64,000 nt of DNA from contig JACPKY010000002.1 in NCBI GenBank assembly GCA_016186795.1, forward strand, positions 925,892-989,891, given 5' to 3'. Numbering within the stretch: position 1 is the stretch's first letter; each line of letters opens with the position of its first letter. The translations under genes were made by a program, and so were the position numbers. This stretch comes from Candidatus Gottesmanbacteria bacterium. GTDB taxonomy: Bacteria; Patescibacteriota; Microgenomatia; 2-02-FULL-39-11. Positions 1-64,000 of the stretch are shown one piece after another. A model generated the notes under the pieces. The model did not search any database. It was not told where the DNA came from and saw nothing but the letters and a program-made list of their open reading frames with translations.

Positions 1-207
1 GACACCGAAGGATACGAAGAATTCCCCGCGTGAATCCCCATATTGTACCATATCGGATTATTGCCTCATACATATATGAAGAACATGAGGGTTGGAACCT
101 ACACGGTGATGATACTCCCAAAATACGGAAAAGATGCTTTGATGATTTTTGATACGTCGTAACTAAAGAAAGCACACTTTTTTGGAAAATCGAAAGAGGT
201 TTTTTCC

Positions 208-555
208 TCATGCCTTTTGTATTGAAGTAAACGTATTTTCCATTAAATTTTTTAATTCGCTTTTCATCTGTGTAAACGATGTATCTTTTGAAAATTTGTG
301 CACTCTTATACAGATATCTTTGTGATTTTGTGCCTGAAGATACTCGGTTCGTATTTCTTCCTCAAGAAAACGACGTATCTTGTTTCTGAAACTCGCACGT
401 TTATCAACTGATTTGGGAATAAGGATAACGAACCGAGGGGTGTTTCGATGAGACTCTTTAGAAATAACAGTAAGGTGCATCGTAGTTTTCTTCCGAGAAT
501 ATTTCTTCGAGTGGAAAAACTCAGGAGCTTTAATACGAAACAATTTTGGAAGCAT
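208..555 (-). CDS. rnpA: Ribonuclease P protein component
   Basis: 115-aa basic protein directly downstream of rpmH on the same strand. KSV..R..RNKIRR-type basic stretch typical of RnpA. Classical rpmH-rnpA pair divergent from dnaA. Confidence 0.6.
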
Positions 556-559
556 GAGG

Positions 560-667
560 TTAAATACTTTGTCGCTTTCTTCCTCGTGCGATCCTTCGTT
601 TAATTACCTTTCGACCGTTATGTGTTCTCATTCTTTGCAAAAACCCATGAACTCTCTGGCGTTTCAT
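560..667 (-). CDS. rpmH: 50S ribosomal protein L34 (35 aa; missing from the ORF track because it is under 60 aa)
   Basis: Manual reverse-strand translation gives [35 protein letters not shown], a good match to the L34 consensus (MKRTFQPS..KR.R.HGFRARM.T..GR.VL..RR.KGRK.L). The stop lies 4 nt before the rnpA start. Confidence 0.8.
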
Positions 668-780
668 TTTTTTGGGCTGATACGCTCGTTTTGGCATGCG
701 GGTATCATAGCATATTTTCCTTTTTTAGAAAACTGATCCGGTGGGTATACAGAATGTATTACTTCTGTATCCTTGACAAT

Positions 781-809
781 TGTGGATAACTTTCTTAGCA
801 TGTGGATAA
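781..809. promoter_or_regulatory. Two perfect DnaA boxes (TGTGGATAA, the reverse complement of TTATCCACA) at 781-789 and 801-809, overlapping a putative dnaA promoter (TTGACA at 774-779)
   Basis: Exact 9-mers read from the sequence. Their position in the rnpA/dnaA divergent intergenic region is typical of dnaA autoregulation and oriC. Confidence 0.6.
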
Positions 810-863
810 TTCACCCCCTCCGTAGTCTCGATGCAATCGGGACAAAGGAGGATCTATTATCTT

Positions 864-2195
864 ATGGACACTCAAACGCTTTGGCAAATCGTCCTTGCTG
901 ACCTTGAGGTGCAAGTGGGGAAAGTTATGTTCCAGACGTTTCTTTCTCAGACCAAACTTCTGGAATTATCTGATCAAACCGCAACAATCGGTTGTACTCA
1001 GCCATTCCTTTTAAGCCTCATTGAAAAACGGTATTATCCTCTTATTAAAAAAACGCTCGACTCCTATACCAAATTAGATACAACGCTTTTGTTTAAACCC
1101 ATTTCAGGACCTCCAAAAACAACCATCGATGGGCCTCTATTTCATGTAAAACCGCAGCAAAACATGTCCACGTCTCGCGTTAGGCTTCACCCAGAATACA
1201 CCTTTGAAAATTTCGCGGTTTCTTCTTCAAATCAGATGGCATACGCAGCAGCAACCGCGGTATCACAAAAACCAGCCGTATCGTATAATCCGCTCTTTCT
1301 CTATGGTGGGGTGGGCGTTGGAAAAACTCATCTTATGCAGGCAATTGCTCATATTATGATCAAAAACCGCTCTCAAACGAAACTCACGTACTGCACAGGT
1401 GAAGAATTCACCAATGAAATTATTGAAGCGATTGGAAACAAATCAACGGTTTCGTTTAAGAAAAAGTATCGAAATCTCAACCTTCTCCTTATTGACGATA
1501 TCCAATTTATTGCTGGAAAAAATGCCGTGCAGGAAGAGTTTTTCCATACGTTTAATGCAATTCAACAATCTGGCGGTCAAATCATTCTCACATCAGATAA
1601 ACCCCCTGAGGAAATACCTAGACTTGAGGCCCGTTTACAATCCCGTTTCGAAGGTGGGCTTAGTATCGATATTGGGCCTCCGGATTTTGAGCTTCGGACA
1701 GCAATCCTTCTTATTAAAGCGAAACAGCGAGATGTTGCGCTTCCGATTAATCTTGCAAAACTCATTGCAACAAGCGTTGAAAATCCTCGAAAACTTGAAG
1801 GCGTACTCGTCCGAGCTCTTACTGAATCGCAAACACAAGGTGTTCCTTTGGATGAGGATTTAATCAGATCAATACTTGGTAAAACCGCAAAGAAGGTAGA
1901 AAAAACTGCCGTTTCTCCGCAGAAGGCACTCCAGGTTGTTGCTTCATATTACCACCTTACACTCACTCAGCTTAAAGGAGCAAAAAGAGATCGTGCGGTT
2001 AGTCTCCCTCGACAAGTTTTATACTACATTCTTAGGTCAGAACTGAACGTACCACTTGTCGATATTGGAAATATTGTCGGCGGACGAGATCATACAACAA
2101 TTCTTTACGGTGTTAGAAAAATCTCAGATCTTCTACAGGTAAATAAAACAATCAATGGGGATATTTTAGGGATAAAGCAACAACTTCTTGAATAA
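864..2195 (+). CDS. dnaA: Chromosomal replication initiator DnaA
   Basis: Walker A GGVGVGKTHLMQAIAH, LLIDDIQF box, DnaA C-terminal DNA-binding helix-turn-helix. The ORF-track start is 831, but AAGGAGG at about 849-855 precedes the ATG at 864 (MDTQTLWQIV), so 864 is the preferred start. Confidence 0.93.
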   Translation: MDTQTLWQIVLADLEVQVGKVMFQTFLSQTKLLELSDQTATIGCTQPFLLSLIEKRYYPLIKKTLDSYTKLDTTLLFKPISGPPKTTIDGPLFHVKPQQNMSTSRVRLHPEYTFENFAVSSSNQMAYAAATAVSQKPAVSYNPLFLYGGVGVGKTHLMQAIAHIMIKNRSQTKLTYCTGEEFTNEIIEAIGNKSTVSFKKKYRNLNLLLIDDIQFIAGKNAVQEEFFHTFNAIQQSGGQIILTSDKPPEEIPRLEARLQSRFEGGLSIDIGPPDFELRTAILLIKAKQRDVALPINLAKLIATSVENPRKLEGVLVRALTESQTQGVPLDEDLIRSILGKTAKKVEKTAVSPQKALQVVASYYHLTLTQLKGAKRDRAVSLPRQVLYYILRSELNVPLVDIGNIVGGRDHTTILYGVRKISDLLQVNKTINGDILGIKQQLLE

Positions 2196-2372
2196 GTATG
2201 AATAGTATCAACTTATCCACATTTTCGTGGTAAATATCCCCAGAACTATCCACATCTATTGGGGGTCTTTGTACACATGATAAACAGATGGTTTTTCTCA
2301 TCCTTGACTGCTTTTTTGAAATTGCGTACACTTATCAACACTCTCTATAACTAATAATACTATTTACATCTT
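2196..2372. promoter_or_regulatory. dnaA-dnaN intergenic oriC-like segment with DnaA boxes TTATCCACA (2213-2221) and cTATCCACA (2246-2254), followed by an AT-rich stretch
   Basis: Box 9-mers read directly. AT-rich run 2330-2372 is a candidate DNA-unwinding element. Confidence 0.5.
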
Positions 2373-3482
2373 ATGCATTTCTTAGTACTGAAAGAAAATA
2401 TCCAAAAGATATTGACAATTGCAGGTAGAAATATTTCGAATAGACCACAACTTCCTATTCTTTCAAATATTCTTCTTAAAACAGAAAACGGAAAACTTAC
2501 CCTTGCAGTAACAAATCTCGAAATAGGGGTGATTTTCACTATCCCAGCAAAAATTGAAAAAGAAGGAGAAACAACCATTCCAGGGAAACTTCTGACCGAA
2601 TTCGTTTCACTTCTTTCAGCTGAAAAAATAGAGTTTTTATTGGAGGGGACAAATCTTCGCGTACTAACAAATAAAACAAAAGCGTCATTTTCAACAACTC
2701 CCCCAGCAGATTTTCCGCCGTTTCCGAAACCCCCAGAGATAAAAAATATGTTTTCATTTACAAAAATAAAAGACGCACTCACACATACAGTATTTGCAGC
2801 ATCACTTGACGAAGGAAGACCTGTTTTAACCGGAGTGAAAACTGTTGTTTCTAATGGGAAACTTACTCTCTCGGCAACCGACGGATACCGGTTATCGATG
2901 GAAAACGTTGATATTCCCGATAAAAAAGAAGAATTTACCCTGATACTTCCCTCCCAAACATTAACAGAAGTTATGCGTATTGCAGCTGATTTGAAAGTTG
3001 AGGATGTCGGATTTTCAATTATTGAAAATAAAAATCAAGCAGTGTTTACTTTTCCACAGGTTCATGTTTTTACTCGCCTTATTGATGGAGAATTTCCAAA
3101 CGTTGAGAAAATTATTCCAACCATGTTTAAAACAAAAGTGACGGTTGGGAGAGAGGAGCTTTTGCAATCGGTAAAAACAGCATCACTTTTTGCGCGTAGT
3201 GCTGCCAATATTGTGAAGGTAAAAGTTGAAAAAGAAGGTTTACGATTAAGCGCCGTAACTCCGCAGATTGGTGAGGATGAAGATTTCATTGAAACAAAGG
3301 TTGAGGGAGAGGAGGGAGAAATAGCGTTTAACTACCGGTTCCTTATGGATCTTCTCAATAATTTCCCCGAAGAAGAAGTGGTGTTTGAGATGTCTGGACC
3401 ACTTAATCCTGGGGTATTTAAACCCGCATCCGGAAAATCACCATTTCTTCATATTATCATGCCTGTCCGGATACAATCGTAA
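2373..3482 (+). CDS. dnaN: DNA polymerase III beta sliding clamp
   Basis: 369 aa, three-domain clamp architecture, typical N-terminus LTIAGRNISNRPQLPILSNILL, directly downstream of dnaA. Confidence 0.9.
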   Translation: MHFLVLKENIQKILTIAGRNISNRPQLPILSNILLKTENGKLTLAVTNLEIGVIFTIPAKIEKEGETTIPGKLLTEFVSLLSAEKIEFLLEGTNLRVLTNKTKASFSTTPPADFPPFPKPPEIKNMFSFTKIKDALTHTVFAASLDEGRPVLTGVKTVVSNGKLTLSATDGYRLSMENVDIPDKKEEFTLILPSQTLTEVMRIAADLKVEDVGFSIIENKNQAVFTFPQVHVFTRLIDGEFPNVEKIIPTMFKTKVTVGREELLQSVKTASLFARSAANIVKVKVEKEGLRLSAVTPQIGEDEDFIETKVEGEEGEIAFNYRFLMDLLNNFPEEEVVFEMSGPLNPGVFKPASGKSPFLHIIMPVRIQS

Positions 3483-3491
3483 CAACATTTC

Positions 3492-4949
3492 TCAACGAAG
3501 CGTTACTTGTTGATTTGGCGAAAGATAGGTTTGGGTAAACACCGTCCACTCGGCCTCTTTTGGTGAAGTACGAAGTAAAAATGCGCTTTCAAACGTATTC
3601 CAGTTTGAGGATTGGACTGAGGAGATAATTTCTGGGTCAGAGTACGTGTTGCTACTAAAAAGAGACGTTCCTCCTATAACAAGGAGAAATGGGAGAAGAA
3701 CAGCTCCGCTAACAATTCCACCAATGACAAACTTTAACACTTGATCACTAAGACCTCCTGATAAGAAACTAAGAATATCTTTCGCAAGGAGTGCTTCTCC
3801 TAATCCAGGAATCGCTTTTCCAGCAAGATTTGCAAGCTTGCCTAATTTCCCACCAAGACGTCCAAGTTTTGACAACATTGAGCCTTCTTTTCCAAGCCCA
3901 AGGAAAGAGCCTACTCTCTGACCAGCCTCTCTGAAAGCACCGCCGAGGCCTGACTGCGAGATTCCAGATGAGATTGGGTTTATAAATGAGGATATTCGAG
4001 ATTGAATATTTGCTATGAAATCCGACCATCCTTTTTGTAGATTGGCGATAAAAGGGTTTTTTGTAGGTGCTGGACGTGCCACCGGAGGTGGATGAGCGGT
4101 TGGTGCTGGATGAGTAGTGGTTGTCGGTTGTCCGCCTTGGGGTTGTTGTGGTTGATTGGGGGGCGGAGGACCCTTTTTTGGTGATGGATATTCTCGCTTC
4201 AATGTTTCTTTCACCTTTAGTCTTGCCATGTCCATTTTCGCGTTTTCAACGTTTCTGACGTTTTGTGTTTTGGCAACAAACTGAGAACCTTTTTCTTCAT
4301 CCAATGTTTTTACTCGTTCAGCAACAAGCTTCTCTTTCTCTTTTTTGGGCAGATTTTTTGTCGTTGGGTCTTTTTCAATACCATCGACAACTTGTTTTTG
4401 GAGGAATTGTTTTCTTGCTTCAGTTCGCATCGCTTCTTGGAGAGAAATCCCTTCTTCTTTTGCGGTTTTTAGTGCACTTTCTGTTACTTTTTTCATTTGC
4501 TCATCTGAGAATCCATAGACTGACCTCATTCCTTCTGAATAGGATGGAGCAGATGTTTTTCGAATATTGTCTTTTTCGCTATCAAAAATAGTAATCGTTT
4601 TTAGTGCTCGTTTTGCTTTAGCAACTTCTTCCTTTTTATTTTTACCTCGCTGAAGGATTCGTCCGTATCGATCGTGAAGTTGGACGCCGCGAATGACTCG
4701 TTGTCGATATAGTGGATCTTTGAGAAGTTTTTCAGGGTCAATATTTTCAAGAAGTTTTCCTGCGTCGTGAATTTCTAGTCCATGGGTTGCAGCTCCAAAT
4801 GAGGTGGCTAGAAGAGCGAGACCTGAAATTTTGTTTTGCTCACCAAACCCCGATTGCATTGCCTCAATTTGTGCAATTTCCCAGTCAGTTAAGCCTTTAT
4901 ACTCTTCCTGTTCTTGTTCTGACTGTGCTTGTGGAGGTGTTGCAGACAT
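3492..4949 (-). CDS. Hypothetical C-terminally membrane-anchored protein (coiled-coil N-terminal domain, PPPP/QPQ linker, Gly-rich region, one TM helix); last gene of the T4SS-like operon
   Basis: Composition and hydrophobic C-terminal segment (VIGGIVSGAVLLPFLLVIGG). Co-directional and contiguous with the VirB4-like gene. No recognisable catalytic motif. Confidence 0.45.
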   Translation of the reverse strand: MSATPPQAQSEQEQEEYKGLTDWEIAQIEAMQSGFGEQNKISGLALLATSFGAATHGLEIHDAGKLLENIDPEKLLKDPLYRQRVIRGVQLHDRYGRILQRGKNKKEEVAKAKRALKTITIFDSEKDNIRKTSAPSYSEGMRSVYGFSDEQMKKVTESALKTAKEEGISLQEAMRTEARKQFLQKQVVDGIEKDPTTKNLPKKEKEKLVAERVKTLDEEKGSQFVAKTQNVRNVENAKMDMARLKVKETLKREYPSPKKGPPPPNQPQQPQGGQPTTTTHPAPTAHPPPVARPAPTKNPFIANLQKGWSDFIANIQSRISSFINPISSGISQSGLGGAFREAGQRVGSFLGLGKEGSMLSKLGRLGGKLGKLANLAGKAIPGLGEALLAKDILSFLSGGLSDQVLKFVIGGIVSGAVLLPFLLVIGGTSLFSSNTYSDPEIISSVQSSNWNTFESAFLLRTSPKEAEWTVFTQTYLSPNQQVTLR

Positions 4950-5003
4950 AAGGAATCTTTTTGTTTATTTTATTATACGCTGAAATACTAGAGATGCTCA
5001 AAC

Positions 5004-7070
5004 TTATGGAGTCGATGGTGTTGGAGAGGTTATAGGTGCAGGTGACGCTTGACTTGGTTCTGGTTTAGTTGGCGGTGGAGATTGTGGGAATTGGACGTTA
5101 CTTTCAAGCGTTACAGATGATTGTAACGATTGAGGTTCAGAAGTTTGTTGAGTTTCATAGGATGTTTCTTGAGTTTCCTGAGGTTTGGATGTAGCAAGAT
5201 GATGTTCCTCAGATGAAGCAATGACTTGTATAGCAGCATGGGCAGTTCCGGCAAAGAAGAGTCCTTCTCCGACGTTTGCAGAAAGCAAGAAATGCTTTTC
5301 ACCACTTGAGAGGTAGAATACCTCAGCAAGTTTATCTATCGCTGCAGACGATTGTTTAAGGAGGATTTGTAAACTGGAATTGGTGATGATTGCTTTCCCA
5401 TGATCGGTTGAGAGAAAATCTTCCACATCCTGAGTGATGGTTGTTACCCCCAAGAAATATTTTCTTGCCCGTTTGGCAATGCCATAGAGAAAGGTTGCAG
5501 AGTCTGGGTGTTTCATAAGATACCACGCCTCATCAACAACGAGGATACGCTTCTTAACCGACCGTTTTATCTTGGTCCAGATAGAGTCTAGAATAATATA
5601 CATTGCAATTGGACGAAGCTCTTCCTCAAGTTCACGGATGGAAAAAACAGTTAAACGATTTTTCAAGTTCAGATTGGACTGTTGGTTAAATATTCCCGCA
5701 AGGCTTCCTTTGACGAATTTTTCCAACCGTTCCGCTAAATGTTTTGCCGTTTCTTCCTCCATTCCAAGGAGTGTTTTATATAAATCTTCAATAAGGGGCG
5801 GTTCATTTTTTTGCGTTGCCGGATCTGGAGTAATACCTTTCTGTTTGTAGGTAAGGACGAGCGCTCGATCAAGGAGAGCATCTTCCGCAGGGGTCAGTTG
5901 CCCCATGACGACTCGCATCAGGCCGTGGAGGGAAAGAATTTTTAGTCCTAATTCATTTTCTCCCTCCTCAAAAATTCCCGAAAGGTCGAAAGGGTTAATT
6001 TTTACAGGAGAAGTAAAGGAAAATTCAATAAGTTCTCCACCAAGAGCGCGTGTTAGCTCCTTGTATTCACCTTCAGGATCGATAATAAACACCTCTGTTC
6101 CAAAAAGAAGATGCCGCATCGTTTCAAGTTTGACAAGAAAACTTTTTCCGCCACCAGATTTACCAAAGACTACTGAGTTTGAGTTTTCCAAACTAAAGCG
6201 GTCAAAAATAACCAAACTTCCATCATGTTCGTTAATACCGTATAAAATTCCTTCGTTGGCAGTAAGAGATGCTGTTGTAAAGGGAAACGTCGTTGCAAGA
6301 GATGTAGTATCCATGTTTCTGGAAATCCCAAGCTTGTCAACCCCCATGGGGAGTGTTGAGTGGAAACCATCTTCTTGGGAAAGTGTTGCGTGTTTTGGGA
6401 TAATGAGGAGCGCTCCAAGACTTGATTCAACTTCCTTTGAAATGCGGCTTAATTCCTCCATTGATTCTCCTGGAATAGTGACATAGAGACTAAATTGGAA
6501 AAAACGTTCAGCGCCTTTTGCAAGTTGCGCCTGAAGCGCAAGGGCATCATCAAGGGCTACTTGAACCGAAGGATCAACAACTTTCCCCCTCTTCATGTCG
6601 GTTTGGACCGTTGCCTCCATCTCGGCAATTTTCCGCTTCAGATCTTCAAGGATAACTTTTGACTCCGTCGGATAACAAAACATTGAGATAAAAAGGGAAT
6701 GGTCAAACGAGAGAATCGGATGGAGCCAATTTGCTGAAACAAACCGCGGATAGCCCGCGACAAAAAGAGTGCGGTAATAACTATTATTTATTCGAATATT
6801 GTCAAAATCTACCTCAACAAGAGATGGAGCAATGAGGTCTTTAATATTCACCATTCCTTTGGCGAGTGTTTTTGCTGCGTCACGGAGTTTCGTATTCTGC
6901 GCTTGTCCTACCGTTCCTACGACGTGACTTACAGCGTGAGGAGTAGTAGAGTGTGAAACAGGTGGGACATGTGAAGTAATAGGTTTTTGTACAGATCCAC
7001 TCTGAATTGGATGCGGCAGTTGTGTTGTTTGAGTCGGTTGTGGTTTTTTGGAGAAAAACGGCAAATTCAT
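5004..7070 (-). CDS. VirB4/TraE/PrgJ-like type IV secretion (conjugation) ATPase
   Basis: Walker A VVFGKSGGGKSFLVK, Walker B ILVVDEAW, length and domain order of VirB4/CagE/TrbE-family ATPases. About 110-aa Pro/His/Thr/Ser-rich N-terminal leader. Confidence 0.8.
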   Translation of the reverse strand: MNLPFFSKKPQPTQTTQLPHPIQSGSVQKPITSHVPPVSHSTTPHAVSHVVGTVGQAQNTKLRDAAKTLAKGMVNIKDLIAPSLVEVDFDNIRINNSYYRTLFVAGYPRFVSANWLHPILSFDHSLFISMFCYPTESKVILEDLKRKIAEMEATVQTDMKRGKVVDPSVQVALDDALALQAQLAKGAERFFQFSLYVTIPGESMEELSRISKEVESSLGALLIIPKHATLSQEDGFHSTLPMGVDKLGISRNMDTTSLATTFPFTTASLTANEGILYGINEHDGSLVIFDRFSLENSNSVVFGKSGGGKSFLVKLETMRHLLFGTEVFIIDPEGEYKELTRALGGELIEFSFTSPVKINPFDLSGIFEEGENELGLKILSLHGLMRVVMGQLTPAEDALLDRALVLTYKQKGITPDPATQKNEPPLIEDLYKTLLGMEEETAKHLAERLEKFVKGSLAGIFNQQSNLNLKNRLTVFSIRELEEELRPIAMYIILDSIWTKIKRSVKKRILVVDEAWYLMKHPDSATFLYGIAKRARKYFLGVTTITQDVEDFLSTDHGKAIITNSSLQILLKQSSAAIDKLAEVFYLSSGEKHFLLSANVGEGLFFAGTAHAAIQVIASSEEHHLATSKPQETQETSYETQQTSEPQSLQSSVTLESNVQFPQSPPPTKPEPSQASPAPITSPTPSTP

Positions 7071-7747
7071 TATGTAATCCTTCCTAATCCTTCAACGAGC
7101 GGTTTGCCGTATCCTGAAATTTCTCCCAATTTTTCACCTGTCATTGTTGGGTTGTAGAGGTTGTAGAAGATCTCGACAAGCTCTTGTGTCGTAAGTTGTC
7201 TTCCTCGTAGCCCAAACCGATTCAACTGTCGTAGTAAATGATCACGTTTCGGCAAAAGTGATGTTTTTGCACGAGAAAGGATATAGTCTTTGGAAAAAGG
7301 AAGTTTTTTCTTCTTTCCAAATGCCCCTTTTACTCCCAGTTCTAAACTTGAGAAGGAGATGACGATATAAAATCTTTTTTCCAATACTCGGTTTTCTTTG
7401 ACAATTGAGAGGATAAATTCCTTATACCGACGAAGCCTTTCTTTCAAAATAACGTCAACTTGAGTTTCTTCGACCTGAGTTATCAGCTCAATATACGAAG
7501 AAATATCCATCCGCTTGGAAAGAATGACAATTTGAAGAGGAAAAGAGAGAGAGTTCAAAAGCGATGCATAGGCGTAAATAAGCGCATCCTGCTCATCTTC
7601 AGAAAGAAGGCCAAAGTTTACCGCAGTTGTTTCGACAAGAAGCGCCGCGGATCCATCTTGAAGTATAAGAATATCATCGGCGATATCCTCTATTCCTAAA
7701 AAATCTTGTGTTGTTGCTCGAATTGGACTGGAGGTTGGTTGTGCCAT
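7070..7747 (-). CDS. VirB4 N-terminal-domain-like protein (possible split-off N-terminal module of the conjugative ATPase)
   Basis: DFLGIEDIADDILILQDGSAALLVETTAVNFGLLSEDEQDALIYAYASLLNSLSFPLQIVILSKR resembles the conserved N-terminal region of Gram-positive VirB4 homologues. Its stop overlaps the ATPase start (ATGA). Confidence 0.45.
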   Translation of the reverse strand: MAQPTSSPIRATTQDFLGIEDIADDILILQDGSAALLVETTAVNFGLLSEDEQDALIYAYASLLNSLSFPLQIVILSKRMDISSYIELITQVEETQVDVILKERLRRYKEFILSIVKENRVLEKRFYIVISFSSLELGVKGAFGKKKKLPFSKDYILSRAKTSLLPKRDHLLRQLNRFGLRGRQLTTQELVEIFYNLYNPTMTGEKLGEISGYGKPLVEGLGRIT

Positions 7748-7815
7748 ATATATATTATGAAAACTCGCTACACAAAACTCAAATGGCTGGTTATAAATTG
7801 CGGATTTGAGATTTC

Positions 7816-9123
7816 TTACGAATTTACGCTCCCAAATAGTTCTTTTGTGAGTTTTTCGCGCATGAGTTCACGTTCACCCTTTGCCAGGATTTCAATTGGA
7901 GGGAAAATGTTCCCCGAAAGAGTAATTTCAGCGATATCAAAAAAGTACCGCTTCAACGGATCTTCCATTTCCAAATGATATACGCCGTTTGACAATGGGG
8001 TTGCAGTAGAAAACTGGCCAAGCTTATTGGTTTTAAGTGCCCGAAGCGGTGTTCCGTTTTTGTCTTTAATGGTGACAATAATATTGGGAAGGAATTTTTT
8101 CTGCGGATCCTGAATGATCCCCACAATCATATTTGGGTATTGAGGGAAAGTCGCACCGATTTCTTTGGCTGTTGACGTTTGGGCGATCGTTTGGATTGTT
8201 GGTGGTTTTACCTCTTTCAACGCTGTTGGTGTCACAACTTCTGGCTGTTTGAGTTTTGCCAATTCTTCATGGAGACGTTTCAGTTCATTTTCTAGCGCCT
8301 CTTTCTCTTTTGCAATTTGATCCCACTTTTTTTGATAATTTTCCTTCCCCACCATAGGTGCAGTGTTTGTTAGAGGTGGTGAAACAGGATGTGTTTGGGC
8401 AATTGGTGTGGTACCGGCAGATGCAGGGACAGGAGGTTCTTGTGAAGGTTTTTGAGGTGTGGTATTTGGCGATGGCGCAATTGTGCTCTTTTGGGGTGAT
8501 GGACCGATAGGTACGTTTGATTGCAGTTTTTGACTAGGTGCTGAAAGAATTGTTTTGGGGACAGCATGTATTTGGTGAGGTACGGTGTGTGGTCGGCTAG
8601 CAATAACTGTATGAGTGCTGGAAGTGTTGGTATGAGGTTGTGGACCAAAAAGAGAAAGCGTATTTTCAAGATATTTTTTTTCAGCAAGGTTGAGATTTTC
8701 GTGTGGTTTTGAAGGGACAGTTGCCAGATACGCGGCTAGTTTTGATTTCGCTTCATTATGCTGAATGAGGTGTGTTGTGTTTGTGACCTGAATTCTGACA
8801 ACCGATGGTTGAGAAAACATATCGGCAATGATACTTTCCTTATGCCAGAGGTATTGTGTTGGAGAGAAGATGCTTCGTATGAAAGCCAAAAGCCATTTAT
8901 CAAGCGGTCGTTCCTGAATTGGGAGAAACGCAAATGCGACACCGCAAAACCCAAACAGGGCAGCGAGGGGAATATTTATAATCTGTGGAAGCGGTGAGAG
9001 ACGAAAGGTGACATACGCGATGAATGCGCCGCCGGCAAGATATCCGAATTGCCGAAGCGTCATGTCACCGATGAGGTGAAACTCAAAACTTGAAATGTTT
9101 CGAGGGACAGGATGTTGCTCCAT
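7816..9123 (-). CDS. PrgI-family (VirB3-like) membrane protein with a long C-terminal extension (Pro-rich linker, coiled coil, beta-sandwich-like domain)
   Basis: N-terminus FEFHLIGDMTLRQFGYLAGGAFIAYVTF...PLDKWLLAFIRSIF with two hydrophobic helices matches the PrgI-family pattern. First gene of the operon with VirB4. Confidence 0.5.
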   Translation of the reverse strand: MEQHPVPRNISSFEFHLIGDMTLRQFGYLAGGAFIAYVTFRLSPLPQIINIPLAALFGFCGVAFAFLPIQERPLDKWLLAFIRSIFSPTQYLWHKESIIADMFSQPSVVRIQVTNTTHLIQHNEAKSKLAAYLATVPSKPHENLNLAEKKYLENTLSLFGPQPHTNTSSTHTVIASRPHTVPHQIHAVPKTILSAPSQKLQSNVPIGPSPQKSTIAPSPNTTPQKPSQEPPVPASAGTTPIAQTHPVSPPLTNTAPMVGKENYQKKWDQIAKEKEALENELKRLHEELAKLKQPEVVTPTALKEVKPPTIQTIAQTSTAKEIGATFPQYPNMIVGIIQDPQKKFLPNIIVTIKDKNGTPLRALKTNKLGQFSTATPLSNGVYHLEMEDPLKRYFFDIAEITLSGNIFPPIEILAKGERELMREKLTKELFGSVNS

Positions 9124-9282
9124 AGATATTTTACTTATCCTATACTAGCGTAAAATGTGAAAAATAGCCTTGCAACTACCATGTAGTAGGTCAAAGTACA
9201 ACGCAACTAGATTAATATTGCGTGAAAAATTTCATTATCGAGTATTGACAGGTGGGATAGGCATTTGGTTAACTAGAACTAT

Positions 9283-12200
9283 ATGGCGGGAAGCCTTATT
9301 AATTTTACGCGCTATTTTAGAAGAGGGAGCAAGAATAATACTCCAAGCGATACTCCTGTTCAAGCAGATGCACATGCAAATGTTTCTCAAGAATTACCCA
9401 CAGAAACAAGCACTGTTCCTCAACCACATACGGCATCGTCAGTAGCCTATTCTGGAATTGGTAACCCGCCGGGTGGTATCTCCTACTCAGGTATTGGGAA
9501 TCCTCCAGCTCCTGCGTCGGCTGTAGGGAAAGGTCAGGTAACTTCTGCAATTGACAGTGGAAAACGTGTTGGTATGGATGTCCTGTCAAGACTTACCCAA
9601 CGGGCAAATCAATCACTCATGGCAAGTGTGACCAAAGCGAAAGAGTTAAAAATTCAGTACGTTGATACAGAGCACGTTCTCTGGGGGCTTCTCCACGATA
9701 GCAGTATTTACCAGCTTTTGTCTGAATGTAAAATTACTCCAAGTGAGCTGCAGGCTGAACTTGAGAAGGCATTTACATCAGGCAACTTTTCCGGACAACC
9801 TCATTTTTCCCCGAGAGTGAAACGAGTGTTGGAGCTTTCCCTATCTGCCGCGCGCTCGCTTGGGTACGAGTTTATTTCTCCGGAGCATATTCTCTTGGCT
9901 TTATCCCATGAGGGGGAAGGAGTGGCAGCGCGGATGCTTATTAAATACTCGCTCACGCAAGAGGTTCTAAATCAGAAGATAACAGGGAAGAAAGATCTGG
10001 AAAAGCAGGAAGAGCAGAAAAAAACTTCTGCCCTTGATGATTATACAGAAGATTTGACGGCAAAAGCCGTGCAAGGTCAGCTCGATCCTGTTGTCGGGCG
10101 AAGCGCCGAGATTGAAAGGATCGTTCATATTCTTTCAAGAAGAACCAAGAATAATCCGGTTCTTATTGGAGATGCCGGGGTAGGGAAAACAGCAATTGTA
10201 GAAGGTTTAGCACTTCGGATTGCCCACGGTGATGTCCCTGAGACGCTTCTTCATAAACGGATACTTCTCCTTGATCTCATGTCTTTGATTGCAGGGGCAA
10301 AACATAGAGGAGAGTTTGAGGAGCGGTTAAAAAATCTTATAAAAGAAGTAAAGGCGGCAACAGGCGCAATTATTCTTTTTGTCGATGAGATGCACAATAT
10401 GGTTGGTGCGGGAGGAAGCGGTGAGGGGACAATGGATGCGTCAAATATATTAAAACCATCTCTTGCTCGGGGTGAACTACAGGTTATTGGTACGACAACA
10501 ATAACAGAGTACCGTACGCATATCGAAAAGGATCCAGCTCTTGAAAGACGATTCCAGCCGGTGTATGTCGCAGAACCAACTGCTGAAGTAGCAATTGAGA
10601 TGCTTACTGCTCTTCGAGATAAGTACGAAGCGTTTCATAGGGTAAAAATATCTGATGAGGCAATTGAGGCAGCTGTCAGACTCTCGCAACGCTACATTGG
10701 TGACAGATTTCTTCCAGATAAAGCGGTCGACCTTATTGATGAGGGTGCTGCTGCCGTTCGCTTACCTTCAATTTCTCTTCCTGAAGAAATAAAATCGTTA
10801 GAAGATCGCCTTAAAAAACTTGAAAGTGAGAAAAGTGAAGCCGAAAAACTAGGCGATAGCGTCCATCTCGAGAGTCTTAAAAAAGAAGAGGAAGAACTTC
10901 GTGAACACGAAAAAAACCTTCAAGAGCAGTATCAACTGAAAAAATCAACCACAACGAATGCTGTTACCCCTGCAATTATTGCTGATATTATTTCCCGATG
11001 GACAGGTATTCCAGTTTCCCGGCTTACCGAGAGCGAGTCAACGAAACTGTTGGAATTAGAGGGGACTATTCATAAACGACTTATCAATCAGGAGGAGGCG
11101 GTCGTTGCTGTTTCTGAGGCAGTACGGCGTGGAAGGGCGGGACTGAAATCGAACAAGCGTCCAATCGGTAGTTTTGTCTTTCTGGGGCCAACTGGGGTTG
11201 GAAAAACTGAGCTCGCCAAAGCGTTGGCCGAAATTCTATTTGGAAGTGATGAAATGATTGTTCGGCTTGATATGACTGAGTATATGGAGAAGCACGAGGT
11301 GGCAAAACTCATTGGGGCTCCTCCAGGATATGTTGGGTATGAGGAAGGTGGGCAGCTGACTGAGGCAGTGAGACGGCATCCTTACTCTGTTGTCTTATTT
11401 GATGAAATCGAAAAAGCACACCCTGACGTATTCAATATTCTCATACAACTTCTCGATGACGGTCGTTTAACCGATAACAAAGGGCATACGATTTCATTTA
11501 AAAATACAATTGTCATTTGTACGTCAAATTTGGGAAGCGGCATCATTCAAGAGGAAATGTTGGGATGGAAGGAAAATGATCAGATAAAAGATAACGGTAA
11601 ACAGAAAACAGAAATATTTCAGACGTATGCGATTTCTCCAACCGGAAGGGAAATTGTAACTCTTGACGGGGATTATTGGGAGAAAGATGGGAAAGGCCAG
11701 TGGAAGAAAGGATCGCTTGTTGAGTATTTTGCTGGCTCAACGCTATCAAACGGCCAAGACACATTTCCTGTTGAAGGTTTTGACACACATACAATTTCTC
11801 AAGACGGTTCAGAAACGATTACAAGCGGTGACTCTCTTTGGTTTCGTACTTCAACAACGGTACGGGAATGGAGCATAGAAAAACTCGTGCCTTACTTCAA
11901 AAATCACATTGTTATAAACGCCAAACCCGATAAACCAGAGGAACAATTACCAACGGTGCGGATAGATTCCCATGCCCTCTCCCCTACCAACGAGGAAATT
12001 GTGACGTATGAGGGGCGGTTTTGGAAAAGGCAAAATCTTGCCTCAAAAGATTGGATGACCGGAGACATTTCTGAGTATTTTGCAAATTGCAAAGTGGAGA
12101 CCTCCACGGAAGAAAAACAAAAAGCAGCTGGAACTGGAAAAGGAGGGAATTTGATTACCAAAATGTCGCAAGAGAAACCTCAACAAGACGTATTCCCGAT

Positions 12201-13251
12201 AGACAAGTGGGATAGCCATCTCTTTACCCCGCTTGGAGAAGAAATCATTATTTCTAAGGGAAAGTACTGGAAGAGAAAATCGGCAGATGTTACGGTATGG
12301 AATATGGGCAACATTTCTGATCTTTTTTCTAAGGATAGAATGGTGGGAGATGTACCAATTGGGAGAGAGAAAGAAGAAGCAAAAGTTGGTAACAGTGCGT
12401 CTGATGACCAGTTTCAAAAACTTTCAAAGAGACTCATGGAGGAACTGCGGAAATTCTTCCGTCCTGAACTTCTGAACCGTTTTGATGAAGTCGTTGTTTT
12501 CCGTCCGCTAACCCGAGATCACATGCTGGAGATTGTCGGACTTCAGGTGAAGCTACTTTCAAAACTCCTTACCGAGCAAAATATTGCAATAGAAGTCAGC
12601 CACGACGCTTCGGTGTATCTATCCAAAGTAGGGTACGATCAAGTATTTGGCGCAAGACCTTTGAGAAGAATAATTCAACGCTTGGTTGAAAATCCTATTT
12701 CCTCGCTTCTTATTAAAGGCGAATTAGCAAGTGGGGGTCGCGTGCATGTGACATATGAAGGTGACCAACTTCAGTTTCAGATCCAAAAAATAGAAATGAA
12801 AAATGCTCAAACTCCTTCTCCGACAGTTGTCGATGAAAAGCGGCAACCTCTCCAAACCAGTCAACCGACACTTCAATCTCCGAAGCCGCTGGAGGAGAAA
12901 GTGTCCTACGGTTGCCAAAACTGCGGGCATACATGGGAAGAAGCAAAAAGTACGCATAGTTTGGTCTGCCCTGACTGCGGGAGTGAACTTATTTCACAAA
13001 AGGCCGAGTCTAGTACCTCTCAAGGGCCAGAACCATCAAAAGAAGAGAAACAAAATCCCCTTGAGATGTACTATCAACCGACAGATCAGGCAAAGAATGA
13101 CGTCTCACCTACACCCGTTTCCAAAGATTCCTCCTCAAGCGGCGTCTCAGGTTGCAGATACTCCCCCTTTTACGCGTTCCTTTCCCAAAGAGAGAAGAAA
13201 AAGGAGACTAAGGTATACAAGGCTGTTAAAACCGGTCATGAGAAAAAGTGA
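9283..13251 (+). CDS. ClpC/ClpB-like double-ring AAA+ unfoldase with an atypical roughly 300-aa insertion in D2 and a C-terminal C4 zinc ribbon
   Basis: Clp N-domain, D1 Walker [16 protein letters not shown] and Walker B LFVDEMH, short ClpC-like middle domain, D2 Walker [16 protein letters not shown], sensor region [15 protein letters not shown]. Alternative start at 9574 (M of MDVLSRL); the upstream 97 codons carry a GNPP tandem repeat. Confidence 0.85.
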
Positions 13252-13872
13252 AAGGGCAAAAAACTGGAATACTTCATCTGTCACAAGAAGAAACGTATTG
13301 GGGAAAACGACTCTTAATCCTGTTTGAGAAAGAAAAAGGAAGAGAATGATAATGATTGGTCCGGCAATAATAAGGCTCTCAACATCTTTTTTACTTGAAA
13401 ACATTGTCATCGATGTAACAAATAATAGATAACAAAGAATAGGTAACAGAACGAAAGAATACTGATTGGTTGTTATCCAGGAGAGGTTCACAAAAAATAT
13501 TTTTCCAAGAAAATAAATGAATGACAATCCCATAAGTATTGGTGCAAGACCAACAATTGCGTGTCTAAAAGGATCAACTTTTGCAATCATGAGCTTCCCA
13601 GCCCGAATCGTTCCATCTTTTTCGATTGTGGGAAAGATAGAAAGTTCGCCAGTTGGTACAAAAAGGATAAGAGCTACAAAAAAATGAGACAGCTCATGGA
13701 TGATGGTTCCCGGCAAAAGCACTATCGTGACAGCAAAAAGAGCCGCAGTTTTACTTCGTGTAGCAAGATATGCAAGAAGGTAGATAAAAGTAGATATTTT
13801 TTTAGAAAGGACAAAAAGGCAAAGTAGGAAGAGTATCGAAAGTATAATGTAGAAATAGAAAGGCAACGACAT
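13147..13872 (-). CDS. Polytopic membrane protein with HExxH motif (IIHELSHFF) in a TM helix; putative intramembrane zinc metalloprotease (site-2-protease-like)
   Basis: 6-7 hydrophobic segments with HELSH inside a helix. No clear second LDG motif, so family assignment is tentative. Confidence 0.4.
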
Positions 13873-15521
13873 TAACGTTCTCTTTCCTGAGTCTCCCGAG
13901 GTCCACCTGTGTCAAAGACGCTCAGTCCCATCGGGATCATCCCAATACCCATGAGAATTCCTAAGAAAGCCCCATCTGAGAGTCCCCGCTGCTTGGCCAT
14001 CTCTGCAATCTGAGCAGGAGTGACACTAAGGAGTCTTCTTAATGTGCCAATCTGCTTGTTATCAATATTAGCTCCCTGTGCAATTGTGGCTGTTCGATCG
14101 GTAACAAACTTAATGGGATTTTTCATAACATCTCTATCGAGACCTAGCTCAGTCTGGAAGAAAGAGGTTACTCCTGCGAGTTTATGACCGCGGAGAAGAG
14201 CTCGAACAAATCCCACTTCATGGGGATTTAATCCACCTTGATGAGATGCGCCAAGAAGGAGACCCTCGATACGTTCGGAAAGATTAGGATCTCGCGGATC
14301 TATCGAGTCAAGAGCGTGCTGGATACCATTCATGTACAAGAGGGTTGATTCCATCCGGATTTCACCGTTTTCGATCCGCTGGAGTGTTTGAGTGGCAAAC
14401 GCTTGCTCGGCAGGTGTATCGTCATAGAGGGCGCGAATGAGAATTTCCGTCTGTTGGTGGAGCGGGTCGTTTCCTTCGGTTTGGTAATAGAGAATATTTT
14501 CATTCATCTCGGCTCCGAGTTGGGTGATAGTTTCAACGGATAAATGCGCAGCGTGTCCTTGTGGAGAAAGTATAGCTTGCGTTGCACGAGTTACTCTGGC
14601 TGCAAAATTATCAATATTTCCGCTTCCGGATGTAAGGGCGTTTTCCAAGACGGAAGTCCAGAGCCCTACGACAAAAAGTTGCTGGTCTCCAGCTGGATCT
14701 TTCCCAAGTCCGGCGTAATATTCAGTAACAGCCTTGATTGCATGGTATGCTGTTGCCTTTACTTTTTCTCCCCGAGCTTTTACTGCTTCAGCCGATTGGG
14801 CTTCTGGAGTAGGTGGAGTAGCTGCCTTGTCTTCTCCTCCTTGGATCATAAATCGCATTTTCACTTTTGCGTTCGGATCCTCATCCGGTTTTAATCCACA
14901 GAGTTTCTGTTTTGCAGCAAGACGTCTGGCAAATCGTGTATGGGGGTCTACTTTTGCATCATCCCGGAATTGTTCCAAAGGAAACATCCCTTTGGCTTCA
15001 TTATCAACCATGTCATCCCATGCTCGGAGAGACATCGGTTTTGTAACCGTTCCATCGGCAAGAGTGACAACAACTTCTGTGCCGTCAAGGAGGCCACTGC
15101 GTGTTTCAACCGAAGAATCATGATGAGCTTTTTGCTCTGGAATTGCACTTCCGTGCGTTTGTGCTGCAATCCATTCGAGATTATCGATTGATGCAGGGTA
15201 GACGGATGATTGTAATAGTACACGATCATCATCAGTTGGTTTCTCCTTTTTCCTAAACGTGTTCATTGTGCTTTGGGCCTGTTCCATATTTTCCTCATGA
15301 AGCTCAAGAAGCTTTGCGAGGCCATCTCTTTCTGTATCTTGGGCTGTTGATAGTTTTTTTCCTAATTCAGCTGCACTTTCTGCTCGGTATGGTTCACCTT
15401 TAAAAAGAAGAAAACTTGCCTCTCTGGTAAGGTGCTGGCAATCTGTGGGTACAAGCGGTTTAACGGGAAAAGATTCTGGTTTTAATGTGACGATTTCTAG
15501 TGGAGCAGGAGCTGCTTGCAT
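13872..15521 (-). CDS. Hypothetical 549-aa protein with C-terminal TM anchor
   Basis: Long ORF with coding-like composition, GC-elevated, divergent from the giant repeat protein. No recognised domain. Confidence 0.45.
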   Translation of the reverse strand: MQAAPAPLEIVTLKPESFPVKPLVPTDCQHLTREASFLLFKGEPYRAESAAELGKKLSTAQDTERDGLAKLLELHEENMEQAQSTMNTFRKKEKPTDDDRVLLQSSVYPASIDNLEWIAAQTHGSAIPEQKAHHDSSVETRSGLLDGTEVVVTLADGTVTKPMSLRAWDDMVDNEAKGMFPLEQFRDDAKVDPHTRFARRLAAKQKLCGLKPDEDPNAKVKMRFMIQGGEDKAATPPTPEAQSAEAVKARGEKVKATAYHAIKAVTEYYAGLGKDPAGDQQLFVVGLWTSVLENALTSGSGNIDNFAARVTRATQAILSPQGHAAHLSVETITQLGAEMNENILYYQTEGNDPLHQQTEILIRALYDDTPAEQAFATQTLQRIENGEIRMESTLLYMNGIQHALDSIDPRDPNLSERIEGLLLGASHQGGLNPHEVGFVRALLRGHKLAGVTSFFQTELGLDRDVMKNPIKFVTDRTATIAQGANIDNKQIGTLRRLLSVTPAQIAEMAKQRGLSDGAFLGILMGIGMIPMGLSVFDTGGPRETQERER

Positions 15522-15611
15522 ATGTATTAAGTATAGTACAAAGTCTTACGTAATATGCAAGGACCGATGATTGATCCATCATTCTTCTTATGCTATGGTT
15601 GAATTAGCGCT

Positions 15612-18600
15612 ATGAGTTCTTCTTCTGCCGATGCTATTCATCACCAACCATTTCCTGCAACCGTTGCTGAATCGGTTCCTTCAACTCCTGTTAATCAGGT
15701 TAATCAGGCTGGTTGGCAAACTGCCGAACCTCAACGACCTCAATTTGGTGCATATGAGAGAGGACGTATTGTTCCAGGAGCCAATCGGGAAGCCGGAGTT
15801 ACTCCCCATACCGTTGTTGAGCTTGGTCTTGATACCGAACTTGAGCTTTTTGATTCTCTCGAGGAAATAGTAAGTTTCCTTGATAAGTCCGATAATAAAG
15901 ATGCTCTTTCTCTCCTCTCAGAGGTTATGAAGGAAAAAATGGTTGATTTAAGAGACAGGGCTGCCGCTCTTTCCTTGGAGAGGAAAGATATCGAGGAACG
16001 GAAAGCAATTGAGGAAGAGTATGAAGAGGCTGTTAGACAAACAGCAAGACAACGGTTAGGTTTTAACTATGAGGCGAGAAATCGGACAACACGAGATGAT
16101 AAGTTGAAAAAACTGAATAAAAAGATTGAGAGGCGAAGAAAGGCAATTGAGGAATACAACAAAACGAGACCTGGAGAGACTCCTACACCTGGTGAAAAAC
16201 CAAAAAAAGTACCAAGAGAGCTTGAAGAGCTTATCAGTGATCATAATCTTGGATTAAGCGATTTAACTCCTGAAGACCTCAAGACCCGATTAGAAGCATA
16301 CCTTAAAAAAGACAGAAAGCCTTTGCAGATATTTGATAACCTCACCGATGTCATGCAAGCGTATTCCTTCCTTGAGAGTGCGGAGAAGATTGTTGCACTT
16401 CAAGCAGGACAAGATATTACCGATGGTGGGAGAAGACCTGTTGAGTTTGATTTTTCGGATGCAACAATTAATCGGGTAGCTCAAGCCGGGGTTCCAAACA
16501 CAACGGTGCAAGCACTCCGCGACATTGGGAGAAGAATCCGGATTGGAGATGTATTCGGAGTACAAGAGCTAATTGCAGGATTGTCGGTTGGGACCGTTGA
16601 AGCTCTCATGAATGCGCATAATTTTTGGCCTGCTCCAGGTGATGCTGCCCAAGCCGGTGCAGCGTTTGCCTTGGGAGTTGGGAGTATGCTATTTGTACGA
16701 GCAGTAGGTCGAAGAATGAACCATTGGCGCCTATCTTTTCCTCCGGAACGAGCTGAACAGAGAACTCAATATACGCTACAGTTTCACTTCATTCAACCTC
16801 CGCCCGGGGATGGAGGGAATCCTTTGCGACGAATGTACGGTGGTGATGCACGCCGAGCCGAACAATTCCTACAAGCAATTGATAATGTTCGTGTCGACAT
16901 TGCTAATAAACTAAAAGTCCATCCAGGACAGCTGGAGGGGTGGCTAAATTTAAGTAGTGCTGCATTAGGTGAGAGCGTTGAGGGGATGGAATTTCCTCAT
17001 CGAGTTGTCCTTGCTAAGAATATCGAACAAATATTGGCTCAAGAACATCGGAATGCGACTGGTGGCCATATACCGCTTGAGGAGTTATCAGCTGAGGAGC
17101 AGATTGAGGTTATTGAACGGGCGTTTGATGGAGTTGCACTTGCCATTGGCGGGGAAGCTATGGATGATGTAACTAAAAATGCGGCGATACGAAGAATGAT
17201 GGGAGAAGTTAATTGGGCTCAGCGGAGAAACGTTCTTGCAACTCATGTTGCAGAAATCCGGGCAGGAACACGCGTCTACCATGCAAGCGTGACTCCTCAC
17301 GCTTTAGAAGAAGCAAGGACACAGTTTGAGGCAGCAGAAAAGCAGGAAGCGCGACAATCTCAGGGGAAAGACGCATACGGAGCAAAATATACTGAGCTTC
17401 AAAATCAGTTGAGAACCTTGGAAACAGCGCGAATTGAGCTTGAAAATATTTCGACAATCAACGGTCATATTACAAGAGACGTTACAGTGAAGGGGAGAAA
17501 AGTTCATGAAGATGCAAGCGGAGAGATAGGGGTACTTGAGGCTGAAAAAACAAGGATTGATGGAGAAATTACGAAGCTTAAGGGTGAAATTGATGCAACA
17601 AATGCAAATGGACTGGAGGGTCAGTATAAACAAGCAAAACGCCGCTATGAAACGCTCCATGGGAAAGTTGAGGCTCTAAAAAGTAAGAAGCAAGCGGCGC
17701 AAGCAGAGATTGATACCCTTCAACGGGGAAGAGATAGAGCGAAAGCTGCAAAAATTGCTCAGTGGGAATCTATTCGAGATCAGGCAGAGCAGAATTTAAC
17801 AACTGCGCCATCTGGGCAAAAGACTCTGGAGGAACAGGAAGATGATGCATATTTAGCCTTTGTGCCACTCAAAGATCAGTATGAGCCAAAAACGGCAGAA
17901 GTTGGACGATTACAACAAAGGCAGAATGCAATCCCTGGTGAGATTCAAGCATTTGAGAGGGCAATTGCAGAGAAAGAGAAACTCTATCGAGTAGCTCAAT
18001 TGAATTATACTCTTGCCCAAAAAGAAGTACTTACTATTCTTCAGGATTTTGGATACAAATACACACCTGCTCAGTTGAGGAGTAGCTCACTTCGACTCCC
18101 CACGTCGCAAATGATTACTGACAAGTATACAGAACTCCATGTCGAGTATCAGGTGAAACAGAATCGTCTTACGGAGTTGGTAAGGCTTGCTGAGGCGGGA
18201 GTTAGTGAAGAAGATCTTCGGATTGCAACGCTTATTGAAACACTCTCAGGTGTTGTTGGTTCAGATCGTCTTAATAGTTTTATGCAGCAGCTTCTTTCCC
18301 GAGGGATAAAGTTGGAGGATCTTGCCAACACACAAAACAACGAGGGATATCACCTCATGTTAAAGTTCTTTTTCGGTGAGGATGCACTCACTCAAGGGAA
18401 GGACGGGAAGTATGCTCGAGCAACGACACTTCTAAGTAAAGCTCGATTATGTGATGAAGCTTTCAAAATCTGGCGCATCGATGATCGGGCATCAGGCGAT
18501 GGGTTTTTTGCAGGAGATGATGAAGGTCTACAACTATATCAGAATGCTCGTTTTATTTTTGAAACCAATAGAAGACTCACTCAGGAAGTTTTTAACCTTG

Positions 18601-20831
18601 AAAATGCAGTTGGGCAAACCCCTGCAACAATTGCTCTTATTGAACGGCGCCGAAGAGAAATTGCTGCAAACGAGGTAAAACGAAATGAAACGCTAAGTCA
18701 ACTTTACGATTCTCGTATCGCTCCTCTACTTTCTCTAGATAGAGTAAGAACCGGAATGGTTGTCATGCAGACGTTCCAAAAGCTTTCTGATGATGCGCTC
18801 AATGGATTTGTTGAACTAACTCCATCACCATCTGGGGCTCATGAAGAACTGGTGACTACTTCAGCCGGCCGAATGGTGATTACCGAGGCAAGCCACGACA
18901 CACTTACGCGAACAGTGATCGAACGTGGGGCGCTTAAAACTGAAAACATCGAAGGCGTGCCAGGGGTATCTATTGAGATGCATGTGACATCACTTGGTAC
19001 TCCAGGAAGACTTGATACGACAGTTGTTCTTGATCGTGATCAAGGAGTGGGTGATCGGATTGCAAATAGAAATTCCGCAGATACACCGGATGAAATCAGA
19101 TATATTTTCCATGGTGAGCCAAATAGACGGAGAGAATTTGTTGATACTGCAGCATTTACCGATGACTTATGGAATCTTTTGCCTGACCAAAGAGGAGATG
19201 CGAGACGTTTAGGAGTACCAAACGAATTTCTTGATTGGGTATATGGGGTGAATAGTTCTGGGGGTACTCCGAAGCGGCCTGTTGCAGAACTTCGCACATC
19301 GGCAATCAATATGTCCAATATGCCCGATGTACGGGGAAACTTCCGAGGTGTACCTTTGGAAATGCAGGACTTTTTTTACTACTACGATGATGCACGGAGA
19401 AGAGCAACTGTTGACTTAAACACAGTGACGGATGATGTTATAGCCGATATTGGCCCAGCCGATCGTCGTGGGGCTCTTGCTTCTGGTTTGCCTCAAGAGT
19501 TTGTCGATTTATTCTATAACCTTGATACGCCGGGAACTGTCAGATCTCTTGCCGATGTTCAAACGGCACTTGGTACAGTTACCGATGCAATGCTACAAAA
19601 TCTTCCTGATAGTAGAGTTGATGCGCTTAGTGAGGGATATCCGCAGCAATTTGTTGATTTTTTCTACGGCTCGGATATTCCTGGCGGGAAAAGGACCGTT
19701 ACTGCTTTGGAAAACATGGCAGGGACTGCAACCCTTGATGCTACTCAGTTTCCATCAACAGCTCAAATGGCTCGGAATATGGGGTGGTCAAATGACGTTG
19801 TGAATTTACTGTATGATCAGGCAAGCGGAGATTTACTCGATGATGATGGACTTACTGATCTTCTAGAAAATCGTGCACAGGATTTACTTAATGTGATGGG
19901 TCCGGCTGATCGAAATGCAGCTGTCGGGATGCCACAAAGTCTTATTGATATCGTCTATGCAGAAAATCAGCCAGGTAGAAAAAGGGTGGCTGCAAACGTA
20001 CGAGCCGATGCAGGAACTATCACTCCTGCACTTCTTGGCGCACTTCCTGCCGATCGACAGGGTGCACGGACTGAAGATTATCCCGATGAGATTGTTAGAC
20101 TTTTTTACGAAGCAGACAGAGCAGGGACGAAAAGAAACTTAGCAGAAGTTCAAGCGGCTTTACCGGGAGCTGCATTTCGTATCGATCAACTTCCTGAACT
20201 TGGGAATGCTTTAATCAATGGAGGTATTTTAGGTACAGATGCCTGGAGGTTTTTTTACAACCAAGTGACCGATATTAGACGGACAAATAGAAGTATCGAC
20301 GTATTTATCGAAGGACTTCCGGATGACCGTGTCAATGCACCTCCAGGGTTTGGGACTGCTTTAGACGTTCTCTATGATGCGACATCAGGGAAGAAGAGAA
20401 GTCTCCAAGATCTCCGAAAAATTCCACTCCATCGACAAGGGACATTTGGACGTGTCGAGTCACTTCTTGATAATCTTGGGATGGGTCCCATCGTTTATGA
20501 CCAGTTTGCCCAAGAAATTACCATGGGTGTTGCACAGATGGATGCTGTATCTCAGTCGAGACTTCTTGGAGACAGATTCCAGGAAGTTGTTGCTGGGAAT
20601 TTTCGAGTATACCTCATGAATGGTCAGTTGGGGATATATTTCCGTGATCCTCCCGATCCTGCGCTTCCAGAAAGAGTATCACATCGAATGTCGCTTCATC
20701 AATTTATCCAGGCCGATACCTACCCTCCAGAAGTCGGTGCCTATCTTACTCAAAATCCCGGAATAAAACGCGGAATTCTCATTAATACCGCACCGGCAAT
20801 TATTGAAGCTGTTCGAAATATATCGGTATAA
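15612..20831 (+). CDS. Giant 1739-aa protein: coiled-coil-rich N-terminal two thirds, one probable TM segment (about aa 340-365), C-terminal array of about nine tandem repeats of roughly 46 aa (LPxxRxxA..G.PxEFVDxFY...PGxKR)
   Basis: Uninterrupted ORF. Repeat units read directly between about 19180 and 20430. Composition GC-elevated (about 50%) versus the flanks. Confidence 0.6.
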   Translation: MSSSSADAIHHQPFPATVAESVPSTPVNQVNQAGWQTAEPQRPQFGAYERGRIVPGANREAGVTPHTVVELGLDTELELFDSLEEIVSFLDKSDNKDALSLLSEVMKEKMVDLRDRAAALSLERKDIEERKAIEEEYEEAVRQTARQRLGFNYEARNRTTRDDKLKKLNKKIERRRKAIEEYNKTRPGETPTPGEKPKKVPRELEELISDHNLGLSDLTPEDLKTRLEAYLKKDRKPLQIFDNLTDVMQAYSFLESAEKIVALQAGQDITDGGRRPVEFDFSDATINRVAQAGVPNTTVQALRDIGRRIRIGDVFGVQELIAGLSVGTVEALMNAHNFWPAPGDAAQAGAAFALGVGSMLFVRAVGRRMNHWRLSFPPERAEQRTQYTLQFHFIQPPPGDGGNPLRRMYGGDARRAEQFLQAIDNVRVDIANKLKVHPGQLEGWLNLSSAALGESVEGMEFPHRVVLAKNIEQILAQEHRNATGGHIPLEELSAEEQIEVIERAFDGVALAIGGEAMDDVTKNAAIRRMMGEVNWAQRRNVLATHVAEIRAGTRVYHASVTPHALEEARTQFEAAEKQEARQSQGKDAYGAKYTELQNQLRTLETARIELENISTINGHITRDVTVKGRKVHEDASGEIGVLEAEKTRIDGEITKLKGEIDATNANGLEGQYKQAKRRYETLHGKVEALKSKKQAAQAEIDTLQRGRDRAKAAKIAQWESIRDQAEQNLTTAPSGQKTLEEQEDDAYLAFVPLKDQYEPKTAEVGRLQQRQNAIPGEIQAFERAIAEKEKLYRVAQLNYTLAQKEVLTILQDFGYKYTPAQLRSSSLRLPTSQMITDKYTELHVEYQVKQNRLTELVRLAEAGVSEEDLRIATLIETLSGVVGSDRLNSFMQQLLSRGIKLEDLANTQNNEGYHLMLKFFFGEDALTQGKDGKYARATTLLSKARLCDEAFKIWRIDDRASGDGFFAGDDEGLQLYQNARFIFETNRRLTQEVFNLENAVGQTPATIALIERRRREIAANEVKRNETLSQLYDSRIAPLLSLDRVRTGMVVMQTFQKLSDDALNGFVELTPSPSGAHEELVTTSAGRMVITEASHDTLTRTVIERGALKTENIEGVPGVSIEMHVTSLGTPGRLDTTVVLDRDQGVGDRIANRNSADTPDEIRYIFHGEPNRRREFVDTAAFTDDLWNLLPDQRGDARRLGVPNEFLDWVYGVNSSGGTPKRPVAELRTSAINMSNMPDVRGNFRGVPLEMQDFFYYYDDARRRATVDLNTVTDDVIADIGPADRRGALASGLPQEFVDLFYNLDTPGTVRSLADVQTALGTVTDAMLQNLPDSRVDALSEGYPQQFVDFFYGSDIPGGKRTVTALENMAGTATLDATQFPSTAQMARNMGWSNDVVNLLYDQASGDLLDDDGLTDLLENRAQDLLNVMGPADRNAAVGMPQSLIDIVYAENQPGRKRVAANVRADAGTITPALLGALPADRQGARTEDYPDEIVRLFYEADRAGTKRNLAEVQAALPGAAFRIDQLPELGNALINGGILGTDAWRFFYNQVTDIRRTNRSIDVFIEGLPDDRVNAPPGFGTALDVLYDATSGKKRSLQDLRKIPLHRQGTFGRVESLLDNLGMGPIVYDQFAQEITMGVAQMDAVSQSRLLGDRFQEVVAGNFRVYLMNGQLGIYFRDPPDPALPERVSHRMSLHQFIQADTYPPEVGAYLTQNPGIKRGILINTAPAIIEAVRNISV

Positions 20832-20839
20832 TATCTAGT

Positions 20840-21220
20840 ATGACTGTCAATTTCGTTGCCTTACTGAAACTTGCCAATTTTCCCAAAGAGAAAATTGAAG
20901 CGCTCATGAAAAATATTGACTATGTGACTGAAGATGAGAAGTTTCGCCTTTCTAATCTTGCGTGGTACTTTATATCCAATAAATATTTCCTTCGGCTTTC
21001 CCTGGAGGAAAGGAAAGTTTTACAAGAGGTCAAGGAAGGGAAACGGGTATACAACCCAAGCGATTTGGAAGAAATAAAAGCCCGACTTACTCATGAATTA
21101 GCACAGAGCCTTCAAGCAGCAGATACCCAGCAGTCAATGGAGGATATCCGAAAGCAGCTAGAGATGCACAAGACAAAACCTCTTCCGGTTGATTCCTCTC
21201 CTCTACCGCAGAAAAAGTAA
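20840..21220 (+). CDS. Hypothetical 126-aa protein
   Basis: ORF directly downstream of the giant gene. No recognisable domain. Confidence 0.35.
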   Translation: MTVNFVALLKLANFPKEKIEALMKNIDYVTEDEKFRLSNLAWYFISNKYFLRLSLEERKVLQEVKEGKRVYNPSDLEEIKARLTHELAQSLQAADTQQSMEDIRKQLEMHKTKPLPVDSSPLPQKK

Positions 21221-21311
21221 CTCACGATTTTTCTGGAGGGATTGTCCATTTCGGATTTTTTCAGAAACTATTCGCTTCCGATTTCTGCAAACATCTGCTA
21301 CTCTAAAAGGT

Positions 21312-21746
21312 ATGGCAAATCTTATTGTCCATACCGACGGTGGTGCCAGGGGTAATCCCGGATCTGCGGCAATTGGGGTGGTGATCCAAACTACTTCCGG
21401 AAATATTTTGCACCAAGTTTCCCGAACGATTGGCGAAACGACAAATAACATTGCAGAGTATCAGGCAGTCGTTGAAGCATTGACGTTTTTGCAGGAAAAT
21501 ATTCCGAACGCGACATTCAGTCACATTGATGCAATCAAATTTTTCCTCGACTCAACGCTTGTCGTAAATCAATTGAATGGACTTTTTAAAGTGAAGGAAC
21601 CAATGCTTCGGGAGTACCTTCTCAAAGTCCGTACACTTGAACAAGGTATCGGCAAACCTATCACCTATACATATGTTCCTCGGGAAAAAAATGCACATGC
21701 AGACAGACTTGTCAATAACGCATTGGACGGACAAAGATACTTCTGA
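21312..21746 (+). CDS. rnhA: Ribonuclease HI
   Basis: MANLIVHTDGGARGNPGSAAIGVV...NNIAEYQAVVEALTF...REKNAHADRLVNNALD, the RNase H DEDD fold motifs. The ORF-track start 21189 is an upstream extension; ATG at 21312 is preceded by AAAAGG. Confidence 0.8.
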   Translation: MANLIVHTDGGARGNPGSAAIGVVIQTTSGNILHQVSRTIGETTNNIAEYQAVVEALTFLQENIPNATFSHIDAIKFFLDSTLVVNQLNGLFKVKEPMLREYLLKVRTLEQGIGKPITYTYVPREKNAHADRLVNNALDGQRYF

Positions 21747-21803
21747 AATGGAAATATACCACTCACAATTGAAATTGTTACGGGTATAACTCCTTCTAGA
21801 CTG

Positions 21804-21822
21804 ATCCCGATTTAATCGGGAT
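21804..21822. repeat. 19-bp palindrome ATCCCGATTTAATCGGGAT (8-bp arms), 25 nt upstream of the DUF4012 gene start; copy 1 of 2
   Basis: Read directly. A near-identical inverted copy lies at 35455-35472. Confidence 0.5.
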
Positions 21823-21846
21823 ACAGAAAGAAGGGTATAACTGCCT

Positions 21847-24240
21847 ATGAGACGGAAAAAAATTATTGAATCACTTCCCGCATCTTATTCTCCTCATGTG
21901 CTAATTATTGGCGGAGAAAAAATTGCTCTCAAACTTGACACTCGCCTTACTGAAAACGGATGTGTTGTCAAGAAAGAATCACATTCATACGCACCGCTTG
22001 CCGGGAAATATGATTACATTTTCCAATTTGGAGATTTTGCAACATCTCTTACCCGGAAACAGAACAATCTTCTTCCCGGAGGGAAATTTCTTTTTATTGA
22101 CGTTGATAGTGAAGACATTGAGGAAGTGGAGGCGATGCGTATTCTTCGTACCGGACAACTGGACTTTTGGGATGAAGAAAAACTTCTCCAAACAGTGTTA
22201 CGACTTATGTTTTCACTATCCTCAGGTCCAATTGTTGATGTCCGCAAAGCAGTTCTGAAAAAAACAACTCCAAAATCTTCAGAAGCAACTTTGATCCATG
22301 AGTTGCCGCACGTTTCAAAATCTGATGTTGCGCTTCTCTCTCCTGCACATCCTTCATCTGCAAAGAAGCACATTCCAGATGTTGTAAGAAAAACGAGATT
22401 CCCATTCGGATGGAAGGGTGGTATCTTTGGTCTCTTCCTTCTCTTCCTCTTTGTACTTATCGGTCTAACGGGATGGTATGTGATGCAAGCTCATCGTATC
22501 TACCTTTCATTTCGAGATCATGTCGAGACATCGAAGTGGGAATTGGCGGTTGAAGATATTAGAAACGCGAGAAGTCTTTTGGCTGTTGGGAAACAAGTCT
22601 ATTCCCTGACATCTGGTCCTCTCTTTTTCCTTGAGAGTTGGGAACCGTATCAAAATGTGGGGACATTTTTTGAAACAGGAGATCTGCTCCTTTCGACTTC
22701 TCACGATATCATCACGACTTCTATAGCTATTTCGAATGAGGGAAAGTCCGGTTTTGGTGGAATTTCGCCGTCAAATTACAAAATGTTAAAGGACAAGATT
22801 CTAAAGCTTTCCAAAACACTTGTTGATGCTCATAAGCAAGTGGAGAGAGTATCATTTCCAGGTTTTCCCAAAGAGGATATGACAACGCTTCTTACCAGAT
22901 CTTCGGAAAAATTAACAGCAGCTCTTTCTATCATGCCTTTTTTGGAAGAAGTATTTTTCCGTCCTGAAGCTCGTACGTATCTTCTTCTTTTTCAAAACAA
23001 CATGGAACTTAGGCCAACCGGAGGATTTATTGGTTCCTATGCCCTTGTCATTGTGAAGGGAGGGGAAATATCAAGTTTTACTATCGAAGATGTCTATGCA
23101 GCTGATGGTCAGCTGAAAGGTCATGTTGATCCCCCAAATGCGATACGAAAGTATTTGAATCAGCCCCATTATTATTTACGCGACAGTAACTTCGATCCGG
23201 ATTTTGCAGTATCAGGGGCAAAAGCTGCATGGTTTCTCCAGCAGGAAATAGGCGTGAAGGTCGACGGAGTCATCGCTATCAATTCAACATTTCTTCAGAA
23301 ATTACTGACAGTTACCGGAGGACTTACACTTTCTGATTTCGCAGGGGAAGAAGTGACCAGTGAGAACTTTTTCCTCAAGTCATATAGTCTTGTCCAAGGG
23401 AATTTTTTTCCTGGATCAACGCAAAAAAAAGACTTTTTAACTGCAGTATCTCAGGGGCTTCGCTTCCGCATAGAGCATGATCCATCGCTCTGGTTAGATC
23501 TTCTCCCTGTTATCAAGGAGTCTTTGGAAGATAAACATATTCAGCTCTATTCCTTTGATGAGACTTTCCAGAAGTACATTGAAGAACAGGGCTACGGTGG
23601 ACGGATGTCCCAGATCCAGTGTTTGACCGTTCCGGTACAAGAAAATATTCCGGTAGAAAAATCATGTCTTGCTGATTACCTTGCAATTATTGAGGCAAAT
23701 TTGGGAGTGAATAAAGCAAATTATTTCATCAATAAATCAGTATCGATTGAAAAACGTATTAGCCCTTCTGGGGAAATTAAAACCGATCTGACACTTTCGT
23801 ACGAGAATGCCAACATTCCCGAGGTGTATTCATCGGGAACGTACGTGAATTATCTGCGGATTTTCTTACCCATCGGATCGACAGTTGATTCTGTCTCTGT
23901 CAATACGAGTTCTATTGCCAGAGAGAATCTTGATGTGGAAAACTATGGCACCGATAAGGTTTCTATCGGAACTCTTGTAAATATTGCCCCAACGAATAAA
24001 GCAATCTTGAAAATTTCCTACTCGCATCCTTCTCTTCTTGACGCAAAGCGAGATTCATATCAGTTCCTCTTTCAAAAGCAGTCAGGAGATAAACTCTCAC
24101 CTCTTGTGCTTTCTCTTCATTATCCCGATGGAAAAGCGGTAACTGCGCTTAACTTTACCTCATCGGGAGGGAGAAAAAACGAAATTTATTATACGACTGA
24201 TACATCGGTGGATCGAATTTTTGCTTTTGGGACGAAGTGA
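21847..24240 (+). CDS. DUF4012-like membrane-anchored extracytoplasmic protein
   Basis: Single TM (GIFGLFLLFLFVLIGLTGWYV) followed by a large domain containing NMELRPTGGFIGSYA, which I recall as characteristic of DUF4012. Confidence 0.5.
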   Translation: MRRKKIIESLPASYSPHVLIIGGEKIALKLDTRLTENGCVVKKESHSYAPLAGKYDYIFQFGDFATSLTRKQNNLLPGGKFLFIDVDSEDIEEVEAMRILRTGQLDFWDEEKLLQTVLRLMFSLSSGPIVDVRKAVLKKTTPKSSEATLIHELPHVSKSDVALLSPAHPSSAKKHIPDVVRKTRFPFGWKGGIFGLFLLFLFVLIGLTGWYVMQAHRIYLSFRDHVETSKWELAVEDIRNARSLLAVGKQVYSLTSGPLFFLESWEPYQNVGTFFETGDLLLSTSHDIITTSIAISNEGKSGFGGISPSNYKMLKDKILKLSKTLVDAHKQVERVSFPGFPKEDMTTLLTRSSEKLTAALSIMPFLEEVFFRPEARTYLLLFQNNMELRPTGGFIGSYALVIVKGGEISSFTIEDVYAADGQLKGHVDPPNAIRKYLNQPHYYLRDSNFDPDFAVSGAKAAWFLQQEIGVKVDGVIAINSTFLQKLLTVTGGLTLSDFAGEEVTSENFFLKSYSLVQGNFFPGSTQKKDFLTAVSQGLRFRIEHDPSLWLDLLPVIKESLEDKHIQLYSFDETFQKYIEEQGYGGRMSQIQCLTVPVQENIPVEKSCLADYLAIIEANLGVNKANYFINKSVSIEKRISPSGEIKTDLTLSYENANIPEVYSSGTYVNYLRIFLPIGSTVDSVSVNTSSIARENLDVENYGTDKVSIGTLVNIAPTNKAILKISYSHPSLLDAKRDSYQFLFQKQSGDKLSPLVLSLHYPDGKAVTALNFTSSGGRKNEIYYTTDTSVDRIFAFGTK

Positions 24241-24245
24241 TTCCC

Positions 24246-25121
24246 CTACTTTGGAGGTGGGAGTGGAATACCTGAAAACGGTTGCGATTTCTGGTTTTGA
24301 TTTCTGAGAGCCTGGATCATGACCGATGAGGTGAGAAGCTTGTGGGGTGTTTGAGTCGGAAATAGTTCTGAGAGAATATAGAGGAGTTCTGAGAAACCTT
24401 CTTCCGATGATGCTTTTTGGGAAACAGTTTTGAAAGATGAATCAATCGGTTCACGAAGAAGGATTAGACGAGAGAGCGCGAATTTCTCAAGAGCTACTCT
24501 GCGGTGTAAATATTCTTCCTGCTTTAAAAGTTTTTGCATTTCTTCCTCAATTGCTTTTAGAAATTTTGCAAAATTACTGGTTGCAAGGAAGGGATGGGAT
24601 TTTTCAAGCTCGGTTGACGGCCGATTTTTTTGTAATCTTTCTTGTGGAATAAAATCGTTTGAGATTTCTTCAAAGAGTACCTTTTCTCGGTTTGATACTC
24701 TACTTCCTATTTGTTTGATTCCGAGATTAACTCCCTTGAGACTTTCTCGTATCGCAATACTTATAAGATACAGGATAGAAGTGACTCGCTGAAGATTTTG
24801 TGTGGCGACACGAATTTGATCACGTTCGATACTTGTTGGAATTGATTCGATAGTGAAGCGTGTTTTGGCTGAAGGTGTATAGATTTCTTGGATTGCGTCG
24901 TCAGAGAATTGAACAAGAGATTGTGCATTTTGCCCAAAAAAAGGATCGTCTATATTTTTCTTCACCTGTTCCCAGATATAGCGAAGATAGACAGGAAATG
25001 GCGCAAGGTATTGGAAAATCAACGGCACCGTTTCCGTTTGAAGCGCCTTTTTAATGCCAGTATAAATCGGGGTAATCTCGGCAGACTCTTTTCCTTCAGG
25101 AATTGGTGTTACAGAAAGCAT
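24246..25121 (-). CDS. Hypothetical 291-aa protein
   Basis: ORF only. No recognisable motif. Confidence 0.4.
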   Translation of the reverse strand: MLSVTPIPEGKESAEITPIYTGIKKALQTETVPLIFQYLAPFPVYLRYIWEQVKKNIDDPFFGQNAQSLVQFSDDAIQEIYTPSAKTRFTIESIPTSIERDQIRVATQNLQRVTSILYLISIAIRESLKGVNLGIKQIGSRVSNREKVLFEEISNDFIPQERLQKNRPSTELEKSHPFLATSNFAKFLKAIEEEMQKLLKQEEYLHRRVALEKFALSRLILLREPIDSSFKTVSQKASSEEGFSELLYILSELFPTQTPHKLLTSSVMIQALRNQNQKSQPFSGIPLPPPK

Positions 25122-25133
25122 GGTTCTATTGTA

Positions 25134-26309
25134 TCAAAACGAGCCCTCTTTATTTTCTGAAATAGAGGTAAGGAGAGCTTCACCTTGTTTGCGAAGCTCA
25201 GTATTTCCAGATGCTTCCATCGCTGTAATAAAATCCAGTATGGCACTTGTTGAAATTTTCTTATCCTGATTGGAGGAAGCAAAAATCGAGAGAAAGTCGA
25301 AATAGAGTTGGTCTCGAAGTATCCCGTCTTCAATCTGAAGCCAGAGTTTTTGGTTATAGATTGTCGAAATAGTTTTATACGCCGCGCTATAGTTTTTCTT
25401 GTCAAGATAGTACTTCCCTTTGGATACAGTTGACCGAAGTGACGCGGAAAGACTCGCTTGGTAAGACAAGAAATCTTCATCGTTTTCCATATTTTCTGCG
25501 GTTTGATTTGTTTCGTAGTGAATATCTCGTGTTTTGGGAGTACCAGGAGGTTTTGTCACCAATTCTATTCCTCCAGGTTTTTTAAACTCACCTGATTTGA
25601 CGATTTCCTCAAGGTAGGCATGTGCTGTTTCGAAGTCTAAATCCGTATCGATTGTTTTGTAGAGAAGGTATTGGATGGGCTTTGGAAGAGACAGAATCTG
25701 TTCAAGTCGTGTTGTGATCATATCTTTTATAAACAATGCCTGGTTGTGACTTCGTTGGTAGTCCCCTATTGCATACCTTCTGCTTCGCAAAAATTGAAGT
25801 GTATCGTAGACTGGAAGCTTGAGCGTTCGAAAAACTCCAAGAGCCTGAGAGAAACCTATTTTTACCACAAAGTCTGGATGAATGCCGGTTATTTTTTCAA
25901 TATAGGGAATTGTTTGTGGGATTCCAATAAGATGGCAAGAAATACTAATATACGATGGTTGGTCAGGTGCTTCGGAGAGTATACGCGTGCCTCGAGGAAC
26001 TGATGTGATCCGAATTGTTCCGAGGGAGGGAGAAAGTGTTAGGATGTGGATTGCGTCACATCGAGGTCGAGCGTCTCCTTTCCGGGAATCAAGGCCCAGA
26101 AGGAGAATATGAATCGGAGGCAGAGTTTTTTTGATTTCTGGTGACTCCGTACTGGCAGAATTAGGTGATGAAGTAAGATGCGGAGTTTGCGAGTAACTTT
26201 CAGGTAAAGGGCTTACGGGCTGAGATTTTGGAAAAGGGGACTGAAGAGTATTCGTAAGTAATGAGAAGATGAGGAGAAGCCGCGTAAAAAAAAACTGCAA
26301 CTGCGACAT
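25134..26309 (-). CDS. LytR-CpsA-Psr (LCP) family cell-envelope phosphotransferase
   Basis: N-terminal TM anchor, then ILLLGLDSRKGDARPRCDAIHILTLSP...IRITSVPRGTRI, the LCP core. Start taken at the M of MSQLQFFF (26309); the ORF track extends to 26342. Confidence 0.75.
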   Translation of the reverse strand: MSQLQFFFTRLLLIFSLLTNTLQSPFPKSQPVSPLPESYSQTPHLTSSPNSASTESPEIKKTLPPIHILLLGLDSRKGDARPRCDAIHILTLSPSLGTIRITSVPRGTRILSEAPDQPSYISISCHLIGIPQTIPYIEKITGIHPDFVVKIGFSQALGVFRTLKLPVYDTLQFLRSRRYAIGDYQRSHNQALFIKDMITTRLEQILSLPKPIQYLLYKTIDTDLDFETAHAYLEEIVKSGEFKKPGGIELVTKPPGTPKTRDIHYETNQTAENMENDEDFLSYQASLSASLRSTVSKGKYYLDKKNYSAAYKTISTIYNQKLWLQIEDGILRDQLYFDFLSIFASSNQDKKISTSAILDFITAMEASGNTELRKQGEALLTSISENKEGSF

Positions 26310-26454
26310 AGAGAAATTTCCTCCATTGTAGCGCATTTCCATCCCAGCAAATATATACGGAAAAAAAGTTTCTTCTCTCGCAATTGAAGTTACCGAAAAG
26401 GATTTTTCCCGCGCTTTTGCAAAAGTTCACGAGACAGGACTTGTTGAACTTACT

Positions 26455-26976
26455 GTGGGAAGTGAGAAACGCCCAGTTCTTATTCATAATGTTCAATACA
26501 ATCCGGTCACCAACTCCCCTCTCCATGTTGATTTTTTCCAAGTTGATCTAAAAGAAAAAGTTGCGGCAAAAGTTCCAGTTGAGCTGCTAGGTTCATCACC
26601 GGCTGTCAAAGATAAAGTCGGAGTCCTTCTTACACTTCTTGGAGAAATTGAGGTTGAAGCACTCCCAGCTGATCTTCCAGAAAAAATCACTGTTGACGTA
26701 TCACGCCTTTCAAAAGTCGATGACGTTATCAAAGTCTCTGACCTTTCGATCCCTTCGAAAGTAAAAGTTTTGACAGATAGTGCAAGTGAAATTGTGAAAG
26801 TAGCTCCTCTTGTTTCGAAAGAAGCTGAAGCGTTGGCGAAAGAAGAGGCAGAAAAGGCAGCTGCAGCAGCAGCTGCCGCTGCCGCAGAAGCTCCGTCTGT
26901 CGAAGCTCCCCCCGCACCCGGAGAATCCCCTGCTCCAGCTGAAAAACCAGCAGGTGAAGCGCCTAAAAAGGAATAA
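26455..26976 (+). CDS. rplY: 50S ribosomal protein L25 / general stress protein Ctc, long form with Ala/Pro/Glu-rich C-terminal tail including a run of 9 Ala
   Basis: GLVELTVGSEKRPVLIHNVQYNPVTNSPLHVDFFQV plus the Ctc-type C-terminal domain. L25 homology (IPANIYGKKVSF) continues in frame upstream to 26332, but no ATG is available there and an in-frame TAG lies at 26329. The true start is uncertain. Confidence 0.7.
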   Translation: MGSEKRPVLIHNVQYNPVTNSPLHVDFFQVDLKEKVAAKVPVELLGSSPAVKDKVGVLLTLLGEIEVEALPADLPEKITVDVSRLSKVDDVIKVSDLSIPSKVKVLTDSASEIVKVAPLVSKEAEALAKEEAEKAAAAAAAAAAEAPSVEAPPAPGESPAPAEKPAGEAPKKE

Positions 26977-26978
26977 AA

Positions 26979-27533
26979 TCAAAGGAGTTTTTTTAAAATC
27001 TTCACCTCTTTGTTTGTTGGTGACGTATAGTGTGCCTGGTCAAGAAGTTTTTGTGCAATTTTCTTTTCTCCCAACTCAAGCTCAATTTCCGCACGTTTGA
27101 GGTACGAATACGTATAGTCGGGATAGGCTTTTGAAAGAGTTTCCCAGTATACTTCCTCTGCAATACGTTTTTCCCGCATTGTTGTTAGGCTATTCCATAC
27201 TTCGATTGGTTGAGACTCCTCACCAAGGACTGATGTTTGTGGATTTTTTTGAAAGGTATTCTTGTATAGCTCCTGTGCAAGAGTAAATTCTTCCTTCGCA
27301 AGATTCCCATTTATTGAGAGTGCGTAGATTCCTAATTCCTGGTGCGTGTTACTGTCAAAAGGATTTTTCAAGACATCAATGCGTAGTTGGTTTTCATACG
27401 AGGTATTGGTGGTAAGGCTGATATTTACAAGCATGAAAGCCACGAGACAGAAGAAGCCTGATTGCCAAAAGAAGGGTGCGAGAGAAGGTGCGGTAAAATT
27501 GCGGTAAAATTGCGGGAATTTTTGGGACAGCAC
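26979..27533 (-). CDS. Hypothetical N-terminally anchored protein
   Basis: ORF with N-terminal hydrophobic segment. Contains an 11-bp tandem DNA repeat near its 5' end. Confidence 0.4.
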   Translation of the reverse strand: MLSQKFPQFYRNFTAPSLAPFFWQSGFFCLVAFMLVNISLTTNTSYENQLRIDVLKNPFDSNTHQELGIYALSINGNLAKEEFTLAQELYKNTFQKNPQTSVLGEESQPIEVWNSLTTMREKRIAEEVYWETLSKAYPDYTYSYLKRAEIELELGEKKIAQKLLDQAHYTSPTNKEVKILKKLL

Positions 27534-27628
27534 ATTTTCTATTATAAAGAGAGAGAAGAGAGAATCGCAAGCCCACGGTTTACTATTGACTTCGATAGAT
27601 AAAATGGTTCAAAATACGGTTACTGCCC

Positions 27629-28126
27629 ATGGGATACGTACCTCTTTTTCTTTTCATTTTCTCTCTTTTTGCACCTGGTGCTAACGCACAAGCGGAGGAT
27701 GCACCGTTTGTTGAATCAGAGACGGGTGCAACGGGTCGCAATCAAGTTACGATTCAAAATGAAGGAAGCATTCCCACCAAGGTTGGGGAAGATGCTCTTT
27801 CAAATGTACTGGCGCAGTTTTCGAACGTCATCCTTCGGGAAGAGAAAATTGCGGCAAAATTAAAATCCCGGATGACAAAAATGGAGGGAGAAGGTGCCTT
27901 ACTCGGAGATGCTTTACCGAAATATGAGGGAATTCAGAACGATCTTCAGGCAGTACGTACTGATATGGAAGAACTTTCAACCGATCCTCAAAAAGACTAT
28001 GGGGACTATAAACTGAGGCTACAAGGCGTCTTTGAAAAAATTGCGACAATTTTAGAAAAAGAGAGACAATTAGTGAAGATACTTCGTGATATATCAGCTG
28101 GTACTATTCAGAAGGAGGGTATATAA
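27629..28126 (+). CDS. Hypothetical secreted coiled-coil protein (signal peptide MGYVPLFLFIFSLFAPGANA)
   Basis: Signal-peptide-like N-terminus followed by a helical, charged sequence. Confidence 0.4.
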   Translation: MGYVPLFLFIFSLFAPGANAQAEDAPFVESETGATGRNQVTIQNEGSIPTKVGEDALSNVLAQFSNVILREEKIAAKLKSRMTKMEGEGALLGDALPKYEGIQNDLQAVRTDMEELSTDPQKDYGDYKLRLQGVFEKIATILEKERQLVKILRDISAGTIQKEGI

Positions 28127-28130
28127 CCGT

Positions 28131-28610
28131 ATGTCTGATGAAACTTTTTCTGATAAACTGAGTTCATCCCAAGGAACGTCTCCGCCCGTTCAATCTCAGA
28201 CACCTTTGCCGGTCCAGTCGTCTTCTTTGGAAAACGACGTTCCCACTGCGCCTACGACTTCCACTCCACCGCCAACACCCCCTCCGACCGTTGTTGTTTC
28301 TTCTGGGAATGGTCCACCAGTATGGTTTTTACTTCTTTTTCTCCTCACCGTTATTGCTTTTCTTACAATGACCGTAATGCTTTACCAACGCATGTACCAT
28401 GGAAAATCTCTTCTTCCGGAAAGTATTTTCGCTACACCGACACTCACAGCTACTCCACTTCCGTCAGAGCCGCCAGTTTCTCAACAATGGGAATTCCCTG
28501 AAATTGGTGAGTCAGATGAACTTGCAACCATTGAGGCTGATATCAACGGTACGAATCTGAAATCCATGGATGATTCCATGGAGAGACTCGATAGAGAAGT
28601 TAGGAGGTAG
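28131..28610 (+). CDS. Hypothetical Pro/Thr-rich single-pass membrane protein
   Basis: Strong ribosome-binding site AGGAGG 13 nt upstream of ATG 28131. The ORF track begins at 28086 and overlaps the previous gene. Confidence 0.4.
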   Translation: MSDETFSDKLSSSQGTSPPVQSQTPLPVQSSSLENDVPTAPTTSTPPPTPPPTVVVSSGNGPPVWFLLLFLLTVIAFLTMTVMLYQRMYHGKSLLPESIFATPTLTATPLPSEPPVSQQWEFPEIGESDELATIEADINGTNLKSMDDSMERLDREVRR

Positions 28611-29007
28611 GAGTAGAGCTTTTCTTCTGAGAAAATCGCTTCAAAAGGGATCCGGTTAAAAAGCTTCCCCCTAAGAGCACAAATGCGATACTTTCCGGCC
28701 CTGTAGCAGGTGTTTCGTTTGTGGTGCTACTTTTCGCAGTTTGCGGTACCCCTCCCTTTGTGGTTGATTGGGTACCTATCGGGAAACGAGATGTGTATGG
28801 AGTTGGTGTGGAAGGAGGAGTCTGAGTGGGTATGACCTCTGCAAGGTTTGTAGGCGTTGGTGTTCCTGATGCAGTGATGGGGAAGATGGAAGGAATAAAC
28901 CGGCCGAATCGACTACGGAGAGCTCCGGCAATGCGGTTACTGGTGAGAAGAATAATAATGATAAAGATGAATCCTAAGAAAATAAGAATGAACCGACTTG
29001 ATGTCAT
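28600..29007 (-). CDS. Hypothetical N-terminally anchored Thr/Pro-rich protein
   Basis: ORF with TM helix then a low-complexity TPTP region. Confidence 0.3.
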   Translation of the reverse strand: MTSSRFILIFLGFIFIIIILLTSNRIAGALRSRFGRFIPSIFPITASGTPTPTNLAEVIPTQTPPSTPTPYTSRFPIGTQSTTKGGVPQTAKSSTTNETPATGPESIAFVLLGGSFLTGSLLKRFSQKKSSTPTS

Positions 29008-29102
29008 AATTTGGCTTCTCCTCTAAAATTCGGCCTATAATATACTATAAGGGGGATAATGTCAAGTAGAATGGGCTTTTATGGTACAATACAAAACATG
29101 TT

Positions 29103-29603
29103 TTGTCTCTTTCGAATATTTCCGCTATGAACACCTTCTATAGTCCTACATACGGTATGTTGACGCAAGAAACAATGAGGGAAAAGATGTTAGAATTTAT
29201 GTCAGCCTCAAAAAATCATCTCTACACCCTTATTATTGGAACAGATTCTCACTCTAACAATGGTTCAGGAGTATCTTTTGCTACAGCTGTGACCATCCAC
29301 CGAGTAGGGGAGGGCGGAATTTATTTTTTCCGAAGATTTATCCAAACGACATCACTTGTTTTACAAGCACGTATTTTTCAGGAGGTATCGTACTCTTTAG
29401 AAATTGCCGATGAAGTATTAACTCTTCTCCAGGGCGATGGAATCTCAAAGTTTAATTTGGAGATTCATGTCGACGTTGGAGAGAATGGAAAAACGAGAGA
29501 ATTTATGGCTGATGTGATAGGAATGGTTCACGGTTCGGGCTTTAAGGCGAAGGTTAAGCCGTACTCTTTCGGAGCCTCAAAAGTCGCGGATAGACATACA
29601 TAG
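29103..29603 (+). CDS. YkuK/DUF458-like RNase H-fold protein
   Basis: LIIGTDSHSNNGSGVSFATAVTIHRVGEGGIYF resembles the IGTDSQ...VFA.AVV core of the YkuK family. Confidence 0.4.
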   Translation: MSLSNISAMNTFYSPTYGMLTQETMREKMLEFMSASKNHLYTLIIGTDSHSNNGSGVSFATAVTIHRVGEGGIYFFRRFIQTTSLVLQARIFQEVSYSLEIADEVLTLLQGDGISKFNLEIHVDVGENGKTREFMADVIGMVHGSGFKAKVKPYSFGASKVADRHT

Positions 29604-29620
29604 AACTCGAAACTCCTCTT

Positions 29621-31564
29621 TTAAGAGGGACGAGGGGACGGTACATACGTAGGTATTGGGGCACATCCACCCTTTGGTTCTGTTCCTTTGACAAAAACCT
29701 CCTGTCTTCCATGGCACGGTATTGTAATAATTCCCGAAGGGATGGGAAATGGGTTATTCTTCATATCTTTCAGTAGGTTTTTCATAATTTCATTCCAGAT
29801 TGGCGCTGCTCCTGTGACTCCCGATGTAAGTTTCGGATCCATGGGGGAGTTGTCGTTATTTCCTACCCACGTCACTGTTACGAAATCTTGCGTATAGCCA
29901 ATTGTCCAGTTATCCCGTTTATTATCGCTAGTTCCTGTTTTGACCGCGACTGTTTTTCCGGGAATAACAAGCGATGAATTTGGTCCAAATGCCGGAGTTC
30001 GGGCGTAGTTATCGGAGAGGATATGGGTGAGGAGATACGCGGTCTGAGGAGAGAGTGCTTGGATTGGATTATTTTGATCAGGAAGATTTATTGGTTCCCC
30101 CTTCCAATTGGTAATTTTAAGAATAGGGCGGGGATCAAATCGGCTTCCCCCGGAAGCAAGTGTTCCGTAAACCTTTGCCATATCGAGCATGGTTACGTCT
30201 CCTCCTCCAAGCGTCAAGGAAAGGCCAAAGCGATTTTCATCGGCCCAACTTGTGACTCCCATTCGTTTCCCTTGCTCTATCATATTTTTTACTCCAATTT
30301 GGGCTAAAACTTTGACAGCGGGTACATTGTAGGATGATCCGAGTGCCACTCGAAGGGTAACTGGGCCATGGAATGCGCCATCATAGTTAAGAGGGGAATA
30401 CGCAGGAAGATCATCCACTTTATATATGACTGGAGTATCATAAAGAATTGTTGCGGGGGTGTATCCTCGGTTGAGTGCTTCAGCGTAGGTAATGACTTTG
30501 ATTGACGATCCTGGTTGTCGAAGAGCTGTTGTGAGGTTGACGTTGCCTTCTTTCTCGATATCAAAGTAATTTGCTGATCCAACCATAGCAAGGATTTCTC
30601 CATTCTGCGGATTGGTTATGAGAGCTGCCGCATTCCCTACACGCATGGGTCTCAGAGTATCGATTTGTTGAGAAATGACATTCTCTGCCATTTCTTGAAG
30701 TGAAAGGTCAAGAGATGTTGTTACCCGAAATCCTTCATGCGCGACAATTTCTGCCCCAAAGTAATTATTGAGGAGATTTCGAACATACATGACAAAATGC
30801 GGTGCAAGAATTGGTGTGACAGGGGTTCGAAACGTTAGTGTTTGTTGTTTTGCCGTTTCAGCTTCTTGCCGGGTGATAAATCCCGCCTCTACCATTTTAT
30901 TGAGGACTTCCTTTTGACGAGTGATGGCAAATTGAGGGTGATCTCCAAAAGGAGAGTAGAGAGTTGGTGCAGCAGGAAGACCAGCAAGAAGAGAAGCTTC
31001 GGAAAGAGTAAGACTTTTTGTGTCTTTACCGAAATAATATTGTGCTGCAGCCTCTATTCCCCAGGCGGTTCCTCCGTAGGGGACTTGGTTTAAGTACATC
31101 TCCAGAATTTGGTCTTTGGTATAGACTCTTTCTGCCCAGACGGCAAGGACGATTTCAACAATTTTTCTCTGGACTGTTTTTTCTGGAGTTAAAAGCGCAC
31201 TCCTGACTAGTTGCTGTGTAATTGTCGATCCTCCCTGGAGTGTGGGGGAATTCAGATTGTGAAGAAACGCCCGAAGGATTCCTCGTGAAGATATTCCTTG
31301 GTGGTTGAAAAAATCTTTGTCTTCAATTGCAAGCGTTGCGTCAATAACATATTTGGGAATTTGCGCAATGGCAATTGGTGTTCTATTTTCTTCTGCAAAG
31401 TATTCATAGAGCAGTTTTCCATTGCGATCGTAAATTTTTGTTGTGGTGGGAATATCTCGAAGCGATAAATAATTGGGGTTTGGAAGAGCCGTGACAATGC
31501 CGTGAAGTCTGAATGAGATAGCAATTATGATGACAACGAGGCTTCCAAAAAGAAAATACTTCAT
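29621..31564 (-). CDS. Class A penicillin-binding protein (glycosyltransferase GT51 + transpeptidase), paralog 2
   Basis: GT51 motifs (AIEDKDFFNHQG, GGSTITQQLVR), transpeptidase SxxK/KTGT motifs. Start chosen at ATG 31564 (MKYFLFGSLVVIII, TM anchor); the 168 upstream codons in the ORF track are low-complexity and AT-rich. Confidence 0.8.
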   Translation of the reverse strand: MKYFLFGSLVVIIIAISFRLHGIVTALPNPNYLSLRDIPTTTKIYDRNGKLLYEYFAEENRTPIAIAQIPKYVIDATLAIEDKDFFNHQGISSRGILRAFLHNLNSPTLQGGSTITQQLVRSALLTPEKTVQRKIVEIVLAVWAERVYTKDQILEMYLNQVPYGGTAWGIEAAAQYYFGKDTKSLTLSEASLLAGLPAAPTLYSPFGDHPQFAITRQKEVLNKMVEAGFITRQEAETAKQQTLTFRTPVTPILAPHFVMYVRNLLNNYFGAEIVAHEGFRVTTSLDLSLQEMAENVISQQIDTLRPMRVGNAAALITNPQNGEILAMVGSANYFDIEKEGNVNLTTALRQPGSSIKVITYAEALNRGYTPATILYDTPVIYKVDDLPAYSPLNYDGAFHGPVTLRVALGSSYNVPAVKVLAQIGVKNMIEQGKRMGVTSWADENRFGLSLTLGGGDVTMLDMAKVYGTLASGGSRFDPRPILKITNWKGEPINLPDQNNPIQALSPQTAYLLTHILSDNYARTPAFGPNSSLVIPGKTVAVKTGTSDNKRDNWTIGYTQDFVTVTWVGNNDNSPMDPKLTSGVTGAAPIWNEIMKNLLKDMKNNPFPIPSGIITIPCHGRQEVFVKGTEPKGGCAPIPTYVPSPRPS

Positions 31565-32000
31565 TTTTAAAAGGGAAAGATAGAACGAATAACTAGAGAA
31601 GTACCCTTTGATGCGGAAAAATGTCGATAGAAATGGATTTTTGGGAAGTATAAGTCGAAAGTGACGTGACGAATAAATTGTATGGAGGGAATGGGACGAT
31701 GCAGAAGAGCTAGCTATTCTTTTTTTCCTAAAAAGATTCTGAAACGTACGTTTTCCGTTCATAAGTAGATGAACAAATATCTTCTTCTGTATACGCAAAA
31801 CTGCCCTAAGGAATGTATATTCCAAAGTAAGGAGGGTAGTACTAAAAGAAAGGAGTAGATCCCCAATAATTTTTAGGAAATAGAGAATACTTATAGGGAT
31901 GGAAAAGAGAACCGATAGGAATAAATTGTTTGTCTTATAGGATTTTTTCTTCATCGGGGAAGAACTATAGCACAGGTGAAGGGCATTTGTGAAGGGGATA

Positions 32001-34289
32001 TTAGGGTGATCTGACTGTTGTGACGGGATCTCCTCCCTCATGGGAACAGTCAATACAGTAGGAACCAAATGGGTCAGAAACTACCTGGTGTTCCTTCATC
32101 TCAATATTCTCTTTTTGAGAACTTGGAGCCATTTTTTGCGTCGTTGTATCAACGGCGATTGTAAGTTTTAGCTCTTCTGGATCTTTGGGAACCGTGCCTT
32201 TGATGAAGTACTCAAAGCGTGTCGGACAGCCTCGGTCTGAGGCATTGGGGTCAGTATTCGGAGGAGCTTTTCCTGAGAGAGCACATATTTGCACACCCAC
32301 AATATCGGCAGGCTGTTTTGGCCATAAGTCAGTTTGTGATTGTAACACTTTTCTCGTGAGAGTATTCCAGATTGGCGCAGCTCCCGTGACACCTGAAGTT
32401 AAATACGGATGCATTGGAGTATTATCGTTATTTCCTACCCAGACAGCTATCAGAAAATTGGGAGTAAAACCAATTGTCCAGTTGTCTCTTTTGTCATCCG
32501 TTGTTCCGGTTTTGACAGAGACTGCCCGGTTGGGAATGACAAGATAGGAGGAAGAACTAAATGCTTGAGAACGGGCATTATTATCTAAAAGTATATGTGA
32601 GATAAGAAACGACGTTTCGGGAGATAAAACTCGTGGTCCTTCAATAAGAAGGGATGAAGGGTATGATAACGGCGCATGGATGTCGGCGACAAAATTCTGG
32701 TCTCGGTACTCCTCCAGAACTTTTCCTTCTTTATCAGTGACTTTAAGAATACTGACAAGATCTTTGACGATTCCAGTGTTGGCAAAGACACCGAAGGCTT
32801 TTGCCATATCGAGCATGGTTACCTCTCCTCCTCCAAGTGTCAAAGAGAGACCGTACCGTGATGGATCGGTAAATGTTGAAATTCCCATGGCTGATGCGGA
32901 GGCAATGACTGTCGAAACGCCATTTTGAGCCATCATTTTGACAGCCGGAATATTGAAGGAGTTTCCAAGTGCAAAGCGAAGTTGTACCGGCCCATGGAAT
33001 TTTCCATCGTAGTTTACCGGACAGTACAGTGGTTGTCCTGGTACGGAAAAACATGTCGGAGCATCGATAAAAAGTGATGCAAGAGTAACTTTCTTGGTTT
33101 CTATTCCCACAGCATAGTTGATCGGTTTAAAGGCACTTCCTGGTTGTCGGAAGGAAGTTGTGACGTTGAAATTTCCTGATCCAGTAGCAAAATAATCTTT
33201 GGATCCGACCATCGCCAGAATTTCACCTGTTGGTGGTCTGGTAACAATAGAGGCACCATTGCCGACACGGAGATCTTTGAGTTTGGCAACTTCGGTTGCG
33301 ACAGTATCTTGAGCAATGTCTTGCGTAGGCAGATCAAGAGTAGTTGTGACACGAAGTCCGCCTTGCTCAACAAGTTTTTCTCCATATTTTTCCACAAGTT
33401 GTTCCTTCACGTACATGACAAAATGCGGTGCCTGGATATTTTCTATTTGGGGACGGAATTGGAGCGTTTCATTCTCTGCCATCTCTTTTTCTTCCTTTCC
33501 GATGTACCCATCCTCTACCATTCGTGCAAGAACTTCTTTTTGGCGTCGAATTGCATACTCAGGGTGTGCACCAAATGGAGAGTAGAGAGTTGGTGCAGCA
33601 GGAAGGCCAGCAAGAAGGGAAGCTTCGGAAAGGGTTAAGTCTTTTACCGGTTTTCCAAAATATCGTTCTGCTGCAGCCTCTATCCCCCAGGCGGTTCCTC
33701 CATAGGGGACTTGGTTTAAGTACATCTCCAGGATTTGGTCTTTGGAATAAAGCTGCTCTGTCCAAAAGGCAAGAATGATCTCTTTTATTTTCCGACTCAC
33801 TGTTCTTTCGGGTGTGAGGAGGGCAGTTTTCACAAGTTGCTGTGTAATTGTCGATCCTCCCTGGAGTTGTTTTTGAAGAAGCGTATCTTTGATGGCTCTC
33901 GCAACTCCACCGATGGGGTTGACTCCTTGATGCTTATAGAAATCTTTATCCTCAATTGCAATTGTTGCCCGTCTTAAATGTTGGGGTATATCGGAAAGTT
34001 TTACAAGTGTTCTATTCTGATCAGTATAGATTTCATAAAGGAGCGTTCCTGAACGGTCATAGATTTTTGTCGTTTGGGGAATTTCATAGGAAGAAAGTTT
34101 CGATGGAGACGGTAAGTCTTTCAGGATAAAAAAGAAAAAAGAGAATCCCAGAAGAATAAGAATACCGGAGAAAAAAATGAGCTTCTTTTTTTTATTTGGA
34201 ATTTTTTTTCCAACCGCCAAAATGCCTGAGCTCAGGCTTTTCCAAACATTTCGGGAGTGTTTTTTTTCCTCTATTTGCATGAAGGTCAA
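32001..34289 (-). CDS. Class A penicillin-binding protein (PBP1A-like), paralog 1, with Cys-containing C-terminal tail
   Basis: Same motif set (IAIEDKDFYKHQG, GGSTITQQLVK, KTGTTDDKRDNW). Clear paralog of the downstream gene. Confidence 0.85.
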   Translation of the reverse strand: MTFMQIEEKKHSRNVWKSLSSGILAVGKKIPNKKKKLIFFSGILILLGFSFFFFILKDLPSPSKLSSYEIPQTTKIYDRSGTLLYEIYTDQNRTLVKLSDIPQHLRRATIAIEDKDFYKHQGVNPIGGVARAIKDTLLQKQLQGGSTITQQLVKTALLTPERTVSRKIKEIILAFWTEQLYSKDQILEMYLNQVPYGGTAWGIEAAAERYFGKPVKDLTLSEASLLAGLPAAPTLYSPFGAHPEYAIRRQKEVLARMVEDGYIGKEEKEMAENETLQFRPQIENIQAPHFVMYVKEQLVEKYGEKLVEQGGLRVTTTLDLPTQDIAQDTVATEVAKLKDLRVGNGASIVTRPPTGEILAMVGSKDYFATGSGNFNVTTSFRQPGSAFKPINYAVGIETKKVTLASLFIDAPTCFSVPGQPLYCPVNYDGKFHGPVQLRFALGNSFNIPAVKMMAQNGVSTVIASASAMGISTFTDPSRYGLSLTLGGGEVTMLDMAKAFGVFANTGIVKDLVSILKVTDKEGKVLEEYRDQNFVADIHAPLSYPSSLLIEGPRVLSPETSFLISHILLDNNARSQAFSSSSYLVIPNRAVSVKTGTTDDKRDNWTIGFTPNFLIAVWVGNNDNTPMHPYLTSGVTGAAPIWNTLTRKVLQSQTDLWPKQPADIVGVQICALSGKAPPNTDPNASDRGCPTRFEYFIKGTVPKDPEELKLTIAVDTTTQKMAPSSQKENIEMKEHQVVSDPFGSYCIDCSHEGGDPVTTVRSP

Positions 34290-34377
34290 TTATACCACCG
34301 GCATATATTTCAATTTTATCATGGGAATGGGGAGAGAGTAAAAAAGGGAGGGTAGGGGTATCTGGTAGATCAAACCA

Positions 34378-34399
34378 TGTGATACAATATCATATCACA
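34378..34399. promoter_or_regulatory. Inverted repeat TGTGATA-N8-TATCACA ending 2 nt before the CvpA-CAP start codon (also contains TGATACAAT, an extended -10-like motif)
   Basis: Read directly. Candidate operator or translation-occluding hairpin. Confidence 0.3.
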
Positions 34400-34401
34400 G
34401 T

Positions 34402-35412
34402 ATGTTTTCTCCACTTCACGGGAATTGGGTTGATCTTATCATCATCTTGGTTTTCCTCTCCTACCTTTGGGGAGGAGTTCGTCGGGGATTCCTTCTCGGG
34501 ATGTTTGATTTAAGTGGGTTTATTCTCTCGTTTTTTGTGTCCCTTAAATCGTACGCCATTGTCGGATCACTTCTCGTTGATAATTTTTCTCTCCCGACAG
34601 GTATTGCAAATGCTGTTGGATTTCTCCTTGCTGGATTTTTAGCACAGACACTTTTTTCGTACGGTGCATTTTTTATTTATAAGAAGTTTATTCTCCACAT
34701 TTTTAACCCCTTTGATCAAAAGAAGAAAAATATGCTCCGTTTTGTAAATAACGTCTTGGGAGCAATTACTGCTCTTGGAGAGGCAGCCATATTTATTGCG
34801 TTTATGCTTACTCTTTTGGTTGCGTTACCCGTTGCCGGAAGGATAAAAAAAGACATTGTTTCTTCTAAAATTGGCGGCGTCTTCGTTTCCAAAACTCAAG
34901 GAATTGAACATCAACTCAATGCGATTTTTGGTACAGCTGTCAATGAAACCCTCACGTTTATTACGATTAATCCAAACCCTTCCTCAAACGAACGGGTGAA
35001 TCTCCATTTTACCCAGAGTGAAATTAGAATTGATGAAAATGCAGAGCGCACCATGCTTGAGCTTATGAATGAGGAACGGGGGAAGGAGGGATTGGGGAAA
35101 TTGACACTTTCTGTTTCTCTTCGAACTCTTTCTCGTGCATACGCAACTGATATGTTCGCCAGAGGATATTTTTCCCACTTCAATCCCGAGGGTGAATCTC
35201 CATTTGATAGAATGGATAAAGCAAAGATATCGTATACAGCCGCGGGGGAAAATCTTGCTCTTGCCCCAAACGTGACACTTGCCCATCAAGGCCTTATGAA
35301 TTCTCCAGGACACCGGGCAAATATTCTTTCTCCTGATTATGGAAAGGTGGGGATTGGTGTCATCGACGGTGGAATTTATGGAGAGATGTTTGTGCAAGAG
35401 TTTACTGATTAA
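34402..35412 (+). CDS. CvpA-family membrane domain fused to C-terminal CAP/SCP (PR-1-like, YkwD-type) domain
   Basis: Four N-terminal hydrophobic helices of CvpA type. C-terminal YTAAGENLA...GHRANILSPDYGKVGIGV CAP signature. Confidence 0.6.
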   Translation: MFSPLHGNWVDLIIILVFLSYLWGGVRRGFLLGMFDLSGFILSFFVSLKSYAIVGSLLVDNFSLPTGIANAVGFLLAGFLAQTLFSYGAFFIYKKFILHIFNPFDQKKKNMLRFVNNVLGAITALGEAAIFIAFMLTLLVALPVAGRIKKDIVSSKIGGVFVSKTQGIEHQLNAIFGTAVNETLTFITINPNPSSNERVNLHFTQSEIRIDENAERTMLELMNEERGKEGLGKLTLSVSLRTLSRAYATDMFARGYFSHFNPEGESPFDRMDKAKISYTAAGENLALAPNVTLAHQGLMNSPGHRANILSPDYGKVGIGVIDGGIYGEMFVQEFTD

Positions 35413-35436
35413 ACAGATTCATCTGTCGTTCCTTCA

Positions 35437-36378
35437 TTGAAAATATCAAATTCCATCCCGATTAAATCGGGACAAATTTTGCATGATGTTTCTCTCGCTT
35501 CCCTGAGTACATTTGGTATTGGTGGTTTGGCAAGCATGTATGTTGCGGTACGAAATCCGAAAGAGTTGGAAGATGTTGTTCTTTGGGCAAAGAGTGAAAA
35601 ATTACCGTTTCAACTCGTTGCCGGTGGAAGTAATATCGTTTTTCCCGATGAAGGTCTACAGTGTCTTGTTATTCACAATCACGGAGAGAGTTTAAGCCAA
35701 CATGACAATGTACTTATTGTTGATAGCGGTGTTGAATTATCAAACGTTATTTCCTTTTGTATAACACGCGGGTTTTCGGGAGTTGAATATTTATCTGGCA
35801 TTCCAGGAACCATAGGAGGTGCAGTTGTGGGGAATGCCGGAGCATATGGACATGCAATATCAGAAGTTGTTGAGTACGTAGAGGTTTTGAATGGAAAAAA
35901 GATAGAGAAAATTAATAACCAACTCTGTGGATTTCGTTATCGGGAAAGTATTTTTAAAAGGAAATCATTCGTGTTACTTCGAATTTGTATACGACTCACT
36001 CAGGGGGTTAAAAAAGATTTGCGAAAAGTATCTTCAGATGTTATTAAGCAACGGGAAACTAAATATCACCCGGGCATCCGTTGCCCAGGAAGTTTTTTTA
36101 AAAATGTATTAGAAATCGACATAAGTAAGAACTCTCTCTCTCGTATCGATCAGAATGTTATCATCGCTGGGAAAATTCCTGCTGGATTTCTTCTCGGTGA
36201 AGTGGGAGCAAGAGGGATGAAAATCGGGGGAATAAAAATTGCAGATTATCACGGGAATCTTTTTGTAAACACAGGAAGCGGTACAGCCAAAGATGTAAAG
36301 AAACTTGCGCAAATTTTGAAAAAGAGAGTTTTGGAAAAATTCCATATTCAATTGGAAGAAGAAATTCGATATTTTTAA
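35437..36378 (+). CDS. murB: UDP-N-acetylenolpyruvoylglucosamine reductase
   Basis: LSTFGIGGLASMYV...VAGGSNIVFPDEG FAD-binding N-terminus and MurB C-terminal domain. Alternative TTG start at 35479 would place the 19-bp palindrome (35455-35472) just upstream. Confidence 0.8.
   Translation: MKISNSIPIKSGQILHDVSLASLSTFGIGGLASMYVAVRNPKELEDVVLWAKSEKLPFQLVAGGSNIVFPDEGLQCLVIHNHGESLSQHDNVLIVDSGVELSNVISFCITRGFSGVEYLSGIPGTIGGAVVGNAGAYGHAISEVVEYVEVLNGKKIEKINNQLCGFRYRESIFKRKSFVLLRICIRLTQGVKKDLRKVSSDVIKQRETKYHPGIRCPGSFFKNVLEIDISKNSLSRIDQNVIIAGKIPAGFLLGEVGARGMKIGGIKIADYHGNLFVNTGSGTAKDVKKLAQILKKRVLEKFHIQLEEEIRYF
35455..35472. repeat. Second copy (inverted orientation) of the ATCCCGAT-TAA-ATCGGGA palindrome, within the first 36 nt of the annotated murB ORF
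   Basis: Read directly. 17 of 18 identity to the copy at 21804-21822. Confidence 0.5.
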
Positions 36379-36380
36379 AG

Positions 36381-36824
36381 ATGAAAGCTCTTATCCAACG
36401 CGTTAAATCAGGCAAAGTATCAGTAGCAGGGAAAACGATTGGAGAAATCGGGAAAGGATATGTCATTTTGTTGGGAGTGAAAGATGGAGATAGCGAAAAA
36501 GAAGTGTTTCAACTATCCCAAAAAGTAGTAACGCTTCGCATCATGTCTGATGAGGCGGGAAAAATGAATAAATCCATTCTTGATGTGGGAGGAGAAATAC
36601 TTATTATTTCTCAATTTACTCTTTACGCAGATACATCTGGAGGAAGAAGACCATCTTTTATTGCAGCCGCAAAACCAGAGGTTGCTCATACGCTGTACGT
36701 CCAATTTATAGACGAATTAAAGCGATTAGGAGTAAGAAATGTTCAAACAGGATCATTTGGTGCATATATGAATGTTTCAATAGAAAACGATGGACCCGTC
36801 ACAATTCTTGTTGAGAGCAATTGA
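36381..36824 (+). CDS. dtd: D-aminoacyl-tRNA deacylase
   Basis: MKALIQRV..., SQFTLYADTSGGRRPSF, GAYMNVSIENDGPVT are classic Dtd motifs. 147 aa. Confidence 0.85.
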   Translation: MKALIQRVKSGKVSVAGKTIGEIGKGYVILLGVKDGDSEKEVFQLSQKVVTLRIMSDEAGKMNKSILDVGGEILIISQFTLYADTSGGRRPSFIAAAKPEVAHTLYVQFIDELKRLGVRNVQTGSFGAYMNVSIENDGPVTILVESN

Positions 36825-36857
36825 GCGTATCTATTCGGACGTGGTACGATACGTATA

Positions 36858-38339
36858 ATGCCCAAGGAATTTTTTAAAGAACTTTCTGATCATAAAACCC
36901 CTCCAACGTATAAATACTTTGACGGTGAAGCTTGGAAAGTTTCTTTAAGCGGTAAAACTAGCGATATTATTTCTCCCATTGATGGGAAAGTTTTAGGTAA
37001 AGTTCAACAAGTAACGTTTGTAGAGATTGATCGGGCAATTGAAAGAGCAAAAAAAGCTCAGGAAGAGTGGGCGAGAGTTCCCATGATAAAGCGGACAAAA
37101 CCTCTTCATCTTGCTGCCGACTGGATACGTGAACATGAAAAATTCTTAACCCGTCTTCTGATCCAAGAAATCGGCAAAACGTACGAAGAGGCGAAGGACG
37201 AAATTCTAAGAAGTGCAGATATGATTGACCATTTTTGCCATGAAGCACTTCATCTTGCGGGAGAGGAACTATCAGGTGATGCATTTCCGGGATACGACCA
37301 AACGAAGATGGCAATTGTTGAACGAGTGCCACTCGGGGTAGTTGTTGCCATTTCGCCTTTTAATTATCCGGTCAATCTTTCGGTATCGAAAATAGTACCA
37401 GCCCTTTTGACAGGTAATACCTGTGTATTTAAACCACCGACATACGGCTCAATTTCTGCTGTCCACCTGACAGAAATTTTCCGTATCGCTGGTGTTCCGG
37501 ATGGAGTACTTGTAACTATTACAGGGGAAGGGAGCACAATTGGAGATTATCTTGTTACACATAAAGAGATTGCAATGGTGACATATACTGGCTCTTCAGA
37601 GGTTGGTAGATCTATTGCCACAAAAATTGGCATGATTCCTTTACTTTTTGAGTGCGGGGGGAATAATCCAGCTCTCGTTCTTCCGGATACAGATTTGGAT
37701 GCAACTTCAACAGAAATCGTCAAAGGAGCATTTTCTTATTCCGGGCAACGGTGCACTGCGATAAAGTATGTTTTGGGTTTGAAACCAACAATTCAGGAAC
37801 TAGTGCCCTTGGTTATCAAAAAAACAAAAACTATGATGAGAATTGGTAATCCGAAGGACGAGAGAAATAATTTCGGTCCTGTAATAACTGAGAATGCAGC
37901 ACATGAGATTGAGAAACGAATATTAGAAGCAAAAGCGCATGGAGCAAAAATCGTTCTTGGTGGTAAAAGAGACGGTTTATTCGTTGAACCGACAATTCTG
38001 ACAGATGTTAAACCAACGATGGAGATTGTTCAGAGAGAAACATTCGGTCCGGTTGTATCATTTCTTGAAGTAAAGTCTATCGATGAAGCCCTTTCCATTA
38101 TCAATGCTTCAGAGTATGGACTTCAGGCGTCGATATTTACTAAAGATGAAGGGACTGGGATTCGTCTTGCACAAAAAATAGGTGTGGGGACAGTACAGGT
38201 GAATAGTAAGCCTCAACGTGGCCCTGATCATTTTCCTTTTCTTGGTGTAAAAGGAAGTGGAATCGGAGTCCAGGGTATCCGTTATTCTCTGGAGGCAATG
38301 ACTCGATTTCGCTCAATCGTTCTTAACTCTCCGAAGTAG
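36858..38339 (+). CDS. NAD(P)-dependent aldehyde dehydrogenase, GapN-like (non-phosphorylating glyceraldehyde-3-phosphate dehydrogenase)
   Basis: ALDH catalytic Cys region FSYSGQRCTAIKY and Glu region FECGGNNPALV, 493 aa. SGQRCTA is the GapN-type signature. Confidence 0.65.
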   Translation: MPKEFFKELSDHKTPPTYKYFDGEAWKVSLSGKTSDIISPIDGKVLGKVQQVTFVEIDRAIERAKKAQEEWARVPMIKRTKPLHLAADWIREHEKFLTRLLIQEIGKTYEEAKDEILRSADMIDHFCHEALHLAGEELSGDAFPGYDQTKMAIVERVPLGVVVAISPFNYPVNLSVSKIVPALLTGNTCVFKPPTYGSISAVHLTEIFRIAGVPDGVLVTITGEGSTIGDYLVTHKEIAMVTYTGSSEVGRSIATKIGMIPLLFECGGNNPALVLPDTDLDATSTEIVKGAFSYSGQRCTAIKYVLGLKPTIQELVPLVIKKTKTMMRIGNPKDERNNFGPVITENAAHEIEKRILEAKAHGAKIVLGGKRDGLFVEPTILTDVKPTMEIVQRETFGPVVSFLEVKSIDEALSIINASEYGLQASIFTKDEGTGIRLAQKIGVGTVQVNSKPQRGPDHFPFLGVKGSGIGVQGIRYSLEAMTRFRSIVLNSPK

Positions 38340-39503
38340 AAAGAGGCCACTTGAGGCAACTATTGCTAAACTTCCTCCGAAAAGAAATGCTGCCGAAGGA
38401 GAAATCGTTTGCCACAAAAATCCGGCAACAAAAGATGCTGGCAGCAGAGTCAAACCGGTAACCATATTATAAAGACCAAACGCATAACCTTTCTTTTCCA
38501 AAGGGACAATATCGGCAACATACGCTTTGGCCACTCCTTCAGTAAGACCGTAGTAAACTCCATAGAGAAGAAAAAGAAAAATTATAGGCATTGCACTCTC
38601 AAATTTAGCAAATCCCAGATAGACCCCTGCATAAAGAAGCCATCCTAAAAGGATTGTTTTTTTCCGGCCGAATTTATCCGAGACAATTCCGGCAGGAATG
38701 TTAAGAAGTGAGGCAATTAGGCTAAATGCAGCTAAAAGGAAAAATATCGATGAAATCGAAAGTCCTGCCTTTTGCGCTTTTAAAATGAGGAATGCATCGG
38801 ATGAATTTCCTAAAGTAAAGAGAAATATAATAAACAAGAATTGGTAGAAAGCAGTATCTAACTTTTCAATTTTTACTTCCCTTTTTTTTGTTTCTTTGGT
38901 GGAAACATCACGGACAAAAAGGAAAAGTAAAATAACGGCAATTGCCATAGGAATGGTAGCAAAAAGGACAATTGAATGAAATAGTTCAATCGTGAGTCCT
39001 AAGCTTGCCTTTCCAATTAAAAGTGTCAGAATTCCGGCCAAGATTAGCCCAACAACTGCACCTGCATTATCAAGAGCGCGGGAAAGTCCAAATGCTTTTC
39101 CTTGTTTTCCACTCTCAGCTGATTGGGATATAAGTGCATCCCGGGGAGCTCCTTGGATTCCTTTTCCGCTTCTGTCAAGAAAGCGTGCTAAAAGAACTAT
39201 TAGCCATGAGGAAGCAAAGAAAAGAAGAAGAATTGATGATCGCAAAATTTGTCCTCCTATTATCAGCGGTTTTCTACTTTTAGCTTTATCTGAAATCCAT
39301 CCAGAGAGAGGTTGGAAAAGTTGAGGAGTTGCCTCACCAATTCCTTCGACGATTCCCACAATTGATGTTTTTACTCCCAGGGCATTGGTTAAAAATAGTG
39401 GGATGGCATACTTAATTGTTTGTCCGCCGACATCATTTAAGAAAGAAACAAAAGAGAGAATTAAGACGTTTTGGGGAAATCCTAGTATTGATATCTGTTT
39501 CAT
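38313..39503 (-). CDS. Major facilitator superfamily transporter
   Basis: 12 predicted hydrophobic helices, 396 aa, MFS-like loop motifs. Confidence 0.6.
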   Translation of the reverse strand: MKQISILGFPQNVLILSFVSFLNDVGGQTIKYAIPLFLTNALGVKTSIVGIVEGIGEATPQLFQPLSGWISDKAKSRKPLIIGGQILRSSILLLFFASSWLIVLLARFLDRSGKGIQGAPRDALISQSAESGKQGKAFGLSRALDNAGAVVGLILAGILTLLIGKASLGLTIELFHSIVLFATIPMAIAVILLFLFVRDVSTKETKKREVKIEKLDTAFYQFLFIIFLFTLGNSSDAFLILKAQKAGLSISSIFFLLAAFSLIASLLNIPAGIVSDKFGRKKTILLGWLLYAGVYLGFAKFESAMPIIFLFLLYGVYYGLTEGVAKAYVADIVPLEKKGYAFGLYNMVTGLTLLPASFVAGFLWQTISPSAAFLFGGSLAIVASSGLFLLRRVKND

Positions 39504-39838
39504 TAGAGCATCCGAATAAGTCTTCCCTGCTGGTCAAACTCGATGAAGTGATGCGTTTTTCCTTCCCGGAAGTATTGACATTGATTTTCAGGCTGATTGT
39601 CAATATCCTGCCTTGGATTATGAACAATATCAAATGACCAATCGGGGATGAGTTCTTCAGAAAGGCACGGGCCGTCCCCTAAAAGAACGCCAGACTTTTT
39701 CTTCTCTTCAAAAATTTCTTGAGCTTTTTTGATGATTGGTTGTTGTGTATCAGTGGATTTCTGTTTAGCTTGAATAAACAGGAGGGCCGCTATACCTATT
39801 ACAATAATGCAAGCAAGAAAAATAACAATAATTTTCAT
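39503..39838 (-). CDS. Hypothetical small N-terminally anchored protein
   Basis: ORF with TM (IIVIFLACIIVIGIAALLF). Start overlaps the upstream gene stop. Confidence 0.35.
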   Translation of the reverse strand: MKIIVIFLACIIVIGIAALLFIQAKQKSTDTQQPIIKKAQEIFEEKKKSGVLLGDGPCLSEELIPDWSFDIVHNPRQDIDNQPENQCQYFREGKTHHFIEFDQQGRLIRML

Positions 39839-40392
39839 GAGTGGTATCCAAGCGCTTGGAGGGCAACTTTAAGAGTTTCCGCAGGACCGCTGGTATATGT
39901 ATTTATGATAAGGTCATAAAGATTCGGGTTCCAGAAATCCCTTGTATGGTAAAGTTTTTCCCACTTGATGATATTTTCTTCTTCCCGCTGTTTAAGGTGT
40001 TGTTTTGCCTCTTCGATCGTCATATTGTCGCGGTTCACAATCCGGTCGACTCGAATATTATCGTCACTGCAGGTGACAAATATTTTGAAAATCCCTGGTA
40101 TATTTTGAGCATCAAATCCTGAAAGCCAAGATTCGATGATGATATGTTTTTCGCTTCTTAGCTTTTCTTTGATGAAATTATCAAGCTCAAGATGATAACT
40201 ATCTTCACTTTGCGTTGTGGCAGCAAGCGGAATACCATTTTTCTTGGCATACTCACGGTACAGTTCTCCACCGTTTATGAGTTTCCATCCAAGTTTTTCA
40301 GAAAGTTTTTTGGAAAGAGTTGTGGCACCAGAGGCAGCCCGGCCTGAGACGGTAATATTTTTCCATTTGGGAAGAATAATTGGAGATTCCAT
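39835..40392 (-). CDS. Cytidylate-kinase-like P-loop NTPase (archaeal-type CMP kinase family)
   Basis: ITVSGRAASGATTLSKKLSEKLGWKLINGGELYREYA matches the cytidylate kinase-like family N-terminus. Confidence 0.5.
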   Translation of the reverse strand: MESPIILPKWKNITVSGRAASGATTLSKKLSEKLGWKLINGGELYREYAKKNGIPLAATTQSEDSYHLELDNFIKEKLRSEKHIIIESWLSGFDAQNIPGIFKIFVTCSDDNIRVDRIVNRDNMTIEEAKQHLKQREEENIIKWEKLYHTRDFWNPNLYDLIINTYTSGPAETLKVALQALGYHS

Positions 40393-40440
40393 AGACTAAT
40401 TATACGGATAGGGGATTAAGTATCAAGTGCAAAGAAAAAT

Positions 40441-41595
40441 CTATGAGAGATTGGTGTGTTTGCGGTGAAGAGTTTCAATTGTTTGAAGTGTAACATTTTT
40501 TTCTTTTAAAAAGAGATTACTTTTCCGTACTGCATTTTCAAGTACGGTGAGGGTTTTGTCATACGTTTCTCGGTCAACAGGGTATGGTGTTCCGTCTTTT
40601 CCGCCATAGGCAAAAGAGTAGCGGGCGGGATCTTCATAGGACGGTTTTGCACCGTAGATAACTTCTGCAACGAGAGAGAGTGCTCGAATTGTTTTTCCAC
40701 CCACACCAGGAGTCATTAGTAGTTTTTCAAATGATGTTGGTTTGGTTGTAATTACCGTATTTATTGTTTTTTGCAGTTGCGGATGCAGAAACTCTTTCTC
40801 AACCGGATGGTTTGTAAATTCAATGCCTGGCAGTTCCAAGATTTTGAAATGTTGAGCTGATTTTGGTTTTGCCAAAACCTGGAGATTTCTATAGAGGCTG
40901 CGTTCTTCTTTAATTAGTTCAAGTGTTGTTGCCTTATTATCTTTGCTTGCTTTATTCGTAAGATCAAGAACCCGCGAAAGGCGTGTTTGCGTCGCAATAC
41001 CCATATGAGGTTCTTCAATGAAATCTTCAACGTGGCTCCCTAACCAATGATAGCGTCTTGCTCTCCCAATTGCAGTATTCATTCCTTGCTGGACAACAGC
41101 CCATTGCCCCTTTTTATTGAATATAAAACTATGATGGTACAGGGTAAATCCATCTTGAATAAGGGCTGAATCTACTTTTGCAGCAGCTCGACTTGAGTAA
41201 ATTAAACGATCTGAATCTATTTGGGAAAATCCTAAATCCCACGACCAGATTTTAATCTGGTCAGGAGTCTTTCTACTTGTTTTTCCTTTCCCTCCACAAA
41301 TAAATACATCGACATCTTTTTCAAGTCCTCGAAGGGCCTCTTTGAGAGCTGCGGTTGTGGTGATGGTAAGGCCTGAAGCATTCCAGTCAAATGCCATAAG
41401 CGTTCCAAGGGATTGAAACCAGACAGGGTCTGCCAGGCGCTTTAAAAATTCCTCACTTCCAAACTCAGAAATAATTGCCAAAGCAATCACTCTTCCAAGT
41501 CGTGTCATCCTTTGAAAAAGCCAGGCAGGGCACTGACCGTAGTCAAGAGTCATTGTCGTTATGCCAGTTCTCATAGGAGATTCATTATAATACAA
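40441..41595 (-). CDS. Conserved hypothetical protein (possibly DUF763 family)
   Basis: 384-aa ORF. Family assignment from memory only. Confidence 0.35.
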   Translation of the reverse strand: MYYNESPMRTGITTMTLDYGQCPAWLFQRMTRLGRVIALAIISEFGSEEFLKRLADPVWFQSLGTLMAFDWNASGLTITTTAALKEALRGLEKDVDVFICGGKGKTSRKTPDQIKIWSWDLGFSQIDSDRLIYSSRAAAKVDSALIQDGFTLYHHSFIFNKKGQWAVVQQGMNTAIGRARRYHWLGSHVEDFIEEPHMGIATQTRLSRVLDLTNKASKDNKATTLELIKEERSLYRNLQVLAKPKSAQHFKILELPGIEFTNHPVEKEFLHPQLQKTINTVITTKPTSFEKLLMTPGVGGKTIRALSLVAEVIYGAKPSYEDPARYSFAYGGKDGTPYPVDRETYDKTLTVLENAVRKSNLFLKEKNVTLQTIETLHRKHTNLS

Positions 41596-41633
41596 GACAT
41601 GAAGGGTTTAGAGATACCGTTGAGGTTAGTACA

Positions 41634-42428
41634 CTAATGAATACAAAGAACGCTGCCTACAGATTTCAATTCCGGAAAGACAAACGGGTTTAGGTCTTGT
41701 TTAAGATAAAAAAATGATGCGGAACCTCCGTCAAGATTTATTCCCTTTTCAAATACAACATGGTTTTTTACTTCTTTGGAAGAGAGAATAACAGGAAGAT
41801 CTGAGAGGAACGGACCACTGAGAATATTATCTTTTTCTGTAATAGAGATAAGAAAAAACTTTCCATCATCTGTTTGGGCGATGACCGATCTTCTGGCGTA
41901 TTCATCATCCACCAGTTGTAATCTCTTTTTTCCAATGGGAAAGAGCGGTCCAGTTTGGAGGATAAAATCAAGATTTTCAAAGGACTGTGGTTTCTGGTAC
42001 TCGATATATCGTTTCCCACTTTTCTCCTGCCAAAAAAAACCGGTGGCAAGATTGCTTTGAATTTCTGGCGAATAGGTTTTTCCTCCTGTCATAAAAAGTC
42101 CCAGTGGTTTTTCCTCTTCAAGGTAGAACCCTCCATTGATAGATGCTTCACATGAGTTTGCTTTTGCAAGTGCCTCGCCGTCTTCTTTTTGAGAAAAATT
42201 GGGAAGAAGTGTTACTGTTTTGGACTTAGGGACTTCCCAGATCCAGGCAGTGAACGTGTGAGTATCATAGGGAATATTTATTGATATCCCTGGGAATTGA
42301 ACTTCTTGTTTGAAAGAAGGGATAGGGGAGGAAGTGGGAGTTTGCGGAATTTTTAGAAGTCCCTGGCTTGTCCAACTACCGAGGGTAAGAAAAAATCCAA
42401 AAAGAATTGAGAAGAGCTTCTCAAGCAT
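41634..42428 (-). CDS. Phosphodiester glycosidase family protein (NAGPA-like, DUF2233)
   Basis: INGGFY...GLF and INLDGGSAS motifs. Start placed at ATG 42428 (MLEKLFSILFGFFL signal/TM) rather than the ORF-track 42566. Confidence 0.5.
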   Translation of the reverse strand: MLEKLFSILFGFFLTLGSWTSQGLLKIPQTPTSSPIPSFKQEVQFPGISINIPYDTHTFTAWIWEVPKSKTVTLLPNFSQKEDGEALAKANSCEASINGGFYLEEEKPLGLFMTGGKTYSPEIQSNLATGFFWQEKSGKRYIEYQKPQSFENLDFILQTGPLFPIGKKRLQLVDDEYARRSVIAQTDDGKFFLISITEKDNILSGPFLSDLPVILSSKEVKNHVVFEKGINLDGGSASFFYLKQDLNPFVFPELKSVGSVLCIH

Positions 42429-42452
42429 TTCCCCATTATATACAAAAAGAGC

Positions 42453-43163
42453 TTGGTTGTAGAAAGAATCATTTATCTTTACAATGAATATATGCTCGAT
42501 CGGAAAAAGAGGTATTTGCAAGTTGCTCTCAATAGTACTCTTGACGAAGCGTACAACATCATACAAAACCTTCCGCCGAGCGATCGGATATTAATTGAAG
42601 CTGGGACACCACTTATCAAGCAGTACGGCGCTCGGGTGATTGCCAATCTAAAGAACTGGTGGGAAGAGAGATTAGATATGGCGAGCTTTCCCTATATTGT
42701 TGCTGATCTTAAGACTATGGATCGAGGAGCAACAGAAGTTGCAATTGCAAGAACTGCCGGTGCATCTGGCATAGTTGCTTTAGGGCAAGGGCCAATTGAA
42801 ATGCTTGATGTGTTTATTGATGAGGCGGGAAAGCAAGGACTTGATAGTATGGTTGATATGATGAATGTTGAGCAACCGATAAAAATACTGCGGAAACTTA
42901 AAAAACTTCCCGATGTAGTTCTTCTTCATAGGGGAGTGGATGAAGAGACATTTAATAAAGATAAACCGATACCCTATATCCAAATAAACAAAGTCCGGGC
43001 AAGTTATAACGTTTTGATATCAATTGCCGGAGGAGATACAATCCGGGAAGTCCAGCGGGCAATTTTCAACGATGCCAATATTGTCGTTGTCTGGAAAGAG
43101 TTTTACCGACCAACAGAAGAAACAGCAAATCTGGCGGAAGAGTTTTTGAGAGTGATAAAATAG
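42453..43163 (+). CDS. 3-hexulose-6-phosphate synthase-like protein (OMP decarboxylase superfamily)
   Basis: LQVALN...ILIEAGTPLIKQYG...IVADLKTMDRGATEV...IVALG aligns by eye along its length with HxlA/RmpA. Confidence 0.55.
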   Translation: MVVERIIYLYNEYMLDRKKRYLQVALNSTLDEAYNIIQNLPPSDRILIEAGTPLIKQYGARVIANLKNWWEERLDMASFPYIVADLKTMDRGATEVAIARTAGASGIVALGQGPIEMLDVFIDEAGKQGLDSMVDMMNVEQPIKILRKLKKLPDVVLLHRGVDEETFNKDKPIPYIQINKVRASYNVLISIAGGDTIREVQRAIFNDANIVVVWKEFYRPTEETANLAEEFLRVIK

Positions 43164-43916
43164 TTACAGATACGTATTCACAAAGACCCCTTCCCCTTTG
43201 TACGGAACAAAAAGTCCATTGTCTGCAAAAGGGTTTTTATTTGCCCGAAGGTCCGGCTCAATGCGATCAAGAGTGCACTTGGTACAAAGAAATTCTCCCG
43301 GGATATTGACGCTTCTCATAACTGGGCCACTGCTGTCCCACTGCAATACTCCTTTGCGATAATAAGAAACAGACGCACTGTTTTTGCACTTCGAACATTT
43401 CCCTTGTATTTCTCGTAGTCGTTCTTCCATTATTTGTCTATCTTCTTTTCGAAAATAGAACGCCTCAAATTCGCTTATAGGATAGTAAGGATACATTGTC
43501 CCGCAGTATTTTCGATCCTGCTCTGGATGAAAGACGACCATCTTATGAGGAAATTGGAGAAATGATTTTGAGAATTCATGAAGAAGATGATTTCGGCAGT
43601 ATGGCGTGTGTTTGTCGCCTTCACGGATAAGAATATCCTCTGTTTTCTTCTGACATGTAAAACACTTTTTCTTACCAAAATTGCTTTGAAGTGAGAGAAA
43701 GAAGTTATTAAGAAGATGGATACCTCCTATGAAAATAAGAGAAAGACCCAAAAAAGAATTTTCAATCAAATCAACGATGATCTTTGCTGGTTGAGTTTGA
43801 TTAAAATGTAGGTTTGGTTCAATAAGGACTGCTCCAACGATAATAAGGATCAGTGCAATGATTTTTCCCACACGAGAATTTCTCATAGGATTTGGAATAG
43901 TAAGAGAGGCGCTCAC
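43164..43916 (-). CDS. Hypothetical membrane protein with Cys-rich zinc-ribbon-like cytoplasmic domain
   Basis: Two N-terminal TM helices, then multiple CxxC pairs (CFTCQKK, CSKCKNS, CTKCT). Confidence 0.4.
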   Translation of the reverse strand: MSASLTIPNPMRNSRVGKIIALILIIVGAVLIEPNLHFNQTQPAKIIVDLIENSFLGLSLIFIGGIHLLNNFFLSLQSNFGKKKCFTCQKKTEDILIREGDKHTPYCRNHLLHEFSKSFLQFPHKMVVFHPEQDRKYCGTMYPYYPISEFEAFYFRKEDRQIMEERLREIQGKCSKCKNSASVSYYRKGVLQWDSSGPVMRSVNIPGEFLCTKCTLDRIEPDLRANKNPFADNGLFVPYKGEGVFVNTYL

Positions 43917-43928
43917 ACTCGGAATGAA

Positions 43929-44684
43929 TCACTTGCTGGTAAGTTTTTTCAATCCTTCAATGATTTGGATGGGGAGAGCAAAAACAACGGTGTTTGCTGG
44001 ATTTGCAGTTGTTGCCTCAATTGTCTGAAGGGTACGCAGAGATATTGCCCCACTTCGAGCCATGTGTTCCATTGCTTTTTTGAGATTTTCTGATGCTGAT
44101 AACTCTCCTTGAGATCTGATAATCGTTGCCCGTCTTTCTCTTTCTGCTTCTGCCTGTTTGGCCATAGCCCGTTTCATATCCGCAGGAAGCTCAATATCCT
44201 GGATTTTAATAGCTGTTACATCCACACCCCATTCAGTTGTTTCACTATCGACAAGTTTTTTTATCTCATCGGCAATTTTTTGCCGATCAACTAGTAAACT
44301 ATCAAGCTCCACTCCGCCGATGACATCGCGAAGTGCAGTCTGCGCATATTGAGTGACTGCATAGGTAAAATCCTGGATCTTCAAAACTGCATCTTCAGGT
44401 TTGGTTACCTGGAAATACACAACAGCATTAATACCAACAGGGACATTATCTTTAGTAATAACTTCTTGCTGGGGGATATCTGAGGTGGTGATCCGGATAT
44501 CGACTTTTATAAGCCTCTGTAATATGGGGATGACAACTTTCAGACCTGGTTCAAGCGTATAGGAATATGATCCAAGAGTAAGGACAATTCCACGTTCGTA
44601 CTGGTCGATAATCTTAAGCCCAAGAAGGGCAAGGACAACACCTATTACTAAAGCAACGAGGAAAAACCCTCCAAAAATTTCCAT
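43929..44684 (-). CDS. SPFH/band-7 (stomatin/prohibitin-like) membrane protein
   Basis: N-terminal TM, SPFH core (GIVLTLGSYSYTLEPGLKVVIP...), C-terminal coiled coil AKQAEAERERRA. Confidence 0.8.
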   Translation of the reverse strand: MEIFGGFFLVALVIGVVLALLGLKIIDQYERGIVLTLGSYSYTLEPGLKVVIPILQRLIKVDIRITTSDIPQQEVITKDNVPVGINAVVYFQVTKPEDAVLKIQDFTYAVTQYAQTALRDVIGGVELDSLLVDRQKIADEIKKLVDSETTEWGVDVTAIKIQDIELPADMKRAMAKQAEAERERRATIIRSQGELSASENLKKAMEHMARSGAISLRTLQTIEATTANPANTVVFALPIQIIEGLKKLTSK

Positions 44685-44729
44685 ACTTTTTTATAGTAAC
44701 AGGTTTAGCGATTTGTTAAAAGAGTCTTT

Positions 44730-46913
44730 TTATCCCTTTACAGCGCCCAATTCCAAAATCATAAACTGAGAGCGATTAATAGGAGCAAGTGTAGGATTTT
44801 CTGGATTTGGAGAAATTTCTGAACTAACAAAAAAGTGTAAACGGTAAAGATTGTCTGGTCTGGGAGTGATTTTTAAGGGCAACTTATTATTTACTTCATC
44901 TTCTGATATTAAACCAATAAACAAATAATCTGAATCTATATCGAAGCTGGCATGGCGCAGTTCAAATAAGAGGCGTTCTTCTTCAAGAGGAAGAAGAGCG
45001 AGTTTTTGGGAGATATCTTGTACAAATTTGGCTAACTGACTTTTGGGGATGATCCAACTCGTATCCGGTTTAGTAAATTCTTTTGATTCGTATTCATAAT
45101 AGAGAAAATCTCGTATAAATTCCCCCACTTTCAAACTTTTATTTTCTTGTATCGCTACATTCCAGATATTTTCTTTTGATATAGGAGGGTCGGAATAGAT
45201 AGGCAAAAGACCTGGTTCTATAGCTACATTAGTATACGCTTGGGCATAGATGAAAAGCGTGGGTGAAGTGACACTAAGCCTGATGGGACAATGGGGTTCA
45301 TCGCTCATCATCTTTGCAACTGTTTCGGCAGAAACCAATGGTTGGGTATAATCAGGTACTGTTTTATGCACCTGATCAAGAAGTTCATCTACAGTTGGTA
45401 ACTGATATTCCGGCGGCCATGGTAGGTACCAGAGAGCTTTGTGAGTAGTAGTTACTACGTGCAGACCGACCCGACCCATCCCAAAACCTAGATCCCAAAT
45501 GGGGTTTAAATATTTTTCTATACTTGCGTATGTGCACTTTTTAGGAGTGGGGGTGGGTGTCGGTTGTCCTGGATATAGAGTATTGGTCGGATGAGGAGTG
45601 GTTTCAGGTGTTGATGTTACTGTTGGACTAGGGGTAATTCCAGCTGGAAGAGTGGGTTGAGGAGTGGCTGTTGGAGTAACTGGAACAAAGGAGCCCAACT
45701 CTATTGAATCTCCAGCAACTTCTCCAACTCTTGTGAGAGAAAGAAGAGACGTTGTTCCATCTGCAAGAGCTGGGATGGTTTCGGTAAATCGGACTGTGTA
45801 TCCTGAGTTAAGCAGGGCAGTTCCTCGAATAAGATACATCGGGACAAGATTTGTTTGCACAACTGTTGGGTGATTTTCCAGATATGTCAGTACGTAGTCT
45901 GTAATTGTCGCTTTTTTGGCATGGGCTAGATTTCCGGGATAGACTTTCCCGATATCTACTGCTCCACTCCCAGCAGGGAGAGTAAGTGAGAGAGATGATT
46001 TATGAGCAATAAACTGTTGTAGAGCTTGTTGGGGTGAAAGTAGTTCTTCTTGTTGAATGATCCGTCGTGAGGCGATCCATCGTATGTTGGAAGCGATAGA
46101 CAATAGTTTACCTTCCTTATCTATAGCAACAGTCATTGTGTTAAAGTCATTGGGACGGGCAAAACCGTCCTGATTAGTAGAGGTATTGATGATATTTTCA
46201 TCTTCTATAGTTGAAAGAGACGTTACACCCACGGCCAAAGAAGATAGTGGTTGATCTTCGGGGGCGTTGACTACCCCCAGTGCGCTTAATATCGGAAGAC
46301 CGGCAAGATCCCAGTCTCGGTGACACTCGACGAAAGTGAATCCTGGTGAATCTTTCTTTTTATACGTGATGGGACAGCTGACTGTATCATCAGTGATACC
46401 GAGAGAAAAAAGAAGCGCTTGAATTGGTTGTTCAAGAGGAATCCCAACAAATGACTGATAGGAAAAACCTCCGGTCTGTGGATAGAACGTAAGCATACCA
46501 AGACTGTCTGGGTTTTTGACATTTTTAAGAACAACAAGAGCGTTCGTTGAACTTTGTATCTCACTTAAACTTAATCTTTGTCCAAAAGAGACAATTTCTT
46601 CTTGTGAGTAGTTTTTTTTAAGAGTATAGGCATACATCGTATCAGGAATAACCGGTAGAGAAGCAGTATTTTCGTACGTTTCAAAATAGACTTGCGGTGG
46701 AGGACCGATGGTGGGGGAAATTTCTGAAGGGATAGGAATAGAATCAGGAGAAGGTTTTTGAGGTAAAGATTGCTTGGAAAGTAGAAGAAAAACCATTGTG
46801 ACAAAGAAGAAACATCCCACAGCAAGAAAAAGCAAACGGTGACGGGAAAGGAGATTTTTTAGACGTTGCCAGTGAGAGAATGATATTGTATCAACATCCT
46901 GAGTTTCCATCAT
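44730..46913 (-). CDS. Hypothetical large (727 aa) N-terminally anchored extracytoplasmic protein with Thr/Pro linker
   Basis: ORF with TM near the N-terminus and PTPTPTP linker. No recognised domain. Confidence 0.45.
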   Translation of the reverse strand: MMETQDVDTISFSHWQRLKNLLSRHRLLFLAVGCFFFVTMVFLLLSKQSLPQKPSPDSIPIPSEISPTIGPPPQVYFETYENTASLPVIPDTMYAYTLKKNYSQEEIVSFGQRLSLSEIQSSTNALVVLKNVKNPDSLGMLTFYPQTGGFSYQSFVGIPLEQPIQALLFSLGITDDTVSCPITYKKKDSPGFTFVECHRDWDLAGLPILSALGVVNAPEDQPLSSLAVGVTSLSTIEDENIINTSTNQDGFARPNDFNTMTVAIDKEGKLLSIASNIRWIASRRIIQQEELLSPQQALQQFIAHKSSLSLTLPAGSGAVDIGKVYPGNLAHAKKATITDYVLTYLENHPTVVQTNLVPMYLIRGTALLNSGYTVRFTETIPALADGTTSLLSLTRVGEVAGDSIELGSFVPVTPTATPQPTLPAGITPSPTVTSTPETTPHPTNTLYPGQPTPTPTPKKCTYASIEKYLNPIWDLGFGMGRVGLHVVTTTHKALWYLPWPPEYQLPTVDELLDQVHKTVPDYTQPLVSAETVAKMMSDEPHCPIRLSVTSPTLFIYAQAYTNVAIEPGLLPIYSDPPISKENIWNVAIQENKSLKVGEFIRDFLYYEYESKEFTKPDTSWIIPKSQLAKFVQDISQKLALLPLEEERLLFELRHASFDIDSDYLFIGLISEDEVNNKLPLKITPRPDNLYRLHFFVSSEISPNPENPTLAPINRSQFMILELGAVKG

Positions 46914-46972
46914 AGATTTATAGTAACACCCCTTTATTTGACAGGGAAGAGGTGTATATAGTAATATAGAAT

Positions 46973-47455
46973 ATGGTTGCGCAAAACAGCCAACTTAGGA
47001 AAAAATTGGAAAATTCCGCTTTTACTCGGCCAAAAAAGGGCCGAGTTATTTGTTTCTGCGGCTCATTTAAGTTTTATAAGGATATGGAACGTGCCGCAAA
47101 AACACTTCGCAAATATGGGTATAAAGTTATTGTTCCTCAGCCCTCTCATATCCGCCACGGTCATAAGCCTGAAGAACTCAAAACGAAAAAATACGACAAA
47201 AAAACGCTCACCAAATGGGAAGGAGAGGGAGCATTTGCCCATCTTGAGAATATCAGAAAAAGTGATGCAGTCTACATTTTTAACAAAGGCTCCTATCTGG
47301 GACCTGCTGTGACTGTCGAAATTGGGTATTCTCTGGCATTAAAAAAGCCAATTTTTTCGAAATCAAAAATACGAGATATTACCATAACCAACTTTATTTC
47401 GAAAGTTGTCTCCCCTCAAAAATTGAGAAAGTATTTGATCAAAGAGGAGGTATAA
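46973..47455 (+). CDS. Nucleoside 2-deoxyribosyltransferase-like protein (tentative)
   Basis: SDAVYIFNKGSYLGPAVTVEIGYSLALKKPIF resembles the C-terminal signature of the NDT family. Sits in a purine-salvage context. Confidence 0.35.
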   Translation: MVAQNSQLRKKLENSAFTRPKKGRVICFCGSFKFYKDMERAAKTLRKYGYKVIVPQPSHIRHGHKPEELKTKKYDKKTLTKWEGEGAFAHLENIRKSDAVYIFNKGSYLGPAVTVEIGYSLALKKPIFSKSKIRDITITNFISKVVSPQKLRKYLIKEEV

Positions 47456-47462
47456 TAAAAGT

Positions 47463-48449
47463 ATGAATAGTGTTATTCATCCATTCGGAGAGCTTACAGA
47501 ACTCCACGTCCATGTAGGATCAGCAGTTGATCCTCCTATGATGTGGGAGATAGCCCATGATCAGGGGATTAAACTACCCACCAAAAATTACTGGGATTTT
47601 CGAAGTCTCATTACTGTTTCGGATGTTACAACCTACCAAAAATACCTTGATCTTTTCCACTGGACAGAGCTCATTCAATCCTCTCCAGAGGCAATGGAAA
47701 AGAGTATTTACTCGATCGCCTCAGGGGCATATCGAAAAAATAACATCACAACGTTGGAAATCCGTTTCAATCCCATGAAGAGGAATCGGGGTGGAGAACG
47801 AGATCTTGATCACATTATTCTTGCCGCAGTACACGGAATGGAGAAGGCGATGCTCGCTTTTCCCATTCGGGTTGGACTTATTTTTTGCTTCGATCGGACA
47901 TTTTCTCCAAAACTCAACGCGATTTTAGCCCAAAAAGCAATCAAATACGCTAAACGTGGTGTTGTTGGAATTGATTTGGCAGGACCAATTGATGAAAAAT
48001 TTTCTCTTGAGTCGCTCGTTCCATTGGTTTCCGATTGTAAAAACGCAGGACTTGGCGTAACAATTCATACGGGGGAGGCAACTGGAGCAGGAGAGGTAAA
48101 AAGGGTTATTGAACTTCTACAACCCTCTCGTATCGGTCATGGTGTACGATCAATTGAGGATGAAGATGTACTTAGACTTCTTTCTTCGCGTGGAATTACT
48201 CTAGAAGTGTGTCCGACATCCAATATCCATACGGCAGTTGTCAAAGATTTATTTTCCTTCAAAGAAATATTTAGGAAACTTAAGACGTTCAATGTTCCTT
48301 TTACGGTGAATACTGACGGACCTGAGATGCTTGGGACGAACCTTGTTTCTGAATACAATTTGTTACTGAAAGAAGGAATTCTGACAAAGGAGGACTTGCA
48401 TCTCGCATCGAAACAAGCAAAAAAAGCAAGTTTTATTCCCCATGAATGA
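47463..48449 (+). CDS. add: Adenosine deaminase family protein
   Basis: ELHVHVGSAV metal-binding start, HTGEATGAGEV, SRIGHGV, LEVCPTSNIHT. Confidence 0.8.
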   Translation: MNSVIHPFGELTELHVHVGSAVDPPMMWEIAHDQGIKLPTKNYWDFRSLITVSDVTTYQKYLDLFHWTELIQSSPEAMEKSIYSIASGAYRKNNITTLEIRFNPMKRNRGGERDLDHIILAAVHGMEKAMLAFPIRVGLIFCFDRTFSPKLNAILAQKAIKYAKRGVVGIDLAGPIDEKFSLESLVPLVSDCKNAGLGVTIHTGEATGAGEVKRVIELLQPSRIGHGVRSIEDEDVLRLLSSRGITLEVCPTSNIHTAVVKDLFSFKEIFRKLKTFNVPFTVNTDGPEMLGTNLVSEYNLLLKEGILTKEDLHLASKQAKKASFIPHE

Positions 48450-49515
48450 AAATAAAATTGTGCAAAAACCGGGACTCACATTTGACGACGTACTCGTTTT
48501 ACCGAATTTTGCCCAAGTGAAGCGCCAAGATATTGATGTAAAGACACATCTCACCCAAAAGATTTCCCTTTCTATTCCTATTGTTTCTTCTCCGATGGAT
48601 ACCGTAACAACAGCCCTTCTTGCGATTTCTTTGGCAAAACTCGGAGGGATTGGTTTTTTGCATCGAAACTTAACGATTGAGCAGCAAGTCGAAGAAATAA
48701 AAATAGTAAAAGAAGGAAATCATCTGGTCGGTGCAGCTGTGGGCGTTGGGAAAGACCTCGAGGAACGAGTATCAAAACTTGCGGGAGTAAATGTCGACGC
48801 ACTCATTGTCGATAGCGCTCATGGATTTTCAAAATGGGTGATTGATGCTGTTACGTTTATTGCCCAAAAATATCCTCAGATTGAGCTTATTGGAGGCAAC
48901 ATTGCAACGAAGGAAGGAGCAGAAGCACTCATTAAAGCTGGGGCAAACGCATTACGAGTTGGTATGGGGCCTGGATCAATCTGCACAACAAGAGTTATCT
49001 CCGGTATGGGAGTACCCCAAATTACAGCAATTATGGAGGTTTACTCTGTTGCCAAAGAACATAACATCCCAATTATTGCAGATGGTGGTATTCGTTCTTC
49101 CGGGGATATTGTTAAAGCGCTTGCAGCGGGGGCTGACTGCGTCATGCTTGGTTCTCTTCTGGCAGGATCGAATGAAGCACCTGGTGAAAAAGTAACAATT
49201 GAAGGAAAAGAGTATAAACGCTATCGCGGGATGGGCTCAGTTGCGGCGATGGTAGAAGGGGGAGCAGCCCGTTACGGTCAAGAATATATAAAAGGGAAAG
49301 AGAAAAAATTAGTAGCTGAGGGTATTGAAGGTCTTGTCCCGTATAAAGGGAGTCTTGAAGATGTTATTGGTCAACTTGTCGGTGGGCTTCGAACAGGCAT
49401 GTACTATGCGGGAGTAAAAAATATTAAAGAGCTAAAAGAGAAAACACGGTTTCTCAAAATTACCCAGGCATCACTTATAGAAAGTTATCCTCATACTATA
49501 ACTATTAGAAAATAA
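48442..49515 (+). CDS. guaB: IMP dehydrogenase, short CBS-less form
   Basis: Catalytic loop [11 protein letters not shown], long flap YKRYRGMGS...GLVPYKG, C-terminal ESYPH. 357 aa with no CBS pair. Confidence 0.7.
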
Positions 49516-49521
49516 ATAGCT

Positions 49522-50163
49522 ATGGTTACTACTGAGATAAGCCCGGGTGAACCTATAAATCTTTCCAAAGATTTCACAACATCCGGATATTGGGACATTT
49601 TAGAAATTGAAGAATTTATGTTCCGAGGGAAATATGAAAGAATTGGTGCAGATTGTTGGGGAGTGGGAGGTCCATGTGCGCATAGTAAGGGTGGTAAATG
49701 TGGCGAATTTGTGAGTTGTCAAGCGGCAAATAGGGCTATGATAGTAGATGATGCAGACGAAATTATTGCATGCCCATTATTTGTTGATCTGGATGAGTCA
49801 TGGAGAGGAGCGTCTTTGTTTTACGAAAAAGTAAAAAATCTAGATAGATTCCGGAATATAGACGATAAAGATAGCCGACTAAAGCATAGATTGATTGATC
49901 TTGATGGGGAGCCTCTTGAACCTGATGAAGTACTTGAAGCTGAGGATGAAAGATCGACACAGAGATTAGAATGGTATCAACCTTCTAGATTGCAAGATGC
50001 TTTACTCCTAATTGATAGACGAAGGAGAGTCAATATGAGTCGGGTAGGTGATGAGTGGGAAGATCAATCAGAATTTGAATTACCTTCTTCAAAAACAATC
50101 GAAGATCTATCATCTAGGCAGAGAGAGATTTTAATAGACTTTCGTAGAGAACATAACTTATGA
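49522..50163 (+). CDS. Hypothetical Cys-rich acidic protein inserted between guaB and guaA
   Basis: CWGVGGPCAHSKGGKCGEFVSC cluster. Stop overlaps the guaA start (ATGA). Confidence 0.45.
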   Translation: MVTTEISPGEPINLSKDFTTSGYWDILEIEEFMFRGKYERIGADCWGVGGPCAHSKGGKCGEFVSCQAANRAMIVDDADEIIACPLFVDLDESWRGASLFYEKVKNLDRFRNIDDKDSRLKHRLIDLDGEPLEPDEVLEAEDERSTQRLEWYQPSRLQDALLLIDRRRRVNMSRVGDEWEDQSEFELPSSKTIEDLSSRQREILIDFRREHNL

Positions 50164-51677
50164 TTCTAATTATTGATTTTGGTTCACAAACTACTCATCT
50201 TATTAGCCGGCGGATAAAAGATTTAGGGGTAAAAACTCACATCGTCTTACCAAATCAAGCGGTTTCTGCTATAAAGCAATACCAACCTAAAGGCATCATA
50301 CTTTCCGGAGGCCCTTCCTCTGTCTATGGGAAAGATGCCCTCCTCGTCGACAAAAAAATTTTTGATGAAAATATCCCCATTTTAGGTATTTGCTATGGTC
50401 ATGAAGTACTTGCTCATCTTTTAGGCGGAAAGGTTGAAACAGGAGTTAGAAAAGAATATGGTCCGGAAACACTCACGATCACCAAAGATACGAGTTTATT
50501 CAAAGGGCTCAATAGGCAAGAGCTTGTCTGGAATAGTCATTTCGACCGAGTCGTAGCTCCTCCAAGTGGAGCTCAAATAACTGGTTTTACTCCATCAGTT
50601 TCTGTTGCTGCATTTGCCGATGAGGAAAAGAGACTATATGGGACGATGTTTCATCCAGAATCCCACCACACTACATCCGGCAATAAAATTCTTTCTAACT
50701 TTCTTATTGATATATGTGGTGAAATACCAACAGATCAGAAAATTAATAGAGAAGAGATTGTAGGTAGTATTAAAGAAACAATTAGAGACGATTTGGCAGT
50801 TTGTGCGCTATCGGGAGGAATAGATTCGGCTGTTGCGGCAGTTCTTACCTACAAAGCTATTGGGGATAAACTTACTTGTCTTTACGTTGATACGGGTATG
50901 ATGAGACTGGATGAAACAGAGCAAATTATTGGAATGTTTAAGAAAAATTTCCAATTAAACCTGGAAGTATTGCGGGCCGAAAAAGAATTCCTGGAAGCTC
51001 TAAAAGGAATAATTGATCCTGAGGAAAAAAGGAAAACGGTCGGGCGTGTTTTTATAGAGGTTTTTGAAAGAGAAGCCAAAAAACTCGGGGCCACATTTCT
51101 CATTCAGGGAACTATTTATCCTGACGTTATTGAAAGCAAAGGTAGCCAGCATGCACAAAATATCAAATCACACCACAATGTCGGAGGGCTGCCGAAGAAA
51201 CACGGGTTCAAAATTGTTGAACCATTGAGAAATTTATATAAAGATGAGGTTCGAGAGCTGGCAAAAGAGCTTGGATTTCCTCATGAGCTTATCTGGCGTC
51301 ATGTTTTCCCAGGACCAGGTCTTGCGGTGAGGATCATCGGCGAAGTTACCAAAGAAAAATTAGATATTTTACGCAAAGCCGACGCTATCATTGTTGAAGA
51401 ACTCAAAAAGGCTGGACTCTATGAAAAAATCTGGATGGGGTTTGCTATCTTTGCGGGAATTAAAACGACCGGAGTTGCGGGAGATGAGAGAAAGTATGGG
51501 GAGACTATTGCACTTCGAGTCATCGAATCCAAAGATACCATGTCGGCAGATTGGGTCCGACTTCCATATGATCTACTCGATAAAATCTCTCATCGAATTG
51601 TGACAGAGGTGTATGAAGTTGTCCGAGTAGTGTATGACATCACCACCAAACCTCCTGCAACCATGGAGTGGGAATAA
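50160..51677 (+). CDS. guaA: GMP synthase (glutamine-hydrolysing)
   Basis: Glutamine amidotransferase GICYGHE, ATP-pyrophosphatase SGGIDSAV, dimerisation domain. 505 aa. Confidence 0.9.
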   Translation: MILIIDFGSQTTHLISRRIKDLGVKTHIVLPNQAVSAIKQYQPKGIILSGGPSSVYGKDALLVDKKIFDENIPILGICYGHEVLAHLLGGKVETGVRKEYGPETLTITKDTSLFKGLNRQELVWNSHFDRVVAPPSGAQITGFTPSVSVAAFADEEKRLYGTMFHPESHHTTSGNKILSNFLIDICGEIPTDQKINREEIVGSIKETIRDDLAVCALSGGIDSAVAAVLTYKAIGDKLTCLYVDTGMMRLDETEQIIGMFKKNFQLNLEVLRAEKEFLEALKGIIDPEEKRKTVGRVFIEVFEREAKKLGATFLIQGTIYPDVIESKGSQHAQNIKSHHNVGGLPKKHGFKIVEPLRNLYKDEVRELAKELGFPHELIWRHVFPGPGLAVRIIGEVTKEKLDILRKADAIIVEELKKAGLYEKIWMGFAIFAGIKTTGVAGDERKYGETIALRVIESKDTMSADWVRLPYDLLDKISHRIVTEVYEVVRVVYDITTKPPATMEWE

Positions 51678-51725
51678 TTTGACAAAGAGGTAGTCCACTG
51701 GCAGAATAAGAAGTCCTTTCACTTT

Positions 51726-53789
51726 ATGGGAAAATTAAAGCCTACTTTGGGAAAGGAATCGCTCCACCTTCTCCGGACATTCTTTTCTATCCTTGGTTTT
51801 GTCCTTTTTTTCAATCTCTTTCTCTTTCATGCCTTTGCGGGAGTTTCATTCTCTTTTTTCTTCTTGGGATTTTTCCTATTTAGTTCCGTTGTTTTTCTTG
51901 ATGCAGTAAAGAAAGAGTTTCCCAGCAAGATAGTTGCAGGGGTACTCCTTCCCCTTGTTGTATTTTCCGTTTTGATGAATCTTCGAGCAAATGAATTTGT
52001 AAAGTTCCTACTTGGAGTGGGCATTGTGGGGATAAACGGAATGTATCTATATGGGATAAGTAGAAGTTTATCCTTTTTCCGAAGTCTTTCTGAAGCTCTT
52101 TTTTCACCAATTATACTTGCGAAAGATTATGCTATTGCGGTAGTGAAGTTGGTAATCGATGTATTAACCCCCAACTCAATGCTGTGGAGCATTTTTGCTC
52201 TTGGGAAAAAGAAAAATTTTTCGCGTTTGATTCCTTGGGGAATGGGAATTATCATTGCTGTTCCCATTTTTTTCATCCTCGTTTCCATGTTTTCATCAGC
52301 AGATCCTATTTTTTCCTCTTATGTTACCAATCTTGAAAAGTTTTTGGGAAAGTTTTTCCAAGGTGCATTCTGGCAGCGTCTATTTGCTCGTCTTATTCTT
52401 TCCGCAATTTTTGCTGCCTTTATACTTCCCTTTCTATATTTAACAGGGAGGAAAACATTTTCACCACCAGTGTCGTTTCTCTCAAGATTTTCTCTTGTAC
52501 CGCAGGCAACGGTTGTGATGGCGTTTGTATCGGTAGCCCTTGGAGTATTTCTCCTTATCCAGTGGCCGTATGTATTTATCTCTGTTCCTTTTGAGACGGA
52601 TCTTTCTCGATTTGGTGTGGCAACATATTCAGAGTACGTCAAAAAAGGATTTGGTGAGCTATTAAACGTCTCTATACTTATCTATATTTTGATTTGGATT
52701 GGGCTCATTATACGGCGCCAAACACAGAATACCGGAAGATCACTTCTTGCAATCTTGCAGCTTTTCCTCTTGGGTGAATATCTGCTATTTCTTTTTTCGA
52801 TTGCGCGCAGGATTTTTCTTTATCAAGAGTATCACGGTTGGAGTTTGGGGAGAGTCTACGGAGGATTTCTCCTTTTATGGATAATGCTTATGGCGGTCAC
52901 ACTTGCTCTTCGGCATATGTGGGTGAAAAGATGGGTGATAGTTGAAGTTACTGGATCAATTCTTATTATCATTGTCCTTGGCCTTTTTAATGCAGAACAG
53001 TTTCTTGCAACCGTACACCCTCCAACAGTCAATAAACGTGTTGATTACGTTTACCTCTCTCGACTTTCTGCCGATGGGGTAGAAGGGTGGAAGAAGGCAT
53101 TCGATCATGCAAGAGAGGTTCTCCAAAATTCATCGTATGATAATACAATTCTAATTGACAAAGAGAATAGAAGACAGATCGTCTACGCTGGTATTATTCT
53201 TCATGCCATTTCTCGGAATTACTCACTACTTATTGAAAAATTTGGTTCAGAGAATGACAAGCAGGCGTATTATAGATCACTTCTGAAGATGCTTGAAGAG
53301 CAAAATTCACTAGCAAGAGCAAGCGTTACCCCAATACGTAATCCTGTATCGATGTATCGGAACAATCGACCCCGAGATGAACTTATACGAGTACAACAAC
53401 GTATCGAAGAAGAAAAAGAGAGGGTTAGTAAAAATGATTTCTCCGGAGAATTCCTCTCCACGATTTATATTCCATCGTGGCCCCCCTATATTACATTTGA
53501 TTCACCGAATGAACAGATTATATTTTATGATTATTTTCTTCCTGATCCTTCATATACTCAATCTCTTCACGAAAGTCGAAAGCGAGATATCGTTGATCAA
53601 CTTTTTACATGGAATTATTCAGAGGTACGTGCATTCGGTGAACTGAAGGATCAATTTAGCCCGCAAGAACTTATTGACGTGCAGAAACTATTTCTAACAC
53701 TCTATCAAAAAATATATTGGCAAACGAGTGAAGAAAAGGCTTATGATAACGATATTTCATTCGACACACCGTTTCTTGAGTCACTTTAA
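51726..53789 (+). CDS. Polytopic membrane protein with large cytoplasmic C-terminal domain, hypothetical
   Basis: More than 10 hydrophobic helices in the first 400 aa. Confidence 0.45.
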   Translation: MGKLKPTLGKESLHLLRTFFSILGFVLFFNLFLFHAFAGVSFSFFFLGFFLFSSVVFLDAVKKEFPSKIVAGVLLPLVVFSVLMNLRANEFVKFLLGVGIVGINGMYLYGISRSLSFFRSLSEALFSPIILAKDYAIAVVKLVIDVLTPNSMLWSIFALGKKKNFSRLIPWGMGIIIAVPIFFILVSMFSSADPIFSSYVTNLEKFLGKFFQGAFWQRLFARLILSAIFAAFILPFLYLTGRKTFSPPVSFLSRFSLVPQATVVMAFVSVALGVFLLIQWPYVFISVPFETDLSRFGVATYSEYVKKGFGELLNVSILIYILIWIGLIIRRQTQNTGRSLLAILQLFLLGEYLLFLFSIARRIFLYQEYHGWSLGRVYGGFLLLWIMLMAVTLALRHMWVKRWVIVEVTGSILIIIVLGLFNAEQFLATVHPPTVNKRVDYVYLSRLSADGVEGWKKAFDHAREVLQNSSYDNTILIDKENRRQIVYAGIILHAISRNYSLLIEKFGSENDKQAYYRSLLKMLEEQNSLARASVTPIRNPVSMYRNNRPRDELIRVQQRIEEEKERVSKNDFSGEFLSTIYIPSWPPYITFDSPNEQIIFYDYFLPDPSYTQSLHESRKRDIVDQLFTWNYSEVRAFGELKDQFSPQELIDVQKLFLTLYQKIYWQTSEEKAYDNDISFDTPFLESL

Positions 53790-53849
53790 AAATCCTTCTT
53801 GACAGACTATTTTTAAACTTATACTATTTGGGTATCAGTTTGGTTTTTT

Positions 53850-54677
53850 ATGCTCCCTTCATTTCTTATTACATTTCGAGAAGTAATCGAAGCATCACTC
53901 ATCGTTGCAACGATTTTAGGTATTCTCGTCCGGCTCAATCAAAAAAAGGAAATAAAAACGGTGTGGTGGGCAACAGCCACTGCAGCACTCGTGAGCGTTT
54001 TCTTTTTGGGGATTGGTAGTCTTTTGGGACTTAAAATTCAAGAAATATATTCAGGAAAAACAGAAGAGTTCGTAGAGGGGATTCTTATGGTGACTTCAGC
54101 TGTATTTATAACCTGGGCTGTATTTTTCCTCCACAACTATTTTGGACGGTATAAAACAAAACTTCTCCAAAAAATTAAATCGACCGTCGAGAAAGAAGAA
54201 CAAAAAGGGCTTTTTGTACTCGTCTTTACAGCGGTTTTTCGAGAAGGTTTTGAGATAGTGCTATTTCTTTCAACGATTTTTCTCTCGACAGATCCGCAGC
54301 ATATTTTTACAGGTTTTGTGGGTGGTGTTTTCGGAGCACTTCTTATTTCCCTGGGTCTTTTTACCGCAACTCTTCGATTACCCGTCTTTTACGCATTCCG
54401 AATAACAAGTATTCTCCTCATCCTTTTTGCCGCAGGACTTCTTGCTCGAGGTATCCATGAATTTGCAGAGGTGGGGTTACTTCCTGAGATTGGCAAAATG
54501 ACGTTTGCGTTTATGCCTCCCAAGGAGACATTTGTCGGAGATATGATAAAGGCAGTATTTGGCATTACTCAGAAAATGGATGTACTGCAACTGTCAATCT
54601 ATACGACATACGTTTCATTCATGAGTTGGTACGTGTTTCTCCGAAAATCACCGCAAACCCATAATGCTACATCTTGA
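53850..54677 (+). CDS. FTR1-family high-affinity iron permease
   Basis: Two REXXE motifs (REVIE, REGFE) in TM helices, seven-helix layout. Confidence 0.7.
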   Translation: MLPSFLITFREVIEASLIVATILGILVRLNQKKEIKTVWWATATAALVSVFFLGIGSLLGLKIQEIYSGKTEEFVEGILMVTSAVFITWAVFFLHNYFGRYKTKLLQKIKSTVEKEEQKGLFVLVFTAVFREGFEIVLFLSTIFLSTDPQHIFTGFVGGVFGALLISLGLFTATLRLPVFYAFRITSILLILFAAGLLARGIHEFAEVGLLPEIGKMTFAFMPPKETFVGDMIKAVFGITQKMDVLQLSIYTTYVSFMSWYVFLRKSPQTHNATS

Positions 54678-54686
54678 CAATCTTCG

Positions 54687-55247
54687 ATGAGACTTTTTGT
54701 CGCATTGGATATTCCGGAAGATATTAAAGAAGCACTCTTTGCCTTCACCATCAAGACTTTTTCCCATGTATCCTCGTTTGTACCAACCAGGAGAGAAAAT
54801 CTCCACATAACACTTAAATTTATAGGAGATCTTGATGTTCCAAAGCGAAAGGAAAAAGAGATACTTTCCGATATTTCCAAAAGGATTGTACGGGGATGTA
54901 AAGATATTGGACCATTTCCAGTAATACTTGGACACATTGAATATTTTAAGCAACGAAAGTTTACAGTGTATTCTCGGGTTGATTCCCCACTTGTTTTACC
55001 TCGGCTTATTCGACAGTTGCGGCGGCAATTTCTTGGGGTAGGGAAAAAAGACTCACAGAGAATTTTTCCGCATGTAACAATAGGGAGATGTAGTGAACGT
55101 GGAGAGATTGGTATTGAAGAAAAAATTCGTACGGTGAAGATAGAGAGAATCGGTTTTCTTGCTAGCACAATTGTGTTGTACGAAAGCGTACTTGCGTCCT
55201 CAGGGCCTTCGTATTTTCCCAAGATAACATTTGCGTTGCCTTTTTGA
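54687..55247 (+). CDS. thpR: RNA 2',3'-cyclic phosphodiesterase (2H phosphoesterase, ThpR/LigT)
   Basis: Two HxTx motifs, HITLKF and HVTIGR, at the expected spacing. Confidence 0.7.
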   Translation: MRLFVALDIPEDIKEALFAFTIKTFSHVSSFVPTRRENLHITLKFIGDLDVPKRKEKEILSDISKRIVRGCKDIGPFPVILGHIEYFKQRKFTVYSRVDSPLVLPRLIRQLRRQFLGVGKKDSQRIFPHVTIGRCSERGEIGIEEKIRTVKIERIGFLASTIVLYESVLASSGPSYFPKITFALPF

Positions 55248-55271
55248 TGGGTATAGAATAGACAGACCGAA

Positions 55272-55835
55272 ATGAGACGTATTGTTGCAATGGTCGTTAT
55301 TCCTCCTCTTCTGTTTCTTATCGGCGTGAAATCTCTCTCTGCCCAAGAACTACACGGACAAGCAGCAATTCCCACACCAACGCCGCAACGGGAAGAAATC
55401 CATTATATACTTCCATATCCTGGTATGCTTCCAGACAATCCACTCTATCCAATCAAAATTGTTCGCGATAGGTTATTGCTTTTTTTTACCAGAGATCCAC
55501 TTCGACGCATTGCGCTTGAAATTCACTTGAGTGATAAGTATCTTGTGATGGGAAAATCACTGGGAGATCGCCAGATGTATGATTTTGCGATTTCGACATT
55601 TTTCAAAGGGGAAATGTATCTTTCCAGTGCTGTAAAATCGTATGAAAAACTAAAACAGAATAATAATGCTCCTCCAGGACTTATTGAAAATTTGGAAACT
55701 GCGACAAAAAAACATGAGCAGGTGTTAGAAGATTTTATGTTCTCCATAACGAACCAGACGAAGAAAGATAGCCTTGAAGGTATTCTCAATAGTACCCGTG
55801 AGACAAAAGAGAAAATTATATCTTTGAAGGAATAA
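55272..55835 (+). CDS. Secreted DUF5667-like protein
   Basis: Signal peptide, then LPYPGMLPDNPLYPIKIVRD resembling the DUF5667 N-terminal motif. Confidence 0.4.
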   Translation: MRRIVAMVVIPPLLFLIGVKSLSAQELHGQAAIPTPTPQREEIHYILPYPGMLPDNPLYPIKIVRDRLLLFFTRDPLRRIALEIHLSDKYLVMGKSLGDRQMYDFAISTFFKGEMYLSSAVKSYEKLKQNNNAPPGLIENLETATKKHEQVLEDFMFSITNQTKKDSLEGILNSTRETKEKIISLKE

Positions 55836-56020
55836 TATCCAAAACTGGATACAATTAGTTCCCATCTGTTTTCACACGTACTCAAGTGTTTCCTCTTACT
55901 ATAATTATCTTGAAAAAAGTTATATCTTTTTTTGCATTTGAGGCTAGTTGCAAAAGTGCTATGAAGTGATATACTTTGTTCTCTTGACAGGGTGTATGTA
56001 GGGTCTTACTATGATTGAGG

Positions 56021-56036
56021 ACACTATAGATAGAGT
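56021..56036. promoter_or_regulatory. Candidate NrdR box ACACTATAGATAGAGT, 60 bp upstream of nrdR
   Basis: 14 of 16 match to the approximate consensus ACACwAwATwTwGTGT. A weaker ACAC...GTGT 16-mer at 55874-55889. Confidence 0.3.
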
Positions 56037-56096
56037 AACAAGAGTTTCACGCTAAGGCGTGTTTTTTATGGCCAAATTACTTTCCTAAATGACGGT

Positions 56097-56543
56097 ATGA
56101 AGTGTCCTTACTGTACAGGAGCTGAGACAGAGGTTATTGAAACCCGAGATAGTGATGATCTGGGTACAACAAGGCGGAGACGTGAGTGTGCCAGTTGTTC
56201 GAAGCGATTTACAACATACGAAAGGGTTGAGACGGTGCCAATCATCGTCATGAAGAAGGATGGGAGGAAAGAGCAGTTTGATCGTGACAAGTTAAAACAT
56301 GGGGTTTTGAAAGCGTGTGAAAAAACAGTTGTTGGCATTGAAGATATCGATCGAATTGTGGATGAGGTAGAGCGGGAACTTCGAGGTTTTGACAGTGTTG
56401 AAGTGGATAGTAAAAAAATCGGACAGATGGTTGCAATGCGACTTAAGAAAATTGACAAGATTGCCTATATCCGTTTTGCGTCAGTTTTCCGGCGTTTCGT
56501 CGACCTTGAAGATTTTGAGAAGGAGTTACAGAAATTGTTATAA
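56097..56543 (+). CDS. nrdR: Transcriptional repressor NrdR
   Basis: MKCPYCTGAETEVIETRDS...RRRECASCSKRFTTYE zinc ribbon plus ATP-cone. 148 aa. Confidence 0.9.
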   Translation: MKCPYCTGAETEVIETRDSDDLGTTRRRRECASCSKRFTTYERVETVPIIVMKKDGRKEQFDRDKLKHGVLKACEKTVVGIEDIDRIVDEVERELRGFDSVEVDSKKIGQMVAMRLKKIDKIAYIRFASVFRRFVDLEDFEKELQKLL

Positions 56544-56584
56544 CAATTATAAACGTTAAAATTTTTATAAAATAAAAAAATAGT

Positions 56585-59500
56585 ATGAAACTTTCAGGAA
56601 TCCGCCAAACCGTTTTCCTTGACCGATATTCACTCAAAGATGAGAAAGGAAATCCAGTTGAGAAAACTCCAGAACAGATGTGGAAAAGGGTCGCTCACGG
56701 AATTAGTCAGGTGGAAAAATCGAGCGTACAGAAGTATTGGGCGGAGAAATTTGAGAGTATCATGCAGGATTTTAAATTCGTTCCTGGAGGGCGGATCCTT
56801 TCGGGAGCAGGGACTGGGTACAACGTAACATTCTATAACTGCTTTGTTATTCCTTCTCCAAAAGATTCTCGCGAGGGCATTTTAGATACCCTAAAACAAA
56901 TGGTTGAGATTATGGCACGAGGAGGAGGGGTAGGAATTAATCTTTCATCACTGCGTCCCCGAGGGGCACGTGTCAAAAAGGTAAATGGGTTTTCCTCAGG
57001 CCCTTGTAACTGGGCAGAACTTTTTTCTGTTGCGACCAAAGATATCATTCAACAGGGTGGAACACGAAGAGGAGCTCTCATGCTCATGCTCTGGGATTGG
57101 CATCCGGATGTTGAGGAGTTTATTACAGTGAAACGCGACCTTTCCCGGATAAACGGTGCCAATCTTTCAGTATGTGTTTCTGACAAATTCATGGAGGCAG
57201 TGAAAAAAGATGACGACTGGCAGCTTTATTTCCCCGATACAAATGATCGTGAGTATGATACCAAGTGGGAAGGGTATATGGATGAGTGGCTCAAGATGGG
57301 GAAGAAAGTAAAAGTTTTCAAAACAATTAAAGCCCGGAAGCTGTGGGATCTTATTTGTGAAGCAGCGTGGGCTTCTGCAGAACCTGGTGTTGTTTTCATG
57401 GAGCGGTACAACAAATGGTCGAACAATTGGTATTTCAACAAAATAAACTGTGTCAATCCGTGTGTCACTGGAGATACGTTGGTCTCCACAACGAATGGAT
57501 TACAATCTATGCGGAAATTGTACGAGATTGGAAAGCCATTTAGAGTTGTTGTCGATGGGAAGAATTATCTATCTACCCATGTAAAACATACAGGAGTAAA
57601 ACCTGTATATCGATTGAGAACCCGTGAGGGTTATGAAATGAAATTAACAAATGACCATAAAGTCATTACGGTAAATGGTAAAAAAGAAGCAGATGAACTT
57701 GTTTCCGGTGATAAAATTTTACTCTCACATGGAGGATCATTTGGAGTAACAGGGAATATAGAAGAAGGGAACGTATTAGGATGGCTTGTTGGCGATGGAA
57801 CAATGAAAAAGGATGTGGCGACTCTTTTCTTTTATCATAATGAGAAACAGGAATTAGCACCTCAATTTGCCTCTATGGTGGGAAAAATGGTTGAAGGAGA
57901 GGGTGTCACGCAGAGGATGTATCCAATTTTCCCTCAATATATTGAGAAAGAAAATAAGGCAGTTGTTGAATCAGTTAGACTTTGGAGGATAGCATATCGA
58001 TATGGAATAACACATGAAAATAAGTATATCGTGCCAGAACAAGTATTTGGAGGATCGGAAGAATTTCAACGAGGATTTTTGCAAGGTCTATTTTCAAGTG
58101 ATGGTACGGTAATAGGTACACCAAATAAAGGCGTGAGTGTTCGTCTTACCTCTGTGAGTTATTCTCTTCTTATCGGAGTACAGCGGTTACTTCTCAATTT
58201 GGGAATTCTAAGTAAAATCTATAAAAAAAGAAGGACAGAATCAAATCGTTTATTGCCGGATGGGCGAGGTGGGAAGAAATCATACTATTGTCAGGCATAT
58301 CATGAACTTGTTATCTCAAAAGTAAGCTTAATACGGTTCGCAGCTCTAATAAATTTTCTTCAGGACAATAAGAAGAATAAACTTGCTTCATTACTCTCAC
58401 TTTATGGACGGGGACCCTACAAAGAATCTTTCATGGCAACATTCTCTGCGTTGGAGAAGGATGGAGTTGAAGAAGTATTCGATATAACTGTTGCTGATAT
58501 TCATCGGTTTTCCGCAAATGGACTTATCGTATCTAACTGTGGTGAAGAGGGTCTCCCTGCATGGGGTGTATGTAACCTTTGTTCAATAAATCTTGCAGCG
58601 CTGGTGAAGGATGGGAAGATTGACTACAAGGAACTATCTGATATTGCAAAGGTTGGCGTTCGATTTCAGGATGACATTATCGATGCCGATTCCTACGTTT
58701 TCCCCCAAATTCGGCAAGTTCAGCAAAACGGAGAAAGGCGTATTGGTCTTGGAACAATGGGTCTTGGCGATGCGCTTATTAAAATGAAGTTGCGCTATGG
58801 TTCACCTGAGTCACTTCGAGAAATTGACAAGATTTATAAAACAATTCGAGACGCAGCATACGAATCATCGGTTGAAATCGCAAAAGAAAAAAGTCCGTTT
58901 CGAGAATTTGACGCTAAAAAACACCTCAAAGGGCATTTTATAAAGCGGCTTCCCAAAAAGACCCTTACAGCCATAAAAAAGTGGGGAGTGAGAAACTCTG
59001 TTCTTCTTCAACAAGCCCCAACCGGTTCAACGTCGCTTCTTGCTGGAGTTTCCTCAGGAATCGAACCAGTCTATGAGTTTTCGTTCGTCCGCCGTGACCG
59101 CTTGGGTGAACACACGCTGTATCATCCACTCTATGAAGAGTGGAAAAAATCTCATCCGAATGATCCCGTTCCTCCCTACTTTGTTTCAGCCAACGATTTG
59201 ATACCCGAAGATCATGTACGGGTACAGGGTGCAATACAAAAGTACGTTGATGCATCGATTTCTAAAACCGTGAACGCTCCCAACAATCATACTATTGAGG
59301 ATGTGCGGAAACTCTACACTCTCGCATATGAGTTAGGATGCAAAGGGGTGACATATATGCGAGAAGGAAGTAGGCCTGGAGTACTTGAGCGAATTCCTGA
59401 AAAGAAAGATGAGAAAGAAAGTGTCCAAAAAGAGAAAGCAACACCAAACGGAAACGGTCATTTGCCGGTTCGTGAAGAGATTATGCCAAGGCCAATGATG

Positions 59501-60016
59501 GTAGCTGGTGCAACATATCAGATTGATACACCTGTTGGGACTGCGTTTGTGACAATTAATACTGATGCCAACAATCAACCACTTGAAGTGTTTATAAATG
59601 TCGGTAAAGCAGGTTCTGATGTAACAGCGATGGCAGAGGCTTTGGGTAGAATTGTTTCACTTATGCTTCGCATGCAGTCAAGCGTTCCCGCATCAGAAAG
59701 AGCACGGCAAGTATTCAATCAGCTGATTGGTATTGGAGGATCAAAAGCGCTCGGATTCGGAGATAAGAGGGTGCGGTCACTTCCCGATGCTGTTGCGAAA
59801 GTTTTGGCAATGCACTATGGTTTTAAATTTAAAAATGGCAACGGAAATGGTCATCAACAAGCTGAGGGAAATCCACAAAGCGTACCAGTCTTAACACAGC
59901 AGTCACTTCCCGTAACGAAGATTGATTACGATCTTTGTCCATCATGCGGAGAGGCAGCTTTAGCCTACGAGGAAGGCTGCAAAAAGTGCTACAGTTGCGG
60001 ATACTCTGAGTGTTAA
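56585..60016 (+). CDS. nrdJ: Class II (adenosylcobalamin-dependent) ribonucleotide reductase NrdJ, monomeric type, interrupted by an intein
   Basis: RNR barrel motifs. NPC|GE active-site motif split by the intein. C-terminal CxxC...CxxC tail. Extein about 784 aa. Confidence 0.85.
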   Translation: MKLSGIRQTVFLDRYSLKDEKGNPVEKTPEQMWKRVAHGISQVEKSSVQKYWAEKFESIMQDFKFVPGGRILSGAGTGYNVTFYNCFVIPSPKDSREGILDTLKQMVEIMARGGGVGINLSSLRPRGARVKKVNGFSSGPCNWAELFSVATKDIIQQGGTRRGALMLMLWDWHPDVEEFITVKRDLSRINGANLSVCVSDKFMEAVKKDDDWQLYFPDTNDREYDTKWEGYMDEWLKMGKKVKVFKTIKARKLWDLICEAAWASAEPGVVFMERYNKWSNNWYFNKINCVNPCVTGDTLVSTTNGLQSMRKLYEIGKPFRVVVDGKNYLSTHVKHTGVKPVYRLRTREGYEMKLTNDHKVITVNGKKEADELVSGDKILLSHGGSFGVTGNIEEGNVLGWLVGDGTMKKDVATLFFYHNEKQELAPQFASMVGKMVEGEGVTQRMYPIFPQYIEKENKAVVESVRLWRIAYRYGITHENKYIVPEQVFGGSEEFQRGFLQGLFSSDGTVIGTPNKGVSVRLTSVSYSLLIGVQRLLLNLGILSKIYKKRRTESNRLLPDGRGGKKSYYCQAYHELVISKVSLIRFAALINFLQDNKKNKLASLLSLYGRGPYKESFMATFSALEKDGVEEVFDITVADIHRFSANGLIVSNCGEEGLPAWGVCNLCSINLAALVKDGKIDYKELSDIAKVGVRFQDDIIDADSYVFPQIRQVQQNGERRIGLGTMGLGDALIKMKLRYGSPESLREIDKIYKTIRDAAYESSVEIAKEKSPFREFDAKKHLKGHFIKRLPKKTLTAIKKWGVRNSVLLQQAPTGSTSLLAGVSSGIEPVYEFSFVRRDRLGEHTLYHPLYEEWKKSHPNDPVPPYFVSANDLIPEDHVRVQGAIQKYVDASISKTVNAPNNHTIEDVRKLYTLAYELGCKGVTYMREGSRPGVLERIPEKKDEKESVQKEKATPNGNGHLPVREEIMPRPMMVAGATYQIDTPVGTAFVTINTDANNQPLEVFINVGKAGSDVTAMAEALGRIVSLMLRMQSSVPASERARQVFNQLIGIGGSKALGFGDKRVRSLPDAVAKVLAMHYGFKFKNGNGNGHQQAEGNPQSVPVLTQQSLPVTKIDYDLCPSCGEAALAYEEGCKKCYSCGYSEC
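57461..58537 (+). mobile_element. Intein (359 aa) with LAGLIDADG homing-endonuclease domain inserted at the NrdJ catalytic cysteine motif
   Basis: Starts with Cys (CVTGDTLV), block B TNDH, LAGLIDADG motifs LGWLVGDGT and FLQGLFSSDG, ends ...LIVSN followed by extein +1 Cys (CGEEGL). Confidence 0.8.
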
Positions 60017-60020
60017 CCTC

Positions 60021-60566
60021 ATGGCAAGGCTAAAAATCTATACACGCACTGGAGATCGCGGACAAACATCTCTCTATGGTGGTAAGCGTGTCCCAAAAAG
60101 TCATTACCGTGTCAATGCGTATGGAACGATTGACGAGCTAAATAGTCTTTTGGGTATTGTGCTTTCCAAAATAGATGATGATCGTGTTCGGAAGTTTATT
60201 CATGGTATCCAACATGATCTATTTGTGATAGGTGGTCACCTTGCAGGAGCCAAAGTAGAGCTTGGAGTACTCAAAACACGAGTTGATGAGATGGAGAAAC
60301 TTATCGACTGGATGGATAGTAATCTTTCTTCTCTAAAATCATTTATTCTTCCTGATGGAACCGAGGCATCAACATTTCTTTTCTTTACGAGAGCCGTTGC
60401 CAGAAGAAGTGAGCGTGAGCTTGTTGCCCTTTCACTTGAAGAAAAAGTCGATGAGCGCGTTCTTATATATCTTAATAGATTATCCGATTTACTGTTTATG
60501 ATGGGAAGATATTTAAACTACAAAGCAAGTGTTGCAGAAACACCATGGAAGAGTAAAATAGAGTGA
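60021..60566 (+). CDS. PduO-type ATP:cob(I)alamin adenosyltransferase
   Basis: IYTRTGDRGQTSL N-terminus and the helical bundle pattern of MMAB/PduO adenosyltransferases. Confidence 0.8.
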   Translation: MARLKIYTRTGDRGQTSLYGGKRVPKSHYRVNAYGTIDELNSLLGIVLSKIDDDRVRKFIHGIQHDLFVIGGHLAGAKVELGVLKTRVDEMEKLIDWMDSNLSSLKSFILPDGTEASTFLFFTRAVARRSERELVALSLEEKVDERVLIYLNRLSDLLFMMGRYLNYKASVAETPWKSKIE

Positions 60567-60725
60567 TAGAAATTCTTGATGGTAGAAGGAATTCTGTGTA
60601 ACTCAGAAACTGTGCCGCAACGGTAAAGTCCGGAACTTCCCCTCAAGCTGAAGGCCGGATGGCCTAAGATCCCGAGCAGGAAATATTTTCTTAAGACATT
60701 TTGGCGGCTTAAGATAGTTATAAGA

Positions 60726-63149
60726 ATGCCTTCTCGGGATGAGAGGGCTTTTTTTATGGTCGAAGCAATTGCACCAGGAGGTATTGGACCGGGAGGCGGA
60801 TACTCATGTGATTTTCAAGCTTCACTTGGAAGTGATGTTCTCATGCGTATGGGGAAGGAGCAGGCAATCCGTGGACAGGCATTGGATCTTGCAACGCTCC
60901 AAAGTGAGCATTTTGATGTTGATCCAATTGGATTGTACACCTTGAAAGTTGCTCAGGCGCAGTTTATGGACAAGGTAACAGGACAGGTGCGAAATGAGTT
61001 GACACTCATTTCTGATGATTTCGGCGGTGAGCCGTTGGGTGTTTGGACAGATGCTGGAGAGCATGGGACTGGGACGAAAGAGGAGTATACGCGACTTATT
61101 ACATGGGCAAATGAACTAGCCACAACTAACGGTGAGGCAACTCTTACATGGGTAAATCCTGGCGAAAAAAGACCGGATGGGAAACCAGAACATCGGGTGT
61201 TTGTTTTACGGAAGGAAGAAAGTGGCAAAGTGAACGGAGCAATGTATTCACTCAGTGGTTCAAGCGAGACTCTTACCTCATTTGCAAAAACGCTTGGATT
61301 TTCTGCAAACGAGTCACTTGTAAAACAACGGTTGTTACAAAAAGAAGATACCGGTAGTATCACCCACCAGGATGTGTATCGGGCTTACCAGTTAGTTTTA
61401 ACGCCTCAGGAGAGACAAGAACAGTCACAGTTTCTTGAGCGTTTTCGGAAAGAAGCAGAAGATGTTCCCGATGATATTCGTTGGGCGAAAATACGGCATC
61501 GGCAGGAGATTTACGAACATCAGCTCTCACAATATGAGGGAGAGATATCAGAAGCATTGGGAATTATCGCGCAAGGATTTAGTGCATTGCCGCAATATTT
61601 AGATAAGAACCTAGATAATCATCAGGAATCTGCGGAAATACTTCCCTACGATCTAGTAAGAGAATTGCCTCAGTCGCAAAAACTTCCCTCACGAGAAAAT
61701 ACGAACCTTTCAATTGAGTTTAACGATCAAAAAGTCCCTGAGTTTCCCTTAGAGCAAAAAGATAAAGGTGAATTAGTTGTGGTACAAAGTAAACAGGAAG
61801 AAAGTGTGGTTCCGGAAGAAACCCGCAGCATTTTTCCTCAAGAATTAAATACTTCTAAAACGGAAGACCTTCAGGATGATGCCGCTTCAGAGATTACCGC
61901 AATCTTTGTGTATTCACTACTTTTACTTGCGAGGGATACGGGGAGAGAAGATGAATCATCTAAAGTCATATATTTACCTCTTTTCGCTCCTACCGATACG
62001 TTGATGGAAGAATATTCTCTTAAAAGTGATTCATTAGCCGATAGGACATCTTTTGAACAAAGGGAAGAAAATACCCATGAGAGTAAGCTATCTCACAGTG
62101 ATGTTTTCGTGATTTTTGAAGATCTTCTTCTTTCCCCACAAGAGGATGAGGGAGTTGAAATTTCTGCCTCCGTCCTTTCTATTTTCGATGAGGTTTTTAC
62201 CGATGAGATTTCTGAAGAAGAAAAAAAAGGAGCGCAAATTATTTTGACAGATGAGAATATCCAGAAGTTTCAGATTATGTATGAGAAACTGCAAGAGAAA
62301 AGTTTCGTGCTACCAGAAGAAAATGGTAGAGAGGACACTGATGCGAAGGGTACGATTCTTCATACCTCTCATGATGAGATCAGCAAGCTTTTCGATATTG
62401 CAAAATCAACTGATATCCCAGAGCCGGAACGGTTACTCGCGCTTGTTTTACTCTACGAGAAAATGCAAGCAACTATTCCCGACGTAGACAGTAAAGACAA
62501 GGAAGATGAGAAAACTGTCTTCCCCCCTCAAAAAAAACTACTCGATCAACTTGATACGATGTACACGTTTTTCCGTACTGAAATGAATGCGTATTTGGAA
62601 AAGGCAGACCAGGCGATCACAGCAGATCTTGATATAACACTCTCTGATTTTTTGAAGGGCGTAACATTGGCTTTTGAGCTGTCAGAAGGAGAAAAACTAG
62701 ATGAGCCTCGCTTTCCTGAAGAGAAAGTTCTTCTCAAATACGTAGTTGCGATCTCTCTTCTTCGAATTCTTTCCGAGACCTCTGGGAAAAATTTCGGAAT
62801 GATCGATGGAAAAAGGGCAAAGTCTGATCCTCATTATATTGACCATGTCCTTTCCTATCTTCTCATTCTCGTTGAAATGCCCAAGGATTCCCGTGAAAGA
62901 ATTCTCAATCTTTTGGAACTTAATCCTTTGCACCATGCTTCGATTGGCAATTTTCCTCTTTTTTGGAAGCAGTCGGAAGAAACATTCTCAGGTATCGTTT
63001 TTGAGAATTCAATCTGGCTTTTACGCCAGCGCCTTCTCCATGGCTATTCACCAACAGCATACAGTTTCCCATCACATATGATTCTTTTTGACTACTTCCG
63101 GGATGTTTATCAACGTTTTCATGGAAGGAGTGTAAATTTGTATGAATAG
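60726..63149 (+). CDS. Hypothetical 807-aa acidic protein
   Basis: Long ORF. No recognised motifs. Confidence 0.4.
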   Translation: MPSRDERAFFMVEAIAPGGIGPGGGYSCDFQASLGSDVLMRMGKEQAIRGQALDLATLQSEHFDVDPIGLYTLKVAQAQFMDKVTGQVRNELTLISDDFGGEPLGVWTDAGEHGTGTKEEYTRLITWANELATTNGEATLTWVNPGEKRPDGKPEHRVFVLRKEESGKVNGAMYSLSGSSETLTSFAKTLGFSANESLVKQRLLQKEDTGSITHQDVYRAYQLVLTPQERQEQSQFLERFRKEAEDVPDDIRWAKIRHRQEIYEHQLSQYEGEISEALGIIAQGFSALPQYLDKNLDNHQESAEILPYDLVRELPQSQKLPSRENTNLSIEFNDQKVPEFPLEQKDKGELVVVQSKQEESVVPEETRSIFPQELNTSKTEDLQDDAASEITAIFVYSLLLLARDTGREDESSKVIYLPLFAPTDTLMEEYSLKSDSLADRTSFEQREENTHESKLSHSDVFVIFEDLLLSPQEDEGVEISASVLSIFDEVFTDEISEEEKKGAQIILTDENIQKFQIMYEKLQEKSFVLPEENGREDTDAKGTILHTSHDEISKLFDIAKSTDIPEPERLLALVLLYEKMQATIPDVDSKDKEDEKTVFPPQKKLLDQLDTMYTFFRTEMNAYLEKADQAITADLDITLSDFLKGVTLAFELSEGEKLDEPRFPEEKVLLKYVVAISLLRILSETSGKNFGMIDGKRAKSDPHYIDHVLSYLLILVEMPKDSRERILNLLELNPLHHASIGNFPLFWKQSEETFSGIVFENSIWLLRQRLLHGYSPTAYSFPSHMILFDYFRDVYQRFHGRSVNLYE

Positions 63150-63555
63150 ATTCATGAAAGGTTTTATTCTCATATTGGTTGGGACTATCATTCTTGCAGT
63201 TTTCGTTCTTCCCAAGAATGGTTGGTTCGATGTGGAAAAAGAGAATACGGGCAAAGCTGTACAAGTTGAAAAAAAGCATATTACGATGGTAATTGATTTT
63301 GGTGATAGAGTACGTTCATATACCGGTGTGGAAGCCTCGACTGTCTTTGAGGGATTGAAAAATATCTATCCGGAAGTTGAAGTAAAAACGTATGATTTTG
63401 GAATGCTTGTAACTAAAATTGAGGGAAAACAAAATTCGCCGACTCATGCATGGTTGTATTGGGTGAATGGAAAGGAAGCGACACTTTCTGCAGATATGTA
63501 CATTACAGAGGATGGAGATATGGTAGAATGGAAATACGTTTCACTGACTCAGTAA
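63142..63555 (+). CDS. DUF4430 domain protein (transcobalamin-like beta domain, putative cobalamin-binding)
   Basis: N-terminal TM, then FG...WLYWVNGKEATLSADMYITEDGDMVEWKY, the DUF4430 signature. Confidence 0.6.
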   Translation: MNRFMKGFILILVGTIILAVFVLPKNGWFDVEKENTGKAVQVEKKHITMVIDFGDRVRSYTGVEASTVFEGLKNIYPEVEVKTYDFGMLVTKIEGKQNSPTHAWLYWVNGKEATLSADMYITEDGDMVEWKYVSLTQ

Positions 63556-63556
63556 T

Positions 63557-64000
63557 ATGAAAAGAAAAGAAGTAGGTCTTGCATTATTTTTGATTCTTAC
63601 AGGAATTTTTTTCCGGACAATTTGGCATATCGGGCCAAATGTGGAATTTTTGACAACAGCATCATTTCTTTCTTCATATTACCTTTCCAAAAAATGGGCA
63701 ATTATTGTTCCACTTGCAACGATTGTCGCATCAGATATAGTTTTGGGTAACACGCTAATATTTTTATTTACCTGGAGTGGATATGTTGGTATTGGTCTTC
63801 TTGCTAGTTTGGTAAAAAATATTCGCAGGGTAGTACCCATCGTTTCCGGACTAGGATTTGTTATTGTTTCAGCACTTTGGTTTTACCTCTGGACGAATTT
63901 CGGGGTATGGCTCCTTGATAGTTTCGGTATGTATGATAATACTCTCAGCGGTCTTATCAATTCCTACATTGCTGGATTTCCTTTCTTGAGAGCTCACATT
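63557..64000 (+). CDS. Polytopic membrane protein, partial (runs off window end); possible ECF-type S-component or BtuM-like vitamin transporter
   Basis: ATG at 63557, at least 4 hydrophobic helices. Not in the ORF track because it has no stop in the window. Functional guess from adjacency to DUF4430. Confidence 0.35.
   Translation, partial: MKRKEVGLALFLILTGIFFRTIWHIGPNVEFLTTASFLSSYYLSKKWAIIVPLATIVASDIVLGNTLIFLFTWSGYVGIGLLASLVKNIRRVVPIVSGLGFVIVSALWFYLWTNFGVWLLDSFGMYDNTLSGLINSYIAGFPFLRAHI

Follow-up and report, generated by a model that had tools for sequence, protein, structure and literature searches.

What kind of machine is encoded by the four genes that lie against dnaN in a Candidatus Gottesmanbacteria bacterium (Microgenomatia, CPR), and what could it do there? 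We analysed a 64-kb stretch of this genome (hereafter, the window), in which all four open reading frames reported in a preliminary description were confirmed, at positions 3492-9123, as co-directional genes on the minus strand (Table 1). The cluster is very probably a chromosomal, vertically inherited core of the Patescibacteria type IV secretion system (T4SS), derived from monoderm (MPF_FATA) conjugation machinery. Since systems of this kind were described in 2023–2025, the copy studied here would be a typical representative of an established group; the earlier view of it as a poorly understood minimal module is superseded by the published work (PMC12102498, PMC10633639). The range of known systems is not widened by this locus, which has two lineage-specific oddities, namely, an extended PrgI protein and a hydrolase-less, fast-evolving protein encoded after virB4.

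Table 1. Features of the cluster and of the adjoining origin region, in window coordinates.
Feature	Position	Strand	Remarks
PrgI/VirB3-like membrane protein, extended, 435 aa	7816..9123	-	First gene of the cluster; Pfam PrgI
Pfam PrgI domain	8851-9111	-	Residues 5-91
Predicted two-helix TM hairpin of the PrgI domain	8926..9057	-	Residues 23-66; AF2 helices 23-42 and 47-66, pLDDT ~96
Predicted C-terminal beta-sandwich, prealbumin/CnaB/carboxypeptidase-regulatory-like fold	7879..8136	-	Residues 330-415; AF2 pLDDT 90-94
TrsD-like protein, 225 aa, free-standing VirB4 N-terminal piece	7070..7747	-	NCBIfam, PF26593, BLAST
VirB4-type ATPase, 688 aa	5004..7070	-	NCBIfam CD1110 family, PDB 4AG5, Walker motifs
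Walker A, GKSGGGKS	6141-6164	-	In VirB4
Walker B, VVDEAW	5523-5540	-	In VirB4
Promoter-like site TTGAGC-18-TATAAT	4972..5001	-	Within the 54 nt that separate virB4 from the 485-aa gene
Bitopic membrane protein, 485 aa, lineage-specific	3492..4949	-	No family match
Single TM helix of the 485-aa protein	3660-3743	-	Residues 403-430
dnaN	2373-3482		Convergent with the 485-aa gene
dnaA	831-2195
oriC context: perfect DnaA boxes	781-789, 801-809, 2213-2221 (span 781..2221)	.	Flank dnaA

The cluster is located next to the chromosomal origin, as had been proposed. The three DnaA boxes that flank dnaA are the only perfect matches to TTATCCACA in the 64 kb (at 781, 801 and 2213) and lie 1-3 kb away from the four genes, the cumulative GC skew has its minimum at window positions 1-4000, and rnpA-yidD-yidC-jag are found on the far side of the dnaA/oriC region. 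Adjacency to dnaN is also confirmed, but the spacer between the end of the 485-aa gene and the dnaN stop codon is 9 nt, not the 10 bp given previously. Within the cluster, the stop codon of trsD and the start codon of virB4 overlap by one base (TAATG). The promoter-like site upstream of the 485-aa gene is the best consensus match in the region (10/12); since the total number of such sites is no higher than the shuffled expectation, it is a lead only.

The assignment of the 688-aa protein to VirB4 is borne out by profile searches. It matches the NCBIfam VirB4-like CD1110 family with 405 bits (cut-off 325; model positions 173-730 of 752) and the structure of the VirB4 C-terminal domain (PDB 4AG5) at E 2.7e-43, with weaker scores for the VirB4 of mycoplasma ICEs (265 bits), F-type TraC (195 bits) and VirB4_CagE (136 bits). 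Both ends of the protein carry low-complexity P/S/T/Q tails, and the first ~170 positions of the CD1110 model are absent. The 225-aa protein encoded directly upstream aligns with the N-terminal part of VirB4 models (E 3.6e-9, positions 129-235 of 894; positions 15-123 of 752 in a second model). Its match to NCBIfam TrsD/TraD (NF041427; E 9e-7) scores 28.8 bits against a curated cut-off of 200, indicating remote homology only; the TrsD assignment is backed by gene position, by the precomputed annotation as PF26593 (TraC-like) and by BLAST similarity to TrsD of pSK41 (21% identity, E 1.6e-5). The best 120 of 7,986 VirB4 homologues, at 66-100% identity, all carry CPR source names, and, for VirB4 as for PrgI, the best homologues bear the labels Gottesmanbacteria, Microgenomates or Patescibacteria. 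By contrast, the best non-CPR VirB4 match in the plasmid collection, from Pontibacillus, shares 37.7% identity. Judged from these nearest neighbours, the protein probably belongs to the monophyletic Patescibacteria clade of VirB4.

T4SSs of Patescibacteria were characterised as a monoderm-type (MPF_FATA) VirB4 clade accompanied by TrsD and PrgI and lacking a relaxase (Quinonero-Coronel et al. 2025, PMC12102498), and those of Microgenomatia and Paceibacteria are found near dnaA/dnaN (PMC12102498). Such a chromosomal core adjoins the replication origin in nearly all ultrasmall CPR/Patescibacteria. The cluster studied here shares with them the monoderm-type VirB4, the adjoining TrsD-like and PrgI/VirB3 proteins, the chromosomal location with dnaA/dnaN as neighbours, the lack of a relaxase and coupling protein (T4CP) beside virB4, and a VirB6 that is unrecognisable, as reported for Microgenomatia. 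To place it among its relatives, we compared the 80 best species-level loci of Microgenomatia type with their 10-kb flanks, some of these loci carrying wrong MAG labels. VirB4 is encoded in all 80, TrsD in 78 and PrgI, directly upstream of trsD-virB4, in 77; dnaA and dnaN lie within 10 kb in 59 and 58 loci, respectively, and dnaN is convergent downstream in 49. Flanks are truncated in 15 of the 22 loci lacking dnaN. The prgI-trsD-virB4 core and its convergent placement against dnaN are thus conserved across Microgenomatia. The frequency of prgI next to virB4 disagrees with the published figure, according to which only 22.6% of Microgenomatia VirB3 homologues are near virB4 (PMC12102498).

VirB4 identity across Microgenomatia is 66-89%. 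Compared to the closest relative (locus L087), TrsD and VirB4 are both 88% identical, followed by DnaN (80%), DnaA (76%), PrgI (67%) and the product of the fourth gene (28%), and the same ranking holds in loci L007-L019. Measured by sequence identity, TrsD and VirB4 are thus shown to be slower-evolving than DnaA and DnaN, a detail that we did not find described in PMC12102498 or PMC10633639. That TrsD and VirB4 exceed the replication initiator and the sliding clamp in conservation speaks for a role of this system at housekeeping level beyond Saccharibacteria. The same data bear on whether the cluster is a decayed remnant of an ICE or plasmid, inserted beside dnaN and deprived of its relaxase, coupling protein, channel and integrase, with genes that are non-functional or drifting. 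Such a remnant would be consistent with the small gene set (4 genes, where a monoderm conjugative T4SS has roughly 10-12), the very fast evolution of the fourth gene and the absence of the hydrolase domain of its relatives. However, the same core occupies the same position in 77-80 of the 80 species-level genomes, which represent many Microgenomatia lineages, TrsD and VirB4 outrank DnaA and DnaN in conservation, the Walker motifs and the reading frames of the cluster are intact, and the catalytic columns are invariant in the VirB4 alignment. Nor does the 64-kb window contain a tRNA or an integrase, att-like flanking repeats beyond chance-size matches, or a compositional anomaly (GC content of the cluster is 0.41-0.44, like its surroundings), which agrees with the earlier view of the cluster as a VirB3/VirB4 module of monoderm type rather than an ICE. 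Because the core is conserved, the remnant scenario can be regarded as effectively refuted.

The first gene encodes a protein of the PrgI family (PF12666, 41.8 bits, cut-off 27), a domain matched by all 70 of its aligned homologues. PrgI/VirB3 proteins usually have ~100-130 aa, two TM helices and a short C-terminal helix, and are encoded beside virB4. In the protein studied here, the PrgI domain, the hairpin, the helix that follows it (residues 73-86 in the AF2 model) and the gene position are typical but the size is not: with 435 aa, it is ~4 times larger than usual, so the VirB3 analogue of the preliminary description belongs to the expected family and represents a domain-fusion variant of it. 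The extension of ~340 residues consists of helices, a disordered Pro-rich linker, a coiled coil and, finally, a beta-sandwich. Foldseek searches against the PDB matched the latter to CnaB2 (8bdw, E 1.6e-5, target TM-score 0.72), to the transthyretin-like domains of carboxypeptidases D/N, to SdrD B and to BcpA pilin, the best matches being mostly extracellular adhesin and pilin domains. Of 70 homologues, 46 match the Pfam family CarboxypepD_reg (E<=0.01), and the beta-sandwich is kept at the C-terminus in at least 71 of 80 loci, where the linker in front of it measures 75-626 aa. The hairpin has a loop without K/R and positive flanks, and both termini are therefore predicted to be cytoplasmic, as they are in VirB3 (PMC12857230); the extension has no extra TM helix in the loci that keep the beta-sandwich. 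The extension, conserved across Microgenomatia, is thus predicted to be located in the cytoplasm, where the modelled beta-sandwich could represent a docking module. We found no description of this extension in PMC12102498 or PMC10633639. The additional VirB3 domain, which is conserved and has a confidently predicted fold, provides a handle for docking-site work.

Outside Patescibacteria, the gene order of the cluster can be compared with that of the pGO1/pSK41/pIP501 subclass of MPF_FATA systems, where a VirB3-like protein, TrsD, VirB4 and a bitopic membrane protein are encoded in the same succession (trsC-trsD-trsE-trsF(-trsG)). In pSK41, VirB4 is likewise split into TrsD and an ATPase, and the latter (TrsE) is 27% identical to VirB4 of the cluster (E 3e-47). 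TrsF has no sequence similarity to the 485-aa protein and is thus a positional analogue only, whereas TrsC, with 135 aa, lacks the length of its counterpart here. The plasmid also encodes proteins with no equivalent in the cluster, namely, TrsB (CagC-type pilin-like), TrsG (CHAP hydrolase), TrsH (VirB8-like), TrsK (VirD4-like), TrsL (VirB6/TrbL-like) and relaxases. The closest VirB4 in the plasmid collection, aligned over 83% of its length, is encoded by the megaplasmid of Pontibacillus sp. ALD_SL1 (NZ_CP062975), a replicon typed as non-mobilizable. Its cluster is relaxase-less too, with PrgI and a TrsD-like homologue (27% identity to the 225-aa protein, E 2e-25) directly upstream of virB4, the complete order being a pilin-like protein, an 8-TM VirB6-like protein, PrgI, TrsD-like, VirB4 and a 1050-aa M23 peptidase. 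In contrast to the cluster studied here, PrgI of Pontibacillus is short (116 aa) and devoid of the beta-sandwich, and virB4 is directly followed by the peptidase, which has N-terminal TM helices and no counterpart hydrolase in our locus.

Pfam scans of essentially all window ORFs of at least 135 aa retrieved no relaxase, T4CP, VirB6 or integrase in the 64 kb, in agreement with the preliminary description, and no T4SS pilin (PF18895 or other), VirB8-like protein or VirB1-like hydrolase; the polytopic proteins of the window are MFS, FTR1, DUF4153, CvpA and HExxH proteins. With VirB6, a VirB8-like protein, a pilin and a hydrolase all absent from the window, no known translocon can be built from the four genes by themselves. 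The lack of a VirB2-like pilin array, VirB6, VirB8 and hydrolase sets the locus apart from other T4SSs of the Patescibacteria clade, in which VirB2-like pilin genes near virB4 are frequent but not universal (1135 of 1948 pilin-carrying assemblies; PMC12102498). Thus, the term minimal is apt for the genes clustered here and not beyond them, since pilins and T4CP are often encoded elsewhere in such genomes (PMC12102498). The search extended to the 10-kb flanks of same-species contigs, where neither a relaxase nor a coupling protein was detected.

These results weigh on the possibility that the cluster serves genuine conjugation or chromosome transfer, with an unrecognised relaxase and an origin-proximal oriT from which transfer would start beside oriC. 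Its ancestry in conjugative MPF_FATA systems and the pSK41-like order trsC-D-E-F fit this scenario, VirD4 homologues are often encoded at other sites of Patescibacteria genomes, and "very different relaxases yet to be found" were explicitly left open (PMC12102498). However, no relaxase family is detected in the 64 kb, and only 109 relaxases were found in 3,035 Patescibacteria genomes, only 15 of them near virB4; moreover, according to the VirB4 phylogeny, inheritance is vertical and exchange between classes rare, and in Ca. Southlakia epibionticum the T4CP is dispensable whereas the T4SS is essential (PMC12102498). We therefore consider conjugation very unlikely.

The fourth gene occupies a modular slot. 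Its 485-aa product has an acidic N-terminus, a ~250-aa charged helical region, a Pro-rich linker, a Gly-rich amphipathic stretch, the TM helix and a tail with two W-x-x-F-(E/T) motifs. It was previously called tail-anchored, which is correct as to the C-terminal TM helix but loose as a term, since 55 residues follow the helix. The protein has no match in Pfam, NCBIfam or PDB, and no hydrolase domain of any kind was detected in it. Structure prediction, which confidently resolved the hairpin and the beta-sandwich of the 435-aa protein, yielded a low-confidence AF2 model in this case (pLDDT 51). The family comprises 33 cluster representatives among 1.84 billion proteins, with lengths of 414-552 aa in all but five, and 11 Gottesmanbacteria loci as well as L087 have a gene of the same architecture at the corresponding site. 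In other Microgenomatia, the slot after virB4 contains M23 (L021, L041, L048, L035), M74 (L058), CHAP (L062 and, just below the Pfam cut-off, L036) or weak SLT (L025) domains, and in another sublineage virB4 is followed by pilins (e.g., L030). VirB1-type hydrolases (PrgK, TraG of pIP501, TrsG) and their Microgenomatia counterparts thus share the position of the 485-aa gene, whose product differs by the lack of a hydrolase domain and by having only 55 residues after the TM helix.

When a 39-sequence HMM of the 485-aa family was run against 8811 ORFs, the best outside matches were exactly the hydrolase-bearing positional counterparts (L058, E 2.4e-10; L062, 1.5e-6; L025, 1e-3), with weak similarity in the linker/TM region, a segment rich in Pro and Gly and thus biased in composition. 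Homology to the hydrolase-bearing proteins was not supported when profiles were compared with each other (probability of only 13.8%), and split comparisons of the N- and C-terminal parts gave nothing. The 485-aa protein may be a remnant of the membrane anchor of a wall hydrolase. The slot is one in which lineages exchange M23, M74 or CHAP wall-hydrolase domains and in which the lineage studied here has lost them. We did not find this swap, with a membrane-anchored wall hydrolase in sister lineages and a hydrolase-less, fast-evolving protein here, described in PMC12102498 or PMC10633639.

What the system does can be approached from Ca. Southlakia epibionticum, whose epibiotic growth was demonstrated by Tn-seq to require the T4SS (SEML1_0006-0019; Wang et al. 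2023, PMC10633639; reviewed in PMC12857230). Besides the T4SS, few machines of Patescibacteria have been linked by experiment to the epibiotic way of life in this very large, mostly uncultured radiation. Given the essentiality of the homologous system and the absence of a relaxase and coupling protein, the function in Gottesmanbacteria is most likely host interaction rather than conjugation, by extrapolation from one Saccharibacterium. By analogy with VirB3, which anchors VirB4 in T4SSs of solved structure, PrgI would hold the TrsD/VirB4 ATPase assembly at the cytoplasmic membrane. This assembly would power a translocon of which the other components (a channel, pilins and perhaps a coupling protein) are presumably encoded elsewhere in the genome or too divergent to be recognised. 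Proteins or other molecules, rather than DNA in conjugation, would be moved between the ultrasmall cell and its host.

DNA-importing T4SSs have parallels in ComB of Helicobacter (H. pylori) and Ced of Sulfolobales. A module without relaxase and T4CP might similarly import environmental or host DNA and feed a cell unable to make nucleotides. The lack of both proteins nearby, the plentiful nucleotide-salvage genes in the window, the weak match of the ATPase to the DNA-import ATPase CedB (E 7e-16) and the co-localisation of T4SS with competence and recombination genes in the ABY1 class (PMC12102498) point in this direction. However, the CedB match has 57.9 bits against a cut-off of 700 (CedD, 21 bits), far below the 405 bits of the conjugative VirB4 family, and no ComB- or CedA-type partners were detected in the window. 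In addition, deletion of comEC in Ca. S. epibionticum abolished competence and left the cells viable, so the essential role of the T4SS in this organism is not ComEC-dependent transformation (PMC12857230). DNA uptake is thus improbable, though less so than conjugation. We put at a similarly low level a bolder variant of the host-interaction function, a pared-down ATPase platform departing from every described T4SS in two respects. The CnaB/carboxypeptidase-regulatory-like domain of VirB3, tethered in the cytoplasm by its flexible arm of 75-626 residues, would be a receptor for substrates or partners replacing the coupling protein, and the wall-hydrolase subunit would be replaced by a rapidly diversifying, hydrolase-less membrane protein with a short, exposed W-x-x-F-E tail tracking host specificity; or else, the hairpin would be inverted and the domain would form a surface-exposed, adhesin-like tip.

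As for substrates, the giant 1739-aa protein suggested in the preliminary description has no demonstrated link to the cluster, and its BLAST homologues are found within the 10-kb flanks of 2 of the 80 loci. The nucleotide-salvage genes that are abundant in the window encode adenosine deaminase, IMPDH, GuaA, a nucleoside deoxyribosyltransferase-like protein and RNR.

The T4SS cluster is real and had been recognised correctly; the system to which it belongs is important and was recently published. Its four co-directional minus-strand genes (see table) were found where the preliminary description had placed them. Within the cluster, the trsD stop and the virB4 start have one base in common (TAATG); the genes are otherwise separated by 68 and 54 nt. 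The reported adjacency of the cluster end to dnaN also holds, although the spacing between the dnaN stop and the end of the convergent 485-aa gene is 9 nt, not 10 bp. Both dnaA and rnpA are located upstream of dnaN, and yidD, yidC and jag come next, beyond dnaA/rnpA, on contigs of the same species. The only three perfect DnaA boxes of the 64-kb window lie on both sides of dnaA, and cumulative GC skew rises steadily after its minimum, placing the cluster therefore 1-3 kb from oriC. Transcription of the cluster runs head-on into the rightward replication fork. Promoter and terminator scans returned sites not above shuffled expectation. Identical VirB4, PrgI and 485-aa proteins are encoded by a 1,118,283-bp NCBI contig of Candidatus Gottesmanbacteria bacterium and by several Logan contigs from runs SRR12113384-SRR12113430.

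Table. Features of the origin-proximal region and other genes discussed, in window positions
Feature	Position	Strand	Remark
Minimum of cumulative GC skew	1-4000
Perfect DnaA boxes	781, 801, 2213
dnaA	831-2195
dnaN	2373-3482
Fourth gene	3492-4949	-	ORF, 485 aa
VirB4 ATPase gene	5004-7070	-	ORF, 688 aa
Low-complexity VirB4 tails	5004-5190, 6864-7070	-	Pro/Ser/Thr/Gln-rich
TrsD-like gene	7070-7747	-	ORF, 225 aa
PrgI/VirB3-like gene	7816-9123	-	ORF, 435 aa
Low-complexity PrgI linker	8360-8650	-	Pro/Ser/Thr/Gln-rich
ClpC/ClpB-like gene	9283-13251	+	1322 aa, double AAA+
HELSH protein gene	13147-13872	-	241 aa, seven predicted TM helices
Gene adjoining the HELSH protein gene	13872-15521	-	549 aa, single C-terminal TM helix (about residue 517)
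Giant protein gene	15612-20831	+	1739 aa
Ribonucleotide reductase large subunit gene	56585-60016	+	intein with LAGLIDADG homing-endonuclease domain

Profile comparisons confirm the 688-aa protein as the VirB4 ATPase that it had been taken for. It scores 405 bits against the CD1110 VirB4 family (cut-off 325; model positions 173-730 of 752), well over its scores for F-type TraC, VirB4/CagE and archaeal CedB, and over residues 268-622 it aligns with 4AG5, the solved C-terminal domain of VirB4 (E 2.7e-43). The Walker A (GKSGGGKS) and Walker B (VVDEAW) motifs are invariant among relatives. The 225-aa protein matches the NCBIfam TrsD/TraD model at E 9e-7, far under the cut-off of that model, and also aligns with the N-terminal ~110 positions of two VirB4 models; its precomputed annotation is PF26593 (TraC-like), and a PDB sequence search with it yielded nothing meaningful. 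Taken together, the two proteins make one canonical monoderm VirB4, split yet complete. The NCBI annotation starts VirB4 at an internal Met (616 aa), and most homologues have 640-690 aa. A 1176-aa VirB4 homologue from another member of Gottesmanbacteria (P0098) carries intein splicing and LAGLIDADG domains (PF14890, PF14528); an intein in this T4SS ATPase is consistent with a highly conserved, essential gene. The long Pro/Ser/Thr/Gln-rich stretches of the VirB4 tails recur in the PrgI linker, and the N-terminus of the neighbouring ClpC-like protein is similar; such composition is therefore no sign of extracellular location in this genome.

The 435-aa protein is an extended VirB3. Residues 5-91 match Pfam PrgI with 41.8 bits (gathering score 27). 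AF2 modelling from an alignment of 70 sequences gives, from the N-terminus on, a TM hairpin of high confidence (residues 23-42 and 47-66, pLDDT about 96), then the short helix that typifies VirB3 (residues 73-86), a further pair of helices (residues 116-158), Pro/Ser/Thr-rich disorder (about residues 160-255), one coiled-coil helix (residues 261-291) and a confident beta-sandwich (residues 330-415, pLDDT 90-94). PDB structures that Foldseek matches to the sandwich are CnaB2 (8bdw; E 1.6e-5, target TM-score 0.72), carboxypeptidases D, N and M in their transthyretin-like domains, the B domains of SdrD, and Gram-positive pilins. Pfam CarboxypepD_reg is detected at E<=0.01 in 46 of the 70 family members. 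Both the N-terminal PrgI domain and the C-terminal sandwich are kept across the 80 loci of the synteny scan described below, with a linker of 75-626 residues, and none of 73 homologues has an extra TM helix. The hairpin loop is devoid of Lys and Arg, its flanks are positively charged, and VirB3 proteins are described with both termini cytoplasmic (PMC12857230). This predicts a cytoplasmic location for the extension, though the best structural matches of the sandwich are mostly extracellular domains. Shorter PrgI proteins lack the extension, namely, the closest non-CPR homologue, from the Pontibacillus sp. ALD_SL1 megaplasmid (116 aa), and TrsC of plasmid pSK41 (135 aa). We found no mention of this PrgI plus C-terminal sandwich architecture in published T4SS accounts (PMC12102498, PMC10633639), and tblastn of the 435-aa protein against 72,556 plasmids gave no match.

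To place the cluster among its relatives, one genome per species was scanned and the 80 best loci were taken; they come from Gottesman-, Roizman-, Curtiss-, Woese-, Beckwith-, Shapiro-, Chisholm- and Woykebacteria and WWE3. Within 10 kb of virB4 (80/80), trsD is present in 78 loci, long prgI in 77, dnaA in 59 and dnaN in 58, the latter being downstream of virB4 and convergent in 49/80. In 22 loci dnaN was not found, 15 of these having truncated flanks. In comparison with the closest relative available (L087), TrsD and VirB4 are each 88% identical, DnaN 80%, DnaA 76%, PrgI 67% and the fourth protein only 28%. VirB4 also exceeds DnaA and DnaN in similarity across L007-L019, as does TrsD between Gottesmanbacteria species. 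Thus, the TrsD/VirB4 pair is more strongly constrained than the replication proteins DnaA and DnaN. Such conservation excludes an element in decay and speaks for a role at the core of the cell. An integrative conjugative element (ICE) is ruled out by the synteny, conservation and composition of the region, which has no compositional break, tRNA or att-like flanking repeats in the window, and by the lack of mobility genes: ORF scans of the window yielded neither a relaxase nor a coupling protein, and no VirB6, VirB8, T4SS pilin or integrase. The earlier judgement that this is not a classical ICE is thereby upheld. In one Microgenomatia sublineage, represented by L030, L031 and L038 (about 4700-7300, 11800-14500 and 11700-14300, respectively), virB4 is followed by genes for T4SS_pilin (PF18895), a small 3-TM protein and a protein of 476-522 aa that has 6-7 TM helices and is a VirB6-like candidate. 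These loci have no dnaN within 10 kb; cluster content and near-origin position therefore vary within Microgenomatia.

These features agree with published accounts of 2023-2025, and the earlier view of such modules as poorly understood is therefore out of date, while the core of that description stands (PMC12102498, PMC10633639). VirB4 is encoded in 2,417 of 3,035 Patescibacteria genomes and forms a monophyletic clade nested in MPF_FATA, the monoderm-type conjugation machinery (Quinonero-Coronel et al. 2025, PMC12102498). According to the same study, its commonest companion is TrsD, PrgI-type VirB3 homologues also occur, VirB6 is scarce in Microgenomatia, and relaxases are almost absent from Patescibacteria; dnaA, dnaN and rnpA are enriched beside virB4 in Microgenomatia and Paceibacteria, which the authors read as a gene-dosage effect. 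Only 22.6% of Microgenomatia VirB3 homologues were virB4-associated (PMC12102498), whereas the long PrgI gene lies directly upstream of trsD-virB4 in 77/80 of our species loci; paralogues elsewhere in the genomes, or limits of profile detection for the long form, could account for the gap. The T4SS of Ca. Southlakia epibionticum (SEML1_0006-0019), which is without a recognisable relaxase or coupling protein, is essential for epibiotic growth by Tn-seq (Wang et al. 2023, PMC10633639). A 2025 FEMS review sums up these findings, notes that comEC deletion is viable and speculates that T4SS and pilus form a conduit for host exchange (PMC12857230). By its sequence, the window encodes a membrane-anchored VirB3, a complete split VirB4 with intact ATPase motifs and an accessory bitopic membrane protein, in a conserved placement against dnaN. 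By analogy with solved T4SS structures and Saccharibacterium genetics, PrgI would bind and anchor the TrsD/VirB4 assembly, which would power a translocon for host-bacterium interaction rather than conjugation. As variants, the extended VirB3 and the fourth gene without a hydrolase are modest but worth noting; they do not define a new category.

The fourth protein has no match in Pfam, NCBIfam or PDB, and a word-indexed homologue search recovered only itself. Exhaustive phmmer against 1.84 billion representatives retrieved only 33 clusters, all but five of 414-552 aa; tblastn against 72,556 plasmids gave no match, and a PDB search with the family profile nothing meaningful. A single-sequence AF2 model (pLDDT 51) was left out of the fold search. 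Members of the family are built alike. An acidic N-terminus is followed by some 250 residues of charged, helical sequence, a linker rich in Pro, an amphipathic stretch rich in Gly and a single TM helix; the tail has 55-110 residues and carries two motifs resembling W-x-x-F-E-K-x-Y-L. Elsewhere in Microgenomatia, the product of the gene directly 3' of virB4 is 780-1420 aa long, has one to nine predicted TM helices and usually bears a C-terminal peptidoglycan-hydrolase domain of a type that differs between loci: Peptidase_M23 (L021, L041, L048, L035), Peptidase_M74 (L058), CHAP (L062; just under the Pfam cut-off in L036) or, as a weak match, SLT (L025). In a relaxase-less T4SS-like cluster of Pontibacillus sp. 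ALD_SL1 (NZ_CP062975, 351801-361354), a Bacillota replicon typed non-mobilizable, the slot holds a 1050-aa M23 peptidase. That cluster lies beside flagellar and chemotaxis genes and encodes pilin-like proteins, an 8-TM protein, PrgI, a TrsD-like protein, VirB4 (at 37.7% identity the closest relative of the window VirB4 in the plasmid collection) and the peptidase. In pSK41, the bitopic membrane protein TrsF is followed by the CHAP hydrolase TrsG; TrsF is ruled out as a homologue of the 485-aa protein, to which it has no similarity. We read the slot after virB4 as the place of a VirB1-type wall-hydrolase subunit, filled in this Gottesmanbacteria clade by an extremely fast-evolving hydrolase-less protein, possibly the surviving membrane-anchor module. 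Among 8811 ORFs, the best outside matches of a 39-sequence HMM of the family are three positional counterparts (L058, E 2.4e-10; L062, E 1.5e-6; L025, E 1e-3), and two reciprocal phmmer matches agree. The alignments cover the linker, the Gly-rich stretch and the TM helix, a segment of biased composition. Profile-profile comparison with the longer post-virB4 proteins reached a probability of 13.8%, and split N- and C-terminal comparisons gave nothing. Established homology to the hydrolase-bearing proteins was therefore dropped, and the relationship is called positional, with weak HMM support.

The remainder of the window contains housekeeping genes, including those for two class A PBPs, MurB, ribosomal protein L25, IMPDH, GuaA, adenosine deaminase and D-Tyr-tRNA deacylase. 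The ClpC-like gene and the T4SS cluster are transcribed divergently, with 159 nt between them, and the two are adjacent in nine Gottesmanbacteria loci. In the ClpC-like protein, four repeats of ~45 residues (I/LSPTGxEIVT..G.YW.K...W..G.ISEYFA) lie within an insertion about 350 residues long, and the C-terminus has a zinc-ribbon-like CxxC...CxxC motif. The adjoining 241-aa and 549-aa proteins have no Pfam or NCBIfam match. The former, with its HELSH (HExxH) motif within the membrane region, is syntenic with the ClpC-like gene in nine loci and occurs in L064 too; the latter resembles the 485-aa protein in its single C-terminal TM helix. The giant protein, which has neither a signal peptide nor a TM helix and matches no Pfam domain, has a coiled-coil middle and about nine C-terminal ~45-residue repeats (LPDxR...G-x-P-x-E-F-V-D-x-F-Y). 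The suggestion that it could be a substrate of the T4SS found evidence neither for nor against it. Homologues of the giant protein were found only in L013 and L064, 10-kb flanks seldom extending that far; the gene after it in L064 is, as in the window, of the 126-aa family.

Follow-up and report, generated by a model that had tools for sequence, protein, structure and literature searches.

The closest described system is the T4SS of Patescibacteria. Quiñonero-Coronel et al. (2025, Microb Genom, PMC12102498; cited here from part of its text) describe TrsD adjoining VirB4, close to dnaA, across the group. By their account TrsD is the most abundant T4SS component in Patescibacteria, lies mostly next to virB4, is remotely homologous to the VirB4 N-terminus and is essential in Ca. 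Southlakia epibionticum. The same text gives a location of the T4SS close to dnaA as the pattern for Microgenomatia, and summarises that the VirB4 N-terminal domain binds VirB3. Hypervariable leaders, long tails and fused TrsD-VirB4 variants are not mentioned in the part of that article available to us. TrsD goes unmentioned in the main text of Guglielmini et al. 2014 (PMC4027160), and the 2025 T4SS nomenclature review (PMC12857230) mentions neither TrsD nor a split VirB4.

Three further systems are relevant. The staphylococcal plasmids pSK41/pGO1 encode a conjugative system of the MPF-FATA pGO1 subclass, the TrsD of which belongs to the NCBIfam TrsD/TraD family (NF041427). In pSK41 the order is TrsC, TrsD (227 aa), TrsE (672 aa) and then a membrane protein, TrsF. 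In the fused Gram-positive-type VirB4 proteins (the CD1110 family, NF045971, and the Mbov_0397 family, NF045975) a single polypeptide of 750-900 aa is found. TrwK, the VirB4 of R388, is also a single polypeptide but comes from a diderm system.

The locus and its neighbourhood

The window (the whole stretch of DNA that was analysed, 64,000 nt) comes from a Candidatus Gottesmanbacteria chromosome. The first-pass annotation had placed two ORFs of 225 and 688 aa, here called gene A and gene B, on the minus strand, and both are present with the limits given in Table 1. The dnaA and dnaN genes adjoin the cluster, which places it on the chromosome and proximal to the origin.

Table 1. Positions in the window of the genes, motifs and protein segments discussed in the text.
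Feature	Position	Strand	Description
dnaA	831..2195	+	Pfam annotation of identical gene in locus L001
dnaN	2373..3482	+	Pfam annotation of identical gene in locus L001
Downstream gene	3492..4949	-	485 aa; one C-terminal hydrophobic segment; Pro-rich stretch
Gene B	5004..7070	-	688 aa; VirB4-type ATPase (MPF-FATA / CD1110-like)
C-terminal tail of gene B	5007..5204	-	aa 623-688; low-complexity, P/S/T/Q-rich
Conserved VirB4 core of gene B	5205..6887	-	aa 62-622
Walker B, ILVVDEAW	5546..5523	-	aa 509-516 of gene B product; intact
Walker A, GKSGGGKS	6164..6141	-	aa 303-310 of gene B product; intact
Leader of gene B	6888..7043	-	aa 10-61; hypervariable, low-complexity, P/T/Q/S/H-rich; predicted disordered
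N-terminal peptide of gene B, MNLPFFSKK	7044..7070	-	conserved; hydrophobic, then basic
Second A-frame stop, TGA	7069..7067	-	directly after TAA
Junction, TAATG	7068..7072	-	stop of A 7072..7070, start of B 7070..7068; one base common
Shine-Dalgarno-like GGAAGGA	7078..7084	-	inside 3' end of gene A; 7 nt 5' of gene B ATG
Gene A	7070..7747	-	225 aa; TrsD/TraC-like soluble protein; ORF
Folded domain of gene A product	7714..7148	-	about aa 12-200
PrgI-family (VirB3-like) membrane protein gene, upstream	7816..9123	-	435 aa; PF12666 PrgI

The upstream 435-aa protein matches PF12666 (PrgI) with an E-value of 1.6e-10 at aa 5-91. It has a single hydrophobic segment (aa 45-71) and a long linker of low complexity; the C-terminal region is beta-sandwich-like, with weak CarboxypepD_reg and SdrD_B matches at aa 333-391. 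Its gene fills the slot that TrsC has in the pSK41 gene order. The downstream 485-aa gene lies in the slot that TrsF has there; none of the family models searched matched its product.

The locus has a small homologue of the VirB4 N-terminus directly 5' of virB4 and an adjoining PrgI/VirB3-like gene, it lies on the chromosome beside dnaA/dnaN with no relaxase close by, and its host belongs to the Microgenomates group. All of these are features of the Patescibacteria T4SS as described in the part of PMC12102498 cited here, from which no essential difference is apparent. The arrangement of TrsD and VirB4 is therefore already known as the published norm for this type of system. We put the probability at roughly 0.87 that the locus is a standard Patescibacteria (CPR) T4SS core, made up of PrgI/VirB3-like, TrsD-like and VirB4 proteins, in which A and B are independently translated parts of a two-subunit VirB4. 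What this locus and its relatives add is small: a hypervariable, predicted-disordered leader behind an LPFF-KK peptide, and several fusions in Amesbacteria relatives.

The gene order is also that of pSK41. However, the pSK41/pGO1 system is plasmid-borne and conjugative and includes both a relaxase and a coupling protein, whereas the system here is chromosomal and the genes called over ~8 kb to each side include neither. Additionally, trsD and trsE are 14 nt apart in pSK41, in contrast with the 1-nt overlap of A and B.

Two complementary parts of VirB4

The gene B product scores 405.3 bits against NF045971 (cut-off 325), with aa 62-610 corresponding to profile positions 173-730. It also matches PF19044, AAA_10 and DUF87, the C-terminal domain of VirB4 in 4AG5 (E 2.7e-43) and TrsE of pSK41 (27% identity, E 8e-48). 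With a score above the cut-off and both Walker motifs intact, it is a Gram-positive-type VirB4. The first ~170 positions of NF045971 are missing from it, so that a single polypeptide does not cover the model here. In fused VirB4 proteins these positions are part of the one chain; here they are a separate gene product. TrsE of pSK41 likewise lacks profile positions 1-182 of fused VirB4.

The 225-aa gene A product matches positions 129-235 of the VirB4 model NF045975 (E 3.6e-9) and positions 15-123 of NF045971 (E 1.4e-3). Against the TrsD/TraD model NF041427 it gives an E-value of 9.4e-7 and 28.8 bits; because this is below the curated cut-off of 200 bits, the NCBI criterion makes the protein a distant relation of that family but no member of it. 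There was no match in our local copy of Pfam, and a phmmer search of PDB sequences returned nothing relevant. The TrsD/TraC-like assignment is based on profile-profile comparison, in which hhalign aligned aa 12-200 of the gene A family profile with TrsD of pSK41 (probability 96.3%, E 2e-9), together with a precomputed match to PF26593 (TraC-like, E<=1e-5) for an identical protein (P0001). No hydrophobic segment was found in the 225 aa. The product thus resembles the TrsD/TraD family in being a small (about 200-230 aa) soluble homologue of the VirB4 N-terminus, and its gene has the expected place, with a VirB3-like gene 5' and a gene for a VirB4-type ATPase directly 3'. Gene A is not a chance ORF, because 4021 homologues were found at E<=1e-3; the best 120 of these 4021 are stand-alone proteins of 219-240 aa. 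The first-pass annotation had correctly taken this ORF for the N-terminal segment of VirB4. It recognised the kinship of the small protein but missed both the TrsD/TraD / PF26593 family and the published norm for Patescibacteria.

The homology is collinear across the junction, which is what that annotation had proposed to check. Gene A (positions 15-123) and gene B (positions 173-730) cover NF045971 in order. In a fused 904-aa protein from Ktedonobacteria, A aa 37-198 correspond to residues 50-193 and B aa 76-628 to residues 273-858. Similar secondary-structure patterns had suggested that A might be a duplicate of the N-terminal subdomain of B itself, but hhalign of the A profile with B aa 62-293 gave a probability of 0.2%; there is no detectable sequence relationship and we rejected this reading. 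By sequence comparison, the gene A product is the first domain of a Gram-positive-type VirB4 in detached form, complementary to the part that the VirB4 here retains, and not an extra paralogue.

Structure prediction points to the same fold. The AF2 model of the gene A product (pLDDT 82, pTM 0.73) matched TrwK/VirB4 as its sole fold family in a comparison with the PDB, the top 10 matches all being TrwK/VirB4 of R388 (entries 7O42, 7O43, 8RTB and 8RTD; probability 0.98-1.0). When A and B were modelled as a concatenated chain, ~890 columns aligned with full-length TrwK (E 1e-21). The folded parts of this model are confident but the overall pTM is 0.48, the model as a whole superposes poorly on TrwK (RMSD about 29 Å, TM 0.31-0.35) and the TrwK domain arrangement is absent. 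Sequence identity between TrwK and the A and B models is 11-14%, with low TM-scores (0.31-0.45).

No A-B interface is predicted in the concatenated model. This would fit a gene A product that descends from the VirB4 N-terminus but works outside the ATPase complex as an independent T4SS accessory factor such as a chaperone or a regulator, as would the TrsD homologues of Gracilibacteria, which have no association with virB4 according to the cited part of PMC12102498. However, what gene A supplies is precisely the segment missing from gene B, and the two genes are tightly adjoining or overlapping in nearly all loci. Additionally, natural A-B fusions of 783-897 aa occur in Amesbacteria relatives; in one of these (794 aa) the ATPase part is 87% identical to that of a split pair of 198 + 584 aa. 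In a neighbour-joining tree of the ATPase core, constructed without support values and including a few partial sequences, the fused forms fall into several separate clades (at least 4-5) among the split forms. This suggests, as far as an unsupported tree can, that fused TrsD-VirB4 proteins arose several times in Amesbacteria relatives. As Rosetta-stone evidence, the occurrence of such fusions argues that A and B act together, and we consider a separate accessory role improbable.

The junction and its conservation

The stop codon of A and the start codon of B share one base in the sequence TAATG. The ATGA overlap described in the first-pass annotation is not the actual arrangement; that string arises from the second in-frame stop, TGA. 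Upstream of the ATG of gene B there is a Shine-Dalgarno-like motif, and comparable motifs (AGGA/AAGGAGG) are found at the equivalent site in most related loci.

The two genes are kept in 32/32 related loci with a readable downstream gene, in Gottesman-, Roizman- and Saccharibacteria, with identities for A from 76% down to 28%. The two ORFs overlap by as much as 8 nt in some loci and lie up to 26 nt apart in others, with a single outlier of 42 nt (L017), and all three relative frames (0, +1 and -1) are found. In the nearest relative gene A is 88% identical and the core of gene B 94%. Identical A and B proteins are present on 6 contigs, three of these from three sequencing-run assemblies.

These data bear on two explanations that had been offered for the junction besides a genuine two-subunit VirB4. 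The first is a programmed ribosomal frameshift, or stop-codon bypass, that yields a single full-length VirB4. The ORFs do overlap, fused homologues are known elsewhere, and in three loci (L007, L008 and L010) both ORFs are in one frame with one stop and a few codons between them. However, the last 150 nt of gene A contain no X XXY YYZ slippery heptamer, the open stretch of the B frame before its ATG is just 7 codons long, and the A frame closes with two consecutive stops, TAA TGA. Since the relative frame differs from locus to locus, and since further stops lie in the spacers, which reach 26 nt, no single recoding mechanism could be conserved. Gene B also has its own ATG, with a Shine-Dalgarno-like motif before it in most loci and a conserved N-terminal peptide directly after it. 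Recoding is thus very improbable, and orthologues from several classes of Patescibacteria keep two genes with their own starts and Shine-Dalgarno-like motifs, the very finding that the first-pass annotation had named as telling against a frameshift.

The second is that a once-single VirB4 gene was recently broken by a pseudogenising frameshift, or only looks split through an error of sequencing or assembly. Nothing but the overlap itself favours this, and against it stand the occurrence of the identical pair in independent assemblies, the sharing of the split with distant relatives and with plasmid pSK41, the strong conservation of both parts in the nearest relative and the intact Walker motifs. 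We give this explanation almost no weight. With a conserved split, no slippery site and the same pair on contigs of independent assemblies, we rejected frameshift, pseudogene and assembly error alike. On these comparisons the split between A and B is both old and conserved. Of the three options raised in the first-pass annotation only the two-subunit VirB4 survives, as does its view that the N-terminal segment and the ATPase are encoded by two adjoining, probably coupled genes.

We propose that gene A encodes, as a separate protein, what is the N-terminal first domain in fused Gram-positive-type VirB4 proteins, and that gene B would encode the remainder, a second N-terminal subdomain and the RecA-like ATPase domain. 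A and B would be translated independently, B from its own ATG 7 nt past the motif near the close of A. Their translation is probably coupled through the 1-nt overlap of stop and start, which may thereby affect stoichiometry. The A subunit may dock non-covalently on B and probably also on the PrgI/VirB3-like protein; we infer this from the gene order and from the binding of VirB3 by the VirB4 N-terminal domain (PMC12102498, in the part cited). Such docking would rebuild the full N-terminal module of VirB4, by which the ATPase hexamer is anchored at the membrane channel.

The leader of gene B

The 688-aa ORF had been described as beginning with about 110 aa of low-complexity sequence. The low complexity is confirmed but the length is not: an HMM places the start of VirB4 homology at residue 62, and BLAST against a fused homologue places it at residue 76, which gives a leader of ~61-75 aa. 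The composition of aa 1-61 is P 15%, T 13%, Q 11%, S 11% and H 8%. Unlike gene B, TrsE of pSK41 has no long leader, its match to the VirB4 profile starting at residue 9 or 30 depending on the model. The first nine residues recur in relatives in versions such as MGLPFF.K, MLPFFSKQK, NLPFLKKK and LLGKKK, and the residues beyond cannot be aligned. The length of the leader varies from ~4 aa (Roizmanbacteria) to ~105 aa (L010) with the frame always open, and even against the relative with a 94%-identical core it is poorly conserved, with in-frame indels. In the concatenated AF2 model it has a pLDDT of 26-41.

The B proteins of Roizmanbacteria begin only ~10 residues before the core, and gene B has an internal methionine, M73, in a comparable place just before its own conserved core. 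Translation might start there, leaving the leader as an untranslated spacer. However, the leader frame is open in every Gottesmanbacteria relative despite turnover of sequence and length over 55-105 codons, and the length differences from the two closest relatives are whole-codon gaps in the protein alignment. In addition, the upstream ATG has a Shine-Dalgarno-like motif before it and is followed by 9 conserved codons. A start at M73 is accordingly hardly credible. The leader is a hypervariable spacer, intrinsically disordered by prediction, between the LPFF-KK peptide and the folded core, and not the scar of a frameshift.

The C-terminal tail of gene B and both flanking genes hold similar low-complexity stretches, which shows that such a composition is not peculiar to the A/B junction; the tail is entirely different in a close relative. 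It is conceivable, though rather unlikely, that the LPFF-KK peptide on its disordered leader is a functional tether that docks the ATPase to the TrsD-like subunit, the PrgI/VirB3-like protein or the membrane, and that the long low-complexity tails of TrsD-like proteins in other lineages are its equivalent. If so, TrsD and VirB4 would have separated and rejoined repeatedly as the attachment of the VirB3-binding module was tuned in these wall-spanning, host-dependent secretion machines.

For annotation, the pair should be labelled as a TrsD-like subunit and VirB4, with no flag for a frameshifted pseudogene. Few systems have been shown to be indispensable to the epibiotic lifestyle of these ultra-small bacteria; the Patescibacteria T4SS is among them, Ca. 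S. epibionticum being the only case reported (PMC12102498, in the part cited). TrsD as the missing first domain of VirB4, re-fused to it several times, suggests the hypothesis that it is a detachable VirB3- or membrane-coupling module of VirB4.

Gene cluster and the junction between A and B

ORF calling shows four genes in succession on the minus strand of the window: a PrgI/VirB3-like gene, a gene for a 225-aa TrsD/TraC-like protein (A), a gene for a 688-aa VirB4-type ATPase (B) and a 485-aa gene. A VirB3-like gene therefore adjoins the A/B pair.

Features of the cluster, its surroundings and two related loci (window positions, except for L040 and L041)
Feature	Position	Strand	Basis or remark
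dnaA	831..2195	+	adjoins minus-strand cluster
dnaN	2373..3482	+	adjoins minus-strand cluster
485-aa gene	4949..3492	-	ORF
Low-complexity, 485-aa protein	around aa 245-290	-	composition
Gene B, 688 aa	7070..5004	-	ORF
Low-complexity, B tail	5204..5007	-	composition
Low-complexity, B leader	7070..6888	-	composition
B start ATG	7070..7068	-	sequence
A stop TAA	7072..7070	-	sequence
SD-like GGAAGGA	7084..7078	-	7 nt upstream of B ATG
Gene A, 225 aa	7747..7070	-	ORF
PrgI/VirB3-like gene, 435 aa	9123..7816	-	ORF
Low-complexity, PrgI-like protein	around aa 170-260	-	composition
ClpC/ClpB-like AAA+ protein, 1322 aa	9283..13251	+
Polytopic membrane protein, 241 aa, HELSH motif	13147..13872	-	beside 549-aa and 1739-aa ORFs
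549-aa ORF	13872..15521	-	Pfam: no match on record
1739-aa ORF	15612..20831	+	Pfam: no match on record
Fused gene of locus L041, 794-aa protein, preceded by PrgI	4001..6385
Split pair of locus L040, 198-aa + 584-aa proteins, preceded by PrgI	3408..5755		ATGA overlap

The first-pass annotation located and broadly described both ORFs correctly, but the ATGA overlap it placed between them is wrong. The coding strand reads ACA TAA TGA, the stop of A and the start of B share one base (the A at 7070), and the TGA is a second stop in the frame of A. Start/stop coupling is tight, with an internal SD-like motif. The frame of B is open for only 7 codons upstream of its ATG and there is no slippery heptamer in the final 150 nt of A.

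Identical A and B proteins are present on six contigs, and the three listed ones come from assemblies of three sequencing runs. There are 4021 homologues of A at E<=1e-3; each of the top 120 is a stand-alone protein, 219-240 aa long. We recovered 35 genome loci and could read the gene downstream of the A homologue in 32; every one of the 32 has two genes, the arrangement named beforehand as the mark of a conserved split. These loci span Gottesmanbacteria, Roizmanbacteria, other Patescibacteria and Saccharibacteria, with A identity falling from 76% to 28%. The window shares its TAATG junction with its nearest relative; elsewhere the genes have a 4-nt ATGA overlap (most Saccharibacteria loci), a gap of 3-26 nt (other Gottesmanbacteria) or an 8-nt overlap. 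The relative frame of A and B is 0, +1 or -1, and most loci have an SD-like motif upstream of the B start. Taken together, the 32 split loci, the varying junctions and frames, the identical copies, the missing heptamer and the 7-codon opening rule out that the split is due to a recent frameshift, to misassembly or to a conserved recoding signal. The pair is neither frameshift, recoding site nor pseudogene; among the options first offered, the two-gene VirB4 stands, and the programmed frameshift and the pseudogene fall.

Complementarity of A and B

B belongs to the VirB4-type ATPases of the Gram-positive (MPF-FATA) kind. It scores 405 bits against NF045971 (cut-off 325), has the Pfam domains P-loop_TraG, AAA_10 and DUF87 and intact Walker A and Walker B motifs, and over its C-terminal domain it matches VirB4 of Thermoanaerobacter (structure 4AG5, E 2.7e-43). 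Of the 752 positions in the NF045971 model, B accounts for only 173-730. A hits this model at 15-123, the mycoplasma-ICE VirB4 model at 129-235, and also the TrsD/TraD family of stand-alone proteins. The public protein identical to A, hypothetical protein HYW55_06000 of Candidatus Gottesmanbacteria, carries Pfam PF26593 (TraC-like). By BLAST, a fused 904-aa Ktedonobacteria protein aligns with A over its residues 50-193 and with B over its residues 273-858. Homology is therefore collinear across the junction, as the check proposed in the first-pass annotation asked. We rejected A as a second copy of a part retained in B, since the A family profile does not match the N-terminal subdomain of B (probability 0.2%).

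AF2 models A with confidence (pLDDT 82, pTM 0.73), and TrwK/VirB4 of the R388 T4SS accounts for all ten of the best PDB matches to this model. A concatenated A+B model aligns to full-length TrwK over ~890 columns (E 1e-21) with untrustworthy domain placement (pTM 0.48, RMSD ~29 Å), and pLDDT is mostly <50 across its junction (A aa 216-225 and B aa 1-71). The data show that A and B are independently initiated, conserved and complementary products, jointly equal to one VirB4.

Fused relatives and low-complexity sequence

A search with a 787-aa fused homologue as query gave many fused TraC-like and VirB4 proteins of 783-897 aa in Amesbacteria and relatives, some of them present on many contigs. 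The ATPase parts of the fused 794-aa form (L041) and the split 198 + 584-aa form (L040) are 87% identical. An NJ tree of the ATPase core, indicative and without support values, scatters the fused proteins over several distinct clades interspersed with split ones and reconstructs a split state at the root. This suggests that the two genes fused repeatedly; such recurrence is a classical Rosetta-stone argument for A and B functioning as a single unit.

Outside Patescibacteria, the 904-aa fusion is encoded at L036 4854..7565 (Ktedonobacteria bacterium brp13, AP024096.1, Chloroflexota), a Lys-rich linker joining its two parts. Additionally, in Microgenomates VirB4 homologues 1158-1215 aa long (P0308, P0309, P0312, P0318, P0319, P0360, P0362, P0371 and P0387), the ATPase harbours intein and homing-endonuclease domains (PF14890, PF14528).

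B begins with MNLPFFSKK, followed by a P/T/Q/S/H-rich stretch to about residue 61. VirB4 homology begins at residue 62 by HMM, or 76 by BLAST to the fused relative, and not after the ~110-aa leader first described. In the closest relative (A 88% identical, B core 94%) the first nine residues (M-N/G-LPFFSKK) are kept, and the leader is poorly conserved with in-frame indels; more distant Microgenomates share this hydrophobic-then-lysine N-terminal peptide (NLPFLKKK, LLGKKK). The start-to-core distance ranges from ~4 residues (Roizmanbacteria) to ~105 (locus L010), and the leader cannot be aligned among relatives, yet is in frame every time. Because the frame is maintained and the start conserved, we infer that the leader is translated.

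In other lineages low-complexity material is instead at the C-terminus of the A homologue. Tails of 100-500 residues occur on many TrsD-like proteins of other Microgenomates (P0121, P0142, P0172, P0219, P0240, P0246 and L044 3501..5648), several ending in LPPI(A/S)EI within a short conserved motif, LPPI(A/S)EI(T/E). P/T/Q/S/H-rich stretches are found in all four consecutive cluster genes; this composition characterises the locus as a whole rather than the junction. In our reading the leader is a disordered spacer that evolves fast, is of a kind found throughout the cluster and is attached to a short conserved N-terminal peptide.

The PrgI/VirB3-like protein reaches 435 aa through an added linker and C-terminal region, the latter weakly matching CarboxypepD_reg and SdrD_B (beta-sandwich) at aa 333-391. 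Anchored by the VirB3-like part, this region may form an extracellular domain; PrgI and CarboxypepD_reg are also combined in an Amesbacteria-like relative (L040 2623..3411). The ClpC/ClpB-like gene, divergent from the T4SS cluster and beside it in locus L043 too, encodes a protein with a large insertion made up of repeats (DG.YW.K / W..G....YF) and, at its C-terminus, a zinc-ribbon-like CxxC...CxxC motif.

Relation to pSK41 and the Patescibacteria T4SS

The gene order of plasmid pSK41, the known prototype, is that of the window: TrsC, TrsD (227 aa), the VirB4-like TrsE (672 aa) and a membrane protein. The profile of the A family aligns with pSK41 TrsD over aa 12-200 (probability 96.3%, E 2e-9), and B shares 27% identity with TrsE (E 8e-48), which, like B, lacks the first ~180 positions of the fused-VirB4 profile. 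A recent study (Quiñonero-Coronel et al., 2025; PMC12102498) describes TrsD as a remote homologue of the VirB4 N-terminus and gives it as the most abundant T4SS component found in Patescibacteria (2,272 homologues, 1,664 of them VirB4-associated), accompanied by PrgI/VirB3 homologues, with the T4SS cluster near dnaA and dnaN in Microgenomatia and Paceibacteria and a TrsD homologue essential in Ca. Southlakia epibionticum. The window is a textbook case of this arrangement, and the A/B pair is real but ordinary. What the present analysis adds is small: it makes the collinearity and complementarity of the two proteins explicit, and it points to repeated re-fusion in Amesbacteria relatives and to the hypervariable leader with its conserved N-terminal peptide.

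We propose that A would dock on the N-terminal region of B and on the PrgI/VirB3-like protein, rebuilding the membrane-proximal VirB4 module that links ATPase and channel. The leader would act as a flexible tether, and the overlap of the two genes may help to keep A and B in balanced amounts.

Follow-up and report, generated by a model that had tools for sequence, protein, structure and literature searches.

We identified, in the 64-kb window (the whole stretch of DNA that was analysed, 64,000 nucleotides), a ClpC-type double-ring unfoldase, ClpC-PEX, in which a predicted hemopexin-like four-bladed β-propeller is inserted at the tip of the loop that docks ClpP in ordinary ClpC. Our reading, to which we give an even chance, is that the docking loop has become a tethered propeller on the exit face of the motor and serves as a platform for a partner other than ClpP. 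An Hsp100/Clp motor feeds the partner that its peptidase-docking loop selects. If the reading is true, nature has put a folded binding domain in the place of a docking loop, a new way to re-wire a AAA+ unfoldase.

The gene, whose current annotation is merely 'AAA family ATPase/ClpC', and the C-terminal feature of its product are as follows.

9283..13251, forward strand: ClpC-like Hsp100 gene, 1322 aa (Pfam, motifs, best PDB match S. aureus/B. subtilis ClpC)
12913..12981, forward strand: predicted CxxC...CxxC zinc ribbon, aa 1211-1233, C-terminal to the D2-small domain (Pfam zinc-ribbon matches sub-threshold)

The protein is composed of a low-complexity N-terminal extension, two Clp_N repeats, the D1 AAA+ domain, a short M-domain, a D2 AAA+ domain split by the insert, the D2-small domain, the zinc ribbon and a tail, with Pfam matches to Clp_N (twice), AAA, AAA_2, AAA_lid_9 and ClpB_D2-small. 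The ATPase and D2 pore-loop motifs are intact, namely both pairs of Walker A and B motifs, the D2 sensor-1 TSN, the D2 pore loop GYVG, the arginine finger RPELLNR and the sensor-2 GARPLRR. S. aureus ClpC (SaClpC) is the best full-length PDB match (810 bits, versus 741 for ClpB), and aa 101-759 align with SaClpC residues 3-669 in one unbroken, gap-poor stretch that includes the M-domain. Judged by its sequence, the protein is a ClpC-like member of the class-I Hsp100 proteins, in agreement with an earlier sequence-only reading of this DNA. Its scores lie below the NCBIfam equivalog cutoffs for ClpB (967 versus 1232), ClpA (749 versus 993) and ClpV1 (TssH; TIGR03345; 730 versus 885). The D1 pore loop reads K-H-RGEFE instead of the expected KYRGEFE, and this His occupies the Tyr position in 116 of 121 sequences (the window protein and its 120 best homologues). 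The zinc ribbon is present in 72 of 110 propeller-bearing homologues, as compared to none of the seven propeller-less ones.

The insert is bordered on the sensor-1 side by ICTSNLGSG (aa 745-753, nt 11515-11541) and on the arginine-finger side by aa 1060-1076 (nt 12460-12510). It interrupts the Pfam AAA_2 profile, of which positions 1-146 stop at aa 771 while the remainder picks up past the insert, confirming the earlier placement within D2. The open reading frame, the borders and the three motifs quoted in the sequence-only reading (aa 784-818, 899-935 and 981-1017) were likewise found in place. That reading had counted three copies of about 37 residues; a repeat HMM instead gives four repeats with a unit of about 45-55 residues, the fourth copy lying at aa 825-874. 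The segments, from the start of the docking loop onwards, are listed here.

11542..11607, forward strand: N-terminal half of the P-loop and flexible linker, aa 754-775 (pLDDT ~50; SaClpC alignment stops at aa 759)
11608..11739, forward strand: propeller blade 1, aa 776-819 (repeat HMM; four strands and a short helix, pLDDT >92)
11740..11904, forward strand: propeller blade 2, aa 820-874 (repeat HMM, structure model)
11905..11958, forward strand: blade 2-3 linker V-I-N-A-x-P-D-x-P-E-E-Q-L-P-T, aa 875-892 (alignments)
11959..12087, forward strand: propeller blade 3, aa 893-935 (repeat HMM, structure model)
12088..12201, forward strand: blade 3-4 linker, aa 936-973, low-complexity (pLDDT 51-73; lengths differ widely among homologues)
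12202..12333, forward strand: propeller blade 4, aa 974-1017 (repeat HMM, structure model)
12334..12480, forward strand: C-terminal linker with the [ILF]-P-[LIV] motif (invariant Pro, aa 1025), 'AKV' and the helix to FRPELLNR (alignments)

All six blade-versus-blade alignments reach z = 7-17, with scores attained by 0 of 500 shuffles. At the DNA level, the insert contains no repeats beyond one weak 32-nt pair (72% match), indicating that the blade duplication is ancient rather than recent. The best-conserved stretch of the entire insert is the linker between blades 2 and 3. In a 25-sequence alignment, V124, N126, A127, D130, Q135, P137 and T138 (insert numbering) are invariant, and in a 98-sequence alignment N126, D130 and Q135 remain strictly invariant, with the other four conserved at 90% or more. 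In hemopexin-like domains, the first strand of each blade carries an Asp that lines the central tunnel (the 'DAA' motif). In the insert, at the sequence level, D-[ST]-H recurs in strand 1 of blades 2-4, and blade 1 has Q-T-Y at this place. The only Cys of the insert, C936, lies in the blade 3-4 linker.

An AF2 model of the insert built with 98 homologues (pLDDT 85.3, pTM 0.78) has four 4-stranded blades. In this predicted model, the blades close into a four-bladed β-propeller with one antiparallel sheet per blade, as in a PEX domain, and the best 22 Foldseek matches are all hemopexin-like. As a structure assignment from the model, a hemopexin-like four-bladed β-propeller of about 245 residues is solid.

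The repeat had not been recognised by the sequence-only reading, and indeed the insert directly matches none of the library models: Pfam and NCBIfam give no significant family, and Pfam Hemopexin (PF00045) gives no match at E up to 10. The fold, however, is a known one. A CBM30 match (20.6 bits versus 27) was judged to be due to chance. A word-indexed search of 5.8 billion proteins with the insert alone returned nothing, which reflects a sensitivity limit, as the identical full protein, P0001, is in the same collection. A profile search of 1.84 billion representatives yielded 53 matches, a number that is not a family size, since ClpC proteins are presumably merged in 50% clusters whose representatives often lack the insert. 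The WD40 proteins P0161 and P0168, among the weak profile matches, were set aside as generic blade similarity. The insert profile also finds secreted patescibacterial proteins with 'IDAAYFD..YTVIKGDRYWYR' repeats. P0151 is matched by it at E 3e-10 and passes PF00045 (24.0 bits versus a cutoff of 21.3), so that in sequence terms the tie of the insert to Pfam Hemopexin is transitive. The earlier reading had named a match of the repeats to a known domain family as grounds against it; the fold and this transitive link bear that out in part.

The same architecture is widespread. At least three repeats occur at the same site in 113 of the 121 sequences, which answers the question, raised with the sequence-only reading, of whether orthologues carry the insert. 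Four blades are found in 96 of the sequences and seven or eight in 13. The architecture was confirmed in at least 128 GTDB species genomes of Patescibacteria, and the replacement of the loop by a propeller spans a large part of this group. In the literature on ClpC in CPR, on hemopexin with ClpC or AAA+ proteins, and on ClpP in Patescibacteria/Microgenomates, we did not find it described. The genome does contain inteins, one of them in its ribonucleotide reductase gene (56585-60016), and an insert of this kind might be a selfish insertion such as an intein or mobile element, or an artefact of a frameshift or chimeric assembly. However, the reading frame is continuous, the identical protein P0001 is present in independent assemblies, and more than 100 independent assemblies share the architecture at an insert identity of 33-54%. 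Furthermore, the insert has no intein, Hint or transposase matches, its fold is predicted with confidence, and the way in which its residues are conserved points to purifying selection. These explanations, among which the earlier reading had raised a frameshift or assembly artefact, are thus ruled out for practical purposes.

In S. aureus ClpC, the AGF tripeptide at the tip of the P-loop (residues 660-680) docks into the H-site of ClpP, and its mutation abolishes binding (PMC12521514). Residue 759 of the window protein aligns with SaClpC R669, and AKV (aa 1033-1035), beyond the propeller, aligns with AGF 671-673. By this alignment, the predicted propeller sits exactly at the tip of the D2 ClpP-docking P-loop. 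The sequence-only reading was right that a short loop normally occupies the site, but lacked its identity as the ClpP-docking loop of ClpC, in the register of AGF.

Just ahead of the propeller, the window protein carries LGW (aa 760-762, nt 11560-11568), at most one residue from the AGF register. This tripeptide could still bind ClpP in the window protein and its closest relatives, to which most of the 11 [LMI]GW-bearing proteins among the 110 propeller-bearing homologues belong, and the propeller would then be an accessory (a spacer, stabiliser or gate) of a ClpP-dependent protease. At least some Patescibacteria do have ClpP, among them a member of the Saccharibacteria, in which it occurs alongside a ClpC of normal length. 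Against this explanation, a docking-type tripeptide precedes the propeller in only 18 of the 110 homologues and follows it in five; in the other 92 (84%) none stands ahead of the propeller, yet the propeller is conserved. Going by these alignments, most of the family has lost the docking tripeptide. 'KGW' stands at the LGW site of T. thermophilus ClpB, a protein that does not bind ClpP, and a 25-kDa domain only a few residues past the tripeptide would crowd the H-site of ClpP. A tblastn search of the window and 85 related loci with E. coli ClpP found no clpP, a weak point that concerns these loci and says nothing about whole genomes. Taken together, we consider retained ClpP docking quite unlikely.

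According to the reading that we prefer, the tip of the D2 P-loop would carry the propeller on a pair of flexible linkers, in the place of the tripeptide that plugs into ClpP in ordinary ClpC. In the hexamer, six tethered propellers would then lie on the substrate-exit face of D2, the usual seat of ClpP, a placement under the ring that we deduce from where the P-loop is known to lie. There they would take the place of ClpP docking and offer a platform for docking or binding, through which the unfoldase would be coupled to a different partner downstream.

The propellers might instead catch substrates or adaptors for the pore, as the sequence-only reading suggested. In favour of this, hemopexin-like domains are protein- and ligand-binding modules (MMP PEX and vitronectin, for example, are both among the fold matches), secreted hydrolase-like proteins of the same phylum carry related propellers as accessory modules at their C-termini, and the flexible tethers give the propeller reach. 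However, the insertion point is on the ClpP-facing exit side of D2, whereas ClpC substrates and adaptors engage the NTD, M-domain and D1 side, where MecA sits on top as a crown close to the entrance of the pore (PMC12521514), and the window protein still has its NTD and M-domain. Because the exit face is far from that side, a substrate or adaptor platform, which we regard as unlikely, is less probable than a docking or regulatory module facing a downstream partner.

A regulatory role could also be a sensory one, in which a small molecule or ion would bind in the tunnel of the propeller and thereby adjust the D2 ATPase by allostery. In proteins of the hemopexin fold, the central tunnel takes up ions, and ligands including haem are bound as well (the titles of the matched entries name calcium, sodium and haem complexes), and the conserved D-[ST]-H of blades 2-4 fits such a role. 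In addition, the insert lies directly next to the helix through which, in S. aureus ClpC, contacts with ClpP are passed on to the arginine finger (PMC12521514). Nevertheless, the long disordered tethers on both sides would be poor allosteric transmitters, and conservation peaks in the surface linker between blades and not in the tunnel, so we hold ligand sensing to be improbable.

The gene neighbourhood offers candidates for the downstream partner of a ClpC-PEX that may no longer dock ClpP.

5004-7070, reverse strand: VirB4-like ATPase (Pfam)
7070-7747, reverse strand: TraC/TrsD-like gene, 225 aa (Pfam)
7816-9123, reverse strand: PrgI/VirB3-family gene (Pfam)
13147..13872, reverse strand: M50/M50B-like polytopic membrane protein, 241 aa, with an invariant HExxH...D (conserved neighbour)

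The type IV secretion genes (5004..9123) are divergently transcribed and lie immediately upstream of the clpC-type gene, and the order virB4/trsD-like/prgI is repeated in 10-12 Gottesmanbacteria-type loci. In 59 of 86 loci, a VirB2-like T4SS_pilin gene lies directly downstream of the propeller-ClpC gene; all 45 members of this pilin family tested match PF18895, and jackhmmer found none in the window or in the Gottesmanbacteria-type loci. By adjacency, the propeller-ClpC gene is therefore embedded in a secretion gene cluster. The 241-residue neighbour is, from its sequence, a probable M50/M50B-like intramembrane metalloprotease, and the M50-like gene adjoins the propeller-ClpC gene in 50 of 86 loci, in either orientation.

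A propeller in the place of the docking loop suggests that the target of the motor has changed, perhaps to the products of the neighbouring T4SS genes. The likeliest partner would be the membrane-embedded T4SS/pilin machinery or the adjacent intramembrane metalloprotease. As a tentative and rather doubtful extension, ClpC-PEX may thus serve a membrane machine, either as the unfoldase or 'coupling' ATPase of a T4SS/pilus or as one half of an FtsH-like two-part protease with the M50-like protein. Epibiotic growth requires the patescibacterial T4SS and its pilin arrays (PMC10633639), and the T4SS cluster is located near oriC (PMC12102498, in which, supplements included, Clp is unmentioned). With clpC and the T4SS cluster both near oriC, their adjacency may partly reflect a shared preference for that region. 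The gene is a testable candidate for an unexplained piece of patescibacterial biology, as its direct neighbour is a T4SS with no recognisable cluster-encoded coupling protein.

Among known systems, the PEX domains (the C-terminal domains of MMPs, vitronectin, hemopexin and the legume albumins PA2, CP4 and LS24) share only 10-14% identity with the insert. The MMP- and hemopexin-type domains have a disulfide between blades 1 and 4, which the insert with its one Cys lacks, as expected in a cytoplasmic protein; the insert further differs in being nested in an ATPase domain and in its extra invariant blade 2-3 linker. We know of no precedent for a hemopexin-like domain inside a cytoplasmic ATPase. 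The secreted patescibacterial relatives, namely P0143, P0157, P0162 and P0164 (GH39/42-like), P0144 (DUF2961), P0169 (peptidase C39-like) and P0151, give E values of 1e-20 to 1e-4 with the insert profile and have three or four repeats of equal length and motif. Unlike the insert, they are stand-alone C-terminal modules of extracellular enzymes, and their 'IDAAY..YTVIKGDRYWYR' flavour is nearer to canonical hemopexin repeats.

Among motors, the ClpC proteins of Firmicutes and Actinobacteria (S. aureus, 6em8; B. subtilis, 3j3s; M. tuberculosis ClpC1) share the domain order and all of the ATPase motifs, but their P-loop tip is AGF, whereas the window protein has the 245-residue propeller with its linkers and no conserved tripeptide, in addition to the N-terminal extension, the zinc ribbon and the D1 pore-loop His for Tyr. 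At this site, ClpB has no more than a short helix-loop, and it does not dock ClpP; the D2 of T. thermophilus ClpB gives the highest score with the D2 of the window protein, whose M-domain is of the ClpC type and not of the long type found in ClpB. In type VI secretion, ClpV (TssH) is likewise an Hsp100 without ClpP coupling and is encoded in a secretion system that it serves. We draw only a functional analogy: ClpV uses its N-domain to recognise its target and has no inserted propeller, and ClpC-PEX is linked to the T4SS by gene adjacency only. Functional domains nested in AAA+ folds have precedents in the HslU I-domain and the ClpB/ClpC M-domain, which are α-helical and inserted at different sites; a folded domain at the peptidase-docking loop is, to our knowledge, without another case. 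In the engineered BAP chimera (ClpB with the ClpA P-loop; PDB 5ofo), the P-loop segment alone reportedly decides ClpP coupling. In BAP this segment was swapped by engineering, whereas in ClpC-PEX nature has put what is predicted to be a folded domain in its place.

The clpC-like gene encodes an unfoldase in which Pfam recognizes two copies of Clp_N, followed by AAA and AAA_lid_9 in D1, AAA_2 in D2, and ClpB_D2-small. The open reading frame and two accessory parts of its product lie as follows.

9283–13251, + strand: clpC-like open reading frame, 1322-aa product
9445–9510 (aa 55–76): duplicated motif AYSGIGNPP ... SYSGIGNPP in an N-terminal low-complexity extension of about 100 aa
12913–12981 (aa 1211–1233): C-terminal CxxC...CxxC zinc ribbon, after D2-small

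The ATPase motor looks functional as judged by its motifs: Walker A and B are present in both modules, as are the pore loop GYVG of D2, sensor-2 and the arginine-finger region. The D1 pore-loop Tyr of ClpB and ClpC (K-Y-RGEFE) is replaced by His (K-H-RGEFE) at aa 341 (window 10303–10305), and His occupies this position in 116 of the 121 sequences of the family, with the D2 GYVG kept. The SYSGIGNPP-type motif is likewise conserved across the family, with one to three copies in 82/110 insert-bearing homologues. The 3′ ends of clpC and of an M50-like gene that converges on it overlap by about 105 nt (window 13147–13251). An otherwise identical public protein, P0001, stops at aa 1290, where the window has TGC (Cys, 13153–13155) and runs 32 codons longer; the stop codon may differ between strains.

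The AAA_2 match is interrupted: profile positions 1–146 stop at aa 771, and the remainder picks up about 290 residues further on. The sequence-only reading had described a triple-repeat insertion here, and both the borders and the three motifs that it quoted were found in the protein where it had placed them. Its count was too low, as the repeat profile matches four units (aa 771–820, 825–874, 886–937 and 968–1019), one of which had been overlooked. All six pairs of repeats score above 500 shuffles (z = 7–17), while at the DNA level a single weak 32-nt pair is left, indicating that the duplication is old.

A full-length search returned the identical protein from other assemblies and about 110 homologues of 1200–1830 aa from Gottesmanbacteria, Roizmanbacteria, Microgenomates and Parcubacteria. 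The insert is neither an artefact nor an intein; no intein model matches it. The reading had also proposed looking for the insert in orthologues from related genomes, and it is there: among 121 sequences (the window protein and 120 homologues), 96 carry four repeats at the same site, and a pattern scan using one genome per GTDB species confirmed the insert in 128 genomes. Seven sequences, all from Gottesmanbacteria, have no repeats and a low-complexity linker at the site instead. Thirteen have 7–8 repeats in an insert of 480–577 aa. This doubled insert, also given as 536–577 aa, might fold into a pair of four-bladed propellers in tandem or into a single propeller of eight blades (database proteins P0057, P0058, P0060, P0063, P0064, P0075, P0079, P0080, P0082, P0086, P0108, P0112 and P0119; one is labelled Parcubacteria). 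A divergent protein of 352 aa, P0136, has a single AAA_2 module with four repeats inserted at the corresponding position; it could be a fragment or represent a distinct family that consists of D2 alone. An ordinary 823-aa ClpC is on record in the literature for a Saccharibacteria genome, so the insert is not universal in the phylum. Many TPA_asm MAG records of clpC loci (L011, L014, L015, L018–L020 and many others) bear the record title 'uncultured Gammaproteobacteria bacterium', although the gene is patescibacterial; the title looks like a placeholder or mislabel.

The insert was modelled with AlphaFold2 (aa 754–1059, 98 homologues in the alignment; mean pLDDT 85.3, pTM 0.78). Every repeat consists of four strands and a short helix at pLDDT > 92, and model confidence is low in the segments flanking the propeller and in the linker between blades 3 and 4. 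The best 22 Foldseek matches are all hemopexin-fold proteins. The HMM search suggested by the sequence-only reading gave no direct hit, as no Pfam or NCBIfam model detects the insert, but a transitive link to Pfam Hemopexin emerged. An exhaustive profile search with the insert-only alignment found three to four copies of the repeat in non-ClpC proteins, namely secreted GH39/GH42-like, DUF2961 and peptidase-C39-like proteins, where it reads 'IDAAYFD..G.YTVIKGDRYWYR..W..TL..AY', near the motif of canonical hemopexin repeats. P0151 is one of these proteins and exceeds the gathering score of Pfam Hemopexin, which a second protein nearly reaches. Since predicted structure and this sequence link agree, the insert is best described as a divergent hemopexin-like (PEX) propeller. 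Among proteins P0141–P0171, these secreted patescibacterial proteins carry four-repeat hemopexin-like modules at their C-termini, some with dockerin, and Pfam Hemopexin misses most of these modules.

The conserved blade motif is [FL]P...[FW]D[ST]H / SP.G.E / I.T / G...W.R / W / L..YF. Strand 1 carries D-[ST]-H in three of the blades, which suggests a less likely alternative reading of the propeller as a ligand- or metal-sensing regulator. The most conserved part of the insert is the blade 2–3 linker, V-I-N-A-x-P-D-x-P-E-E-Q-L-P-T, which has several strictly invariant positions and is, from its conservation, the best candidate for a functional interface. A similar linker also follows blade 4 in some homologues, hinting at a 2+2 origin of the propeller.

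The full-length protein scores 810 bits against Staphylococcus aureus ClpC, 805 against Bacillus subtilis ClpC and 741 against ClpB. Its alignment to S. aureus ClpC begins in the N-domain, crosses the short M-domain without a break, ends at aa 759 (R669) and restarts at aa 1033, with A-K-V opposite A671-G672-F673. In S. aureus ClpC, residues 660–680 form an extended P-loop whose AGF tip binds in the hydrophobic H-sites of ClpP; mutation of G672/F673 abolishes ClpP binding (PMC12521514). By this alignment, the insertion point of the propeller is precisely the tip of the loop that docks onto ClpP. This loop lies on the D2-ring face where unfolded substrate exits, a position that disfavours the substrate- or adaptor-binding platform proposed from sequence alone. 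A hydrophobic-Gly-aromatic/aliphatic tripeptide is found ahead of the propeller in 18/110 and behind it in 5/110 propeller-bearing homologues, so most family members have lost the tripeptide used for docking. In the window protein, LGW directly precedes the insert, at most one residue off the AGF register, and in the window's sub-clade LGW may still mediate docking to ClpP, in which case the propeller would be an accessory; Thermus thermophilus ClpB has KGW at the same site, though it does not bind ClpP.

The genes around clpC are arranged as follows.

831–2195: dnaA
2373–3482: dnaN
Between dnaN and the type IV secretion block: 485-aa gene
5004–7070, − strand: VirB4-like ATPase gene, type IV secretion block
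7070–7747, − strand: TraC/TrsD-like gene, 225 aa, type IV secretion block
7816–9123, − strand: PrgI/VirB3-family gene, type IV secretion block
13147–13872, − strand: 241-aa polytopic membrane protein with HExxH and MFSSxxD, probable M50-like metalloprotease
13872–15521, − strand: 549-aa open reading frame beside the clpC locus, no Pfam match
15612–20831, + strand: 1739-aa open reading frame beside the clpC locus
21189–21746: RNase H/RVT_3-like gene, 185 aa, ahead of the DUF4012 gene
21847–24240: DUF4012 gene

The dnaA and dnaN genes at the window start place the locus in the origin region. The three secretion genes lie directly upstream of clpC and divergent from it, and their order is kept in a genome with a 64%-identical ClpC and in other Gottesmanbacteria loci. 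The other 67 loci are arranged differently but keep the type IV secretion theme, with a small gene 3′ of clpC on the same strand (median gap 4 nt); all 45 members tested match Pfam T4SS_pilin (best E 1.4e-12), and the pilin gene is present in 59/86 loci. Polytopic membrane proteins are encoded divergently upstream of clpC in 35–40 loci. Patescibacterial type IV secretion genes (VirB4, TrsD, PrgI/VirB3, VirB6 and arrays of VirB2-like pilins) have been described near dnaA/dnaN (PMC12102498), and these secretion genes are reported to be essential for epibiotic growth and to lack a cluster-encoded coupling protein (PMC12102498; PMC10633639). Neither of these two papers on patescibacterial type IV secretion mentions a Clp ATPase.

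After the pilin, the neighbour conserved most often is the 241-aa membrane protein family, whose gene adjoins clpC in 50/86 loci. In Gottesmanbacteria the two genes converge; elsewhere the membrane-protein gene stands between those for ClpC and the pilin and points the same way as clpC. Pfam has no entry for this family; 15 and 9 of 71 members match Peptidase_M50B and M50, respectively, weakly. Together with the invariant H-E-x-x-H and M-F-S-S-x-x-D motifs and a confident all-helical model (pLDDT 94), these matches point to a probable M50-like intramembrane metalloprotease, and the family is probably a new M50/M50B-like one confined to Patescibacteria. Elsewhere in the window, the 549-aa and 1739-aa products have weak homologues at the same position in only 2–3 Gottesmanbacteria loci, and the RNase H/RVT_3-like and DUF4012 pair is conserved in 6–7. 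Two slightly overlapping class A penicillin-binding protein genes (transglycosylase and transpeptidase) stand in tandem at 29621–34289 (− strand), and a ribonucleotide reductase large-subunit gene (56585–60016) is split by an intein bearing a homing-endonuclease domain of the LAGLIDADG type.

The position of clpC beside type IV secretion genes and beside the gene of the M50-like membrane protease is conserved. The link to type IV secretion is one of gene order in the oriC region, in which housekeeping genes cluster too. Sequence and model together make it very probable that the protein combines an intact ClpC-type motor with a hemopexin-like propeller that a flexible linker on either side tethers to the tip of the P-loop. 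PEX domains are about 40–50 Å across, so that a ring of six would fit beneath the D2 ring. In the hexamer, six disc-shaped propellers would cover the surface normally taken by ClpP, where they would block or substitute for ClpP docking and could offer a new interaction surface to a recipient of the threaded polypeptide. The zinc ribbon, likewise on the distal side, occurs only together with the propeller (72/110 propeller-bearing and 0/7 propeller-less homologues). We consider the chances evenly balanced that the propeller serves as a docking platform replacing ClpP.

We found no description in the literature of a hemopexin-like or other folded domain at a Clp/Hsp100 peptidase-docking loop, and public records name the propeller-ClpC proteins just 'AAA family ATPase' or 'ClpC'. 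The insert shares the hemopexin fold with the Pfam Hemopexin family, although the family model does not detect it. The window protein falls below every NCBIfam equivalog cutoff. Its ClpP-docking tripeptide is absent or ambiguous, and it has no Tyr in the D1 pore loop, but it works like a ClpC-type Hsp100 and by most tests is one.
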